DNA from: Phyllobates terribilis
Lineage: Eukaryota
Assembly: GCF_046119375.1 (NCBI RefSeq)
Contig: NW_027362790.1
Coordinates: forward strand, 6,386,001-6,450,000
Reading direction: 5' to 3'
DNA length: 64,000 nucleotides
Shown here: piece by piece, positions 1-64,000 of the stretch
Layout of the letters: each line of letters starts with the position of its first letter
How positions within the stretch are numbered: the first letter of the stretch is position 1
Program-made: the position numbers and the translations under genes
The notes under the pieces: model-generated
Databases searched by the model: none
Told to the model about the DNA's origin: nothing
The model's input: only the letters and a program-made list of their open reading frames with translations

Positions 1-428
1 CAAGTTGTGCCGGCTCCGGCAGCACCACAGAATAGAGTCTGTCCCATATCTGGGCACATATGTTCCAGACAATTCCTGAAATTGTTGACTTGCCCAGGAG
101 GAATTCCAAATGAAGGGCCACAAATGATACACCAGTAGATAGAAACCTATTGGATAAATGTAACAATGCATAATGAGATAGTGTAGGAGGATATTTTAAC
201 ATAATCAATACCTAATAATAATGCTTAAAATATATCCATAATTAATAAATAGATAAAAAAAACAACCTCTTATTAATACTATATTAGACATTCTTAAACA
301 TTGACCATAGTAAGGCAAACATTATATTTTTACAAAATAACACAAGCATACAATTAAGCTATAGTTACTACACTTGGTAACACACACACAGACTTTTCCA
401 TCCACTATTGAAAAGCGAGGCCACATAG

Positions 429-927
429 TGTCACGTGTGTATCAGATGTGACAGACAGTCGTCCTGCAGGTGGTTGCAGGAGATCCCTTCGTTTAGCATT
501 ACAGACATCTTCTTAACTGTTTCACTCTAGGACCCAGCGGCTACCTCCTTCCTGCTAATTGACACCCTGGTCTGGGTGTTTAAATAGTTTCACTTTCAGC
601 AGGAAGTTACCTGTGATACTCACATTACTCCTTGTGAATGCTTGGAGCTCTCAGACTGCTATCGTGTTCTGTGGTGCTAGGAGGACGCTTGGAGTTATCT
701 CTCTGAAGTCGACTAACGCTAAGCTACTTTCCACCGTGTTTGTCTACCTTGTTGTCTTTAGTCACTAGTGGGGTTGACTAGTGCTCACCTCCCCCCTTTC
801 CTATACAGGGTCAAGCGCTAGGGAAATACAGGGTTTAGGTTCGCGTGCGGCAATTGGTGAGGAAGGAGGTCTCCACTCCCTCTTTCCCGAGTGTCAGGGC
901 TCCCTTTCCCCATCCCTTCATGTTACA
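429..927. mobile_element. Probable solo LTR (Gypsy-type)
   Basis: Begins TGTCAC (429) and ends GTTACA (927). Flanks ATAG/CTAG match a 4-bp TSD at 3 of 4 positions. No internal coding sequence. Confidence 0.5.
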
Positions 928-1400
928 CTAGTCTTTCCCACACCTTGAGTGACACATAGATATTTGGACCTGTAATAATGTTAATTAATAGTGAAACCAA
1001 CAGACTAATTCGTTTTATACCTTAAAAAATTGGCAGTGAACATGTAATAGGCCTGGAGATCAAATTCTTATTTAAAAAAAATTACAACAAAAATACCTTA
1101 TCGTCATAAGAATAAATACTTATCCCCATGGAGGTATTCTGGTATGATATTCCTGACCTCAGCAACTCCAAAAGATGGTCAAATGTAGATACGCTCATCC
1201 GACAATAGTCATAAAACTTTTGAGGATGCAAGCGTAGCTCACAATACAGTCTACTAAACTTACCTTTTGCGGCCCTTTTTGTCAGAAGTGGATGGATCCA
1301 GTATGGACGCCGCCTCCTCGGATCAGTTACAGTTGGCTAGGGCTCACCATAGCGCCAAGATAAGACCCAGTGGAAAAGGATACGCTCTGTATCAGGTTGA

Positions 1401-1992
1401 ATTATTATTATTATTTATTATTATAGCGACATTTATTCCATGGCGCTTTACATGTGATAGGGATATACATAGCAAAAACATTTACATAGTCTTAACAAAA
1501 CGAGTCAGCGACTGGTACAGGAGGAGCGAGGACCCTGCCTGCGAGGGCTCACAGTCTACAAGGGATGGGTGAGGATACAGTAGGTGAGGGTAGAGGAGGT
1601 CATGCAGTAACGTGGTGGAGCGGTGGTTACTGCAGGTAGTAGGCTTGTCGGAAGAGGTAGGTCTTCAGGTTTCTTTTGAAGGCTTCCATGGTAGGCGAGA
1701 GTCTGATGTGTTGGGGTAGAGTTCCAGAGTAGGGGGGATGCACGGGAGAAATCTTGTATGCGATTGTGGGAAGAGGAGATAAGAGGGGAGTAGAGAAGGA
1801 GATCTTATGAGGATCGGAGGTTGCGTGCAGGTAAGTACCGGGAGACTAGATCACAGATGTATGGAGGAGACAGGTTGTGGATGGCTTGGTGTGTCATGGT
1901 TAGGGTTTTGAACTGAAGTCTCTGGGCAATCGGGAGCCAGTGAAGGGATTGACAGAGAGGAGAGGCCGGGGAATAGCGGGGGTAGTTGTTGC
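1401..1992 (-). mobile_element. L2 LINE 3' fragment
   Basis: Minus strand translates to L2-type C-terminus (LCQSLHWLPIAQRLQFKTL...DFSRASPLLWN...FKRNLKTYLF). Ends in a (TAA)n-type tail at about 1401-1423. Confidence 0.8.
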
Positions 1993-2399
1993 CAAAAATA
2001 CTTCAAAACCAGGCTACAGCGGTATTATGGGGGAATATCCCAACATGATATATGTGCTCACAGTGTGGGACATGGAAACGAGGCTTTTTATAGGGTTCTA
2101 CACAAGGATTTCTTAGGCATCTTAGTGAAAATACATGATGAAAATTACAAGGCAGACGGATGCCATTCGCATCGCATACGCTCATATGTGAAAAAGACGG
2201 CACAATCACACTACACTCGCAGAGCAATTGAAAGAAAAATAGCGTGACACTCATCCGACTCTCCTGCATTAAAATAAGACGCGAGTGTGACTGCGGCCTA
2301 AGAAGGGTTATGATAGGAATCGTTGGAGTCAGAGTCCTGGAAAGTATTGTCAGAGGAATCAAATTCAGAGGAGCTGGAACATGGGATTTGGAGGCAGAT

Positions 2400-2860
2400 T
2401 TGTGGTATGAATGGGGTATTAATATTGATTTGGGGGTGTGTAGTGTTCCACTCCATCTACCCCATTCATACACCTGGTTAAGTGTATAGTCATTATTATC
2501 GCGTTGGAATTTATTTTTCTTCATAGACATAATGCTGTCTTCCAATTTGGTGATCGTTTGTTGTGTTTTACTTATAAATGCTCCATGTTCTGTGTTAGAT
2601 TTATATGGCTCCAATGTTAGTTTAATATCATTCATTTATGATTGAACAGCAATTCATTTTTCTCCTCATTGTTAACAATAAGACACATGAGATTTAGAGA
2701 ACATGTAGTAAGTAAATGGTTCCATTGCTCCACAAATTGCTGGGAATAAATGGTTGTTGGAAGTTTTTTGATCCGTAGTCCTCTAGGGACCATATCTTTA
2801 TCAATATAATTCCGTAATGTTGTTTTGTCCCACCATGTTTTCATTTCATAAATCATGATT
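2400..2860 (-). mobile_element. Penelope-like element N-terminal coding fragment (frameshifted)
   Basis: ORFs 2632-2856 (WWDKTTLRNYI..MVPRGLRIKK..QWN.LL..CSL.LM) and 2003-2635 (KKNKFQRD..DY) resemble, from recall, the N-terminus of amphibian Penelope/Neptune ORFs. Confidence 0.55.
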
Positions 2861-3294
2861 TTTTTTTAAGTTTCCTTAAGTTGTCAAACATGGAATTAGG
2901 AGTCTGATGCGACTGTCTGCCATTATCAGCCATAACCGCCACACCATACGCCCTTATGAACCATGGCCTACACCATGGCTGTCTCCTCTCTAGTTTTCCC
3001 TATGACCTAAATAATCCTCCTATACTATAAGGCCTCCACACTGTCCGCCTTAATGAGCTATACCCACCACATTGTCTGCCATTATCAGCTATAACCGCCA
3101 CACCATCCACCCTTATCAACCATGGCCTATACCATGGCTGTCTCCTCTTTAGTTTTCCCTTACACTCTCTATATCTCCACACTGCCCCCCACCATACTAA
3201 CCTCTCTCCATATTGTGCCATTTCACACTGCCCTCCCTCAATATCCATTCTGTGTCTCTTTTCACACTATGCCCTCATACTGCTCTCTCCAAAC

Positions 3295-3482
3295 TGTATC
3301 CCACAGCGCAGGTATAATGTCCCCCACAGCGCAGGTATAATGTCCCCCACAGCTCCCAGTATAATGTCCCCCACAGCTCCCAGTATAATGTCTCCCACAG
3401 CTCCCAGTATAATGTCCCCCACAGCTCCCAGTATAATGTCCCCCACAGCTCCCAGTATAATGTCCCCCACAGTCCCTGATAT
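3295..3482. repeat. 24-bp minisatellite, about 8 copies
   Basis: Unit CCCCCACAGCTCCCAGTATAATGT in tandem. Confidence 0.95.
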
Positions 3483-3499
3483 AAAGTGATGTCCTCTAC

Positions 3500-4420
3500 A
3501 GCCAGCAATCCTTTATTATAGAGGAAAATGAGATCATTGGGTTTGAAACATAGAGCAACAGGTCATCTGAATATAGAGCTAATTTATAGTGATGTGAGCC
3601 TATAGTAACTCCACTAATATCTGGATTTGTATGTAATGCTACCACTAAATGTTCCATCAGAGGAACATAAGGGACAACCTTGCCTCGCCCCATTTTTAAT
3701 AGAAAATGTGTCCGATAGAAAGATAGAAGGCCGTTTACCCCAACTATCACTTTAGGGTCAGTGTATAAGAATAGAATTTTAGATAACAAGAAGTAACCCA
3801 ACCCAGTTTGTGGTAGGGCGCTCTTTAAGAAAGTCCAATGCACTGTGTCGAATGCTTTAATGGCGTCAACAGAAACATGGCACATTGGGATCCCCTGGCT
3901 TTTTGCATGGGAAATTAACAATGTTTTATTTGTATTATCATGAGCTTCTCTAGCCTTAACAAAGCCAACCTGATCGTTGCCAACAATTGAGGGTAGATAG
4001 TGTGAGAGCCGTGTTGCAATTATTTTAGAGAATATTTTGACGTGTACATTAATTATTGATATTGGATAAATATAAGGGCAGGTATTTGGTTCTTTTCCAG
4101 GCTTTGATATAACCGTTATATGAGCCTCAAGTGATTGGGGGGCAAAGGGGTCTTCTGAGATATTATTAAACACTTTTGGTAAAAATGGTAATAACAGAGG
4201 TGCAAACATCTTATAATAAAATCTATTATTGAATCTATCTGGCCCAGGGCTCTTCCCAATAGGGAATGATTTAATGGCCTCTCATATCTGTTGCTCAATG
4301 AAAGCTTTGTCTAGTACCTCCTGCTCGGGGGGCTGTAAGGAAAGTAGGGCAGTGTCCAGAATATATTTGTCAATTTTTGTTTCAAGACTATTAGGTGGCA
4401 TGTCGTGGTATTGTGCATAA
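3500..4420 (-). mobile_element. L1 ORF2 reverse transcriptase fragment (degenerate)
   Basis: KSPGPD, YPISIINVHVKIFSKIIATRL, DQVGFV, VDAIKAFD and YSDDLLLY motifs. Cut at 4421 by the Helitron. Confidence 0.9.
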
Positions 4421-4421
4421 A

Positions 4422-5123
4422 TCTAATATATATAATCGTCTTATCCCGTCTGTCTGTCTGTCCTTCTGTCCAGGAAATCCCGCGTCGCTGATTGGTCCGG
4501 CCGCGGCCAATCAGCGACGCGGGATTTCAGAAAAAAGATGGCGGCCGTTAGCGGCTCATCTGCCGCACGGAGGTCAGCGGCGATGCAGCTGGGAGATGAC
4601 CGGCGACTGCTCGCAGAAGTACCCCGACCGGCGGCGCCGCTGACTTCCATGAGGCTACCGTCGGGAGATCAGCGGCTAGGGCCGCTGATCTCCTGACGGC
4701 AAGTGTGAAGGGAGGACCGGGGAGCGGCGCCGCCGGTTGGGATACTTCAGCTGCGAGCAGCCGGTCATCTCCCGGCTGCTCGCAGCGGAAGTACCCGCAC
4801 AGGCAGCGCCGCTCCTCGGTCCTCACTAATACGGTTCGCTGATTGGTCGCGGCCGCCGGCCCCGACCAATCAGCGATATTGGCGCCAAATTTAAACACCA
4901 CTCTGCTGATTGGTCGTGGCCGCCAGCCGCGACCAATCAGCCATTTTGGCGCCAAATTTAAACACGCTCACCAGTCCTCACTTACACGGTTTGCTCATTG
5001 GTCGTGGCCGGGACCAATCAGCAATATTGGCGCCAAATTTAAATGCCGCTCTGCTGATTGCACCCGGTCGGCCGCATACATATTCTAGAATACCCGATGC
5101 GTTAGAATCGGGCCACCATCTAG
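4422..5123 (+). mobile_element. Non-autonomous Helitron
   Basis: 5' TC at 4422, 3' CTAG at 5120-5123, inserted between A (4421) and T (5124), no TSD. Subterminal hairpin CCCGAT-N8-ATCGGG at 5093-5112. Confidence 0.85.
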
Positions 5124-5744
5124 TATTATATAGTGAGCTATAACAGCAATGAAATGCTTCCTCTATGTCAGTGGGGTTATGAATCTATAGCCGGGTGCCC
5201 CTTTTATTCTGGATACGTATGTCCTTTGCATGTGTGGATGTAACCTCCTTGTCAATGAGCGGCCACATTTATCTGTGAATTCATACGAGTATCTTCACAT
5301 GCGATCTTGGTATTTTATACACGTTTCATCTATTAATGACCTTCGCTCCTTTCTTTTTCCAATCAGACCGTTTTTATTGAACAAAACAAAGAATTACCAA
5401 CATTTTGCTTTTCTTATAGAAACATTGTGAGAAAAACAATAAAAAGAAAGAAAAAACAGTAACAATACGACAACCGGTTTACAATGATATAAATCCCAAT
5501 ATCGCTCTATAGTACAAGGTTTTGGAATAGTAATTTTACATTTGTACATAATTATCTGAAATATTCCTGACTGATTATTTTTTTCCCTATTGGGACATCA
5601 AAAGAAAAAGAATATATCTAAGAAGGGACAATTATATGGACTGAGACAATTATTATTCGCTGACACCTTGGGTATAAGGATATAAATTCCTGGTTTACTG
5701 TAAGGAAATGGACAAACGGTCCAGTATAGTATTTCTGAGGTTTA

Positions 5745-8700
5745 AATGGTAAGGCAGTTTCATCATGCTCATATTTGTGAAGGAGTCTATACACTGTGTT
5801 CCAAATTATTATGCAAATAATATTTTCTCAGATTTTCCCAAATTACCTATATGAATTGCAGTCATTGTAATTTTCCAGTAAAATAACTATTAGAGTACAA
5901 TTGAAAGGTTTTTGTACAAACTGCCTATGATAACAGTATTTTTAAAAAAAAATAAAAACTCAAACTGCACTCAAAATGCATGTTCCAAATTATTATGCAC
6001 AGCAGTTTTCAACCTTTTCATTTTAATAAAGAACAAAAAAATGGTCATTTTTGCAATTATAAGCATTAGCAGGTTATTACACACTGAAATCAAACAGTTT
6101 TCAACTCAAAACTTTATTCTAGGTGATGTTACATTTGCACATAGCACCGCTTGTTCGAAAGGAGCTTCTGAACTCTCTCGTCCATTGAATTTGTCAGGTT
6201 TTGGATGGTTTCTGCTTCAATTGTTTTGCATGAGGACAGAATACCCTCCCAGAGCTGTTGCTTAGATGTGAACTGCCTCCCATCATAGACACTCCTTTTG
6301 ATGATGCTCCAGAGGTTCTCAATGGGGTTGAGGTCAGGGGAGTATGGGGGCCACACCATAAGTTTGTCCCCTTTTATGCCCACTCCATCCATCTGGACCA
6401 TCGAACTGTTTTGTTCACCGATGAGTGCTGTGCAACGCTTGATGGTCCAGATGGATAGAGTGGAGGATGGCTGGTTGATGGACACCCCATGCAAACACGG
6501 CTACGGCGCCAACAAGGAGGAGGTGGAGTAATGTTTTGGGCTGGAATCATGGGGAGAGAGATTGTCGGCCCCTTTAGGATCCCTGAAGGGGTAAAGATGA
6601 ACTCCATAATGTATGTTGAGTTTCTCAAACAGCACTTCCTGCCATGGTTCAAGAAGAAGAACCGTGCATTCCGCAGCAAGATCATTTTCATGCATGATAA
6701 TGCCCCGTCTCATGCTGCACATAACACATCTGCATATCTGGCTGCTATGGGCATAAAAGGGGACAAACTTATGGTGTGACCCCCATGCTCCCCTGACCTC
6801 AACCCCATTGAGAACCTCTGGAGCATCATCAAAAGGAGTGTCTATGATGGCGGGAGGCAGTTCACATCTAAGCAACAGCTCTGGGAGGGTATTCTGTCCT
6901 CATGCAAAACAATTAAAGCAGAAACCATCCAAAACCTGACAAATTCAATTGAGTGTTTTATTTTTTTTAAAAATATACTGTTATCATAGGCAGTTTGTAC
7001 AAAAACCTTTCAATTGTACTCTAATAGTTATTTGACTGGAAAATTACAATGACTGCACTTCATATAGGCAATTTGGTAAAATCTGAGAAAATATTATTTT
7101 AATAATAATTTGGAACACAGTGTAGTCTCAAGAAGGTCTGAGACACAGAGTGAGTCTTTCAGTAGATAATCATTTAAGTTCCCACAGTTGAAGCCTTGGT
7201 GGAGTCAGGTATAGTCAGATAACAATATACAGGAGCATGATCTGACCATATAGCAGTCCCTATCAGAGATGTAGGTTGCCATGTAAGCAAGTGATGGCAA
7301 TTTAATGAAAAGTCTCTATGGCAATGCATATTGAGTATAGGAGAATAATACGTATAATCCTTTAGATCTGGATGTTGTATCTTCCATACATCGACCAGTT
7401 GAAAAGACCGGAGCAGGTTTAGCAAAGCTTTTGGGTGATTTCGATTGGTGACTCCAGCCCAGGAACGTCTCTAAAGAAGGATCCAAGACAAAATGAAAGT
7501 CACCTTCAATGATGATAAGGTCCTACAGAAAATGCTTTAGTTTGTTTAAGTATTGACATCATGTCTTAATTAGGTCACAATTAGGGAGACAGAAGTTTGC
7601 CAAAGTCAAAATGTTGGAATAGATGGAGATCTTAAACCCATACACCCTCTCAGTGTCAGACAGTGTTTCTACAATAGTATGCGGCAGTGATCTGTGTCGG
7701 CCTATACTCTGCACCTTAGACTTCAAAACAGCATTTGTACTGTGACGCCAAGATGAATAATATCTGTTAGTAAACAGGGTACAGTATATGATCGCCTCTA
7801 AAGTGGGTCTCCTGAAGAAGGAGAAAATGAACGTGTTGTTTATTCATATGATAAAACACTTGAGCTCCTTTCTCTCGAACATTAAGTCCTCTGACATTCA
7901 ATGAACGAGTTTTGAGTTGTGTTGTGTTGTATATGAAAAAAAAGGAGGAGGAGAGAAAGATTAAGAGCAAAGAGGAGGTATAGATGGTAGAGAGTAACGT
8001 CTACCTCTCAGTGGCCAAGAGGTATAGATTATGAATATATCGAACACCAGGAAATTACGAAACAAGCAGATCCCAATGCAAGTCCCTAACTGAGGGTTGT
8101 CTTTACAGGCGTAAGTCAAACCTTTAGTCCTAGGGTTCCTACTAGGGGGAACCATAGAATATATAGCGAGCAAAGTAATACGGCCTGATATTACAGTAAT
8201 ATAATGTGAACTCAAATTAAATGGCGTTCTAAGATATGAACTGAGACATTCTGTATAGTGGAAGAGTGGCACCTAAAACTCTATTTAGATATATCTTATT
8301 ATATTCTGAAAGAAATAAGTACGCATCTGCAAATTGTCTCTCTCATCAGGGAAAAGAAGATTCATTTCAGGAGCTCATATGATTGGCAGGTTCCTTTTCC
8401 GTCTGGGTGCATCACCATTAAATTCCTGATCCATTGAAAGCCTTCTGTGAGGTGCCGAAACTCTGTGGCAATGGTGGAGAAGGTGGCCAGTCAGATATAT
8501 GGATTCTGGGAATGTCCAGGACATCACAGAATGGTCTCATGTCGCTTTGATCTTTCAAAGTATACAATGTACCATTTTTTTCGGACTTGCAGCTGGAATG
8601 GGTACCACAGGAGTACATCAGACCATTTTCCTAGAGAGTATCAAGTAGTGGTTTCAATACCCTTCTTTGAGCAAGTGCCATTCAGGATAGATCTGTGAGC

Positions 8701-9790
8701 AATTGTATGCGTTTTCCATTGAAATCACCAGGACCCAAATCCCCTGCTTTCCTCACAACGGCCTCTTTTACATTGAAAAAATGTATGTGACCGATAATGT
8801 CCCTTGGACGCTCAGGATCTGGGCCATGATTGCCTAATGTACGGTGCGCCCTGTCGATCTCCAGCTCCTTATCAATAGGGTCACCAAGGATATAATTGAA
8901 CAATGTCCACAGTGTTGGCATAATCGCTTGTGCATTGATGATTTCAGGATATTATTGTGATTTTCTTGGTCATCAATGATATTAAAGAGACTGTTTATTT
9001 GCTGGCTGTGAAGATCCAGTGTTTGTTTCTGAGCATTTTGATGGCCACAACTTGTACGACATCATCCTCTTATCTCTGTACCTTGTCAGTAAGCTGTGAT
9101 AGGCTAGAAGTGAGGGGACGTATTTCAGTTTTGTACGTGGTCTTCAGCCTTTGTATATATTGCTCTATCTCTTGTTTACTAGGGATAGACGGAATATGAA
9201 ATACAAATCAATTATGGCTTTCCCCATATTAAAATCCCTGTGGCTGGGGGAGTATATTTCCCTGTGCAGCAAGCACTGCTCAGTATGTGGGCTTTGGTGA
9301 GAATACAGGGAGATTTGTGGAGATGTTTTCTTGTGAGGCCTACATTAAGAGAGAGGTTGGTGCAGGACTTACAGGCTTGAGCTATCTGGCATCATGAGGG
9401 TTAATACTGCTTCTTTTTCCAAGCTGAGATGAGGCAGTAATGGTTCCAGAGCAGGATGATAAGACTTTCGATAAGAAACACTGCATACCAGACATGCTGA
9501 CGGAGGTGGAGGACCTCAGATTAACCTCAGATCTCTCGTCTTTCTTTCCCATATCGGACGTCCTGTTTAAGGCTGGAAATTGCTTATAATTCCCCCAGGA
9601 ACACGGTCTGAAGAGAGTGCTCTCATTGCTATGTCCAGGCCATGTCTTTCCTGTTGATTTTCAATACGTACAGTACGAAGGCGGTGTTGATTGGGAGCAG
9701 GATTGTGTGATGTAATAACCTTATGTGAGCCCCAGAAACGCGAGTTGTGACACCAATGGAACGGCGCCACAACGGGAGGTGCGTATGAGT
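5745..9790 (-). mobile_element. Degenerate L1 5' half (ORF1 + endonuclease), interrupted by Tc1
   Basis: ORF1 remnants (LEIDRAHR, IQLLTDLS). EN remnants (SLNVRGLN, LQETH, WSDHAPV). Removing the Tc1 at 5792-7122 restores ...DLLETIDSF, matching LKDSIDSF of the full-length L1. Outer limits approximate. Confidence 0.85.
5792..7122. mobile_element. Tc1-family transposon derivative carrying two 3' ends
   Basis: TIR CACTGTGTTCCAAATTATT at both ends, TA TSD at 5790-5791 and 7123-7124. The transposase C-terminus (PDLNPIENLWS) is present on both strands. Confidence 0.9.
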
Positions 9791-9962
9791 GTTTTTATTT
9801 TAAAAAGGCCAAACATGAGGAATGAGAAGGAGTTGTACCAATAGAAGTGGAAAACCTCTTTAAGAAGATACAATTTTTGGTTAGAATTTAAATAGGCTTC
9901 TCCCCTGTGTGACTTCTCTGAAGTTTATTAAGAGTTGATTTCTGAGTAAAACATTTCCCACA

Positions 9963-12142
9963 TTAAGAACATGAAAATGGCTTCTCACCTGTGTGAGTAC
10001 TTTGGTGACTAAGAAGTGAGTATTTCTTCACAAAACATTTTCCACATTCTGAACAGGAAAAAGGCTTCTCCCCTGTGTGGGTTCTCTGGTGTATAACAAC
10101 ATCTGATTTCTGGTTAAAACATTTGCCACATTCTGAACAGGAAAAAAGCTTCTCCCCTGTGTGAATTCTCTGGTGCTTAACCAGATTTGATTTCTGGCTA
10201 AAACATTTTCCACATTCTGAACAGGAAAAAGGTTTCTCCCCTGTGTGAGTTCTCTGGTGCTTACCCAAATCTGATTTCTGTTTAAAACATTTTCCACATT
10301 CTGAACAGGAAAAAGGCTTCTCCACTGTGTGAGTTCTCTGGTGATTGACCAAATCTGAATTCTGGTTAAAACATTTCCCACACTCTGAACATGAAAAAGG
10401 CTTCTCCCCTGTGTGGGTTCTCTGGTGGCTATCAAGAATCGCTTTACGGTTAAAACATTTACCACATTCTGAACAGGAAAAAGGCTTCTCCCCTGTGTGA
10501 GTTCTCTGGTGATTGACCAAATCTGATTTCTGGTTAAAACATTTCTCACATTCAAAACAGGAAAAAGGCTTCTCCCCTGTGTGAGTTCTCTGATGTCTGA
10601 TAAAACTTGATTTTAATGTAAAACATTTTCCACATTCTGAACAAGAAAGTGGCTTCTCTCCTGTGTGGGTTTTCTGGTGGTTATCAAGATGCACTTTCTG
10701 GTTAAAACATTTCCCACATTCTGAGCATGAAAAAGGCATCTCCCCTGTGTGAGTTCTCTGGTGACTATCAAGAATCTCTTTACGGTTAAAACATTTCCCA
10801 CATTCTGAACAGGAAAAAGGTTTCTCCCCTGTGTGAATTCTCTGGTGCTTAACCAAACCTGATTTCTGGTTAAAACATTTTCCACATTCTGAACAGGAAA
10901 AAGGCTTCTCCCCTGTGTGAGTTCTCTGGTGGCTATCAAGAATTGCTTTACGGTTAAAACATTTCCCACATTCTGAACAGGAAAAAGGCTTCTCCCCTGT
11001 GTGAATTCTCTGGTGCTTAAGCAAATCTGATTTATGGTTAAAACATTTTCCACATTCTGAACAGGAAAAAGGCTTCTCCCCTGTGTGAGTTCTCTGGTGA
11101 TTGACCAAATCAAATTTCTGTTTAAAACATTTCCCACATTCTGAACAGGAAAAAGGCTTCTCCCCTGTGTGAGTTCTCTGGTGCTTAAGCAAATCTGATT
11201 TCTGGTTAAAACATTTCCCACATTCTGAACAGGAAAAAGGCCTCTCCCCTGTGTGAGTTCTCTGGTGATAGACCAAATCTAATTTCTGGTTAAAACATTT
11301 CCCACATTCTGAACATGAAAAAGGCTTCTCCCCTGTGTGGGTTCTCTGGTGGCTATCAAGAATCGCTTTACGGTTAAAACATTTACCACATTCTGAACAG
11401 GAAAAAGGCTTCTCCCCTGTGTGAGTTCTCTGGTGATTGACCAAATCTGATTTCTGGTTAAAACATTTCTCACATTCAAAACAGGAAAAAGGCTTCTCCC
11501 CTGTGTGAGTTCTCTGATGTCTGATAAAACTTGATTTCAATGTAAAACATTTTCCACATTCTGAACAAGTAAATGGCTTCTCTCCTTTGTGGGTTTTCTG
11601 GTGGTTATCAAGATGCGCTTTCTGGTTAAAACATTTCCCACATTCTGAGCATGAAAAAGGCGTCTCCCCTGTGTGAGTTCTCTGATGTCTGATAAACCTT
11701 GATTTCTCTGTAAAACATTTTCCACATTCTGAACAAGAAAATGGCTTCTTCTTTGTGTGAACTCTCTGGTGATTAACAAGATTTGATTTCTGATTAAAAC
11801 ATTTCCCACACTTGAAACAAAAAAATCTTTTCTCCGCTGTGTGAATGTTTTGATGTATAAGAAAACTATTTCCATATTCTGAACGTGAAAATGGCTTCTT
11901 TTCATTAGGAGTAGTTCGTTTTTTAATGCTTATTTTGTGACTTTGATTTCCCTTAGTAGTCGGTAATGAATCAGAAGACAGGATCTGTTTCAAAGGATCA
12001 GTTGAAAGATCTTTGCTGTGAAGGGATGATGGTAAATCTGGAGTAATGGCATTCACTTCAATTGTATTCTGTGAGATCTCAAGATCGTCTGATTTAAAAA
12101 TTGAAGATGTCAGCTGTCCGTCTGATCTCCTGGTACAGTCAT
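9963..12142 (-). CDS. Terminal zinc-finger exon (22 C2H2 fingers, TGEKPF linkers)
   Basis: Uninterrupted frame. Acceptor TTCTTGGCAG at 12143. One degenerate finger precedes the array. Confidence 0.97.
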
Positions 12143-15100
12143 CTGCCAAGAATAAAACCAATTATTATTTTTGAATAAAATATTCTTGAATTATATATTT
12201 TTTAACATTTCTACTTAAACTGTAAAATAGCAACTCATGTAAAAAATATTGAATTATTCACCAAGAAAATTACAGTTCACAGTGTAATAGAAAACTTCAT
12301 AGCAAGACCCAGTAGAGCGTGATGTTCAACTGTTTGTTCATTCAGTCTCCCAAATATGGAATAAAAAGCCAAACAATGTTATATAGGCAAAAATAATACC
12401 AATAAAAATTTCTACTCATCTCACAAAAAACAAGTCCCCACTCAGGTCCATCATTTGTCAGTGGAAAAACAGAGTTTTTCACATGATTAGTGGCTCAAAG
12501 GCTCTTGAAAAGCAACGTTGTTTCTAAAAACCAATCCAGCAATATTCGCTCTCCCAAAGTCAAATCTCCCCCTCTCTTCTGAGCCTTGCAGGGTGCCTTG
12601 GCATTACTATAGCGAAAAGAACCCACTTAATTTACAGTGTGTGTCTCCTGGAGCACAATCTGGGCACTATGTGTTGGGCAATAAAATGGCATATTTGTAA
12701 TTTTCACTTTGAAACATCTACTGTGTGCTAATTTTCGGAAAGTGACTGTGGAGTCAAAGTAGTGACAACTTCTTAAGATTAATTCATTGAGGGTCATAAT
12801 TTTCAAAATGGAGTCAATATATGGGAATTTCTACTGCTCTGATTTTCTGACATTTTGTATGGTGTGGTGTGTCCCATATCCTCTGAGACCTGCTCCTGCG
12901 ACGTCTGCTTCTGTCACCAGGTGCTGTCCTATTTATTCTGCAGGCGGCGCTGGTGATTGAGAAGACGTCGGGACCAAAAGTTCTGGGCGGCACAGGCTCT
13001 GTCCAGCCACTTAGATTAGTTTGCATGGAGCCAGTAGTACCATTCAGTCTGGCGGTATGGGTGTGTGTGCTGTTCAGCTGAAGTAATCTGCTCCCTACTT
13101 CTGGCAATTGGAAAGCACCGCACCCTACTAAAGCTGGAAGCATATTGCCGGAAGCTGCCAGATCCAGCCTTGTTCTCCTCTGGTTCAGGCCTCTGTGATC
13201 AGCTCCCGGCTTGTGCATTTGGTTCCTGTTGTGACCTCGGCCCGTTTACTGACTATTTTTGCGTATTCTGATTTTGTACTTTCTCTGCCCTCCTGGTTAT
13301 GGCTACCGGACTATTCTTCTTCCCATATCACAGAACAGAACAGCAAGTAACACTATGGCCCAAGCCTAGGAGTATCTGCGTAAGTCCAGATCCATAAGGA
13401 AGGATTAAAGGGTAATGGGCAAAACTGTGACTATAGATAATAACACTGACTGAAATGATCAAGCTGAACAGTCTTCTTCAGTAAAAAAAACCTTTAGTCT
13501 GTAACTGTAACTACTAGGTAGTTAAAGACTCACATAGGTGAGGCAGGCCGATCCAACGCCAAATAAACTATCATACAGAATGAACATGTAAAAAAAATAT
13601 AACAATAAAAATATGTGTTACATCCCCAACACCAATGTATGTACGAAGGGAGAAATCCAACACTAAACCGGAGATGCACTCATTTATGGTGGACCATTGG
13701 AGCCACTAGGAGTCCTGACCATAAGAGTAGAGAAAGTATTAGTGCCCCCATTTCAGGAGAGATTGTGCAGGAATCTGAATTCTTTAGGATTGAAAACATA
13801 ATGTAATTTATGACGTTGAGTGAATCCATGAAACCAGGGCTCGAGCCATGCCACCACATCTCCTGCAGGCGTGAATAGATGTATATTACAGCCATCAGCC
13901 ACGCACAGCTTAGAGACATATCATGGCACAGGTGTAATGTTATTTATGTAGTTTTATCCCAATCCTGCTTGAAGTTATTCAGTTTTAAAAGAAATTAAAA
14001 AGTCAGAATAAAGGGAAACTTTGTACAGAAATTCACAATTGGCCCTCACTGCACATTTAATATTGTCGATCATAAAAGTGAAGTTTGGCCAGAAAGACTG
14101 GACCTGGTCTTGTAGGGACCATATGAGCACATTCAGCCGCACAGAAAGGAGAGAAGGTAGATTCATCCAATAAGATATCAGGGATCTAGGAAGCCAACAG
14201 CATCATTACCCTCCTCTTTCTCTTACAGGCCCATCAGAATATTTTCCTTCAAGTGATTTTCTCACTTGTCAGCACATTCTACGTACGCTGTCATTTGGCT
14301 TTGTAGTTTACAGATCTGGGAATGTAACGGTCAGCGTCTACTAATCCCAGGGGGTAGGTGGATCCCCAGGTTGCAAGTTCTCTAGAAAAGGAGTTTTCAA
14401 TGCCCAAATTCATTTGAACAGTTTTGGGTGGAGAAGAATGTTGTGGTCTAGAGGTAAAATGGTGATCACTCGAATGTGATACGGCCGGACTACACCACCG
14501 ATAAAGCAGCCACAGCCGGTGACTGAGAAGAATCTGTGACTTCTCTGCATTTAGTGGTCACTACTCACCTGGGTAGTCATATGTAGCAATCTCCTCTTTA
14601 CACTGCTCATCACCCCTCACATATGTCTCTGTAGTATTAATATGGGTCAGATCTTCACCCTGAAACAAATATTATAAAAGTCACAGACAGATGGAGAAGT
14701 CCCATCTATGATCAGCTCTAATCCTGTCATCTCCACCGTTCTCATTACACAAGTATAAAATATATAATACTGGTGGATAAAACAAGACTGAGCACAAGAC
14801 CTTCACAGCCGTCTACACATCATAGGGGAGATCTCATGACACCTTCTCTCCATCTACCTGATGATCCTGAGGAACATTGGGATCTTCTTGTTTACAGTCC
14901 TGTGGAAGAAGAGGACGGGGACATCTCTCTGGTGTTGTCCTCTTACTGGATGGATCTGGAGGAAACACATACAGGGACTGAATTCATTCTTTACATACAG
15001 ATAATTATAGGCCGTGTGTATTTAGTCCTATTACCTGGTGATGTGAGGGGCTGGGGAACCTCCATCATGATGTCCTTGTACAGATATTTCTGTCCTTCTA

Positions 15101-15627
15101 AATACTCCCACTCCTCCATGGAGAAATAGACGGCGACATCCTGACACCTTATAGGAACCTGACACATACAATGATACCGTCATCCCCCGATCCCTCCATA
15201 GCATTACTGTATAATGTCCCAGCATTCCCAGCAGTGTCACCTCTCCAGTCAGCAGCTCAATCATCTTGTAGGTGAGTTCTAGGATCTTCTGGTCATTGAT
15301 GTCCTCATGTATCAGGTGGTGAGGTGGAAGCTCCGTGATTGGGCTCAGGGGTCTTCCCCATCCCTCAGACACAGGGTCCTGACAGCACTCACTAGAGGTC
15401 TTCTTCACTACTGTGTAATCCTGGTTATGGAGAGACACATTAATAAATCTCACTACAGACATTTCCAGAGTCCTCACCTCTCCAGTTCTGTCCATCTGTT
15501 ATTCCCATAGATAAGAATGATGTAATGTGACGTCATCAGAATCTCTCACCTCTCCAGTAAGCCGGAAGAGGATCTCTACGGTGAGGTGCATTATCCGCTC
15601 CGCCATCTTGTCTCTATCCATATCCAT
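9963..15627 (-). CDS. Amphibian KRAB-like C2H2 zinc-finger protein (XlCGF/XlCOF-like), 916 aa, 22 fingers
   Basis: Exons (minus): 15627-15550, 15420-15241, 15158-15035, 14955-14858, 14659-14569, 12142-9963. All introns are GT-AG with compatible phases. Total 2751 nt, in frame from [12 protein letters not shown] to TAA. Confidence 0.92.
12300..12850. mobile_element. Degenerate internal fragment of a non-autonomous DNA transposon (intronic)
   Basis: Shares motifs with the TTAA element at 34203-38232 (AAAAAACAAG.C, TCAAAATGG.GTCA). No termini seen. Confidence 0.4.
15035..15158 (-). CDS. KRAB-A-like exon of the zinc-finger gene
   Basis: Encodes [41 protein letters not shown] between CAG and GTAATA. 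Confidence 0.9.
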
Positions 15628-16444
15628 CCTTGATAGGTGATTCAGAAAAATTCTCTTATATAGAAGATCTTCACTGAGAGGATCTGATATTGTAGAGACC
15701 TGAATGAGAAGAAGATGAGCCGATATAACATCATAAAGAATTCTGTGTAATAATACAATTACTGGAGACAATACGGGAAATATATCAGGAGATAGAATGT
15801 GTAGATGTTGTGTTCTCTAGTTTTTATGGACTGGAACATAAGTTGAATTGCTGACTTAGACATCTCCTCCATACTTCCAATCACTGGCTAAGTTGGCCAC
15901 TGCTTCAGTAAGAATCACCCAGAAACCCAAGCAGCAATGGTATTTTTATTATTTTACAACATTCTGCTTTTGTCCCTGACGTAGTAATAAAACCTTTATA
16001 TTTTAGGCCCCAGACAACAAGCAGTTTCTTCCTCGGAGTCGGCAGCTGAATACGTTTCTTATAGACTCATCTTCCATAACGCTAATTCTCGTCATATACA
16101 TTACACATGGCATGAGAAATAACAACTTCATGATGAGGACGACATCTTCATCTTCTAATACGGCTCTAGAAACAGATATGGCCAGAGTCCGTCACTGACT
16201 ACATCATCACCGACCGTCTGTATGAATGTTTCCCATCTTTCCCAGGTTGTAATCTTTTATCACGTTAGATCTCATTTATAAGAGCGTGTGTGTAAGAACA
16301 AGACAGTTATTTGATGCTAATGTCTCCATGTACAGTGGTTTTTTCCTGGATATTATGTTTCCTTTAGCATTTTCCTGTAGGCTTCCATATATCACATGAA
16401 AAACACCAAAAAAAGAAAACCAAGTGTTAAAACATAAAATAAAA

Positions 16445-16665
16445 TTGGGGATGGCGGCACTGTGGGAACATTATACTGTATGTGGGGGGATGGTGGTAAT
16501 TTGGGAATATTATATTGTATGTGGGGAGATGGTGGGACTGTGACAACATTATACTGTATGTGGGGGGATGGCGGTACTGTGAGAACATTATACAGTATGT
16601 GGGAAGATGGCGGTACTGTGAGAACATTATACAGTGTGGGGAAATAGAGGTACTATGAGAGCATT
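16445..16665. repeat. About 39-bp minisatellite, 5-6 copies
   Basis: Unit approximately GGGGATGGCGGTACTGTGAGAACATTATACTGTATGTG. Confidence 0.9.
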
Positions 16666-16959
16666 ATATTGAGAGGCTTAATGACCGCAGTGGCTCCTGC
16701 GACCGACCCCTACTTCAGCTGGATGTGTTCTTGGACTGACATTAAGCTGAAGTGCCACAATACACGCTGCTGACCAATCAGAGGCCAGCAGCTGACATCG
16801 GCATGTACGCCATTAGGGGGCGCATGGAAGTAACATCATGCTCTCCTGTCGCTTGCAGCTGAAGTCAGCGGCAGCTCCAGAAAAAAGACACCGAGTGGCG
16901 AGGGAGCAGAGGGAAGGTGAGTACAATGTTTTGTTTTCTTTAAATCAGCGAGTACACAG

Positions 16960-17608
16960 TGCCCTTGGCCATAATACTACATGTAAGAGTGTGGGCTGTG
17001 CATTATACTACATGTACGGACTATTGGCTGTGCATTATACTACATGTAAGAGTGTGGGCTGTGCATTATACTACATGTATGAGTATGGGCTGTGCATTAT
17101 ACTACATGTATGGACTATGGGCTGTGCATTATACTACATGTACGGACTATTGGCTGTGCATTATACTACATGTAAGAGTGTGGGCTGTGCATTATACTAC
17201 ATGTATGAGTATGGGCTGTGCATTATACTACATGTACGGACTATTGGCTGTGCATTATACTACATGTAAGAGTGTGGGCTGTGCATTATACTACATGTAA
17301 GAGTATGGGCTGTGCATTATACTACATGGATGACTGTGGGCTGTGCATTATACTACATGTACGGACTATGGGCTGTGCATTATACAATATGTACGGACTA
17401 TGGGCTGTGCATTATACAATATGTACGGACTATGGGCTGTGCATTATACTGCATGTACGAACCATGGGCTGTGTATTATGCTACTTGTACGGACCATGGG
17501 CTGTGCATTATGCTACATTTATGGACTATGGGCTGTGCATTATACTACATGTATGGACTATGGGCTGTGCATTATACTGCATGTATGGACTATGGGCTGT
17601 GAATTATA
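16960..17608. repeat. 32-bp minisatellite (continues at 25673-25805 beyond the Tc1)
   Basis: Unit GGACTATGGGCTGTGCATTATACTACATGTAC, about 20 copies. Removing the Tc1 restores a unit (ATTA-TA-CTACAT). Confidence 0.95.
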
Positions 17609-17910
17609 CAACCCCTGGCAAAAATTATGGAATCACCGGGCTCGGAGGATGTTCATTCAGTTGTTTAGATTTGTGCCATGTCTGTGATCAGCTTTTTTTC
17701 AACAACATTAAAGTCATTTCAAATGGCAACTCTATGGCTTTAAGAAACACTAAAAGAAATCAAGAAAAAAAATGTTGTACTCAGTAAGGGTAATTTTTTT
17801 CCAACCAAGCAGAGGGAAAAAATTATGGAATCACTCTGTAAATTTTCATTTCCAAAACTAACACCTGCATCAAATTAGATCTGCTCGGGGCGTGGCCTGG
17901 CTATGGAGGA

Positions 17911-19449
17911 GTGAAGTCGCAGGGTTGTTTGCTCCCGTCCCTGGCCCAGCTTCGGGGCATGCCTACCACATCAAATCGAGCCAAAATACTGCCAATGCCA
18001 GCAAAAAAGAAACGGAACATAACACAGATCAGTGTGAGTACCCAGCGGGCCTCTCCAACCAACATTACATGCTATCTGAGAAGCACTGCACCTGCTTCTC
18101 CTGCACAAGCGGGATCTAAGATGGCGTCGGCGGGCCCTGTACAGTGCTCCTCGGCTCCTGCATCGGAGCCTCTGAGCCCACGTGGTAAACGCTCCCCCAC
18201 ATCAAGATCAACAGACCAGGCGATACCTTCGTCGGCGGAGGACTCTCAGGCGTGGGAGAACACGGGAGGCCTCACCGTCGCAGCTACGGAGGACTCCCCC
18301 CAGTCCAAGATGGCGGACCCTGGTTTCGCGCCTCCGGGATTCAGGTGCGTGGTGGGGGATAGCTCCGTGCTCCAACCCCCGGACACTTCAGACTCAGCAG
18401 AGCTTACCTCTGCTGCAGGTCCGGACTTACAGAGACCCCAATGGTCCACTGATGACCAGAGATCCCCTGAGAGAGGCTCCTTCCCCACATTATTACGCTC
18501 TCCCTCTCCTGGCTGCTCAGAGGAGAGCCAACAGGATGATTTATCTCAGCATGAGGCAGTGTGGAAAGATCTCAAAGCTCGAATACGAGCTATCCCAACC
18601 AGGGAGGACATGGAGTCCTATATGTTCAGACTGGAGTCCTCCTACAGAGCTGAAACTGCTGCCATTAGAGGGGACATGCAAGAGTTAACAGAAAAAGTGT
18701 CTGCTGCTGAGTCACACACAGCATCCATCGCCCAACAAGTTAAATCCCATGAACAAACTTTGTCCTCCCACTCATACCAACTGGAATACCTAACAGATTT
18801 GATAGACGATATTGAGAACAGAGAAAGGCGCAATAATATTAGGATTAGAGGACTTCCAGAGACAATTGAACACCATAAATTGGATGAGACACTACGCCAT
18901 TTGTTCAACTCTATTCTGGGTTGGCTCTTAGAGAGTGAGTTGGAGTTAGACAGGGCCCATAGATCCCTGGGTCCCAGACCCTCTGACATGTCAAAACATC
19001 GAGATGTGATTTGCCGGGTTCATAAATACAAAATCAAAGAAAGCATCTTAATAAAGGCCAGAAAAATGAATTCTATTCTATATCAAGATCATCCTGTACA
19101 ACTCATGTCTGATCTATCACGTCACACACTTCAAAAGAGGAGGACTTTAAGACCTCTATTAGAGGTTTTGAGACAGCAGAACATATTATATTCTTGGGGT
19201 TTCCCTTTCCGCCTACAAGTCCGCCATTCTGGGGTTTTACATGTGGTACGCTGCCCTGGAGACATCCCGGCTTTTGTTAAGGGCTTGGGGATCCCCCACG
19301 TATCTATATCATCAGAGGATTGGCCAAGTCTCCCAGGAGGCCCCAAGTCGGATCTCAATCCTCAATCACAAAAAGTGACAAGAAACAAAGCCAGAGAAGA
19401 ATCTAGAAGAGAGATCAATAGGAAACACGTTCCGCATCCCCCAGATTGA
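17911..19449 (+). CDS. L1 ORF1p (uninterrupted; true start codon uncertain)
   Basis: Coiled-coil region, then IENRERRNNIRIRGLPE, LELDRAHR, DLSRHTLQKRR and WGFPF motifs of L1 ORF1. Confidence 0.9.
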   Translation: MKSQGCLLPSLAQLRGMPTTSNRAKILPMPAKKKRNITQISVSTQRASPTNITCYLRSTAPASPAQAGSKMASAGPVQCSSAPASEPLSPRGKRSPTSRSTDQAIPSSAEDSQAWENTGGLTVAATEDSPQSKMADPGFAPPGFRCVVGDSSVLQPPDTSDSAELTSAAGPDLQRPQWSTDDQRSPERGSFPTLLRSPSPGCSEESQQDDLSQHEAVWKDLKARIRAIPTREDMESYMFRLESSYRAETAAIRGDMQELTEKVSAAESHTASIAQQVKSHEQTLSSHSYQLEYLTDLIDDIENRERRNNIRIRGLPETIEHHKLDETLRHLFNSILGWLLESELELDRAHRSLGPRPSDMSKHRDVICRVHKYKIKESILIKARKMNSILYQDHPVQLMSDLSRHTLQKRRTLRPLLEVLRQQNILYSWGFPFRLQVRHSGVLHVVRCPGDIPAFVKGLGIPHVSISSEDWPSLPGGPKSDLNPQSQKVTRNKAREESRREINRKHVPHPPD

Positions 19450-20085
19450 AACATCTCTCACAAAAAGGACCTGTGGTCAATTCTCTAGCCCTCAGTGCTA
19501 GTCAAGCTGGTGAAAGACATTAGAATGTTATGTTCCTCTAAAATGTTGGTGAAAGACATTAGAATGTTATGTTCCTCTAAAATGTTCTCAACGTAGAATA
19601 TAGTTGATATTTTGAATACCTCACGTATGTGACTGGTTATCAGTGACAAAACTGATTGTACTATGTCAATAGTATTCAGTTCTTGGGAGGTACAGATATT
19701 ATCTCACAAGGTTATGTGATATATTGATTTGAGATTTAATATAGTGATAAGCAGATGTTAATCTATGACAGTTTTTGGCTGCCTTTATATCAAAGTTTTA
19801 GTACAAAAGGTTTGGCCTGTTGTTTGGGCTTGGGGGGGGACGGCTCCTCGGTAGAAAGCCCATTCTCTCAAGGGGTTTACACACTGCTGGCATGTGTAAA
19901 ATAGACTCATCTCCCCTCATCAGATTGTTTTCTTTATTCTAATTTTATTTTTGTTCCCCTTTTGCTTTCTCGTCCCTTTCCCCCACCCCTTTTTTTTTTT
20001 TTTTTTTCTCTCTACATATTTTGTACCTTTTTTCTTAATTTTCGTCTCCTATCTCACCCCACCCCCTTCCTCACCCTTGGTAATC

Positions 20086-23000
20086 ATGTCATCTTTTAAA
20101 GTAGGTTCATTGAATGTAAGAGGCTTTAATGTCCCACAGAAACGTTCTCAAATTTTATACTCTATGCACAAACAAAAAGTTCAGGTTCTTATGTTACAAG
20201 AGACGCATTTTAAAATGGGGCATGTGCCTGTTCTTGGTGATAGGTATTATTCTCGATGGTTTCACAGCACTAATATGGATTCACGCTCTAAGGGTGTATC
20301 CATAGCCATACACAAATCGTTGGCTTACACTTTCATGGATTCTCTCATTGATGATCAAGGCAGATATGTGTTTTTAAAACTTAAAATAGCGGAATCAATA
20401 TATACAATAGCAAATTGGTACCTCCCTAACAAAGATCAGATCCCCACGTGTAGGTCCTTTTTAACATTCCTCTCTGAATTTGCAGAAGGTATTCTGATTG
20501 CAGGTGGAGACTTTAACTTCACATGGAATCCCGCGCTAGATTCATCCTCAGGAAGGGGTGTTGTCCCTTCGAGAAGGCTCCGATCACTGAAGCGGGCCAT
20601 CCACGCCCTCAGATTGACAGACGTTTGGCGAATCTTAAATCCTCAGGGTAAGGATTACACATATTTTTCTCCTGCGCATGGTTCATATAGTCGCATTGAT
20701 TTCTTCCTGTTGAGTCATCACGCTCTTTCTTTAAACCCATCTGCCACAATAGGCGACATGTTGTGGTCTGATCATGCTCCAATTTTTCTATCCCTATCTA
20801 TTCCTTCCTCTGTCCGACGCTCGTGGACATGGAAAATGAATGATCACCTTCTCAAGGATAGTATCTGCATGACAGAATTAAAAGATTCTATTGATTCTTT
20901 TATGCAAATTCACAAAACAGATCAGACCTCAACTCCTCTGCAATGGGAAACTCTAAAATGTGTCATGAGAGGCGTGTTGATTAAACATGGTTCAAGACTC
21001 AAAAAAGAATGAACACAGAGGGTGAATGACCTGTTGAGACAGATACACATATTGGAGATATCGCACAAACATACATTGTCACCTAATACACTTGCAGAAC
21101 TATCAAAAAAAAGGAATGATCTTAAGATCTTGTTTGAGCAAAAATATATAAGACACAGGGAGCAAACTAAAAGTTTTTTTTATGAATCGTCGGATAAATG
21201 TGGACGGGCACTCTCAAGATTGCTTCATCCTCGTTCTGCGGCAACATACGTTCCATATATCAAGAAACAGAATGGGGAGGATGCCCATAACCCTACAGAA
21301 ATTATCGAGACATTTCGCTCATACTATGAGAAGTTATATAAAGGGCAATATTCTGATCTCTCTCCCTGTGACCTAACTGCCCGAATTAAAGAGTATATAC
21401 AGGATACTTCTTTACCATCTTTAGATAGCCAGGTCTCTGGGGAACTGGAAAAAGACATCACGGAGGAGGAGGTCAATCTTGCTATTCAATCTACACCATC
21501 TGGTAAAAGTCCTGGCCCAGACGGATTTACCCCAGCATTCTATAAGTCCCTTAAAACTCAACTATCCCCTATTATGCATAAAACATTTAACTCACTAAAT
21601 GATAAGACGTGTTTCGTCCCCCAATCAGTGGAAGCTCATATTAGTATCCTTCCTAAACAGGGTAAAGATCTTACAAATACGGCTAATTATAGACCCATAT
21701 CATTAATAAACGTAGACATTAAAATACTCTCCAAAATTCTAGCAGAAAGACTGGCCCCATTGTTACCCTCCCTTATAAACACAGATCAAGTGGGATTTAT
21801 TCAGGGCCGAGAGGCAAGAGATAACACCATTAAGACCATGTTGCTAATCTCCAAAGCTAAAAGCAACTCCGTACCTATGGGCCTTTTATCTGTTGATGCA
21901 GAGAAGGCCTTTGATAGGGTTCATTGGCAATTTATGAAGGAAGCACTAAGCCAAATAGGCATTGGACCACGATTTTTACAGTTGATTTTCTCCTTGTATT
22001 CAGGTCCTACTGCCAGAGTTAGGGTTAATGGAACCCTTTAAGATACAAAATGGGACTAGACAGGGGTGCCCTCTTTCCCCCCTTCTGTACATGATAGTGA
22101 TGGAACACCTGGCCAACGCTATAAGGAAAAATAGTAGTATTCAAGGGGTTAAAATAGGTACAAGGACTTATAAGACAGCATTATATGCAGATGATCTCCT
22201 CCTCTATGTATCTCAACCTCAGACATCTCTTCCTTCCTTAATGAAGGAGTTTGACAGATTTGGGTTCCTGAGTAATTTCAAAGTTAATTACTCAAAATCG
22301 GAGGCATTAAACGTGTCATTGCCACAGAGAGAGGTTAAACAGGTAATGGACAACTTCCCTTTTAAGTGGAAATCGGAGGCGATAAAATACTTGGGAGTGC
22401 TCGTTTCTTCTGATTTGTCAAAAATGTATGCGCTAAACTACCAGTCTCTCTTGGACCGTACATGTAAAGATTTACTAAATTACAGTAAACTGAGAATGTC
22501 CTGGTTTGGCAAAATGAATGCCGTAAAAATGGATATACTTCCCCGTTTTTTATACATTTTTCAAACTGTCCCTATCTCTCCCCCATGCAGCTATTTCAGC
22601 AGATTACGTACAGTATTAACTAGGTTTGTGTGGGGTAAAGGTAGACCTAGGATAAGTATGCAGACTTTAAACCACCCTAAAGCAGCTGGTGGAGCTGGAT
22701 TTCCGAATTTTAAAACATACTTTCAAGCCTCTGCTTTGGGTCGCCTTCTAGACTGGCACTATAATTCTTTGACAAAGCAATGGGTCACTGTTGAGCAGGA
22801 GGGAGTTGTTGTTCCTTTGAAGCACCTTCCCTGGCTCTTCGCCTCAGACGTTTCCTCAATTGGAGGTTTATCTGAATTGACTAGGGGTACAATCAAAATT
22901 TGGCATGCAATTATGAAAAAACACTTTTCCTCTAGTACAATCAGCCCTCTTATGCCATTATTCTCCAATCCCTCCTTCCCTCCTGGATATTTGAGGGATT

Positions 23001-23878
23001 CTTTCATGGGATGGAGAGCTAGGGAGGATGTTCGCCTTCTGCAGATATTCGAAAATGGTAGATTTCCGTCATTCAATACAATACGAGATAGGTATCCGTC
23101 TAGAAAACTCCAGTGGTTGGAATATCTACAGTTACAATCGTTTTTATCGTCTAGGGGGGCAGCACCCCTATTCCAGTGTACACCATCTTCCTTTGAGAGA
23201 CTGTTTTTGCAGGAATCTCCTCCCAACCATGTAATATCCATGCTTTATAATTGTCTGATAGGGGTAAATATCTCAGGAAAGCTTAATTTTCAACATAAGT
23301 GGGAACAGGAATTGGGACATATCATACCCTCGTCAGACTGGGAAAAAGGTTTCTTGTTTACACACAAAATGTCAGGTACAAATTATGCGCAGGAGAAAAA
23401 TTTCAAAATTATGGCAAGATGGTATCAGTATCCTGTGAAACTCCACTCCATATTTCCGGCAACTTCAGACATGTGTTGGCGATGTGGAGTGGAAAAGGGA
23501 TCTATGCTCCACATTTGGTGGGAATGTAGTCAGATCAAACCTCTGTGGGAAAAAACATTCTCCAACTATAACCTAATTACTGAAAATAGGGTTGAGAATT
23601 GCTCTGAGATAGCCCTACTTTCCATCCTGCCTTCATCGATTAGATCCCAAAAAAAAGATATCTTAAGATTTTGTTTAACAGCAGCTCGTGCGGTGATTCC
23701 ACGTTATTGGAAGTCACCTCAAATTCCCCCAATCTCAGAGTGGTACAATGAAATGGCTTATATCTGCTGAATGAAGCTTTCTGCTGATTTCAATGATTGT
23801 GCGGATAAATTCATGAAGATCTGGAGTGTTTGGATCTTGTTCCAAGACTCGTCGGAGTTCCACGGGCTATTTGGGTAA
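20086..23878 (+). pseudogene. L1 ORF2p (APE endonuclease - RT - Cys-rich), three lesions
   Basis: ATG at 20086. In-frame TGA at 21010-21012, frameshifting deletion near 22035, in-frame TGA at 23768-23770, natural TAA at 23876. Motifs GDFN, SDH, QGCPLSP, YADD, CWRC..H.WW.C. Confidence 0.93.
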
Positions 23879-24372
23879 AGACTGATGAATAGACGAATTG
23901 GATCCGGATTGGTGCTGGAGATGATTAGTGAAATTAAAATGGAACCTTAGCTCAGACTCCCCTGCCCCGTTCCCATTCATTAAACCCTTCTCTCCTTTCC
24001 TATTTTCACTTTCTTATTACTTCTTCTCCTGCTCTCCCCTCCCCACCTTTTTTTTTTTTTTTTTCCGTTTTTGTACTGTTGATATTTGATATATGTTCTT
24101 GGTTCCATTGCTGGAACATATAAAAGTAAGCTTATACTGCTGGATAAAGGTGCTTCAGTCTTATAAGAAAAATAGTAAATATGTGAATATACAATTTTCT
24201 GACCGTCGAGACTGAGCACTGGCTTCTACTGATGTTAATTTTGTATGTTTATGTCTTTTCTTATTTCAATAAAAAAGAGATTATACTAAATTAGATCTGC
24301 TTGTTAGTCTGCATCTAAAAAGGAGTGATCACACCTTGGAGAGCTGTAGCACCAAGTGGACTGACATGAATC

Positions 24373-25391
24373 ATGGCACCAACACGAGAGATGTCAATTG
24401 AAACAAAGGAGAGGATTATCAAACTCTTAAAAGAAGGTAAATCATCATGCAATGTTGCAAAAGATGTTGGTTGTTCACAGTCAGCTGTGTCTAAAATCTG
24501 GACCAAATACAAACATGGAAAGGTTGTTAAAGGCAAACATACTGGTAGACCAAGGAAGACATCAAAGCATCAAGACCAGAAACTTAAAGCAATATGTCTC
24601 CAAAACAGGAAATGCACAACAAAACAAATGAGGAACGAATGGGAGGAAACTGGAGTCAATGTTTGTGACAGAACTGTAAGAAACAGCCTAAAGGAAAGGG
24701 GATTTACATACAGAAAAGCTAAACAAAAGCCATCATTAACACCTAAACAGAAAAAAACAAGGTTACAATGGGCTAAGGAAAAGCAATCGTGGACTGTGGA
24801 TGACTGGATGAAAGTCATATTCAGTGATGAATCGCGAATCTGCATTGGGAAGGTGATGATGCTGGAACTTTTGTTTGGTGCCGTTCCAATGAGATTTATA
24901 AAGATGACTGCATGAAGAGAACATGCAAATTTCCACAGTCATTGATGATATGGGGCTGCATGTCAGGTAAAGGCACTGGGGAGATGGCTGTCATTACATC
25001 TTCAATAAATGCCCAAGTTTACATTGATATTTTGGACAGTTTTCTTACCCCATCAATTGAAAGGATGTTTGGGGATGATGACATCATTTTTCAAGATGAT
25101 AATACATCCTGCCATAGAGCAAAAACGGTGAAAACATTCCTTGAAACAAGACACATAAGGTCAATGTCATGGCCTGCAAATTGTCCGGATCTCAATCCAA
25201 TTGAAAATCTTTTGTGGAAGTTGAAGAAAATAGTCCATGACAAGGCTACAACCTGCAAAGCTGATCTGGCAACAGCAATCAGAGAAAGTTGGAGCCAGAC
25301 TGATGAAGAGTACTGTTTGTCACTCATTAAGTCCATGCCTCAGAGACTGCAAGCTGTTATTAAAGCCAGAGGTGGTGCAACAAAATACTAG
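24373..25391 (+). pseudogene. Tc1 transposase (DD34E), frameshifted near 24850
   Basis: HTH N-terminus; IFSDES, FQDDN and PDLNPIEN motifs across ORFs 24373-24915 and 24912-25391. Confidence 0.92.
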
Positions 25392-25970
25392 TGATGTATT
25401 GGAGTGTTCTTTTGTGTTTTGCTTTTCATGATTTCATAATTTTTTCCTCAGAATTGAGTGATTCCATAATTTTTTCCCTCTGCTTGGTCGGAAAGAAATT
25501 ACCCTTACTGAGTACCACATTTTTTTCTTGATTTCTTTTAGTGTTTCTTAAAGCCATAAAGTTGCCATTCGAAATGACTTTAGTTTTGTGCCATGTCTGT
25601 GATCTGCTTTTTTTCAACAACTGAATGAACATCCTCCGAGCCCGGTGATTCCATATTTTTTGCCAGGGGTTGTACTACATCTACGGACTAAGGGCTGTGC
25701 ATTATACTACATGTACAGACTATGGGCTGTGCATTATACTACATGTACAGATTATGGGCTGTGCATTATACTACATGGATGACTATGGGCTGTGCATTAT
25801 ACTGTATGGAGGATTAAGGGGAGTGCATTATACTTCTGTTATGGGGCCCCATCACTTCTATGTTCGCCCCTGGTGAGTGTAATAGTTTATTTTTTTCCAT
25901 ACACTAAAGAACAGAGGCAGAACGGGGGACATATACTAGGTTGAGGCCCAGGATAAAGGACATACATATA

Positions 25971-27741
25971 CAGTGGGTACGGGAAGTATTCAGACCCCTT
26001 TACATTTTTCACTCTTTTTTTTTTCAACATCATTGTTATTTTATTTTTCAAAACATAAATACATAACATACATCTAATCTGGTGCATAGAGAGGTCAGAG
26101 TGCCCGTACGCAGACTGGGTCTATATCAACTCTATTCACATATTTAATTGGTATAACAGTACATTTTTCACTCTTTGTTTCATTGCAGCCATTTGGTAAA
26201 TTCTAAAAAGTCACTTCACTTCACTTCACTTCTTCACTGAAAAAAAACAGAAATGTAGAAATTTTTGCAAATTTGTTTAAAAAGAAAAACTGAAATATCA
26301 CATTATTTAGTATTCAGCATTCAGCCCCTATGCTCAGTATTGAGGAGAAGACCCCTTTTGAGCTAGTACAGCCATGAGTCTTCCTGGGAATGATGCAACA
26401 AGTTTTTCACACCTGGATTTGGGGATCCTCTGCCATTCTTCCTTGCAGATCCTCTCCAGTTCCATCAGGTTGGATGGTGAACATTGGTGGACAGCCATTT
26501 TCAGGTTTCTCCAGAGATGCTCAATTGGGTTTAGGTTAGGGCTCTGGCTGGGCCAATCAAGAATGGTCACAGAGCTGTTCTGAAGCCACTCCTTTGTTAA
26601 TTTAGCTGTGTGCTTAGGGTCATTGTCTTGTTGGAAGGTGAACCTACGGCCAAGTCAGAGATCCAGAGCACTTTGGAAGAGGTTTTCATCCAGGATATCT
26701 CTGTACTTGTCCGCATTCATGTTTCCTTCAATTGCAACCAGTCGTCCTGTCCCTGCAGCTGAAAAACACCCCCATAGCATGATGCTGCCACCACCATGTT
26801 TCACTGTTGGGATTGTATTGGGCAGGTGATGAGCAGTGCCTGGTTTTCTCCACACATACCGCTTAGAATTATCACCAAAAAGTTGTATCTTCATCTCATC
26901 AGACCAGAGAATCTTATTTCTCACAGTCTGGGAGTCCTTCATGTGTTTTTGAGCAAACTCTATGCAGTCTTTCATATGTCTTGCACTGAGGAGAGTCTTC
27001 CGTCGGGCCACTCTGCCATAAAGGCCCGACTGGTGGAGGGCTGCAGTGATAGATGACTTTGTGGAACTTTCTCCTATCTCCCTACTGCATTTCTGGAGCT
27101 CAGCCACAGTGATCTTGAGGTTCTTCTTTACTTCTCTCACCAAGGCTCTTCTACCACGATTGCTCAGTTTTGCTGGACGGCCAGGTCTTGGAAGATTTCT
27201 GGTGGTCTCAAACTTCTTCCATTTAAGGATTATGGAGGCCACTGTGCACTTAGGAACCTTGAGTAATGCAGAAATTCTTTTGTAACCTTGGCCAGATCTG
27301 TGCCTTGCCACAATTCTGTCTCTGAGCTCCTTGGGCAGTTCCTTTGAGTTCATGATTCTCATTAGGTCTGACATGCACTGTGAGGTCTTATATAGACAGG
27401 TGTGCGCCTTGCCAAATCAAGTCCTATCAGTTTAATTAAACACAGCTGGACTCCAATGAAGGAGTAGAACCATCTCAAGGAGGATCACAAGGAATGGACA
27501 GCATGTGACTTAAATATGAGTGTCTGAACAAAGGGTCTGAATACTTATGACCATGTGATATTTAAGTTTTTCTTTTTAATAAATTTGCAAAAATTTCTAC
27601 ATTTCTGTTTTTTTTAGTCAAGATGGGGTGCAGAGTGGACTTTAATGAGAAAAAAATGAACTTTTTAGAATTTACCAAATGGCTGCAATGAAACAAAGAG
27701 TGAAAAATGTAAAGGGGTCTGAATAGTTTCCGAACCCATTG
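25971..27741 (-). mobile_element. Tc1 (IR/DR type) transposon with frameshifted transposase
   Basis: TIR CAGTGGGTACGG.AAGTATTCAGACCC at both ends, TA flanks. ORFs 26655-27374 (WSDE) and 26334-26570 (SPNLNPIEHLW). Confidence 0.93.
26018..26159 (-). mobile_element. Short 5'-truncated retroposed insert (L1-type 3' end) in the Tc1 inverted repeat
   Basis: 17-bp TSD TACATTTTTCACTCTTT at 26001-26017 and 26160-26176. Poly(A) and AATAAA on the minus strand. Confidence 0.75.
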
Positions 27742-28093
27742 TATATATCAGGACGGGGGGAGGTCGAAATCTCGCAACGGGTCCCATCAGACCCTAATAA
27801 TGCCTCTGATTGTACTGTGTGGGGGGATGGCGGTACTATGGGGGCATTACACTGTGGGGGCATCATACATCCTGCATAAGGGGCATAATGGGGGCATTAC
27901 ACTGTGGGGGTCCTGTACTCTGAGAACAATACGTTTCCTCCCTTCCTGTCTCCATAGTTGGGTCATATGTATCTATTACAGGAAACAGAACAGAAACCTT
28001 ATGATTCTCATAAAGGGGCAACACAAGACCCCCAAAGAGCCTCTGTGCTGAAGGGGTTAATGCCCCCTGCCCCAGTAATGGGTCTCCACATAC

Positions 28094-28290
28094 CTCCACC
28101 TGCAGAGCCGCCACCACATATATGGCTGTTGTGTGCACAGGAGCTGTGATGAGGTCACAGGAGGGAGGAGTCAGGGGTCACATGATCAGGGGCCTCAGTG
28201 GATGCAGGACTCTGCTGTGCTGGTTGTCATGGTGCTGGATGAGCTGAAGTTTATGTGTGGGGTCAGGAGGGGTTTACAGTGTGGATGTAG
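28094..28290 (-). other. Candidate non-coding first exon of the zinc-finger gene
   Basis: Strong donor GAG|GTATGT at 28094/28093 on the gene's strand, non-TE-looking sequence next to a CpG-rich VNTR. The acceptor of the first coding exon is at 15700/15699. Inference only. Confidence 0.4.
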
Positions 28291-29282
28291 CAGAGCCGCG
28301 TGTGTACGAGGTGTGCGGAGCGGAGCCGCGCGTGTATGAGGCGTACGGAGCAGAGCCGCGAGTGTACGAGGTGTACGGAGCAGAGCCGCGAGTGTACGAG
28401 GTGTACGGAGCGGAGCCGCGCGTGTACGAGGTGTATGGAGCGGAGCCGTGTGTGTACGAGGTGTACGGAGCAGAGCCGCGTGTGTACGAGGTGTACGGAG
28501 CAGAGCCGCGTGTGTACGAGGTGTACGGAGCAGAGCCGCGCGTGTACGAGGTGTACGGAGCGGAGCCGCGTGTGTACGAGGTGTACGGAGCGGAGCTGCG
28601 TGTGTACGAGGTGTTCGGTGCGGAGCCGCGTGTGTACGAGGTGTACGGAGCGGAGGCGCGTGTGTACGAGGTGTACGGAGAGGAGCCGCGCGTGTACGAG
28701 CTGTACGGAGCGGAGCCGCGCGTGTACGAGGTGTACGGAGCGGAGCCGCGCGTGTACGAGGCGTACGGAGCTGAGCCGCGCGTGTACGAGGCGTACGGAG
28801 CTGAGCCGCGCGTGTACGAGGCGTACGGAGCTGAGCCGCGCGTGTACGAGGCGTACGGAGCTGAGCCGCGCGTGTACGAGGCGTACGGAGCTGAGCCGCG
28901 CGTGTACGAGGCGTACGGAGCTGAGCCGCGCGTGTACGAGGCGTACGGAGCTGAGCCGCGCGTGTACGAGGCGTACGGAGCGGAGCCGCGCGTGTACGAG
29001 GCGTACGGAGCGGAGCCACGCGTGTACGAGGCGTACGGAGCGGAGCCGCGTGTGTACGAGGTGTACGGAGCGGAGCCGCGCGTGTACGAGGTGTACGGAG
29101 CGGAGCCGCGCGTGTACGAGGTGTACGGAGCGGAGCCGCCTGTGTACGAGGTGTACTGAGTGTAGCCACACGTATACGAGGCCTACAGAACGGAACCACC
29201 CGTGTACGAAGTGTACGGAGCATAGCAGTGCGTGTACGAGGTGAACGGAGCGGACCCGTGTGTGTACGAGGTGTACGGAGCT
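28290..29282. repeat. CpG-rich 30-bp minisatellite, about 33 copies
   Basis: Unit CGGAGCCGCGCGTGTACGAGGTGTACGGAG. Confidence 0.97.
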
Positions 29283-29289
29283 ATCTGTC

Positions 29290-29436
29290 TGTCACCTTAC
29301 ACATGCCCTCCGTTCCTCCATAATCCAAATCTCGCACCGCAGTCTTAAATACTTCTCCAGTGCTGCGCCTGTTCTCTGGAATGCACTTCCCCTGACAATC
29401 TGACTGATACCTAGCCTCCACGTTTTTAAGCAAGCT
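29290..29436 (+). mobile_element. L2 LINE 3' fragment
   Basis: Homologous to the L2 piece at 1401-1992 (FSSAAPVLWNALP.TI.L). Confidence 0.6.
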
Positions 29437-29440
29437 TTAA

Positions 29441-30011
29441 CCCCTTTCTGATGTGGGGCGTAATAATACGTACCTGGGCGTTATTGATCGGGTACGTATT
29501 ATTACGCCCCGGCGATCGCCCGCTGTGTGGGAGCGATTGCCGCCGATTGTCAGCTGATTGTGACAGCTGACTCCCGTTACTATGTTTCAGGAGCGGTCCC
29601 GCACCGCTCCCGACACATTAACCTGGAAATGCTGCGATCGAAGTAGATTGCAGCATTTCCGGAGTAGGCAGAGGTAAGAGCGCCCCTCTTACCTTGGATC
29701 GGAGACCCCGTGCCATGATGACCCGATGTCATCTTGACGACATCCGGGTCACCAGGCATCAGGAAGTTAGATAGATCATGCATAGTGCATGATCTACCTA
29801 ACTTCTGTCTGCAGGGCTGATAGCCTGCATAGCATAATGATGCTGCTGCTGCATCCCTATGCTATGCAAGTGATCAGCCTGCAAAAAATGAAAGTCCCAT
29901 AGTGGGACAAAGTGTAAAAGTGAAAGAAAGTGAAAAATATAAAAAAAAAAAAGAAGAAAAAATAATCCAAAAAAATAAAAATATACTGTACCCATAAATA
30001 AATATTATTAT
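29441..30011 (+). mobile_element. Left part of a TTAA-targeting (piggyBac-like) non-autonomous element
   Basis: TTAA|CCCCTT start. Homologous to 34203-34850. Cut by the hAT terminus at 30012. Confidence 0.75.
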
Positions 30012-31084
30012 TAGTGATGAGCGAGTATGCTCGCCCCTGCTCGGTACTCGCCCGAGCATCTCACTGCTTGAGATGCTCGGCACTCGACAAATATTTCCGG
30101 GGTTGCTCGGCGGGAGCTGGGGTCCTCTTCTGCATGTTTGGCGCTCTTCACAGAGCCAATGAACATTAAGGGATTGCCTGCCACACACTGTAATGCCGCA
30201 GCCATCTTGGTTGTGGGCATTACAGTAATTGGCTGGCCGCACAGCATCATCAGGTGTATATAAGACCGGGTGCCGCCATGCTCGTCACAGTCTACCCCGG
30301 AATCAGACCGTGTAGGGAGAGGTGTCAGGGAGAGATTTGCTTGTTTAGAGTTAATATAGGTATTCCACAACATACAGGGTGGTCCAAAAGTAGGTGGACA
30401 GAAAGTATAATAAGTAGTGTTGAGCGAGCATGCTTGACACTGCTCGTTACTCGCCCGAGCATCACGCTACTCGGGATGTTCGGCGAGCACCGAGCATTTC
30501 CGGGTTACTAGGGCGGGAGCTCGGGTCTCCGCCCTGCAAGTTTCACGCTCTTTACAGAGCCAATGAACATGCAGGGATTGCCAGCCAGACACTGTAATGC
30601 CGCAGCCATGTTGTTTGTGGGCATTACAGTGATTGGCTGGCCGCACAGCATCACCTTGTGTATTTAAAACCGGGCGCCACCATCTTGGACACAGTCGCTC
30701 CGGATCAGACAGTGTAGGGTCAGTGCTGCTGAGCTAGGGAGAGATTTATACTCCGAAATAGTTAGTGTAGGGTCTCTAAAGCCTGCAAAATCAAACAAAC
30801 AGTCCTTCTCAGGACTAATATCCATCCCAGATATCAGGCAGGCAGGCAGGCAGGCTGTACAGGAGACGCAGTGGTTATACCAGCAAACGCTGCATTACAG
30901 TCCTGTGTGCTCCTGTTGGTCAAATTGCTAGACTTATCACCCCGGTCTCAGGGGCCAGGAAAAAAATATGTTTTTTTTCATCTAAATCCTGTATTTTTTT
31001 TTTTCCTCAGTTAGACTGTCCAAGTACGCGTCTTATTAACCTTTTGGTATCCCCCCCCCCAAAAAAAAAAAAATGAGTGTGTCT

Positions 31085-33216
31085 GTGACTGTTCAGACAC
31101 CAATATATCTGTTTAAAAGAGTCTGGTGTAGGCCAGAAAAATGTAACTGTGGTTTTGCAGTTCCATGGGTCAAATCTCTGTATTATCTGGTTTTTGGCAT
31201 TTTTTGCTGTAAAAAAAAACTGTAATAGTGTCTCCCTGACTGGTCAGACACCAATATATCTGTTTAAAAGAGTCTGGTGTAGGCCAGAAAAATATAACTG
31301 TGGTTTTGCAGTTCCACGGGTCAAATCTCTGTATTATCCTGTTTTTGGCATTTTTTTGCCGTAAAAAAAAACCTGTAATAGTGTCTCCCTGACTGGTCCG
31401 ACACCAATATATCTGTTTAAAAGAGTCTGGTGTACGCCACATAACTATAACTGTGGTTTTGCAGTTCCACGGGTCAAATCTCTGTATAATCCTGTTTTTG
31501 GCATTTATTGCCGTAAGAAAAAACAGTAATAGTGTCTCCCTGACTGGTCAGACACCAATATATCTGTTTAAACGAGTCTGGTGTAGGCCAGAAAAATATA
31601 ACTGTGGTTTTGCAGTTCCACGGGTCAAATCTCTGTATTATCCTGTTTTTGGCATTTTTTGCCGTAAAAAAAACTGTAATAGTGTTTCCCTGACTGGTCA
31701 GACACCAATATATCTGTTTAAAAGAGTCTGGTGTAGGCCAGAAAAATATAACTGTGGTTTTGCAGTTCCACGGGTCAAATCTCTGTATTATCCTGTTTTT
31801 GATATTTTTTGCCGTAAAAAAAACTGTAATAGTGTCTCCCTGACTGGTCAGACACCAATATATCTGTTTAAAAGAGTCTGGTGTAGGCCAGAAAAATATA
31901 ACTGTGGTTTTGCAGTTCCACGGGTCAAATCTCTGTATTATCCTGTTTTTGGCATTTTTTGCCGTAAAAAAAAACCTGTAATACTGTCTCCCTGACTGGT
32001 CAGACACCAATATATCTGTTTAAACGAGTCTGGTGTAGGCCAGAAAAATATAACTGTGGTTTTGCAGTTCCACGGGTCAAATCTCTGTATTATCCTGTTT
32101 TTGGCATTTTTTGCCATAAAAAAAAACTGTAATAGTGTCTCCCTGACTGGTCAGACACCAATATATCTGTTTAAAAGAGTCTGGTGTAGGCCAGAAAAAT
32201 AGAACTGTGGTTTTGCAGTTCCACGGGTCAAATCTCTGTATTATCCTGTTTGTGGCATTTTTTGCCATAAAAAAAAACAGTAATAGTGTCTCCCTGACTG
32301 GTCAGACACCAATATATCTGTTTAAAAGAGTCTGGTGTAGGCCAGAAAAATATAACTGTGGTTTTGCAGTTCCACGGGTCAAATCTCTGTATTATCCTGT
32401 TTTTGATATTTTTTGCCATAAAAAAAAACTGTAATAGTGTCTCCCTGACTGGTCAGACACCAATATATCTGTTTAAAAGTGTCTGGTGTAGGCCAGAACA
32501 ATATAATTGTGGTTTTGCAGTTCCACGGGTCAAATCTCTGTATTATCCTGTTTTTGCCATTTTTTGCCTTAAAAAAAACTGTAATAGTGTCTCCCTGACT
32601 GGTCAGACACCAATATATCTGTTTAAAAGAGTCTAGTGTAGGCCAGAAAAAAATAACTGTGGTTTTGCAGTTCCACGGGTCAAATCTCTGTATTATCCTG
32701 TTTTTGCCATTTTTTGCCGTAAAAAAAAAACTGTAATAGTGTCTCCCTGACTGGTCAGACACCAATATATCTGTTTAAAAGAGTCTGGTGTACGCCACTT
32801 AACTATAACTGGGGCTTTGCATTTCCATGGTTCAAATCTCTATATTATCCACTTTTGGGCCTTTTTTACATAAAAAACAGTTTGAGTGTGTCGCTGACTG
32901 TTGAGCCCCAAATATATCTATTTAAAAAAGTCTGGTATACGCCAGTAAATTAGAACTGTGGTTTTGCAGTTCCACAGTTCAAATCTCTGTATTATCTAGC
33001 TTTTGGTATTTTTTACGTAAAGAAAAACAGTAATAGTGTCTCCATGATTGTTCAGACACAAATATATCTGTTTGAAAGATTCTGGTGTACGCCCCATAAC
33101 TATAACTGTGGTTTTGTATTTCCACGGTTCAAATCTCTGTATTATCCACTTTAGGGCCTTTTTTACATTAAAAAAAAAACAGTTTGAGTGTGTCGCTGAC
33201 TGTTCAGCCCCAAATA
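31085..33216. repeat. 151-bp tandem repeat, about 14 copies (continues at 38272-38480)
   Basis: CAGACACCAATATATCTG recurs at 31094, 31245 and so on. The array resumes exactly after the Tc1 at the TA. Confidence 0.96.
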
Positions 33217-35662
33217 CACTACAGACCAAAAGTTTGCAAACACCTCATTTAAAGATTTTTCTGTATTTTCCTGACTATGAAAATTGTACATTCACACTGA
33301 AGGCATCAAAACGATGAATTAACACATGTGGAATTATATACTTAACAAAAAAGTGTGAAACAACTGAAAATATGTCTTATATTCTAGGTTCTTCAAAGTA
33401 GCCACCTTTTGCTTTGATGGCTGCTTTGCACACTCTTGGCATTCTCTTGATGAGAGGGTAGTCACCGGAAATGGCTTTCACTTCACAGGTGTGCCTTGTC
33501 AGGTTTAATAAGTGGGATTTCTTGCCTTATAAATGGGGTTGGGACCATCAGTTGTGTTGTGCAGAAGTCAGGTGGATACACAGCTGATAGTCCTACTGAA
33601 TAGACTGTTAGAATTTGTATTATGGCAAGAAAAAAGCAGCTAATTAAAGAAAAACGAGTGGCCATCATTACTTTAAGAAATGATGGTCCAACTAAACGCA
33701 AACCAGATGTTATTCCATCTGGTTTGCGTTTAGTTGGACCATCATTTATTTTTCAACAGGACAATGACCTCAAACACAACTCCAGGCTGTGTAAGGGCTA
33801 TTTGACCAAGAAGGAGAGTGATGGGGTGCTTCGCCAGATGACCTGGCCTCCACAGTCACCAGACCTGAACCCAGTCGAGATGGTTTGGGGTGAGCTGGAC
33901 CGCAGAGTGAAGGAAAAAGGGCCAACAAGTGCTAAGCATCTCTGGGAACTCCTTCAAGATTGTTGGAAGACCATTTCCAGTGACTACCTCTTGAAGCTTA
34001 TCAAGAGAATGCCAAGAGTGTGCAAAGCAGTCATCAAAGCAAAAGGTGGCTACTTTGAAGAACGTAGAATATAAGACATATTTTCAGTTGTTTCACACTT
34101 TTTTGTTAAGTATATAATTCTACATGTGTTAATTCATAGTTTTGATGCCTTCACTGTGAATGTACAATTTTCATAGTCAAGAAAATACAGAAAAATCTTT
34201 AACCCCTTAACAACATTTGACGTACTAATACGCGTCTGTGCCCTGGGACTTAAGAGCCAGACCCGTATTAGTACGTCATGGCGATCGCGCGCGCACACAG
34301 GCTGTGCGGGCGCGATCGCCGCCGGGTGTCAGCTGATTGTCACAGCTGACACCCGATACTATGTGCAGGGAGCGGTCCTGCACTGCTCCCAGCACATTAA
34401 CCCCCGCGATGCTGCGATCGAAGTCGATCGCAGCATTGCGGGGGCAAGGGGAGGTGATCGCAGATACTCACCTCCTCTTCCGGCTTCCAGCGCTGTCTGC
34501 AATGGCTTCCCGGGTGTTGCCATGACGACCCGATGTCGTCATGACAACATCCGGGTCACCAGACAGCAGGGAGATTGTTTGGACATGCGCAGTGCATCTC
34601 CAAACAATCTTCTCCCTGTCCAGCGCTGACAGCCTGCATGGCACAGGGATGGTGCTGCATTCCTGTGCCATGCAGGCGATCAGAGAAAAAAAAGTGAAAG
34701 TCCCAGAGTGGGACAAAGTAATAAAGTATATAAACTTTCAGAAAGTGAAAAAAAAAAATGTGCAAAAATATTTAAAAAAAAAATAAAAAAAATAATCCAC
34801 CAAAAATAAAAATATAATGTACCCGTCAATAAATATTATTATAAAAAAAAAAAACAATAAAAGTACACATATTTGGTATCGCCGCGTCCGGAACAACCTG
34901 ACCTATAAAACTGTCCCACTAGTTAACCCCTTCAGTGAACACAGTAAAAAAAAAAAAAAAAAAATGAAGCAAAAAACAATGCTTTATCACCATACTGCCA
35001 AACAAAAAATTGAATAACACGCAATCAAAAAGACAAATATAAATGAGAATGGTACCGCTGAAAACATCATCTCGTCCCGCAAAAAACAAGCCACCATACA
35101 GCTCCATCAGCCGAAAAATAAAAAAGTTATAGCTCTCAGAATAAAGCTATGCTAAAAAATATTTTTTTCTATAAAATTGCTTTTATTATGTAAAAGCGCC
35201 AAAACATAGAAATACGATATAAATGTGGTACCGCTGTAAACGTACTGACCCGAAGAATAAAGCTACCTCATCAATTTTACCACACGCGGAACAGAATAAA
35301 AAAAAATAAAAAAAAACAATTCCTGAATTGTTGGTTTTTGTTTATTCTGCCTCCCAAAAATCGGAATAGAAAGCGATCAAAAAATGTCACGTGCCTGAAA
35401 ATGGCACCAATAACAACGTCAACTCATCCCGCAAAAAACGAGCCGTCACATGACTGTCTGGAAAAATCTGGAAAAATTATAGCTCTCAAAATATGGCGAT
35501 GCAAAAACTAGATTTTACAAAAAATGCGTCTTTTAGTGTGTGACAGCTGTCAGTCATAAAAACCCCATATGATTCTGGTATTGCTGTAATCACACCGACC
35601 CGAAGAATAAAGTCGTCTAATCACTTATACCGCGCGAGGAACGGCGTCAAAAATAAACTCTT

Positions 35663-35808
35663 GGGTTAGGATTGGGCTAGGGTTAGGGCTGGGTTTGGGG
35701 ATAGGGTTGTGCTAGGGTTAGGGTTGTGCTAGGGTTAGGGTTGTGCTAGGGTTAGGGTTGTGCTAGGGTTAGGGTTAGGGTTGGGGTTAGGGTTGTGATG
35801 GGGTTGGG
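35663..35808 (+). repeat. Degenerate TTAGGG-rich tract
   Basis: Four copies of GCTAGGGTTAGGGTTGT plus TTAGGG variants. Confidence 0.9.
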
Positions 35809-35850
35809 ATTTTTTTCAAAAGTAAGAAAAAAAGATGACGATATGGCGAC

Positions 35851-36151
35851 TAGTGTTGAGCACAAGTGCTCGCTACTTGAGTTTGCATCGGGTGCTCTGA
35901 TATGCATTGAGTATCGTGGGTATTTGAGTGACATGCTCGAGTCTCTGCCCCATATGCTTCGCGGCCAAAAAAACTTTACGGGGATTGCCTGCCATGCACG
36001 AGCGATCCCCGCATGTTTTTTTTTGGGTGTCTAATTACCGTGAAACATGCGGAGCAGGGACTCGAGCATGTCACTCGAGCACACGCTGTACATGGTGCAT
36101 ACCTGAGTACCCGATGCAAACTCAAGTAGCAAGCACTTGCACTCAAGACTA
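35851..36151. mobile_element. hAT-type MITE with about 50-bp TIRs
   Basis: TAGTGTTGAG..GAGTTTGCATCGGGT..CTC at the left is mirrored at the right end. Flanks ATGGCGAC/ATGACAAT match 5/8 as a decayed 8-bp TSD. Confidence 0.75.
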
Positions 36152-36224
36152 ATGACAATTTATTCAATATGATGACCTAATGTAAAAAACTTCTATGTCG
36201 TACTTCTGGGTTCAAAATGTTCAC

Positions 36225-38185
36225 TATGCACCTTAATAAAATCCTTGAGGGGTATAGTTTCCAAAATGGGGTCACTTGTGGGGGAGCTCCACTGTTTAGG
36301 CACATCACGGGCTCTCCAAATGCGACATGGTGTCCACTAACAAATTGAATGGAAAATCGGCTCAAATTGTTAGCGGACGCCATGTTGCGTTTGGAGAGCC
36401 CCTGTGTGCCCAAACATTGGAGCTCCCTCACAAATGACCCCATTTTGGAAACTAGACCCCCCAAGGCACCTATCTAGATGCATAGTGAGCACTTGGAACC
36501 CCCAGGTGCTTCACAAATTGATTCATAAAAATGAAAAAGTGTTTTTTTTTCACTTTTTCATTTTTACGAATCAATTTGTGAAGCACCTGGGGGTTCCAAG
36601 TGCTCACTATGCATCTAGATAGGTGCCTTGGGGGGTCTAGTTTCCAAAATGGGGTCACTTGTGGGGGAGCTCCAATGTTTGGGCACACAGGGGCTCTACA
36701 AACGCAACATGGTGTCCGCTAACAATTTGAGCCGACAATTTGTTAGCGGATACCATGTTGCATTTGGAGAGTCCCTGTGTGCCCAAACATTGGAGCTCCC
36801 CCACAAGTGACCCCATTTTGGAAACTAGACCCCCCAAGGCACCTATCTAGATGCATAGTGAGCACTTGGAACCCCCAGGTGCTTCACAAATTGATTCATA
36901 AAAATGAAAAAGTGTTTTTTTTTTCACTTTTTCATTTTTACGAATCAATTTGTGAAGCACCTGGGGGTTCAAAGTGCTCACTGTGCATCTAGATAGGTGC
37001 CTTGGGGGGTCTAGTTTTCAAAATGGGGTCACTTGTGGGGGAGCTCCAATGTTTGGGCACACAGGGGCTCTCCAAACGCAACATGGTGTCCGCTAACAAT
37101 TTGAGCCGACAATTTGTTAGCGGATACCATGTTGCATTTGGAGAGTCCCTGTGTGCCCAAACATTGTAGCTCCCCCACAAGTGACCCCATTTTGGAAACT
37201 AGACCCCCAAGGCACCTATCTAGATGCATAGTGAGCACTTGGAACCCCCAGGTGCTTCACAAATTGATTCATAAAAATGAAAAAGTGTTTTTTTTTTCAC
37301 TTTTTCATTTTTACGAATCAATTTGTGAAGCACCTGGGGGTTCCAAGTGCTCACTATGCATCTAGATAGGTGCCTTGGGGGGTCTAGTTTTCAAAATGGG
37401 GTCACTTGTGGGGGAGCTCCAATGTTTGGGCACACAGGGGCTCTCCAAACGCAACATGGTGTCCGCTAACAATTTGAGCCGACAATTTGTTAGCGGATAC
37501 CATGTTGCATTTGGAGAGTCCCTGTGTGCCCAAACATTGGAGCTCCTCCACAAGTGACCCCATTTTGGAAACTAGACCCCCCAAGGCACGTATCTAGATG
37601 CATAGTGAGCACTTGGAACCCCCAGGTGCTTCACAAATTGATTCATAAAAATGTAAAAGTGTTTTTTTTTCACTTTTTCATTTTTACGAATCAATTTGTG
37701 AAGCACCTGGGGGTTCCAAGTGCTCACTATGCATCTAGATAGGTGCCTTGGGGGGTCTAGTTTCCAAAATGGGGTCACTTGTGGGGGAACTCCAATGTTT
37801 GGGCACACAGGGGCTCTCCAAACGCAACATGGTGTCCGCTAACAATTTGAGCCGATTTTCCATTCAATTTGTTAGCGGATACTATGTTGCATTTGGAGAG
37901 TCCCTGTGTGCCCAAACATTGGAGCTCCCCCACAAGTGACCCCATTTTGGAAACTAGACCCCCCAAGGCACCTATCTAGATGCATAGTGAGCACTTGGAA
38001 CCCCTAGGTGCTTCACAAATTGATTCGTAAAAATGAAAAAGTGAAAAAATGGGGTCACTTGTGGGGGAGCTCCAATGTTTGGGCACACAGGGGCTCTCCA
38101 AACGCAACATGGTGTCCACTAACAATTTGAGCCGACAATTTGTTAGCGGATACCATGTTGCATTTGGAGTGACCCCATTTTGGAA
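36225..38185. repeat. Array of alternately inverted 185-bp monomers (period about 373 bp)
   Basis: Symmetry centres near 36540, 36913, 37285, 37660, with a second set of centres between them. Confidence 0.95.
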
Positions 38186-38556
38186 AATTGGCCTGGTCAT
38201 TAACGTGCAAACCACCCTCGGGGCTTAAGGGGTTAAATGAGAAGGTGTGTCCAAACTTTTGGTCTGTACTGTATATCTATTTTAAAAAGTCTGGTATACG
38301 CCAGTAAATTAGAACTGTGGTTTTGCAGTTCCACGGTTCAAATTTCTGTATTATCCAGCTTTTGGTATTTTTTCCGTAAAGAAAAACAGTAATAGTGTCT
38401 CCATGATTGTTCAGCCCCAAAATATATCTGTTTAAACGATTCTGGTGTAGGCCAGAGAAATCGAACTGTGGTTTTCCTCTTTCACGGTTCTAATCTTCTT
38501 TTTATTACCCTTTTTCCATTGATAGTGTGAGTGTAAGCTATTTTACTTAATTTACA

Positions 38557-41500
38557 ATGGGCAAGGCGCGTGGCAAGGGACGTGGAACTGGACGTTCTGG
38601 TGATGGTGCATGTAGAGGATGGGGCCGTGGCCAAGGTGAAAATGTGCCACAACCAACAGCCACATCTTCTCACTCCCAGTACTTGACCGAATTACTAGGG
38701 AAGCACACAACAACACCAGTATTGGGAACTGATCAGTGTGCACAGGTTATTAATTGGATAGCAGATAATACTTCCAGTTACCTGGGCACCACCACCTCCC
38801 GTCTGTCTTCCACACGGTCAAGTTTTAGTAGCCGTGAGTCTCGACCGCATACTCCTCCTCACCCTGATGCTCCTTCCTTCCACCATGCCGAGTGTCGTCA
38901 GACAGCAACTGATCCCACACTTGGACACTCTGAAGAGCTGTTCACTGGTCCATTTCCATATTTGTGCCTCTCGCCTGCTCCGCTTGAAGTGGTGGAAGAG
39001 GAGATCCCATGTAGCGATGCCCAAATATTTGAACAGCCATGGCCACAGGAAGTCGACGCTGGCAATTTGTCACAAGAGGTGGACGATGACGAGACACAAT
39101 TGCCACGAAGTGAGGAGGAGCATCGTGGTGCGCAAGTGGAAGAGGAGGAGGTGGTGGATGATCTAGTAACTGACCCAACGTGGCAGGAGGACACGCAGAG
39201 CGAGGCCAGCAGCACACAGGGGGAGGGAGGCAGAGTACCCCAACAGGCAGGAAGAAGCAGTGTGGTGGCCGCACACAGAAGGTGGGCAACAGTTCCCCTG
39301 TAACACCAACACGAGGGACGTTGCCAGTACAACCGGTAGGTCTTCCAGAGTCTGGAATTTTTTTAAAGACTCAGCTGATAACCCCAAAAAGGCCATTTGT
39401 ACCACCTGCCATGCCAGCATCAGCAGGGGTGACAAAACTACCAGCCTGACCACCACCAACATGATCAGGCACATGGCAGCAAAGCACCCGACTTTGTGGG
39501 GCGAACCCCAGGGTCCACGACCAGTGTCAGCGGGTGTCACCACTGCTTCTTCCGCTCTTGTGCATGTAATAGAACCCCCTGTTGTGCGTGCAAGGCAATC
39601 CCCTGTCCATACTGCATGCAAAGATGCCCCCTCCTCTCAGTCTTCACTTGTTATGGCAGTTTCTCAAGAAACAGCATCAATGTCCACGTCCCACTGCAGC
39701 GTTCAATTGTCCATATCCCAGACCTTTGAACGAAAGCGCAAATTCGCAGCCAACGCCCGACAGGCCACAGTCCTAAATTCGCACATTTCACGACTGCTTG
39801 CGTTGGAAATGCTACCTTTTAGGCTGGTGGAGACGGAATCCTTCTGCAACCTTATGGCGGTGGCCGTCCCTTGGTACTCGGTCCCCAGCCGACACTATTT
39901 TGCCCGGTGTGCCATCCCCGCACTACACAAACACGTGTCCCAAAACATCTGCCATGCCCTCAACAAAGCAGTCACTGGGAGAGTCAACCTGACAACGGAC
40001 GCATGGACAAGTGCTTGTGGCCAGGGACGGTACATCTCCCTGACGGCATACTGGGTAAACATAGTGGAAGCCGGGACCCAGTCGGACCTTGGGACGGAAC
40101 ACATCCTCCCCACACCGAGGATTGCGGGCCCTATGTCAGTCAGAGTTGCCCCCACAGTGTACAGCTCCTGCGCATCATCCTCCTCCTCCTCCTCATGTTC
40201 AGCCTCCATCTCAGATATCACCACATCAGTTACAAGCTGGAAGCACTGCAGTACTGCCTCAGCCAAGCGGCAACAGGCTGTACTGAAACTCATAAGCTTA
40301 GGTGATAAACCACACACTGCTTGTGAGTTGTGGACAGCTGTGAAAGAGCAGGCAGATCTGTGGCTGAGACCGCTGAACATACATCCAGGCATGGTCGTGT
40401 GTGACAATGGCCGTAACCTGGTGGCGGCTCTGAGGCGAGGCGAGATCACACACGTACCATGCCTGGCTCATGTGCTTAACCTCGTGGTTCAGCGGTTTCT
40501 TAAATCGTACCCCGAGTTGCCAGATCTGCTCGTCAAAGTACGCCGCCTGTCAGCTCATTTTTGCATGTCAGCTACAGCTTCCGCCGCCCTTGCTGTGTTG
40601 CAGCAGCGTTTGCAGCTTCCGTCACACCGACTGGTGTGTGATGTCCCCACACGTTGGAACTCTACCCTCCACATGTTGCAAAGGATTTGTGAGCAGAAGA
40701 GAGCAGTTGTGGAGTACCAGCTGCAACAAGGCCATCAATATTCAGGTCAGACTCCACACATAAGACCTCAAGAGTGGACCTGGATGTCTGACATATGTAC
40801 CATCCTGACAAACATCATTAGAGTCAGCATCCCACTTGTCTGTCTTTTGAAACGCTCTCTGCAGAGAATTAAAGAGGAGGCATTGCAGCCAGAGTATGAT
40901 GAGATGGATCAAGAGATTACACACAACCCAGCCTCATCTCATCCCAACGTGCATTGGGGGACAATGAGGGAGAGGAGGAGGAGGAAGAACAGGAGCTGGT
41001 ATCATGTGCTTTAGACGGTAGTACCTGTACAACTGTCATACCGTCGGTTCAGCGTGGGTGGCCTGAGGACAGGGGGGAGGAGGAGAGCATAGTCAGTCGT
41101 CATCCTGGTGAGGACACGGAAGTCTTGCCCGTTACCAGTCTGGCACGCATGGCTGACTTTATGTTACGCTGCCTTAACCGTGACCCTCGTGTTGTCAAAA
41201 TGTTGGGTGACAGTCATTACTGCTTGGTGACACTTTTAGACCCCCACTACAAGGAGAACTTTCACTCTCTTATTCCTGAGGTGGAGAGGTCTACAAAAAT
41301 GGGGCAGTACCAGAAGGCCCTTGCTGCAGAACTGTTAAAAAATTCCCATCTGAACACGCTAGCGCCAGAGGTCACAGTTCGTTGCCCAACCAAGACGTAC
41401 AGGCGAGAGAGATGCAACTCCAATCCAGCAGAGGCAGGGGATCACTGTCAACCTTCTGGGACAGTTTTCTGAGACCCGCCCAGCTTACAGGCCCTGAGGC

Positions 41501-41840
41501 GCGGGGTACTCTCACAAGGAGTGGAAAGTTTCAAAAGATGGTGAGGGAGTACCTTGCCGACCGTACCAGAGTCCTCCGTGATTCCTCTGTGCCTTTTAAT
41601 TATTGGGTATCCAAGCTGTACACTTAGAATGAACTCGCTCTACACGCCTTGGAGGTCCTGGCCTGCCCTGCCGCTAGCGTGTTATTGGAGCGTGTTTTTA
41701 GTGCTGCTAGGGGAATTATAACTGATAAGCGCACTTGCCTGTCAACTGACAATGCTGACAAGCTGACCCTTATCAAAATGAACAAGGGCTGGATTGGGCC
41801 AGACTTCTCATCACCACCAAATGACAGCAGAATAACATAA
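38557..41840 (+). pseudogene. hAT transposase (BED finger, DDE, hATC), several frameshifts/stops
   Basis: VWNFF..C..C..H...H; LTTDAWTS; VCDNG; HVPCLAHVLNL; DVPTRWNS; ASVLLERVFS..KMN across ORFs 38557, 39260, 40954, 41382, 41649. Confidence 0.93.
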
Positions 41841-42002
41841 AGTCAAATCCACTGTGTTATTTCGGTGAGGTGTATTCCCATGCACCGCTTCACACCCATA
41901 CATGGGTATACGCTTCCTCATTTCGGCTGTATTTTGCTCTTCTCCTTATCCTCAGCCTCCATCACCACTATACCACCAGGGTGACCGTGGTCCGTGTTGC
42001 CA

Positions 42003-42803
42003 GCATTGCAAGTTCCTCCATCCTAATTTTTGGCAGCTTTTGCTTGGAAGGCATAGGCAAAGACTATGGGAGACCCACTCCCCAATAATGGGAATAATGT
42101 TTTTAATATGCTGTACTGCATGGCTCTTGTAAGGGGCATTGCAAGTTCCTCCATCCTAATTTTTGGCAGCTTTTGCTTGGAAGGCATAGGCAAAGACTAT
42201 GGGAGACCCACTCCCCAATAATGGGAATAATGTTTTTAATATGCTATACTGCATGGCTCTTGTAAGGGGCATTGCAAGTTCCTCCATCCTAATTTTTGGA
42301 AGCTTTTGCTTGGAAGGCATAAGCAAATACTATGGGAGACCCACTCCCCAATAATGGGACTTATGATTGTAATATGCTGTACTGCATGGCTCTTGTAAGG
42401 GGCATTGCAAGTTCCTCTGTCCTAATTTTTGGCAGCTTTTACTTGGAAAGCATAGGCTAAGACTATGGGAGACCCACTCACCAATAATGGGAATGTTTTT
42501 AATATGCTGTACTGCATGGCTCTTGTAAGGGGCATTGCAAGTTCCTCCGTCCTAATTTTTGGCAGCTTTTGCTTGGAAGGCATAGGTAAAGACTATGGGA
42601 GACCCACTCCCCAATAATGGGAATAATGTTTTTAATATGCTGTACTGTATGGCTCTTGTAAGGGGCATTGCAAGTTCCTCCGTCCTAATTTTTGGCAGCT
42701 TTTGCTTGGAAGGCATAGGGAAAGACTATGGGAGACCCACTCCCCAATAATTGGAATAATGTTTTTAATATGCTGTACTGCATGGCTCTTTGTAAGGGGC
42801 ATT
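42003..42803. repeat. 133-bp tandem repeat, 6 copies
   Basis: GCATTGCAAGTTCCTC at 42003, 42136, 42269, 42402, 42532, 42665. Confidence 0.96.
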
Positions 42804-43330
42804 AAAATCGTCTTGTTAAGCTACTGTGACCTCCACGTCTCTTCCAAGGGTCATTGATATTGTCTTTTTATTCCACTGGGACTTCCACGTCTCTTCCATG
42901 GGGCATTGATATTGTCATTTTATTCCACTGCGACCTCCACCACTCTTCCAAGGGGCATTAAAACCGTCTTGTTAAGCTACTGTGACCTCCACGTCTCTTC
43001 CACGGGGCATTGATATTGTCATTTTATTCCACTGTAACCTCCACCACTCTTCCAAGGGGCATTAAAACCGTCTTGTTAAGCTACTGTGACCTCCACATCT
43101 CTTCCAAGGGGCATTAAAACCATCTTGTTAAACCACTCTGAACTCCACAGCTCTTCCAAGGGGCATTAAAACCGTCTTGTTAAGCTACTGTGACCTCCGC
43201 GTCTCTTCCAAGGGGCATTAAAACCGTCTTGTTAAACCACTCTGAACTCCACAGCTCTTCCAAGGGGCATTGAAATGTTGTTTTTAATTACCTCTAACCT
43301 CTGACCTCCATGTCACTTCCAAGGGTCATT
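42797..43330. repeat. About 52-bp tandem repeat, about 10 copies, two variants
   Basis: GGGGCATTAAAACCGTCTTGTTAAGCTACTGTGACCTCCACGTCTCTTCCAA and a GATATTGTC variant. Confidence 0.92.
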
Positions 43331-43765
43331 GGAGTGCCTCGAAATTTTTGGTAGGCATTGCACTCACTGTATGCCCTATAACTGTGTAGCTGAACCGCTC
43401 CTTTTGGTACAGAAACATATCCTACCAGACATGTGTGGTTGACTGGCCTGATAATGATGAGAATGGTCCCCGTTCCTCCTGCTCTTTATCCTTTGCCACC
43501 ACCTCATCCATCATTCATCACCTGAAGCTTTGTTTTAACGGGAGTCATAGAACTGGGATAGTAGCAGGAAAACATCCAGCAATCCTCGGAGGAGGTAGGA
43601 TATGCGCCAAAACGCTGACCACCTCAGTCCTAGCAGCTACTACATACATGCGCTTTCATTCCAAGGAACAGAAAGCTAAGGAGATGGATGGCCTCATGAT
43701 CATGAATAATTTACTCGTTGTGTAGGAGGCCGACCACTGCTGCTGTCTACCTTCTGAACTTTGTA

Positions 43766-45404
43766 CCAGACAATGTGAACTGAGGTCTAAGATGGCAGAC
43801 ATACAAGAAACAGAGGCATGTTCACACTAGCAAAAAGGAAGCAAGACAAAAATATATCTCATACCCTACCATAATTATATATAAATGTAAAGCAAAATTG
43901 CATAATAAATATAGGGTACTTAGTGAACTATTTTTGATCAAAAAAAGTATACAAGCCGTCCCACCAGCGGCAAGGTGACCCTAAATTGGGACGGTACCTA
44001 TACTGCCTATATTAAAAACCTTACTGTATATCAAAGTTGAAGTAATGCATATAAAAGGGTAGACAAATAGGACCGGGTCCCAACTCCAGACCACCTAGGC
44101 CCGTGGTAAGCTACATATATATACCAATCAGCTCAACAAAGGGCATGCCACACCCTTAAATTGCACAGAATGCAAACAAGTCAAAAAAACAGACAATGTG
44201 AACTGAGGTCTAAGATGGCAGACATACAAGAAACAGAGGCATGTTCACATTAGCAAAAAGGAAGCAAGACAAAAATATATCTCATACCCTACCATAATTA
44301 TATATAAATGTAAAGCAAAATTGCATAATAAATATAGGGTACTTAGTGAACTATTTTTGATCAAAAAAAGTATACAAGCCGTCCCACCAGCGGCAAGGTG
44401 ACCCTAAATTGGGACGGTACCTATACTGCCTATATTAAAAACCTTACTGTATATCAAAGTTGAAGTAATGCATATAAAAGGGTAGACAAATAGGACCGGG
44501 TCCCAACTCCAGACCACCTAGGCCCGTGGTAAGCTACATATATACCAATCAGCTCAACAAAGGGCATGCCACACCCTTAAATTGCACAGAATGCAAACAA
44601 GTCAAAAAACCAGACAATGTGAACTGAGGTCTAAGATGGCAGACATACAAGAAACAGAGGCATGTTCACACTAGCAAAAAGGAAGCAAGACAAAAATATA
44701 TCTCATACCCTACCATAATTATATATAAATGTAAAGCAAAATTGCATAATAAATATAGGGTACTTAGTGAACTATTTTTGATCAAAAAAAGTATACAAGC
44801 CGTCCCACCAGCGGCAAGGTGACCCTAAATTGGGACGGTACCTATACTGCCTATATTAAAAACCTTACTGTATATCAAAGTTGAAGTAATGCATATAAAA
44901 GGGTAGACAAATAGGACCGGGTCCCAACTCCAGACCACCTAGGCCCGTGGTAAGCTACATATATACCAATCAGCTCAACAAAGGGCATGCCACACCCTTA
45001 AATTGCACAGAATGCAAACAAGTCAAAAAAACAGACAATGTGAACTGAGGTCTAAGATGGCAGACATACAAGAAACAGAGGCATGTTCACACTAGCAAAA
45101 AGGAAGCAAGACAAAAATATATCTCATACCCTACCATAATTATATATAAATGTAAAGCAAAATTGCATAATAAATATAGGGTACTTAGTGAACTATTTTT
45201 GATCAAAAAAAGTATACAAGCCGTCCCACCAGCGGCAAGGTGACCCTAAATTGGGACGGTACCTATACTGCCTATATTAAAAACCTTACTGTATATCAAA
45301 GTTGAAGTAATGCATATAAAAGGGTAGACAAATAGGACCGGGTCCCAACTCCAGACCACCTAGGCCCGTGGTAAGCTACATATATACCAATCAGCTCAAC
45401 AAAG
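43766..45404 (-). repeat. 421-bp near-identical tandem array (3.9 units), probable Penelope pseudo-LTRs
   Basis: CAGACAATGTG at 43767, 44190, 44611, 45032. An inverted copy at 45409-45741 joins directly to a Penelope RT. Confidence 0.93.
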
Positions 45405-45426
45405 CAGTAATATAGGCAGTATAGGT

Positions 45427-45510
45427 ACCGTCCCAATTTAGGGTCACCTTGCCGCTGGTGGGACGGCTTGTATACTTTTTTTGATCAAAAATAGTTCACT
45501 AAGTACCCTA
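45427..45510 (+). ncRNA. Candidate HDV-like ribozyme (also on the minus strand in each tandem unit)
   Basis: P1 CCGTCCC/GGGACGG, P3 ACC/GGT around L3 TTGCCGCT, P2 TAGGGT/ACCCTA, hairpin-capable P4, J4/2 CTAA, in HDV order. Deviations from consensus are listed in the finding. Confidence 0.5.
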
Positions 45511-45741
45511 TATTTATTATGCAATTTTGCTTTACATTTATATATAATTATGGTAGGGTATGAGATATATTTTTGTCTTGCTTCCTTTTTGCTAGTGTGA
45601 ACATGCCTCTGTTTCTTGTATGTCTGCCATCTTAGACCTCAGTTCACATTGTCTGGTTTTTTGACTTGTTTGCATTCTGTGCAATTTAAGGGTGTGGCAT
45701 GCCCTTTGTTGAGCTGATTGGTATATATGTAGCTTACCACG

Positions 45742-47060
45742 GATGCTAGACTCCAGAAACTAATTCTGGAATTATTGGAATTTGTATCGACTCATAATTA
45801 TTTTACATTCAAGGATCGTTACTATCTACAACGTCGAGGGATGGCGATGGAGGTGACTTGTTCCCCCTCATATGCCAACCTCTTTATGGGTTTGTGGGAA
45901 CGGAACCACATGTTGCCTTACCTTTCTAGTGTATCTGGTCCGTCTGTAATCAGTTGGATGCGATTTATAGACGACGTCCTTTTCATCTGGCAAGGGGATA
46001 GGATTGAATTGGATCGGATTTTGAAACATTTAAACACCAACGATTGGAATGTTAAGCTGAGTTTTAACGTCACTCGGGATAGGATTAATTTTCTGGACCT
46101 ATTGATTACTATTGATCAGTTTGGAACTATCCACAGTAGCATTCATCATAAGGACACTAGTACTAACTCAATATTGCATGCTAACTCAGCACATCCTTTG
46201 CACACCATTAGAGCTATCACTAAGGGACAGTTTATTAGAGCTCGCCATATTTGTGGTTCTAATAGTGAATTTGAAGCTCAAGCTAGGACTCTGACGTCTA
46301 GATTTTTGCGTCGGGATTATGATATAGGTGTTATTGATAATGGGTACCAACAGGCTAGGGATATGGATCGAAATGTTCTTATCCATAAAAAAACCCTACG
46401 CAAAGAGGATTCTAGACTAAGGATCATAACTAACTACCATAGTAGGTGGAGGGATATGACGGCTATAATCAATCATTTTTGGCCCATTTTAAAACAGGAT
46501 CCTGTGCTTTCAAAATTGATTGAGGATAGACCCCTTATTACTGCGAGAAGGAGCAGAACGATTGGTGAAACTATAACACACAGCCACTATGTAGCTCCAG
46601 GATCCAAATTTATTTTTGGGTCTAAGGGACCTAGATGAGGTTCTCAATCATGTGGTGATTGCAATATTTGTTGCTTTATGGTAAAAACTGATGGATTTTC
46701 CAACTCTGCTGGCACCCGGACGTATAAGATTGTCCATTCCATTAATTGTAAAACTACAGCTGTCATTTACCATCTCACATGTCCTTGTGGCCTAGTTTAT
46801 ATTGGATTCACTTCAAGGCAATTACGTGTTCGGATACAGGAACACATAAGGGAAATTAAATCTGCAAGGCTTTTGGACCAGGATGGCACCTATAAGGAGG
46901 ACACTATGAAACTGAAGACATTACCTGCCCATTATCGTAGTCATCATCCACTGGGAATTATAGAAAGGCAAGTCTGTGGTATTGATGTTGTCCTTATGGG
47001 TATACATGGTGGACATCTTATGAATAGATTGGCCCAGAGGGAGTGTCGTTGGATAAAGAC
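45742..47060 (+). mobile_element. Penelope-like (Neptune-type) element, 5'-truncated RT + GIY-YIG endonuclease
   Basis: RGMAM...PSYANLFM, RFIDD, INFLDLLI; CGDCNIC linker; VIYHLTCPCGLVYIGFT..LRVRIQEH. One in-frame TGA at 46636. Cut at 47061 by a hAT terminus. Confidence 0.93.
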
Positions 47061-47940
47061 TAGTGTTGAGCCACCCCCGTAGTGTTCGAGTTCGGTTCGG
47101 TTCGTCGAACACCCGTGTGTTCGCCGAACTGTTCGTCGAACTGTTCGTCGAACACCTTCGAACACCGTTAAAACCAATGGCAGGCAAACAAAAACACATA
47201 GAAACACATAGAAAACACCTTCAAAGGTGTCCAAAAGCTGACAAACTGCTCAGAAGACACAACTAACACATGGAAAAGTGACAAGTACATATAGTCATGC
47301 GAAAAGAAAAGAGGTGGAGGAGTAAAAGGAGGGGGAGACACAGATATAGGCATGTCATGCCCTTCTAAAATCCAAAAAGTGAGAAGCCGAGACGGCCAGT
47401 CCGCTCCTGCCCGTGCCACCTCCGTGTCGCCGGGTTTGTGCCAGAGCCGCGGTGAACCCTGACGGCCAGCCCCCCTCTCCCAATACTGGTGCCTGTCCGC
47501 TGGTGGGTCGAGAGAGCCCCCCTGTGGTGGAGGCAGCTCTAAGCTTTTTAATTTAAATTGTCCCTCTAATTTGAATGAATACACTTTAAATCCATTTACA
47601 AGGATCTATTGGAGGGCAAGTCTCATGCCAGCAGCCGCGTAATTCCAGCTCCAGTAGCGTCCACTAAAGCTGCTGCAGTTAAAAAGCTTTTATAAGGATC
47701 GAGCTCGGCTGTCCACCGCAAGGCATCCTAGTGCCAGTCCCAGCCCCTATGCCTTGGGGTGCCTCCTGATGCTCTTCACTAAGTATCCCGTGGTCCCGAA
47801 GCATTTCCTTTGAAAAAATTAAGTGTCCAAACTACAGGTGGTGTAGCTTGCTTAACAGCCGGGATAATCCGCTGACTAGCAGACACTGCTACTAGGCACA
47901 AAGTATTTCCTGGGCTAGATGCAGTTAAAAATTTGTAAGT
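47061..47940 (-). mobile_element. hAT terminal segment with TTCG subterminal repeats
   Basis: TAGTGTTGAGC terminus at 47061; repeated GTTCG..CGAAC; CTAGATGCAG.TAAAAATT motif shared with 51345 and the 55325-56290 array. Confidence 0.75.
47562..47837 (+). pseudogene. Degenerate 18S rRNA fragment (530-loop to V4 region)
   Basis: CACTTTAAATCC..GGATCTATTGGAGGGCAAGTCT..TGCCAGCAGCCGCG.TAATTCCAGCTCCA.TAGCG...GCTGCAGTTAAAAAGCT...CCCGAAGC.TTT.CTTTGAAAAAATT follows conserved eukaryotic 18S with many substitutions and indels. Confidence 0.9.
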
Positions 47941-47944
47941 AGAT

Positions 47945-49750
47945 ACTCTCGTTGGATGCTGAGAAAGCATTCCATAGAGTCTCCTGGCACGCCATATATG
48001 ATTCTCTTAAAAAGCTTGGGGTAGGGGTCTAGGGGACCCTTTTGTAGCCAAAATCACGGCCCTGTATCACAATACGTCACCTAGGCTGAAGATAAATGGA
48101 ACTGTAGCACCGAGGGCTCGGTTGCTACAGACGTATTGCACCTCACCCAGAGGTGTGATATCTCACTCTCAGATAAGGATGGAGTGTGGATCAGGACCCG
48201 ACACCTGCATGCATTACACCACATTGCCGTGGGGCAGGGTGACCAATATGCCCCTGAGATGGGCACGACAGTCCCTGTCCCTGGCTGGAGTGGGGGGAGG
48301 GAACACTGAGGAAGGGGAACCCTGCAGTGCAGGAGCAGGGAGGAAGCAGTTCCTGGGTGCATTGAGAAGGGAGTATAAAAGGTGGGCACCATCTTAGTTC
48401 AGTGCAGAGAAGTCTGAGCAGAAGTGGCAGGGAGCAGGGGCTCTGCATGAGCTCTGCTCCGGAGGCGGGCCTAGTAACAGAGGCCCAGGCCTGCAAGAGG
48501 GAGAAGGAAGGAAGAGGAGCGGAGAAGGCTCCAGGAACGAGGAATGAAGGGATCCCAGGGGTGCGGACGGGCGAGTCGCCACCGCACGCCCGAATCCACC
48601 TGCGTGGAGGGGTCAGGCCAAAGGGGGAGACCGGTCCCCGAACTAGTGGAGGCAGGAAACGACCCTCAGCTAGAAACCGGAGGCTCTGACATTTTATGTG
48701 GCGCAGCCCCTTGCTCCACCCGCTAGGAAGGCACCACATAGGGTCAGGGAAACTGGCGCCAAGTTTACCAAGAGGAGGCCCGAGGCAGCCGGACAGAAGT
48801 GTTGGTAAGAAAGGCCAGACAAAGGACACACAAAGGGGGTCCTGTGAAGCGCTCCAAAGTTATCTGGGAGTTGTCTGAGCCCCTCACCTGGTGAGCACAG
48901 TACGACGTGGGCAGCCGTTACCTGCAGACGTGGTCTGGATAATAAGAACTGTGAGTAAAGGCCCTGAACTGCATCACTGACTCCGTGTCGTTACTGCTGC
49001 TGCCCTGCACCATCACCCCCATCCTCCGCATACACTGCCCTGAGGCTATACTCCTCCCGTGGGGAGTTATGCTACGCTCTGCTGCACCCACAACACCAGC
49101 CTTAGCGGTCTGCCCTGTAGCGGCGGTTCACTCTGACCGCAATCCACGGGTGGCGTAGTCGGACATTTAAACATCAAAACCACATAAATAGTTCCGCCAC
49201 TGGTTTGACCGCCCTGAGCCACGGAACCGGATCACCGCCACGAAGACTACAACCACCAGCATCCACCAAAAAGGGTCCGGCTCCGGGTGTCCCAAGGCCC
49301 AGGGGGTGCGTCAGAACATTTTCATCACCTTTCACAATCACCAATGGGACAAGGCAGGGATGTCCTCTGTCCCCTCTCTTATACATCCTAGTGACGGAGC
49401 ACCTGCTCTCATCAATTCGCCATAACCCCAATATTAGGTGGATTGAGGTGGGAGGCACCGAGTACAAGTGCTCTCTATTTGCTGATGATGTCCTAGTATA
49501 TATCACTCAATCACATATATCCATCCCTGCTGTTATGGCTGAAATAGATCACTTTGTTACATGGTAAAATTTTAAAATCAATGCAGCGAAGTCTGAGGCC
49601 CTCGATGTCTCCCTCCCTAAATCCATATAGGATTCCATCCAGTCCAACTTTCCCTTTGCCTGGCCCTCACAGGGTATCAAATACTTAGGAATTCCTATTC
49701 ATAGAGACCTCTCCCATCTATGTTATCTTAATTTTGGGCCCTTTATTGAA
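47945..49750 (+). mobile_element. L1 RT fragment interrupted by a solo LTR
   Basis: SLDAEKAF...KINGT | FSSPFTITNGTRQGCPLSPLL...FADD. Confidence 0.9.
48103..49313. mobile_element. Solo LTR (1211 bp, Gypsy-type)
   Basis: TG...CA with terminal IR TG..GCACC/GGTGC..CA. Perfect 4-bp TSD GAAC at 48099-48102 and 49314-49317. TATAAAA near 48374. Confidence 0.92.
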
Positions 49751-49835
49751 CAATTCCATACAGACCACGGTTGGCAAGTTAGAACTGTAAGATTCACTAC
49801 GTGAACCACTGGTGTTTTGTGGAAAAGCACATGTA

Positions 49836-51196
49836 CACCGCGTTCCAAATTATTATGCAAAAAGTGTTTAGGAGTGATAAGGGAAGAATTTGTTTGTTTG
49901 TCAGTTAAACTCATTGATGGTGATGTGTGTCAGGGCTCTTTATATCACTGTAAGCAATTGCAGACACCTGTGCTAATTAGTTTGGCAGGTGTGTCCAATG
50001 AAAGGCAACACTACTTAAGAAGGCTCTCTCACATTATTAAGCAGCCTACATTTTCTGCCAAAATGGGAAAGCAAAAGGATGTGTCGGCTGCTGAGAAGCA
50101 ACAAATTGTGGAGTGTTTAGGTCAAGGCATGACTACAATCAACATTGTGCGATGATCAGGATGAAGTGTCTTGGCAATCAAGAAGTATGTAGCTGATTCA
50201 CAGTACACACGTGTGCGTGCTGATAAGGGCAAATTGAGGACTCTTTCCTACAGGCAATTACGTCAGGTTGAAAGAGCAGCGGCAAAAAAGCCTTGTCATA
50301 GAAGCAGACAAGTTTTTGAAGCTGCTTGTGCCTCCAACGTCCCCCGAACAACAAGATGCAGGGTCCTTCAGAGGTTTGCAGCTGTGCATACGCCATCCTG
50401 TCGACCTCCTCTATCCACTTCACACAAGCAGAAACGGCTCCAGTGGGCCAAACATTACATGAAGACTGATTTCAAAACTGTTTTGTTCACGGATGAGTGC
50501 CGTGCAGCGCTTGATGGTCCAGATGGATGGAGTGGAGGATGGCTGGTTGATGGACACCCCACGCAAACACGGCTACAGCGCCAACAAGGAGGAGGTGGAG
50601 TAATGTTTTGGGCTGGAATCATGGGGAGAGAGATTGTCGGCCCCTTTAGGATCCCTGAAGGCGCTAAAGATGAACTCCATAATGTATGTGGATTTTCTCA
50701 AACAGCACTTCCTGCCATGGTTCAAGAAGAAGAACCGTGTATTTCACAGCAAAATCATTTTTCTGCATGATAATGCACCATCTCATGCTGCACATAAAAC
50801 ATCTGCATCTCTGGCTGATATGGGCATAAAAGGGGACAAACTTATGGTGTGACCCCCATGCTCCCCTGACCTCTACCCCATTCAGAACCTTTGGAGCATC
50901 ATTAAAAGGAGTGTCTATGATGGCGGGAGGCAGTTCACATCTAAGCAACAGCTCTGGGAGGGTATTCTGTCCTCATGCAAAACAATTGAAGCAGAAACCA
51001 TCCAAAACCTGACAAATTCAATGGACGAGAGAGTTCAGAAGCTCCTTTCGAACAAGGGGTCCTATGTGAAAATGTAACATCACCTAGAATAAAGTTTTGA
51101 GTTGAAAACTGTTTGATTTCAGTTTCTAACAACCTGCTAATGCTTATAATTTCAAAAATGACCATTTTTTTGGTCTTTATTAAAATGAAAAGGTTG
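49836..51196 (+). mobile_element. Tc1 (same family as 5792-7122), right end truncated, inserted in a hAT remnant
   Basis: TA|CACCGCGTTCCAAATTATTATGC. Degenerate transposase (FTDE, HDNAPSH). Flanks 49768-49835 and 51200-51335 match hAT element 2 coding sequence. Confidence 0.88.
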
Positions 51197-51534
51197 ATCG
51201 AAAAGTTTGGGGGATCTAAGAGTGTGGCAACCCAGTAGTCATGATTACTTCGAATTCTGACAATATGAGGGTCATGCTGCAGGTAGTGCAGCAAGAAGGC
51301 ACTTATGTGTCTTGCGCATCTCGGAGCCCCAAAATTATTTTCCGGGCTAGATGCAGCTAAAAATTATTTTTAATTTTAAATCTGGTGGAGCTTATTATAG
51401 ATGGCCTAATAGGATCAGTGCTGCACACTGCTACAAAGCCCAAATTATTTTCCAGTCAAGATACAGATAAACATGATTAGTAATTTGAAAGCTTAAAACG
51501 TTTGGTAGGGTGATTTTAACCAATCATCAAGCTT

Positions 51535-54500
51535 TTACTCTCCCCAGGATGACACAGGGGTAGAAAAGTCGTTTCGGATCCATGATTTGTTCATCTTTAT
51601 GAACGTGAGTCTGTCTACATTATCAGTGGAGAGCCGCGTGCGCTTATCTGTCAGCACACCACCAGCAGCGCTGAACACACGTTCAGACAGAACGCTGGCT
51701 GCGGGGCATGACAAGATCTCCAAGGCGTAAGTGGCTAGCTCCGGCCATTTATCCAGATTGGAAGCCCAAAAAGAGCAAGGGTCCAGTGACACAGTCGTGG
51801 CTTCAATGTTTACTTGGAGATACTCCTGTACCATCGTCTCTAGGCGTTGACTATGTGTCAGACTTCTTGTCTCCTGTGGCCTTGCAAAGGATGGGCTAAA
51901 AAAGTGGTGAAATGATTCCGCAAAATTGATGTTACCAGCAGATACTGTGGTTCTGTTACGGTTTGAGTGCTGAACACTTGACGGTCCCACGGTTGGCAAG
52001 TTGGAACTGTGAGATTCACTACGTGCACCACTGGTATTTTGTGGAAAAGCACATGTAAGATTCTGCAACAGTCTCTGCTGATACTCCTGCAGGAATAATT
52101 TCTGCAAATTTACTTTTGTACCGGGGATCTAACAGTGTGGCAACCCAGTAGTCAGGATTATTTCTAATTCTCACAATTCGAGGGTCATGTTGCAGGTAGT
52201 GCAGCAAGAAGGCACTCATGTGTGTTGCGCATCCAGGAGCACCAAGTCCCTGTTGTGTTGGTGGCGAGGTAACAATCATGCTTCCTTCCTCTGTCCTCTC
52301 CCCCCAACCTCGCACAACAGAAATGTGATCAAGGTCTCCCTCATCTGATGAGTCTTCCATCAGTTCGTCCTCCACTTCTTCCTGGGCTCCTGCACCTTCC
52401 TCACTAGTTTGGCTGCTACCATGCGCCCTGGTAAAACCATCTCCCCCACCCTCACATGCCTGCCGCCTTGGTGCTGCCGACCTTCTGGACCTTGCAGATG
52501 TTAGCCCTTCCGCATACAACTCCTCCTCCTCTACTTCCTCCACCTCCTCTTGTGCCACCACCTGACTCCGAATTCTGTTTAACATGTGCTCCAGCATGTA
52601 AATCACCGGAATAGTCATGCTGATAATGGCATCGTCAGCACTAAACATCTTCGTCGCCATTTCAAAACTGTGCAGAAGGGTGCATAGGTCCCTGATCTGA
52701 GACCACTCCTCCAGCGTGATTTGCCCCACCTCTGAATCTCGTTGGCCCAGGCTATACGTCAGAACGTATTGCACCAGGGCTTGTCGGTGCTGCCACAGTC
52801 GCTGCAACATGTGCAGAGTTGAATTCCACCGGGTAGGCACATCGCATTTTAGCCAGTGAAGTGGCAGGCCCAACGACTTCTGTAGAGATGTAAGTCGCTG
52901 AGCTGCGGGATGCGAACGGCGGAAGTGAGCACACAGCGACCGTGCCCTCTGCAGAAGGCCATCTAGTCTGGGATAGTGGGCTAAAAATTGCTGGACAACC
53001 AGGTTCAACACGTGAGCCATACAAGGCACGTGTGTGACATTGCCCCGGCGAAGGGCCGCACCCAGGTTTGCAGCATTGTCGCACACGGCCTTCCCTGGTT
53101 TCAGGTCCAGTGGAGACAACCATTCATGAAATTGGTTCTCCAGAGCTGACCACAACTCCTCAGCTGTGTGACTCACATTTCCCAGACATTTCAATGTAAA
53201 AACCGCCTGATGACGTTGAGCCCTACTGCCAGCATAGTAAGGAGGTGTGCCGGATCCCTTCTGCGCAGTTAGAAAGCTTGTGGCATGACCAGACAGGCTT
53301 TGGGTGCAGGTGGAAGACCGAGAGGAGGTTGAGGAGGCAGAAGCAGTGGAGGAACTTTGACATAAAGAGGATTGACGCACAACTCGTGGGGACGGCAAGA
53401 CTTGGACAGCAGCCCCTTGTCCTGCTGTCACCATAGTTACCCAGTGCCCAGTCAGCGACATGTAACGCCCCTGTCCATGCCTACTCGTCCAAGTGTCTGT
53501 GGTGAAATGCACCCTGTCACACACAGAGTTTCTCAAAGAAGCGGTGATGTTGTGTGCGACATGCTGGTGGAGCGCAGGCACACCTTTCTTTGAGAAGTAG
53601 TGCCGACTGGGCATCTGGTACTGGGGCACTGCGACGGACATAAGGTCTCGAAAATCCTCTGTGTCCACCAGGCGGAAAGGCAGCATTTCTGTAGCCAATA
53701 GCTTGCAGATGGTGAAATTCAACCTCTTAGCTTTCTCATGGCTAGGAGGAAATGGTCTTTTACTTGTCCACATCTGAGGGACCGAGGGCTGGCTATTGTG
53801 CTTAGACGGGGTTGATAAGGGTGTCCCCGGCAAACTGCCGGTCTGTGAGGAAGATGCAGGCGGACATGTTAGGTTGCCTTCATCCAAAGGTGGTGCTATC
53901 GATGTCGGACAGCGCTCAACACCAGCTGGTGTTACCACCTCCAAAGAAAATGATGACCTGCCAATCACGCTGGCTGTTGCGGGTAAAGAGGTGGCAGGTC
54001 TGCGCCCCAAAACAGGTGTGACTGCTGTCCCCCCAGTCACAGAGGATGAAGAGGCCGCGGATGCACAAGATATGGCAGACGGCGGTTGGCCCGGCCGGCT
54101 AGGCCGCATTGTAGCACACTGAGCTTCCCACTGCAACTTATGCTTCATGTCCATGTGCCGGTTCATGCATGAAGTACTCAAACTATGTATTTTTTGGCCT
54201 CTACTTAGCTTTTGCTGACAAATGTTACAGATAACACGAGTTGGGTCATCTTTATCGATCTGAAAAAATGCCCAGGCTATGCAAGGCTTAGCACCCATGC
54301 GACCTGAAGAGCCACCACGACTTGTGGTGAGAGGCAGAGTTGTGTTTGAGGATGCAGTTGTTGACGTGCTTCCAGTACTACGTCTCTGTCCAGGAAGGCG
54401 CAACCTGACCTCGTCGTCACTAGCATCTTCCTCCACCTCCTCTGCTGACCTCATCTCTTGGCTGACTGTGGGTTGACAGTAAGTGGGATCTCCGACCTCA

Positions 54501-55213
54501 TCATCATCACCCTGTGCGTTATCACACCCGTCGTCCTCAGAGCCAACCTGTTCCTGCCCTGACAAAAAACTAAAGTTGTCGCTCCAATCAGGTATTTGAG
54601 TCTTATCATCGTCTTCCTCATTGTCTCCACCAACAGGAGTTACAGTTTGGGAATGAGGGTCTACATTATGGTCAGAACCTTCTGCGTCTGGTCCTGGATC
54701 CGACTCATAAAGATTCTGGGCATCAGTGCAGATCATTTCCTCGTCTGGATTCACAGAAGCGCTGGAGTCGACCTCTGATTCCCAGGCTATAGTATGAGTA
54801 AACAGCTCTGCAGACTCAACCATCTGTTCTACCTCATACTCAGACGGGCAGCTGGAGATTTGGGAGCTGTGAGGAAGCAAGTGCGATTTGGGTGACACCT
54901 TTGAGGACTGGAGTATTTGTGATGTTGAAGTTGATGTGGAGGAGAGCCCACTTAAAGGAGCACTTGATATCCGTTGAAGCACCTGCTGTTTTTGTGCCTC
55001 ATCTGGAATTTGTAGCGATTGGCGTGGCCGTAAGAAAGGGATCTTATCACATTGTCCGCTAAAAGAAGTAGACATTTTAGTTTGGCTGGAAGATGGTCTT
55101 TCTTCTGCAGATGTTACTGTTGCTTTAACACCTACCCCACGGACACAACCTTTTTTCCCCTTCCCAACACGCCTATTCCCCTTTCCACCAGCAGCAGGCC
55201 TTTTTCCACTCAT
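51535..55213 (-). pseudogene. Near-intact hAT transposase (about 1200 aa; one frameshift near 52090)
   Basis: 1064-aa ORF with BED finger, FTTDTWTS, VCDNA, HVPCMAH, DVPTRWNS, plus a 190-aa ORF with hATC (SERVFS..IKMN). Confidence 0.93.
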
Positions 55214-55324
55214 TTTGGTGGTTAACTAATTCACAACTCTGGAGTTGTTTGCACAAAAAAACAATGGATGGTAACCGAGCAGAGCTGAGTGGCCAAACTG
55301 TGGTATTAGGCCAAAACTATTGGC

Positions 55325-56290
55325 TGGGTTAGATGCAGAAAAAAATTATTTTGAATTTGCAACCTGATGGAGGTCAGTATAGATGGACTAATACAACAAG
55401 TCCCACACACAGCTAGAAGCCCAAATATTTTTTCAGAGGTACTGTAGATGCAGATAAAAATTAGTTTTAATTTGCAACCTGATGGAGGTCAGTATAGATG
55501 GACTAATAGAGAAAGTCCGATACACTACTAGAAGGCCAAATATTTTTTTCAGAGCTAGATGCAGAAAAAAATTATATTCAGTTTGCAACCTGATGGAGGT
55601 CAGTATAGATGGACTAATACAACAAGTCCCGCACACAGCTAGAAGCCCAAATATTTTTTCAGAGGTACTGTAGATGCAGATAAAAATTATTTTTAATTTG
55701 CAACCTGATGGAGGTCAGTATAGATGGACTAATAGAGAAAGTCCGACACACTACTAGAAGGCCAAATATTTTTTCAGAGGTAGATGCAGAAAAAAATATA
55801 TTCAGTTTGCAACCTGATGGAGGTCAGTATAGATGGACTAATACAACAAGTCCCACACACAGCTAGAAGCCCAAATATTTTTTCAGAGGTACTGTAGATG
55901 CAGATAAAAATTAGTTTTAATTTGCAACCTGATGGAGGTCAGTATCGATGGACTAATAGAGAAAGTCCGACACACTACTAGAAGGCCAAATATTTTTTCA
56001 GAGGTAGATGCAGAAAAAAATATATTCAGTTTGCAACCTGATGGAGGTCAGTATAGATGGATTAATAGAACAAGACCCACACACAGCTAGAAGCCCAATA
56101 TTTTTTCAGAGGTAGATGCAGAAAAAAATATATTCAGTTTGCAACCTGATGGAGGTCAGTATAGATGGACTAATAGAACAAGTCCCACACACTGCTAGAA
56201 GCCCAAATATTTTTTCAGAGGTACTGTAGATGCAGATAAAAATTAGTTTTAATTTGCAACCTGATGGAGGTCAGTATAGATGAACTAATA
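55325..56290. repeat. 109-115-bp tandem repeat, 9 copies, alternating A/B variants
   Basis: TTTGCAACCTGATGG at 55356, 55471, 55582, 55697, 55806, 55921, 56030, 56138, 56253. Confidence 0.95.
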
Positions 56291-57209
56291 GAATGATGCT
56301 ATGCCCAAAAGATTTTACTTCACTAGGTGCAGTAAAAAAATTGGTATTCTATACACAGGTGGTATATCTTGCAACACAGATAGGCTACTCCACTGACTAA
56401 CACACTCTGCAATAGGCCAAAAAGGATTAGCTTTGCTAGATTCAGCCAAATGCTGTGAAAAAAACTTGCACAGCACTGGCACAGACCTGCCTGGCAAAAA
56501 CTGATAGGAGCTCATGTAACCTAGTCCTGAAAAGGACTCCAATTACAATTAGTCTTTACTCCCACAATCTATCTATTTAAGAGCACAGACCTGCCTGATA
56601 AAAGTCGTAGGAAATGCTGTAACCTAGTCCTTAAAAGGACTGCAATCACAACTATTCCCTACTCCCAAGCTATCTGTATATTTGTGCGAAAATTGGCTTG
56701 AAATTAACAAGGTATAGCGCACACAGCAACAGCGGTGCCGTCTAACACGCAGCTGCAGCAGTGAGAAAATGGTGGCGACGGGGAAAATGGCTTGGTCTTA
56801 TAGGGCAAGGACATGTGACATACACTGCCAATGACACATGCCCTTGCTTGTGTGAAAAAAAGCACTTCGCTCCGTGTGTGCGCTGCTGATAGGCTGACAG
56901 ATTGCACCTCCCCACTGCAAATGCGGGAAAGAGAAAAAAAAATGGAGATCTTCATTGTTCCTGCAGAGATCCATCCCCTGCCCCTCCCCCCACCCCGCTG
57001 TACACTCAAACTGCGTATTAACATTAATTTTCATCATTACTGAGAAAAAATCCAGTTATGATTTTGGTGCACGAACAGTTATCGAACATAACCTCGAACA
57101 GCCGAATTTTTCTCAAATTGTTCGTGTTCGCCGAACGGCTCGAACACCGCCCAAAACAGCTCGAATTTGAGATTGGCGAACAGTTCGAGTAGAACAACGC
57201 TCATCTCTA

Positions 57210-57428
57210 GTCATAAGTATTCAGACCCTTTGCTCATATTTAAGTCACATGCTGTCCATTTCCTTGTGATCCTCCTTGAGATGGTTCTACTCTTTCATTG
57301 GAGTCCAGCTGTGTTTAATTAAACTGATAGGACTTGATTTGGAAAGGCACACACCTGTCTATATAAGACCTCACAGCTCACAGTGCATGTCAGACCAAAT
57401 GAGAATCATGAGCTCAAAGGAACTGCCT
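57210..57428 (+). mobile_element. Tc1 5' fragment (family of 25971-27741)
   Basis: Reverse complement of 27345-27555, ending at MSSKELP. Confidence 0.85.
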
Positions 57429-57894
57429 GTTACGATGTTAGTAGATACCCTGAAGTCCAATGGCGTGGGCCAAAAGCAGAGACTGAGACAAGAGTAGTGT
57501 GAAAGTCTATTTTAAACTCAAGTGCAAAAGATCACAGCAAACAGTTTATGAAGGTAAGTTCATTCCAAACAACACTTCTTAGAACCTAATCTGTAAGGCA
57601 CGGCCTTCATTACTATTAGGGTATGTAAACGTTAACGATAGTCCAAGTTTACTTAGGTACAGTAATATGCAAACAGAAATAAGGATAGTAAGCAGACGTA
57701 GGCATTCCTCAGTTGATTGTGGACTCACGTAGTGCAGAAGAGAAGACAAACTGGAATATGGATCTGGATATTGAAGAATGCAGAAGGTGCAGCGGAGCAA
57801 ACAGCGATGTCTTAAACCAGAATGAGGGAAATTATGCCAGAATGGGGACAATATGCCAGAGAGGGGCCCATGATGGGGGAAAATGTTATAGCAT

Positions 57895-58750
57895 GAGGTC
57901 TGACCCAATTCCCAACTCCATTTGCTGAAATGCAGCCCCAAACTTACAGGACCCTTCACCGTGGTTATGCATCACTATTGACCACAGACACTCATTATTG
58001 TTCTGCTCTCCAGCCCTTCAGTGAACAAACTCCCTACAGTAACAACCACATTTTTCATATTTTGGCTCAACCGCGCACATCTTGCCAATCCCCCCCCTCC
58101 TTCCCCGTTTTCTCTGTTTTAATGCAGTGACTCAGCGTCACTTGGCCTTGTTTTGATGTGGAAGATATGGCTTTTTCACCATAATTCTGCTATGAAGACC
58201 ACTTCTGGCCAGTCTTCTCTGAACAGTAGATGAGTGAAGCTGAGTCCCACTGGTTGCTGCCAGTTCTGAGCTGATGGCACTGCTGGACATCTTCCGCTTT
58301 TGAAGGAAAGTAACCATAATGTGTCATACATCTGCTGCACTAAGTTTCCTTGGCCGACCACTGCATCTATTGACCTCAACCTTGCACATTTTCTTGTGCT
58401 TCTTCACTAGTGCTTGAATGACACATCTTGAACCCTCAATCTGCTTTGAAATTTGTGCCTTAGAGACCTTGCTGATGTAGTATAACTTCCTTGTGTATTC
58501 TTGCTCAGTCTTGCCATGGTGTATGACCAGACACCTGACTGTATTATTACAAAATCCCTGACTTTGCGCAGGTGTACCTAGAAGAATTGACGCTGTTTTA
58601 AAGTGAAAAGTTGGTCACACCAAATATTGATTGGATCTAGATTTTTCGTTTGTTCATTCACTTGTATTTTGTTAATTGATTAAATAGATCATTAACATTT
58701 CTATTTTTGAAGCATTCTTACTTTACAGCATTTTTTCTACACCTTTCTAA
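57895..58750 (-). mobile_element. Old degenerate Tc1 fragment
   Basis: Remnant transposase 5' half and AT-rich terminal region, recognised by pattern only. Confidence 0.5.
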
Positions 58751-58984
58751 AAATTATTTTTATGTGATAGTGTCTTTTATTTGTTCATTAATAATCTGAT
58801 ATATCTTTTGGTATTTTGTGTATAGTTGTTTTTTTGCTGTTGGGGTAAATTGTAGGATATTGATTTCAGAGGGGTTTCCTGATCCTTTGATTGTAGGAAT
58901 GAGTGGTATATATGTGCTAATAAATTAGGACAAACGTAGGAAATTTAGGAAAAAAATTGGACATATCGGCAGTAATAACATGCT

Positions 58985-59618
58985 GATTGTGATGTCATGA
59001 AGATGACTTGAATTTCCACCATTAAGAGAACAGCATTGCTGGTCATTTATATTAAGTAAATTGGATATTCATTCTTCTCGATTGTGATGTCATGAAGATG
59101 ACTTGAATTTCAACCAATCAGAGATCAGCATGTTTCAGGTCACCCAGATAGAACAGTCCATGAAACATGAGTCACGGCCACTGTGAGGTCATAATGCTGA
59201 TTAGAATTTCCACCAATCAGAAAACAGAATTGCCCAGAAGAACCACCCAGGAGGTATGAGTCATCGCCACTGTGAGGTCATAATGCTGACCAATCACAGA
59301 GCAGCCATGCCCAGATTTTCCACCAATCACAGAGCAGGCACCCCCAGATTTTCCACCAATCAGAGATAAGCAGTGGGTATAAATAGCAGCCACACCCAGA
59401 TTTTCCACCAATCAGAGATCAGCAGTGGGTATAAATAGCTGCTGCCGCCTGCCCGGCTTAGCCTTGCACTGGTTGGGTCTCTCTCTTTTTCTCTCTCTTG
59501 GTATCTCCCGGTATCTCTCCTTCCCCTCTCTCTCTCTTTGACCCAATGGCCCTCTTAAGGGCTACCCCAAATGTGTAAAAGATAGAACCAATATTTGTGT
59601 TGTTTGTCCGTTTTATGA
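58985..59618 (+). promoter_or_regulatory. Histone-gene-like unit, copy 1: CCAAT cluster, TATA, stem-loop, HDE, no CDS
   Basis: Multiple CCAATCA; TATAAATA at 59378 and 59430; GGCCCT-CTTA-AGGGCT at 59548-59563 flanked by CCCAA/ACCCCA; AAAAGATAG at 59577. Confidence 0.6.
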
Positions 59619-59647
59619 GCCTTTGATTAACCCCTTCCCACTCTTTG

Positions 59648-59648
<1 letters not shown>

Positions 59649-59716
<68 letters not shown>
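59649..59716. repeat. (TA)n microsatellite
   Basis: About 34 TA units. Confidence 0.99.
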
Positions 59717-59721
<5 letters not shown>

Positions 59722-59741
59722 TATGTGCAGGTGGGCCTTAA

Positions 59742-60125
59742 AGGGATTTTCCAGGACAAACATTTTGATGGCTTATCCCCTGGTTAGCTCATTAATATCA
59801 GATTTGTGGTGGTCTGGCACACGGCACCTCCACTAATCAGCTGTTTGCAGCTTCGGCCGAGGTCAGATGTAAACAGTGTTGAGGAGCTGAAAAATCACTG
59901 ATCTGTTCACTCTGTAGTGGCCGCTCCCTGGTGCTGCAGATCAGCTCCTATTACATGAATATTAGCTGATCTGCAGGACCCACAGTACAGTGAATGGAGC
60001 TGTGATGTTCAATCTTCACACTATTTACACTTGAGCGCTGCAATCAGCTGATGGGTAGAGCCGGTGCCGCGTGTCGGAGCCCCACCGATCTGATATTGAT
60101 AACCCATCCCCAGGATAAATCATCA
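59742..60125. mobile_element. T2/Kolobok-type MITE fragment
   Basis: TTAA|AGGGATTTTCC start, internal inverted symmetry (ATCAGCTG), far end truncated. Confidence 0.55.
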
Positions 60126-60231
60126 TTATTATACTACTCATACATGAAGAAAGCGAGGTGGCACACCGATTTAATAAAATCTTCTTTTATTCCATTTCCA
60201 TTAAAAATACAGGGAAGCGGCGCCTTTTGCG

Positions 60232-60272
60232 GACGACGGCCGTTTCGCGTGTCTATCACGCTTCTACGGGTC
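60232..60272 (-). ncRNA. Minimal hammerhead ribozyme variant (Penelope-associated type)
   Basis: GAC-CCGUAGA-A-GCGUG(AUAGA)CACGC-GAAA-CGGCCG-UC^GUC: stems I and II, GAAA, palindromic stem III, GUC triplet. Core reads CCGUAGA rather than CUGANGA. Confidence 0.65.
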
Positions 60273-60377
60273 GAGGCATATGGTCATGGGGGTGTGCAGG
60301 GGTTAAAATACTCCCGACCCCACCCCCTGCACCAAACAGCCATACAAAATGTTACAACAAAAAATACATTAAAAACA

Positions 60378-60726
60378 ACCACCCAGGAGGTATGAGTCAT
60401 CGCCACTGTGAGGTCATAATGCTGACCAATCACAGAGCAGCCACACCCAGTTTTTCCACCAATCAGAGCAGCCATACCCAGATTTTCCACCAATCAGAGA
60501 TCAGCAGTGGGTATAAATAGCCGCTGCCGCCTGCCCGGCTTAGCCTTGCACTGGTTGGGTCTCTCTTTTTTCCCTCTCTTGGTATCTCCCGGTATCTCTC
60601 CCTTCCCTCTCTCTTCTCTCCCTCCCCTCTCTCTTCTCTCTCTCTCTTTGACCCAATGGCCCTCTTAAGGGCTACCCCAAATGTGTAAAAGATAGAACCA
60701 ATATTTGTGTTGTTTGTCCGTTTTAT
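60378..60726 (+). promoter_or_regulatory. Histone-gene-like unit, copy 2
   Basis: Direct repeat of about 59240-59608. TATAAATA at 60512, stem-loop at 60658-60673, HDE-like at 60687. Confidence 0.6.
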
Positions 60727-61207
60727 GGATGGAGCGAGACATGATGTCCCAGATGTGTCCCGGATTCAGGTCTGGGGAACGGGCGGGCCAGTCCATAGCT
60801 TCAATGCCTTCATCTTGCAGGAACTGCTGACACACTCCAGCCACATGAGGTCTGGCATTGTCCGGCATTAGGAGGAACCCAGGGCCAACCGCACCAGCAT
60901 ATGGTCTCACAAGGGGTCTGAGGATCTCATCTCGGTACCTAATGGCAGTCAGGCTACCTCTGCCGAGCACAAGGAGGGCTGTGCGGCCATCCAAAGAAAT
61001 GCCACAGAACACCAGGATTGGCAAAGTCGCCACTGGCGCCCTGTGCTCTTCACAGATGAAAGCAGGTTCACACTGAGCACATGTAACAGACGTGACAGAG
61101 TCTGGAGACGCCGTGGAGAGCGATCTGCTGCCTGCAACATCCCTCAGCATGACCGGTTTGGTAGTGGGTCAGTAATGGTGTGGGGTGGCATTTGTTTGGA
61201 GGGCCGC
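60727..61207. mobile_element. Tc1/mariner transposase fragment with internal inversion
   Basis: Plus strand 61006-61207 (VLFTDESRF..VMVWGGI); minus strand 60727-61005 (GISLDGRT..DNARPH..SPDLNP). Confidence 0.85.
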
Positions 61208-61679
61208 ACAGTTCCCTTTATTTTTTGAGCAGTGCATATACATATATAAAATGTTCCTCCCCCACCATGTGACATACTGCATACCTCATAGGGACAGCAG
61301 TCAGGAAGCACCAGTAGTACCAGCAGCTCCCACAGTACAATGCAAATGTAGCATTCTCAGCGTGTACTGACCAATGCTGTCCACCAGGTGGCATCAGCAG
61401 GAAATTACAGGGATGAGACAAGCACTGCATGACAGCCCCGCCCCAATCTGCCCTATACCAGACACGCCCCCTACCAACTCCCCACCCCCGCTGCCATGAC
61501 AACCGAATTGTTTAATGGCAGAATGAGACCTTATATGAGCAAAGAAGTAGCGGCCGGAGAGCGGGGTCCGCACAGGTGAGCGCCCCCATAACACAGTGTA
61601 TGTACTGCACGTCAGCTCTATGGCAGACTGTCACCTGTGCTGGATCCAGTACGTGTTACACTTATATCTGTACAGAGAC

Positions 61680-62085
61680 NNNNNNNNNNNNNNNNNNNNN
61701 NNNNNNNNNNNNNNNNNNNNNNNNNNNNNNNNNNNNNNNNNNNNNNNNNNNNNNNNNNNNNNNNNNNNNNNNNNNNNNNNNNNNNNNNNNNNNNNNNNNN
61801 NNNNNNNNNNNNNNNNNNNNNNNNNNNNNNNNNNNNNNNNNNNNNNNNNNNNNNNNNNNNNNNNNNNNNNNNNNNNNNNNNNNNNNNNNNNNNNNNNNNN
61901 NNNNNNNNNNNNNNNNNNNNNNNNNNNNNNNNNNNNNNNNNNNNNNNNNNNNNNNNNNNNNNNNNNNNNNNNNNNNNNNNNNNNNNNNNNNNNNNNNNNN
62001 NNNNNNNNNNNNNNNNNNNNNNNNNNNNNNNNNNNNNNNNNNNNNNNNNNNNNNNNNNNNNNNNNNNNNNNNNNNNNNNNNNNNN
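61680..62085. other. Assembly gap (406 N)
   Basis: Run of N. Confidence 1.
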
Positions 62086-63698
62086 TTGGACACACCTTCT
62101 CATTTAAAGATTTTTCTGGATTTTCATGACTTTGAAAATTGTACATTCACACTGAAAGCATCAAAACTATGAATTAACACATGTGGAATTATATACTTAA
62201 CAAAAAAGTGTGAAACAACTGAAAATATGTCTTATATTCTAGGTTCTTCAGAGTAGCCACCTTTTGGTTTGATGACTGCTTTGCACACTCTTGGCATTCT
62301 CTTGATGAGCTTCAAGAGGTAGTCACCGGAAATGGTCTTCCAACAATCTTGAAGGAGTTCCCAGAGATGCTTAGCACTTGTTGGCCCTTTTGCCTTCACT
62401 CTGTGGTCCAGCTCACGCCAAACCATCTCGATTGAGTTCAGGTCTGGTGACTGTGGAGGCCAGGTCAACTGGTGTAGCACCCCATCACTCTCTGTCTTGG
62501 TCAAATAGCCCTTACAAAGCCTGGAGGTGTGTTTGGGGTCATTGTCCTGTTGAAAAATAAATGATGGTCCAACTAAACGCAAACCAGATGGAATAGCATG
62601 CCACTGCAAGATGCTGTGGTAGCCATGCTGGTTCAGTATGCCTTCCATTTTGAATAAATCCACAACAGTGTCAGCAGCAAAGCACCCCCACACCATCACA
62701 CCTCCTCCTCCATGCTTCACGGTGGGAACCAGGCATGTAGAGTCCATCCGTTCACCTTTTCTGCGTCGCACAAAGACACGGTGGTTGGAACCAAAGATCT
62801 AAAATTTGGACTCATCAGACCAAAGCACAGATTTCCACTGGTCTAGTGTCCATTCCTTGTGTTCTTTAGCCCAAACAAGTCTCTTCTTCTTGTTGCCTGT
62901 CCTTAGCAGTGGTTTCCTAGCAGCTATTTTACCATGAAGGCCTGCTGCACAAAGTCTCCTCTTAACTGTTGTTGTAGAGATGTGTCTGCTGCTAGAACTC
63001 TGTGTGTCATTGACCTGGTCTCTAATCTGAGCTGCTGTTAACCTGCGATTTCTGAGGCTGGTGACTCGGATAAACTTATCCTCAGAAGCAGAGGTGACTC
63101 TTGGTCTTCCTTTACTGGGGCGGTCCTCATGTGACCCAGTTACTTTGTAGCGCTTCATGGTTTTTGCAACTGTACTTGGGGACACTTTCAAAGTTTTCCC
63201 AATTTTTCGGACTGACTGACCTTCATTTCTTAAAGTAATGATGGCCACTCGTTTTTCTTTACTTAGCTGCTTTTTTCTTGCCATAATACAAATTCTAACA
63301 GTCTATTCAGTAGGACTATCAGCTGTGTATTCACCTGACTTCTGCACAACACAACTGATGGTCCCAACCCCATTTATAAGGCAAGAAATCCCACTTATTA
63401 AACCTGACAGGGCACACCTGTGAAGTGAAAACCATTTCCGGTGACTACCTCTTGAAGCTCATCAAGAGAACGCCAAGAGTGTGCAAAGCAGTCATCAAAG
63501 CAAAAGGTGGCTACTTTGAAGAACCTAGAATATAAGACATATTTTCAGTTGTTTCACACGTTTTTGTTAAGTATATAATTCCACATGTGTTAATTCATAG
63601 TTTTGATGCTTTCAGTGTGAATGTACAATTTTCATAGTCATGAAAATACAGAAAAATCTTTAAATGAGAATGTGTGTCCAAACTTTTGGTCTGTACTA
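62086..63698 (-). mobile_element. Tc1 transposon; transposase 63284-62232 with a single in-frame TAG
   Basis: Long TIRs, one cut by the gap. ORFs 62799-63284 and 62232-62771 are in the same frame (SKF*IFGSNH). WSDES, QQDN, PDLNSIE motifs. Confidence 0.94.
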
Positions 63699-63777
63699 TA
63701 TAATCAAAAGATGTCAGCAGAACATCGGATGGAGTCAGTTTATTATCTGCAATGGAGCAGCTTAACATTGTATGTAC

Positions 63778-63930
63778 CTTTGACATTGCTATGTAGTCCA
63801 AACCATCAGAGCAGTTAAAGACCACACACTGCACGGCCAGCGCCTTGGCCAAATCTTTGGTGGTCTCAGTTTTTCCTGTGCCGGCCGGACCTTCTGGAGC
63901 TCCACCAAGATTTAGATAAAAAGCACCGAT
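63778..63930 (-). CDS. Axonemal dynein heavy chain exon (AAA1 Walker A), DNAH12-like
   Basis: 153-nt phase-0 exon between TAG| and |GTACAT encoding [51 protein letters not shown]. Paralog assignment is from recall. Confidence 0.93.
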
Positions 63931-64000
63931 CTACCAATGAAACATGAAAGAACTGGTATGAAATATCAATAATAATTGCTAATAAGTTTCATGCATCATA

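Follow-up and report, generated by a model that had tools for sequence, protein, structure and literature searches.

Within a 64,000-nucleotide stretch of the Phyllobates terribilis genome (the window), an array of 421-bp tandem units abuts the remains of a Penelope-like element (PLE), and each unit seems able to adopt the fold of an HDV-like ribozyme. The locus therefore raises the question of whether this fold is real and selected, whether it cleaves, and by what machinery the unit has been spread. The reading that we find reasonably probable is that the unit is a non-coding, non-autonomous retroelement, with an HDV-like fold predicted to cleave itself between A-1 and C+1, and that it is likely copied by a Penelope-like reverse transcriptase (RT)/endonuclease.

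The HDV-like fold and its conservation

A descriptor scan located the fold five times in the window. The plus-strand copy (45428..45510) lies in an inverted right arm, and the four minus-strand copies lie in units 1 to 4 of a left arm (45177..45259, 44756..44838, 44335..44417 and 43912..43994), with P1 starting at 45259, 44838, 44417 and 43994. In the plus-strand copy, P1 pairs 45428-45434 with 45460-45466, P3 pairs 45446-45448 with 45457-45459, and P2 pairs 45439-45444 with 45505-45510 and is extended by C45445-G45503 across a bulged T45504; L3 occupies 45449-45456 and J4/2 (CTAA) occupies 45499-45502. Cleavage is predicted between A45427 and C45428, with C45499 as the predicted catalytic cytosine. 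A first-pass annotation had proposed these helices and their presence in every unit, including the four minus-strand P1 starts; all of its helix coordinates proved correct when the letters of the window were read again, and the scan returned the same positions.

The relaxed HDV descriptor was composed after the motif had been seen, so that the rate obtained on dinucleotide-type shuffles (4 matches in 101,750,400 shuffled bases, or 0.005 per window) is a lower bound on chance. The fold in the window is not a chance product. An additional weak match with a 5-bp P2 (56666-56758) is unrelated and probably fortuitous, and an Rfam scan of the window returned no ribozyme family at E<=5.

Related copies fall into four families. 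A and B are subfamilies of 421-439 bp that are mutually 95-97% alike, and C and D are two older sister families with an overall identity of 61-68% to A/B. We compared 29 A, 20 B, 30 C and 32 D copies, all distinct, which had been extracted because they resemble the P3-L3-P1' core and J4/2-P2'. Conservation in these parts is therefore partly built in; matching changes on the 5' strands are free of that bias. At the second P1 base pair, C-G in A (27/29) and B (18/20) is replaced by U-A in D (30/32). At the third, A has G-C (27/29), C has G-U (17/30) or A-U (10/30), and D has A-U (28/32). At one pair of P2, A-U prevails in C and U-A in D, and in the four of 30 C copies that carry the D letter on the P2 3' strand the pair is broken unless the 5' side has changed as well. 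Covariation, named by the first-pass annotation as the check on its proposal, is thus present as compensatory changes between families in both P1 and P2. P4 changes are mostly one-sided and P3 is invariant, partly through the selection of copies. L3 position 23 and position -1 vary across families A-D, while G22, C38, U21, U39 and CUAA are kept.

On 26 distinct C and D rows, 93.9% of cells were paired, a value reached by none of 500 shuffles; the covariation score was likewise matched by 0/500, and slid controls paired 43-53%. The alignment behind these counts holds the 29 of 32 C and D segments that passed a stricter filter (one duplicate locus and two chimeric junctions were dropped), and A/B were excluded, as their P1 had been shifted out of register by the aligner. 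The covariation depends on about three events: the number of doubly changed pairs is three, which is not exceptional (219/500 shuffles were as high), and the combinatorial odds are 0.021 for the four P1 changes falling as two facing pairs and 0.09 for the two P2 changes facing each other. The window unit matches C and D copies at 18-20 of 23 and 35-36 of 42 core positions and at 34-36 of 77 positions directly downstream. That the fold is real and selected we regard as very probable. The descriptor is passed by just 1/30 C loci and 13/30 D loci, as expected for old, decayed copies.

Several further searches were made for relatives. Contig depth in sequencing run X5, from another organism, peaks over the core and the GTAAG region; none of the runs recorded as containing the unit is listed as RNA. 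A metagenome scan gave no match, and none of the 21 loci from a viral scan passed the descriptor. A supposed further family with an altered P3 was rejected, since all 30 loci inspected among the 166 pattern matches were antisense to coding sequence that we take to be hAT-like from its resemblance to the window's own frames. A loose end at 44827 in run X1 suggests another family with a different P1 5' strand; the corresponding genome search returned only one decayed D-like copy with a C-type P1.

The core retains the letters of HDV ribozymes at some positions and departs from them at others. U20, C24 and G25 of L3, singled out from the start, are each the most frequent letter in all four families, a result to which the anchors used in extraction contribute. 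J4/2, read as CUAA in the window by the first-pass annotation, is most often CUAA in all families, so that the catalytic-C and last-A positions are kept; its second position is U, where the canonical descriptor has a purine (PMC6326823, accessible text). The same descriptor has C-G in P1.1. Here G22 faces C38 in 29/29 A, 20/20 B, 24/30 C and 28/32 D copies, together with U21.U39. The letters of the swapped P1.1 pair suggested earlier are therefore kept across families, but its orientation is non-canonical and covariation is lacking: a pattern for a family with canonical C22-G38 had no matches.

At the cleavage site, the first P1 pair is C-G in families A-D, which differs from the canonical R-Y or G.U start of a 7-bp P1. 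The earlier alternative, an A.C pair in an extended P1, was discarded: families A, B and C have an A at position -1, 31/32 D copies have a U there, and C38 is kept. Because -1 changes while C38 stays, +1 is C45428, and the first-pass reading of a C in place of a purine stands. The bulge in P2 (T45504) is present in the window as had been noted, but is not general: C and D have an unbroken 6-bp P2. Judged from sequence, the bulge is a derived loss of one base. Upstream of the cut, the leader (45416-45427) can pair with 45503-45514, which includes the P2 3' strand, and so rivals P2. The leader helix was computed at -7 to -9 kcal/mol against -8.4 to -9.4 kcal/mol for P2 in representative A, B and D copies, and at -4.4 kcal/mol in C; it may represent a possible off state.

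The unit had been described as having no hammerhead, and the exact CUGANGA core is indeed absent from both strands in all seven natural units tested. An antisense hammerhead in the +168-222 element of A/B was considered and rejected, its core having one mismatch, its GAAA being misplaced and the motif being absent from C and D.

Array architecture and the adjacent Neptune fragment

The left arm (43765..45404, minus strand) comprises 3.9 tandem units of 421 bp; it begins at a candidate capped start (45404) and stops +230 from the cut, at the longer of the two preferred 3' ends. It meets the inverted right arm at a head-to-head inversion junction (45405..45407), in which 45405 reads as an untemplated, possibly cap-like G on the minus strand. 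The right arm (45408..45742, plus strand) extends from -20 to +315, and its end is unusual, an adjacent deletion having probably taken away the normal 3' end. A second folded element, a predicted three-way junction (45595..45649, plus strand), lies between the two preferred 3' ends and is a candidate binding or start site for the RT. A candidate internal promoter (45690..45712, plus strand) consists of what we take to be a GT-box-like motif and a pyrimidine-rich start at C45704, which has the same position in the unit as 45404, 44983, 44562 and 44141 on the minus strand. A conserved splice-donor-like GTAAGG (44863..44868, minus strand) occurs once per full unit, 30 nt upstream of the cut site. 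An acceptor-like TTGTAG near +160 is found in the 439-bp subfamily, B and D, reads TTAG in aligned C copies and is deleted in the window's subfamily.

The right arm is joined directly to a degenerate Neptune-type Penelope fragment (45743..47060, plus strand) with an RT end, a zinc-finger linker and a GIY-YIG domain, assigned to the Neptune clade from the linker motif. At empty paralogous loci, the left flank and the Neptune fragment lie 1,767 and 2,652 bp apart without the array, which indicates that the array was inserted into older debris and that a deletion then brought it against the RT. The unit is not present in other copies of the same Neptune, and no homology was detected when the unit was compared with that PLE family. 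The Neptune family has its own type I hammerhead-like motif in its 3' region, recognized by eye (L039, about 3795-3850; L040; L042). On the sequence of these loci, the fragment is an older resident of the target site and not part of the element. The empty loci, the hammerhead-like motif and the absent homology contradict the view of the unit as the adjacent Penelope's pseudo-LTR; the original label of a Penelope-associated repeat fails in this sense and survives only for a likely PLE-mobilised element. The window's composite locus occurs six times at >99.8% identity (C30, C51, C184, C207, C216 and C666), either as segmental duplicates or as assembly haplotigs.

Insertion footprints and traces of cleavage

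The 24-letter core pattern has 32,592 exact matches in the 10.6 Gb genome. The unit is non-coding and has no ORF, arrays range from one to more than 40 units at dispersed loci, and young copies are 99% alike; in these respects the element agrees with retrozymes, whose dispersed tandem units are non-coding and measure about 150-450 bp. At none of 166 loci does the repeat flank a PLE frame in the manner of a pseudo-LTR, and at four of them PLE pieces lay nearby; an ORF with RT and GIY-YIG flanked by the repeat, as in an autonomous PLE, was accordingly not encountered.

To this we add a sample unbiased with respect to ends, consisting of 24 consecutive stretches on one chromosome arm chosen solely by the core pattern, in which target duplications of 12-15 bp flanked 14/27 insertions compared with 1/27 in the control. 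The 3' ends clustered tightly, 34/35 falling at +143-176 or +220-258 (numbering shifts by up to 18 among subfamilies), and all eight two-armed insertions had one short-type and one long-type 3' end. The 3' ends of D and C fall in the same clusters, with target duplications at 7/29 D and 2/31 C insertions. Many insertions are only one or two units long and have target duplications, and a poly(A) tail is absent. The element thus shows the tandem and inverted insertions, the two internal 3' ends and the one-sided tail of a non-autonomous PLE, and its footprint fits the inverted 5' copies and one-sided tail of PLE insertions (PMC8557442) and the two internal RT starts of PLE reverse transcription (PMC11167929), as given in the accessible text of these papers. 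Mobilisation by a PLE is, in our assessment, quite probable. The HDV-like fold, the missing hammerhead core and the PLE-type dispersal together make the unit retrozyme-like. Arrays of about 40 units (L050-L053) have a higher-order periodicity of 2, 3 and about 11 units, and variants are shared array-wide in the short arrays L047, L054 and L055.

Traces of cleavage were sought at the ends and junctions of insertions. About nine 5' junctions fall at -1 and about 17 at +1, seven of the latter being explained by the P1 inverted repeat, compared with 10 at a control site, and the pile-up of 5' ends at the cut that was apparent at first was abandoned, the control having removed any clear excess. Within 15 nt of the cut lie 5 of 31 unbiased 5' ends (expected 2.2, p 0.06) and 5 of 19 in a second, query-biased set. 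Most 5' ends are scattered, and insertions mostly continue across the predicted cut site. Among 53 loci selected for junction differences, small indels were observed at the unit junction, and one array (L070/L099, G000:C5:114170346-114170793) has oligo(A) exactly at the predicted scissile bond in two successive junctions; both observations speak for cleavage followed by religation.

Of 573 A/B blocks, seven have foreign upstream sequence; five of these begin at the same C (-145), four of the five with an extra G (window 45404-45405, L047, L082, L107 and L100 being the common-C starts). These counts are to be read against 125 5' ends at 91 loci (about 33 selected), among which several other positions reach three ends. 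The extra untemplated G is presumably a copied cap, and the common C at -145 is a likely transcription start. If the G is a cap, the template of the window's left arm was a capped RNA in which at least one ribozyme, and perhaps as many as four, had stayed uncut, and the cap-like arms suggest linear, uncut templates at least in their own case. For a PLE from the anole, ribozyme cleavage is described as not needed for insertion in vitro, with uncut RNA as the main substrate (PMC11167929, accessible text). The predicted ribozyme is probably catalytic, and circles as the main intermediate appear doubtful.

Proposed mechanism, rival explanations and known systems

For a PLE-copied retroelement with a self-cleaving fold, the following course may be envisaged. 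RNA polymerase II would start 145 nt upstream of the cut, or read through, and produce a multi-unit RNA. The ribozyme would cut it slowly, because the leader pairs with the P2 3' strand about as strongly as P2 does, so that uncut multimers and unit-length pieces would coexist and some pieces might be ligated into circles. A helper enzyme would nick the DNA with a stagger of 12-15 nt, the footprint of which is seen, and cDNA synthesis would begin at one of two RNA sites, about +160 and +240, which flank the second folded element. With priming on both strands, the two arms of an insertion would stand head to head, one end being short and the other long, and the higher-order periods of some arrays would stem from later duplication at the DNA level or from multimeric templates.

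In a classical retrozyme cycle, cleavage into 421-nt monomers would be efficient, a host ligase would circularise these in abundance, and the arrays would arise through rolling-circle reverse transcription. Such a cycle would explain why 5' ends are mostly scattered and insertions mostly span the cut site, why variants run through whole short arrays, and why the junction shows small indels and oligo(A); the pairing of hammerheads with RtcB offers a precedent (PMC7229834, accessible text). We nonetheless judge this cycle rather unlikely, since cap-like starts head multi-unit arms, that of the window among them, and long arrays have periods of 2, 3 and about 11 units. The fold could instead be real and selected yet (nearly) non-catalytic, a protein-binding or splicing-control structure or a ribozyme relic within an intron of the element. 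The swapped P1.1 without covariation, the competing leader helix and the uncut templates proposed above point in this direction, as does the anole PLE with its insertion in vitro independent of ribozyme cleavage (PMC11167929, accessible text). That U20, C24, G25, the J4/2 C and its last A remain the commonest letters in four families, while position 23 and -1 drift, makes a non-catalytic role distinctly unlikely.

The two remaining explanations concern the mover and the fold itself. L1 insertions, too, have 12-15 bp duplications and 5' inversions, which counts in favour of movement by a LINE (twin priming of L1/Tx1 type), and the absence of a PLE partner among the 166 loci and the higher-order periods of long arrays would suit a LINE or a DNA-level satellite in place of a PLE. 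A LINE is at odds with the lack of a poly(A) tail and with the short and the long outer end, each at a fixed internal site, of 8/8 two-armed insertions, and the many insertions of one or two units with target duplications are unexpected of a pure satellite, so that we hold movement by either to be highly improbable. A chance fold, or a pseudo-LTR of the adjacent Neptune, might be argued from the post hoc descriptor, the one weak chance match in the window and the arm that adjoins the Neptune fragment; covariation, conservation centred on the core, the empty paralogous sites and Neptune's own hammerhead-like motif largely refute this notion, to which we assign a negligible probability.

The PLE-copied, HDV-bearing element that we favour resembles several known systems in part. 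Metazoan non-LTR retrozymes are defined by a type I hammerhead and have a PLE as proposed helper (PMC7229834; PMC7761336; bioRxiv 10.64898/2026.07.22.740005; accessible text in each case). They and the present family have in common that the units are non-coding, measure a few hundred bases and contain one ribozyme motif each, that the tandem arrays are dispersed, here in an amphibian-like genome, and that a PLE is the proposed helper; in contrast to them, our unit has an HDV-like fold and no CUGANGA, no homologous pseudo-LTR was found for it in the adjacent Neptune family, and circles are only conjectural here. PLEs and their pseudo-LTRs (PMC8557442, PMC11167929 and PMC4209133, as far as their accessible text goes) likewise insert in tandem and inverted form, with a tail on one side and two internal 3' ends, and in both cases the repeat has a candidate promoter and intron; unlike them, the unit has no ORF, a tail of about 75-85 nt as compared with 30-40 nt, and a different ribozyme class. 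R2, L1Tc/NARTc, RTE and Baggins also carry an HDV-like ribozyme inside a retroelement, non-autonomous ones included, but there the cut is the element's 5' end (PMC3774820 and PMC6765202, accessible parts), whereas insertions of our unit extend past the cut, with 5' ends that lie scattered or are inverted.

At the level of the fold, fungal HDV variants with C-G at the cleavage site have been shown to cleave (Li & Breaker 2017, PMC5640933, accessible text). The unit shares this C-G, and the window's subfamily has a C between the 6-bp P2 and P3; it differs from these variants in a P4 without recognised loop E and, in families C and D, in pairing of that C within P2. The CPEB3 ribozyme has a one-pair P1.1 with U-U (bioRxiv 10.1101/2022.09.22.508989, accessible text), and the P1.1 of the unit is similarly one G-C-type pair with U-U in a setting that may also be intron-like; CPEB3 has a 7-nt L3 and C22-G37 and resides in a single gene, as opposed to the 8-nt L3, the G22-C38 and the multicopy mobile repeat found here.

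The literature examined links hammerheads with animal retrozymes and PLE repeats, and HDV-like ribozymes with LINE-type 5' ends; the present family crosses that line. Neither a PLE repeat nor a retrozyme with an HDV-like ribozyme is described in that literature; the HDV catalogues (Webb 2009, 2011; Ruminski 2011) and repeat databases fell outside its scope, and a prior listing is possible. We advance only tentatively a Penelope-driven retrozyme lineage with an active HDV-type ribozyme in place of the hammerhead, with genomic HDV ribozymes in the tens of thousands and genome-encoded HDV-ribozyme RNA circles in amphibians; if true, vertebrates would harbour a reservoir of the sort that has been proposed to donate ribozymes to delta-like agents. 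The family supports the concept of small ribozymes as interchangeable modules (PMC7761336, accessible text) and lends itself as a natural test case for a core of non-canonical type (C+1, G22-C38), which escapes both canonical descriptors and Rfam. Since young copies record RT starts, tails, target duplications and cap-like ends, the role of cleavage in PLE-type mobility becomes testable, and with it the long-standing question of whether the PLE-type template is a circular or an uncut linear RNA.

Elsewhere in the window, a short 18S rRNA-like fragment (47541-47660) scored above the Rfam gathering score, and two histone-3'-stem-loop-like matches (59543-59587 and 60653-60697) scored below it. 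Reading frames at 9963-12161 (minus strand), 17842-23770 (plus), 39170-41014 (plus) and 52019-55225 (minus), listed together, presumably represent a C2H2 zinc-finger array, an L1-like element and hAT-like transposase frames, to judge from their translations. A palindromic 373-bp tandem repeat at 36208-38043 gave rise to spurious microRNA-family matches.
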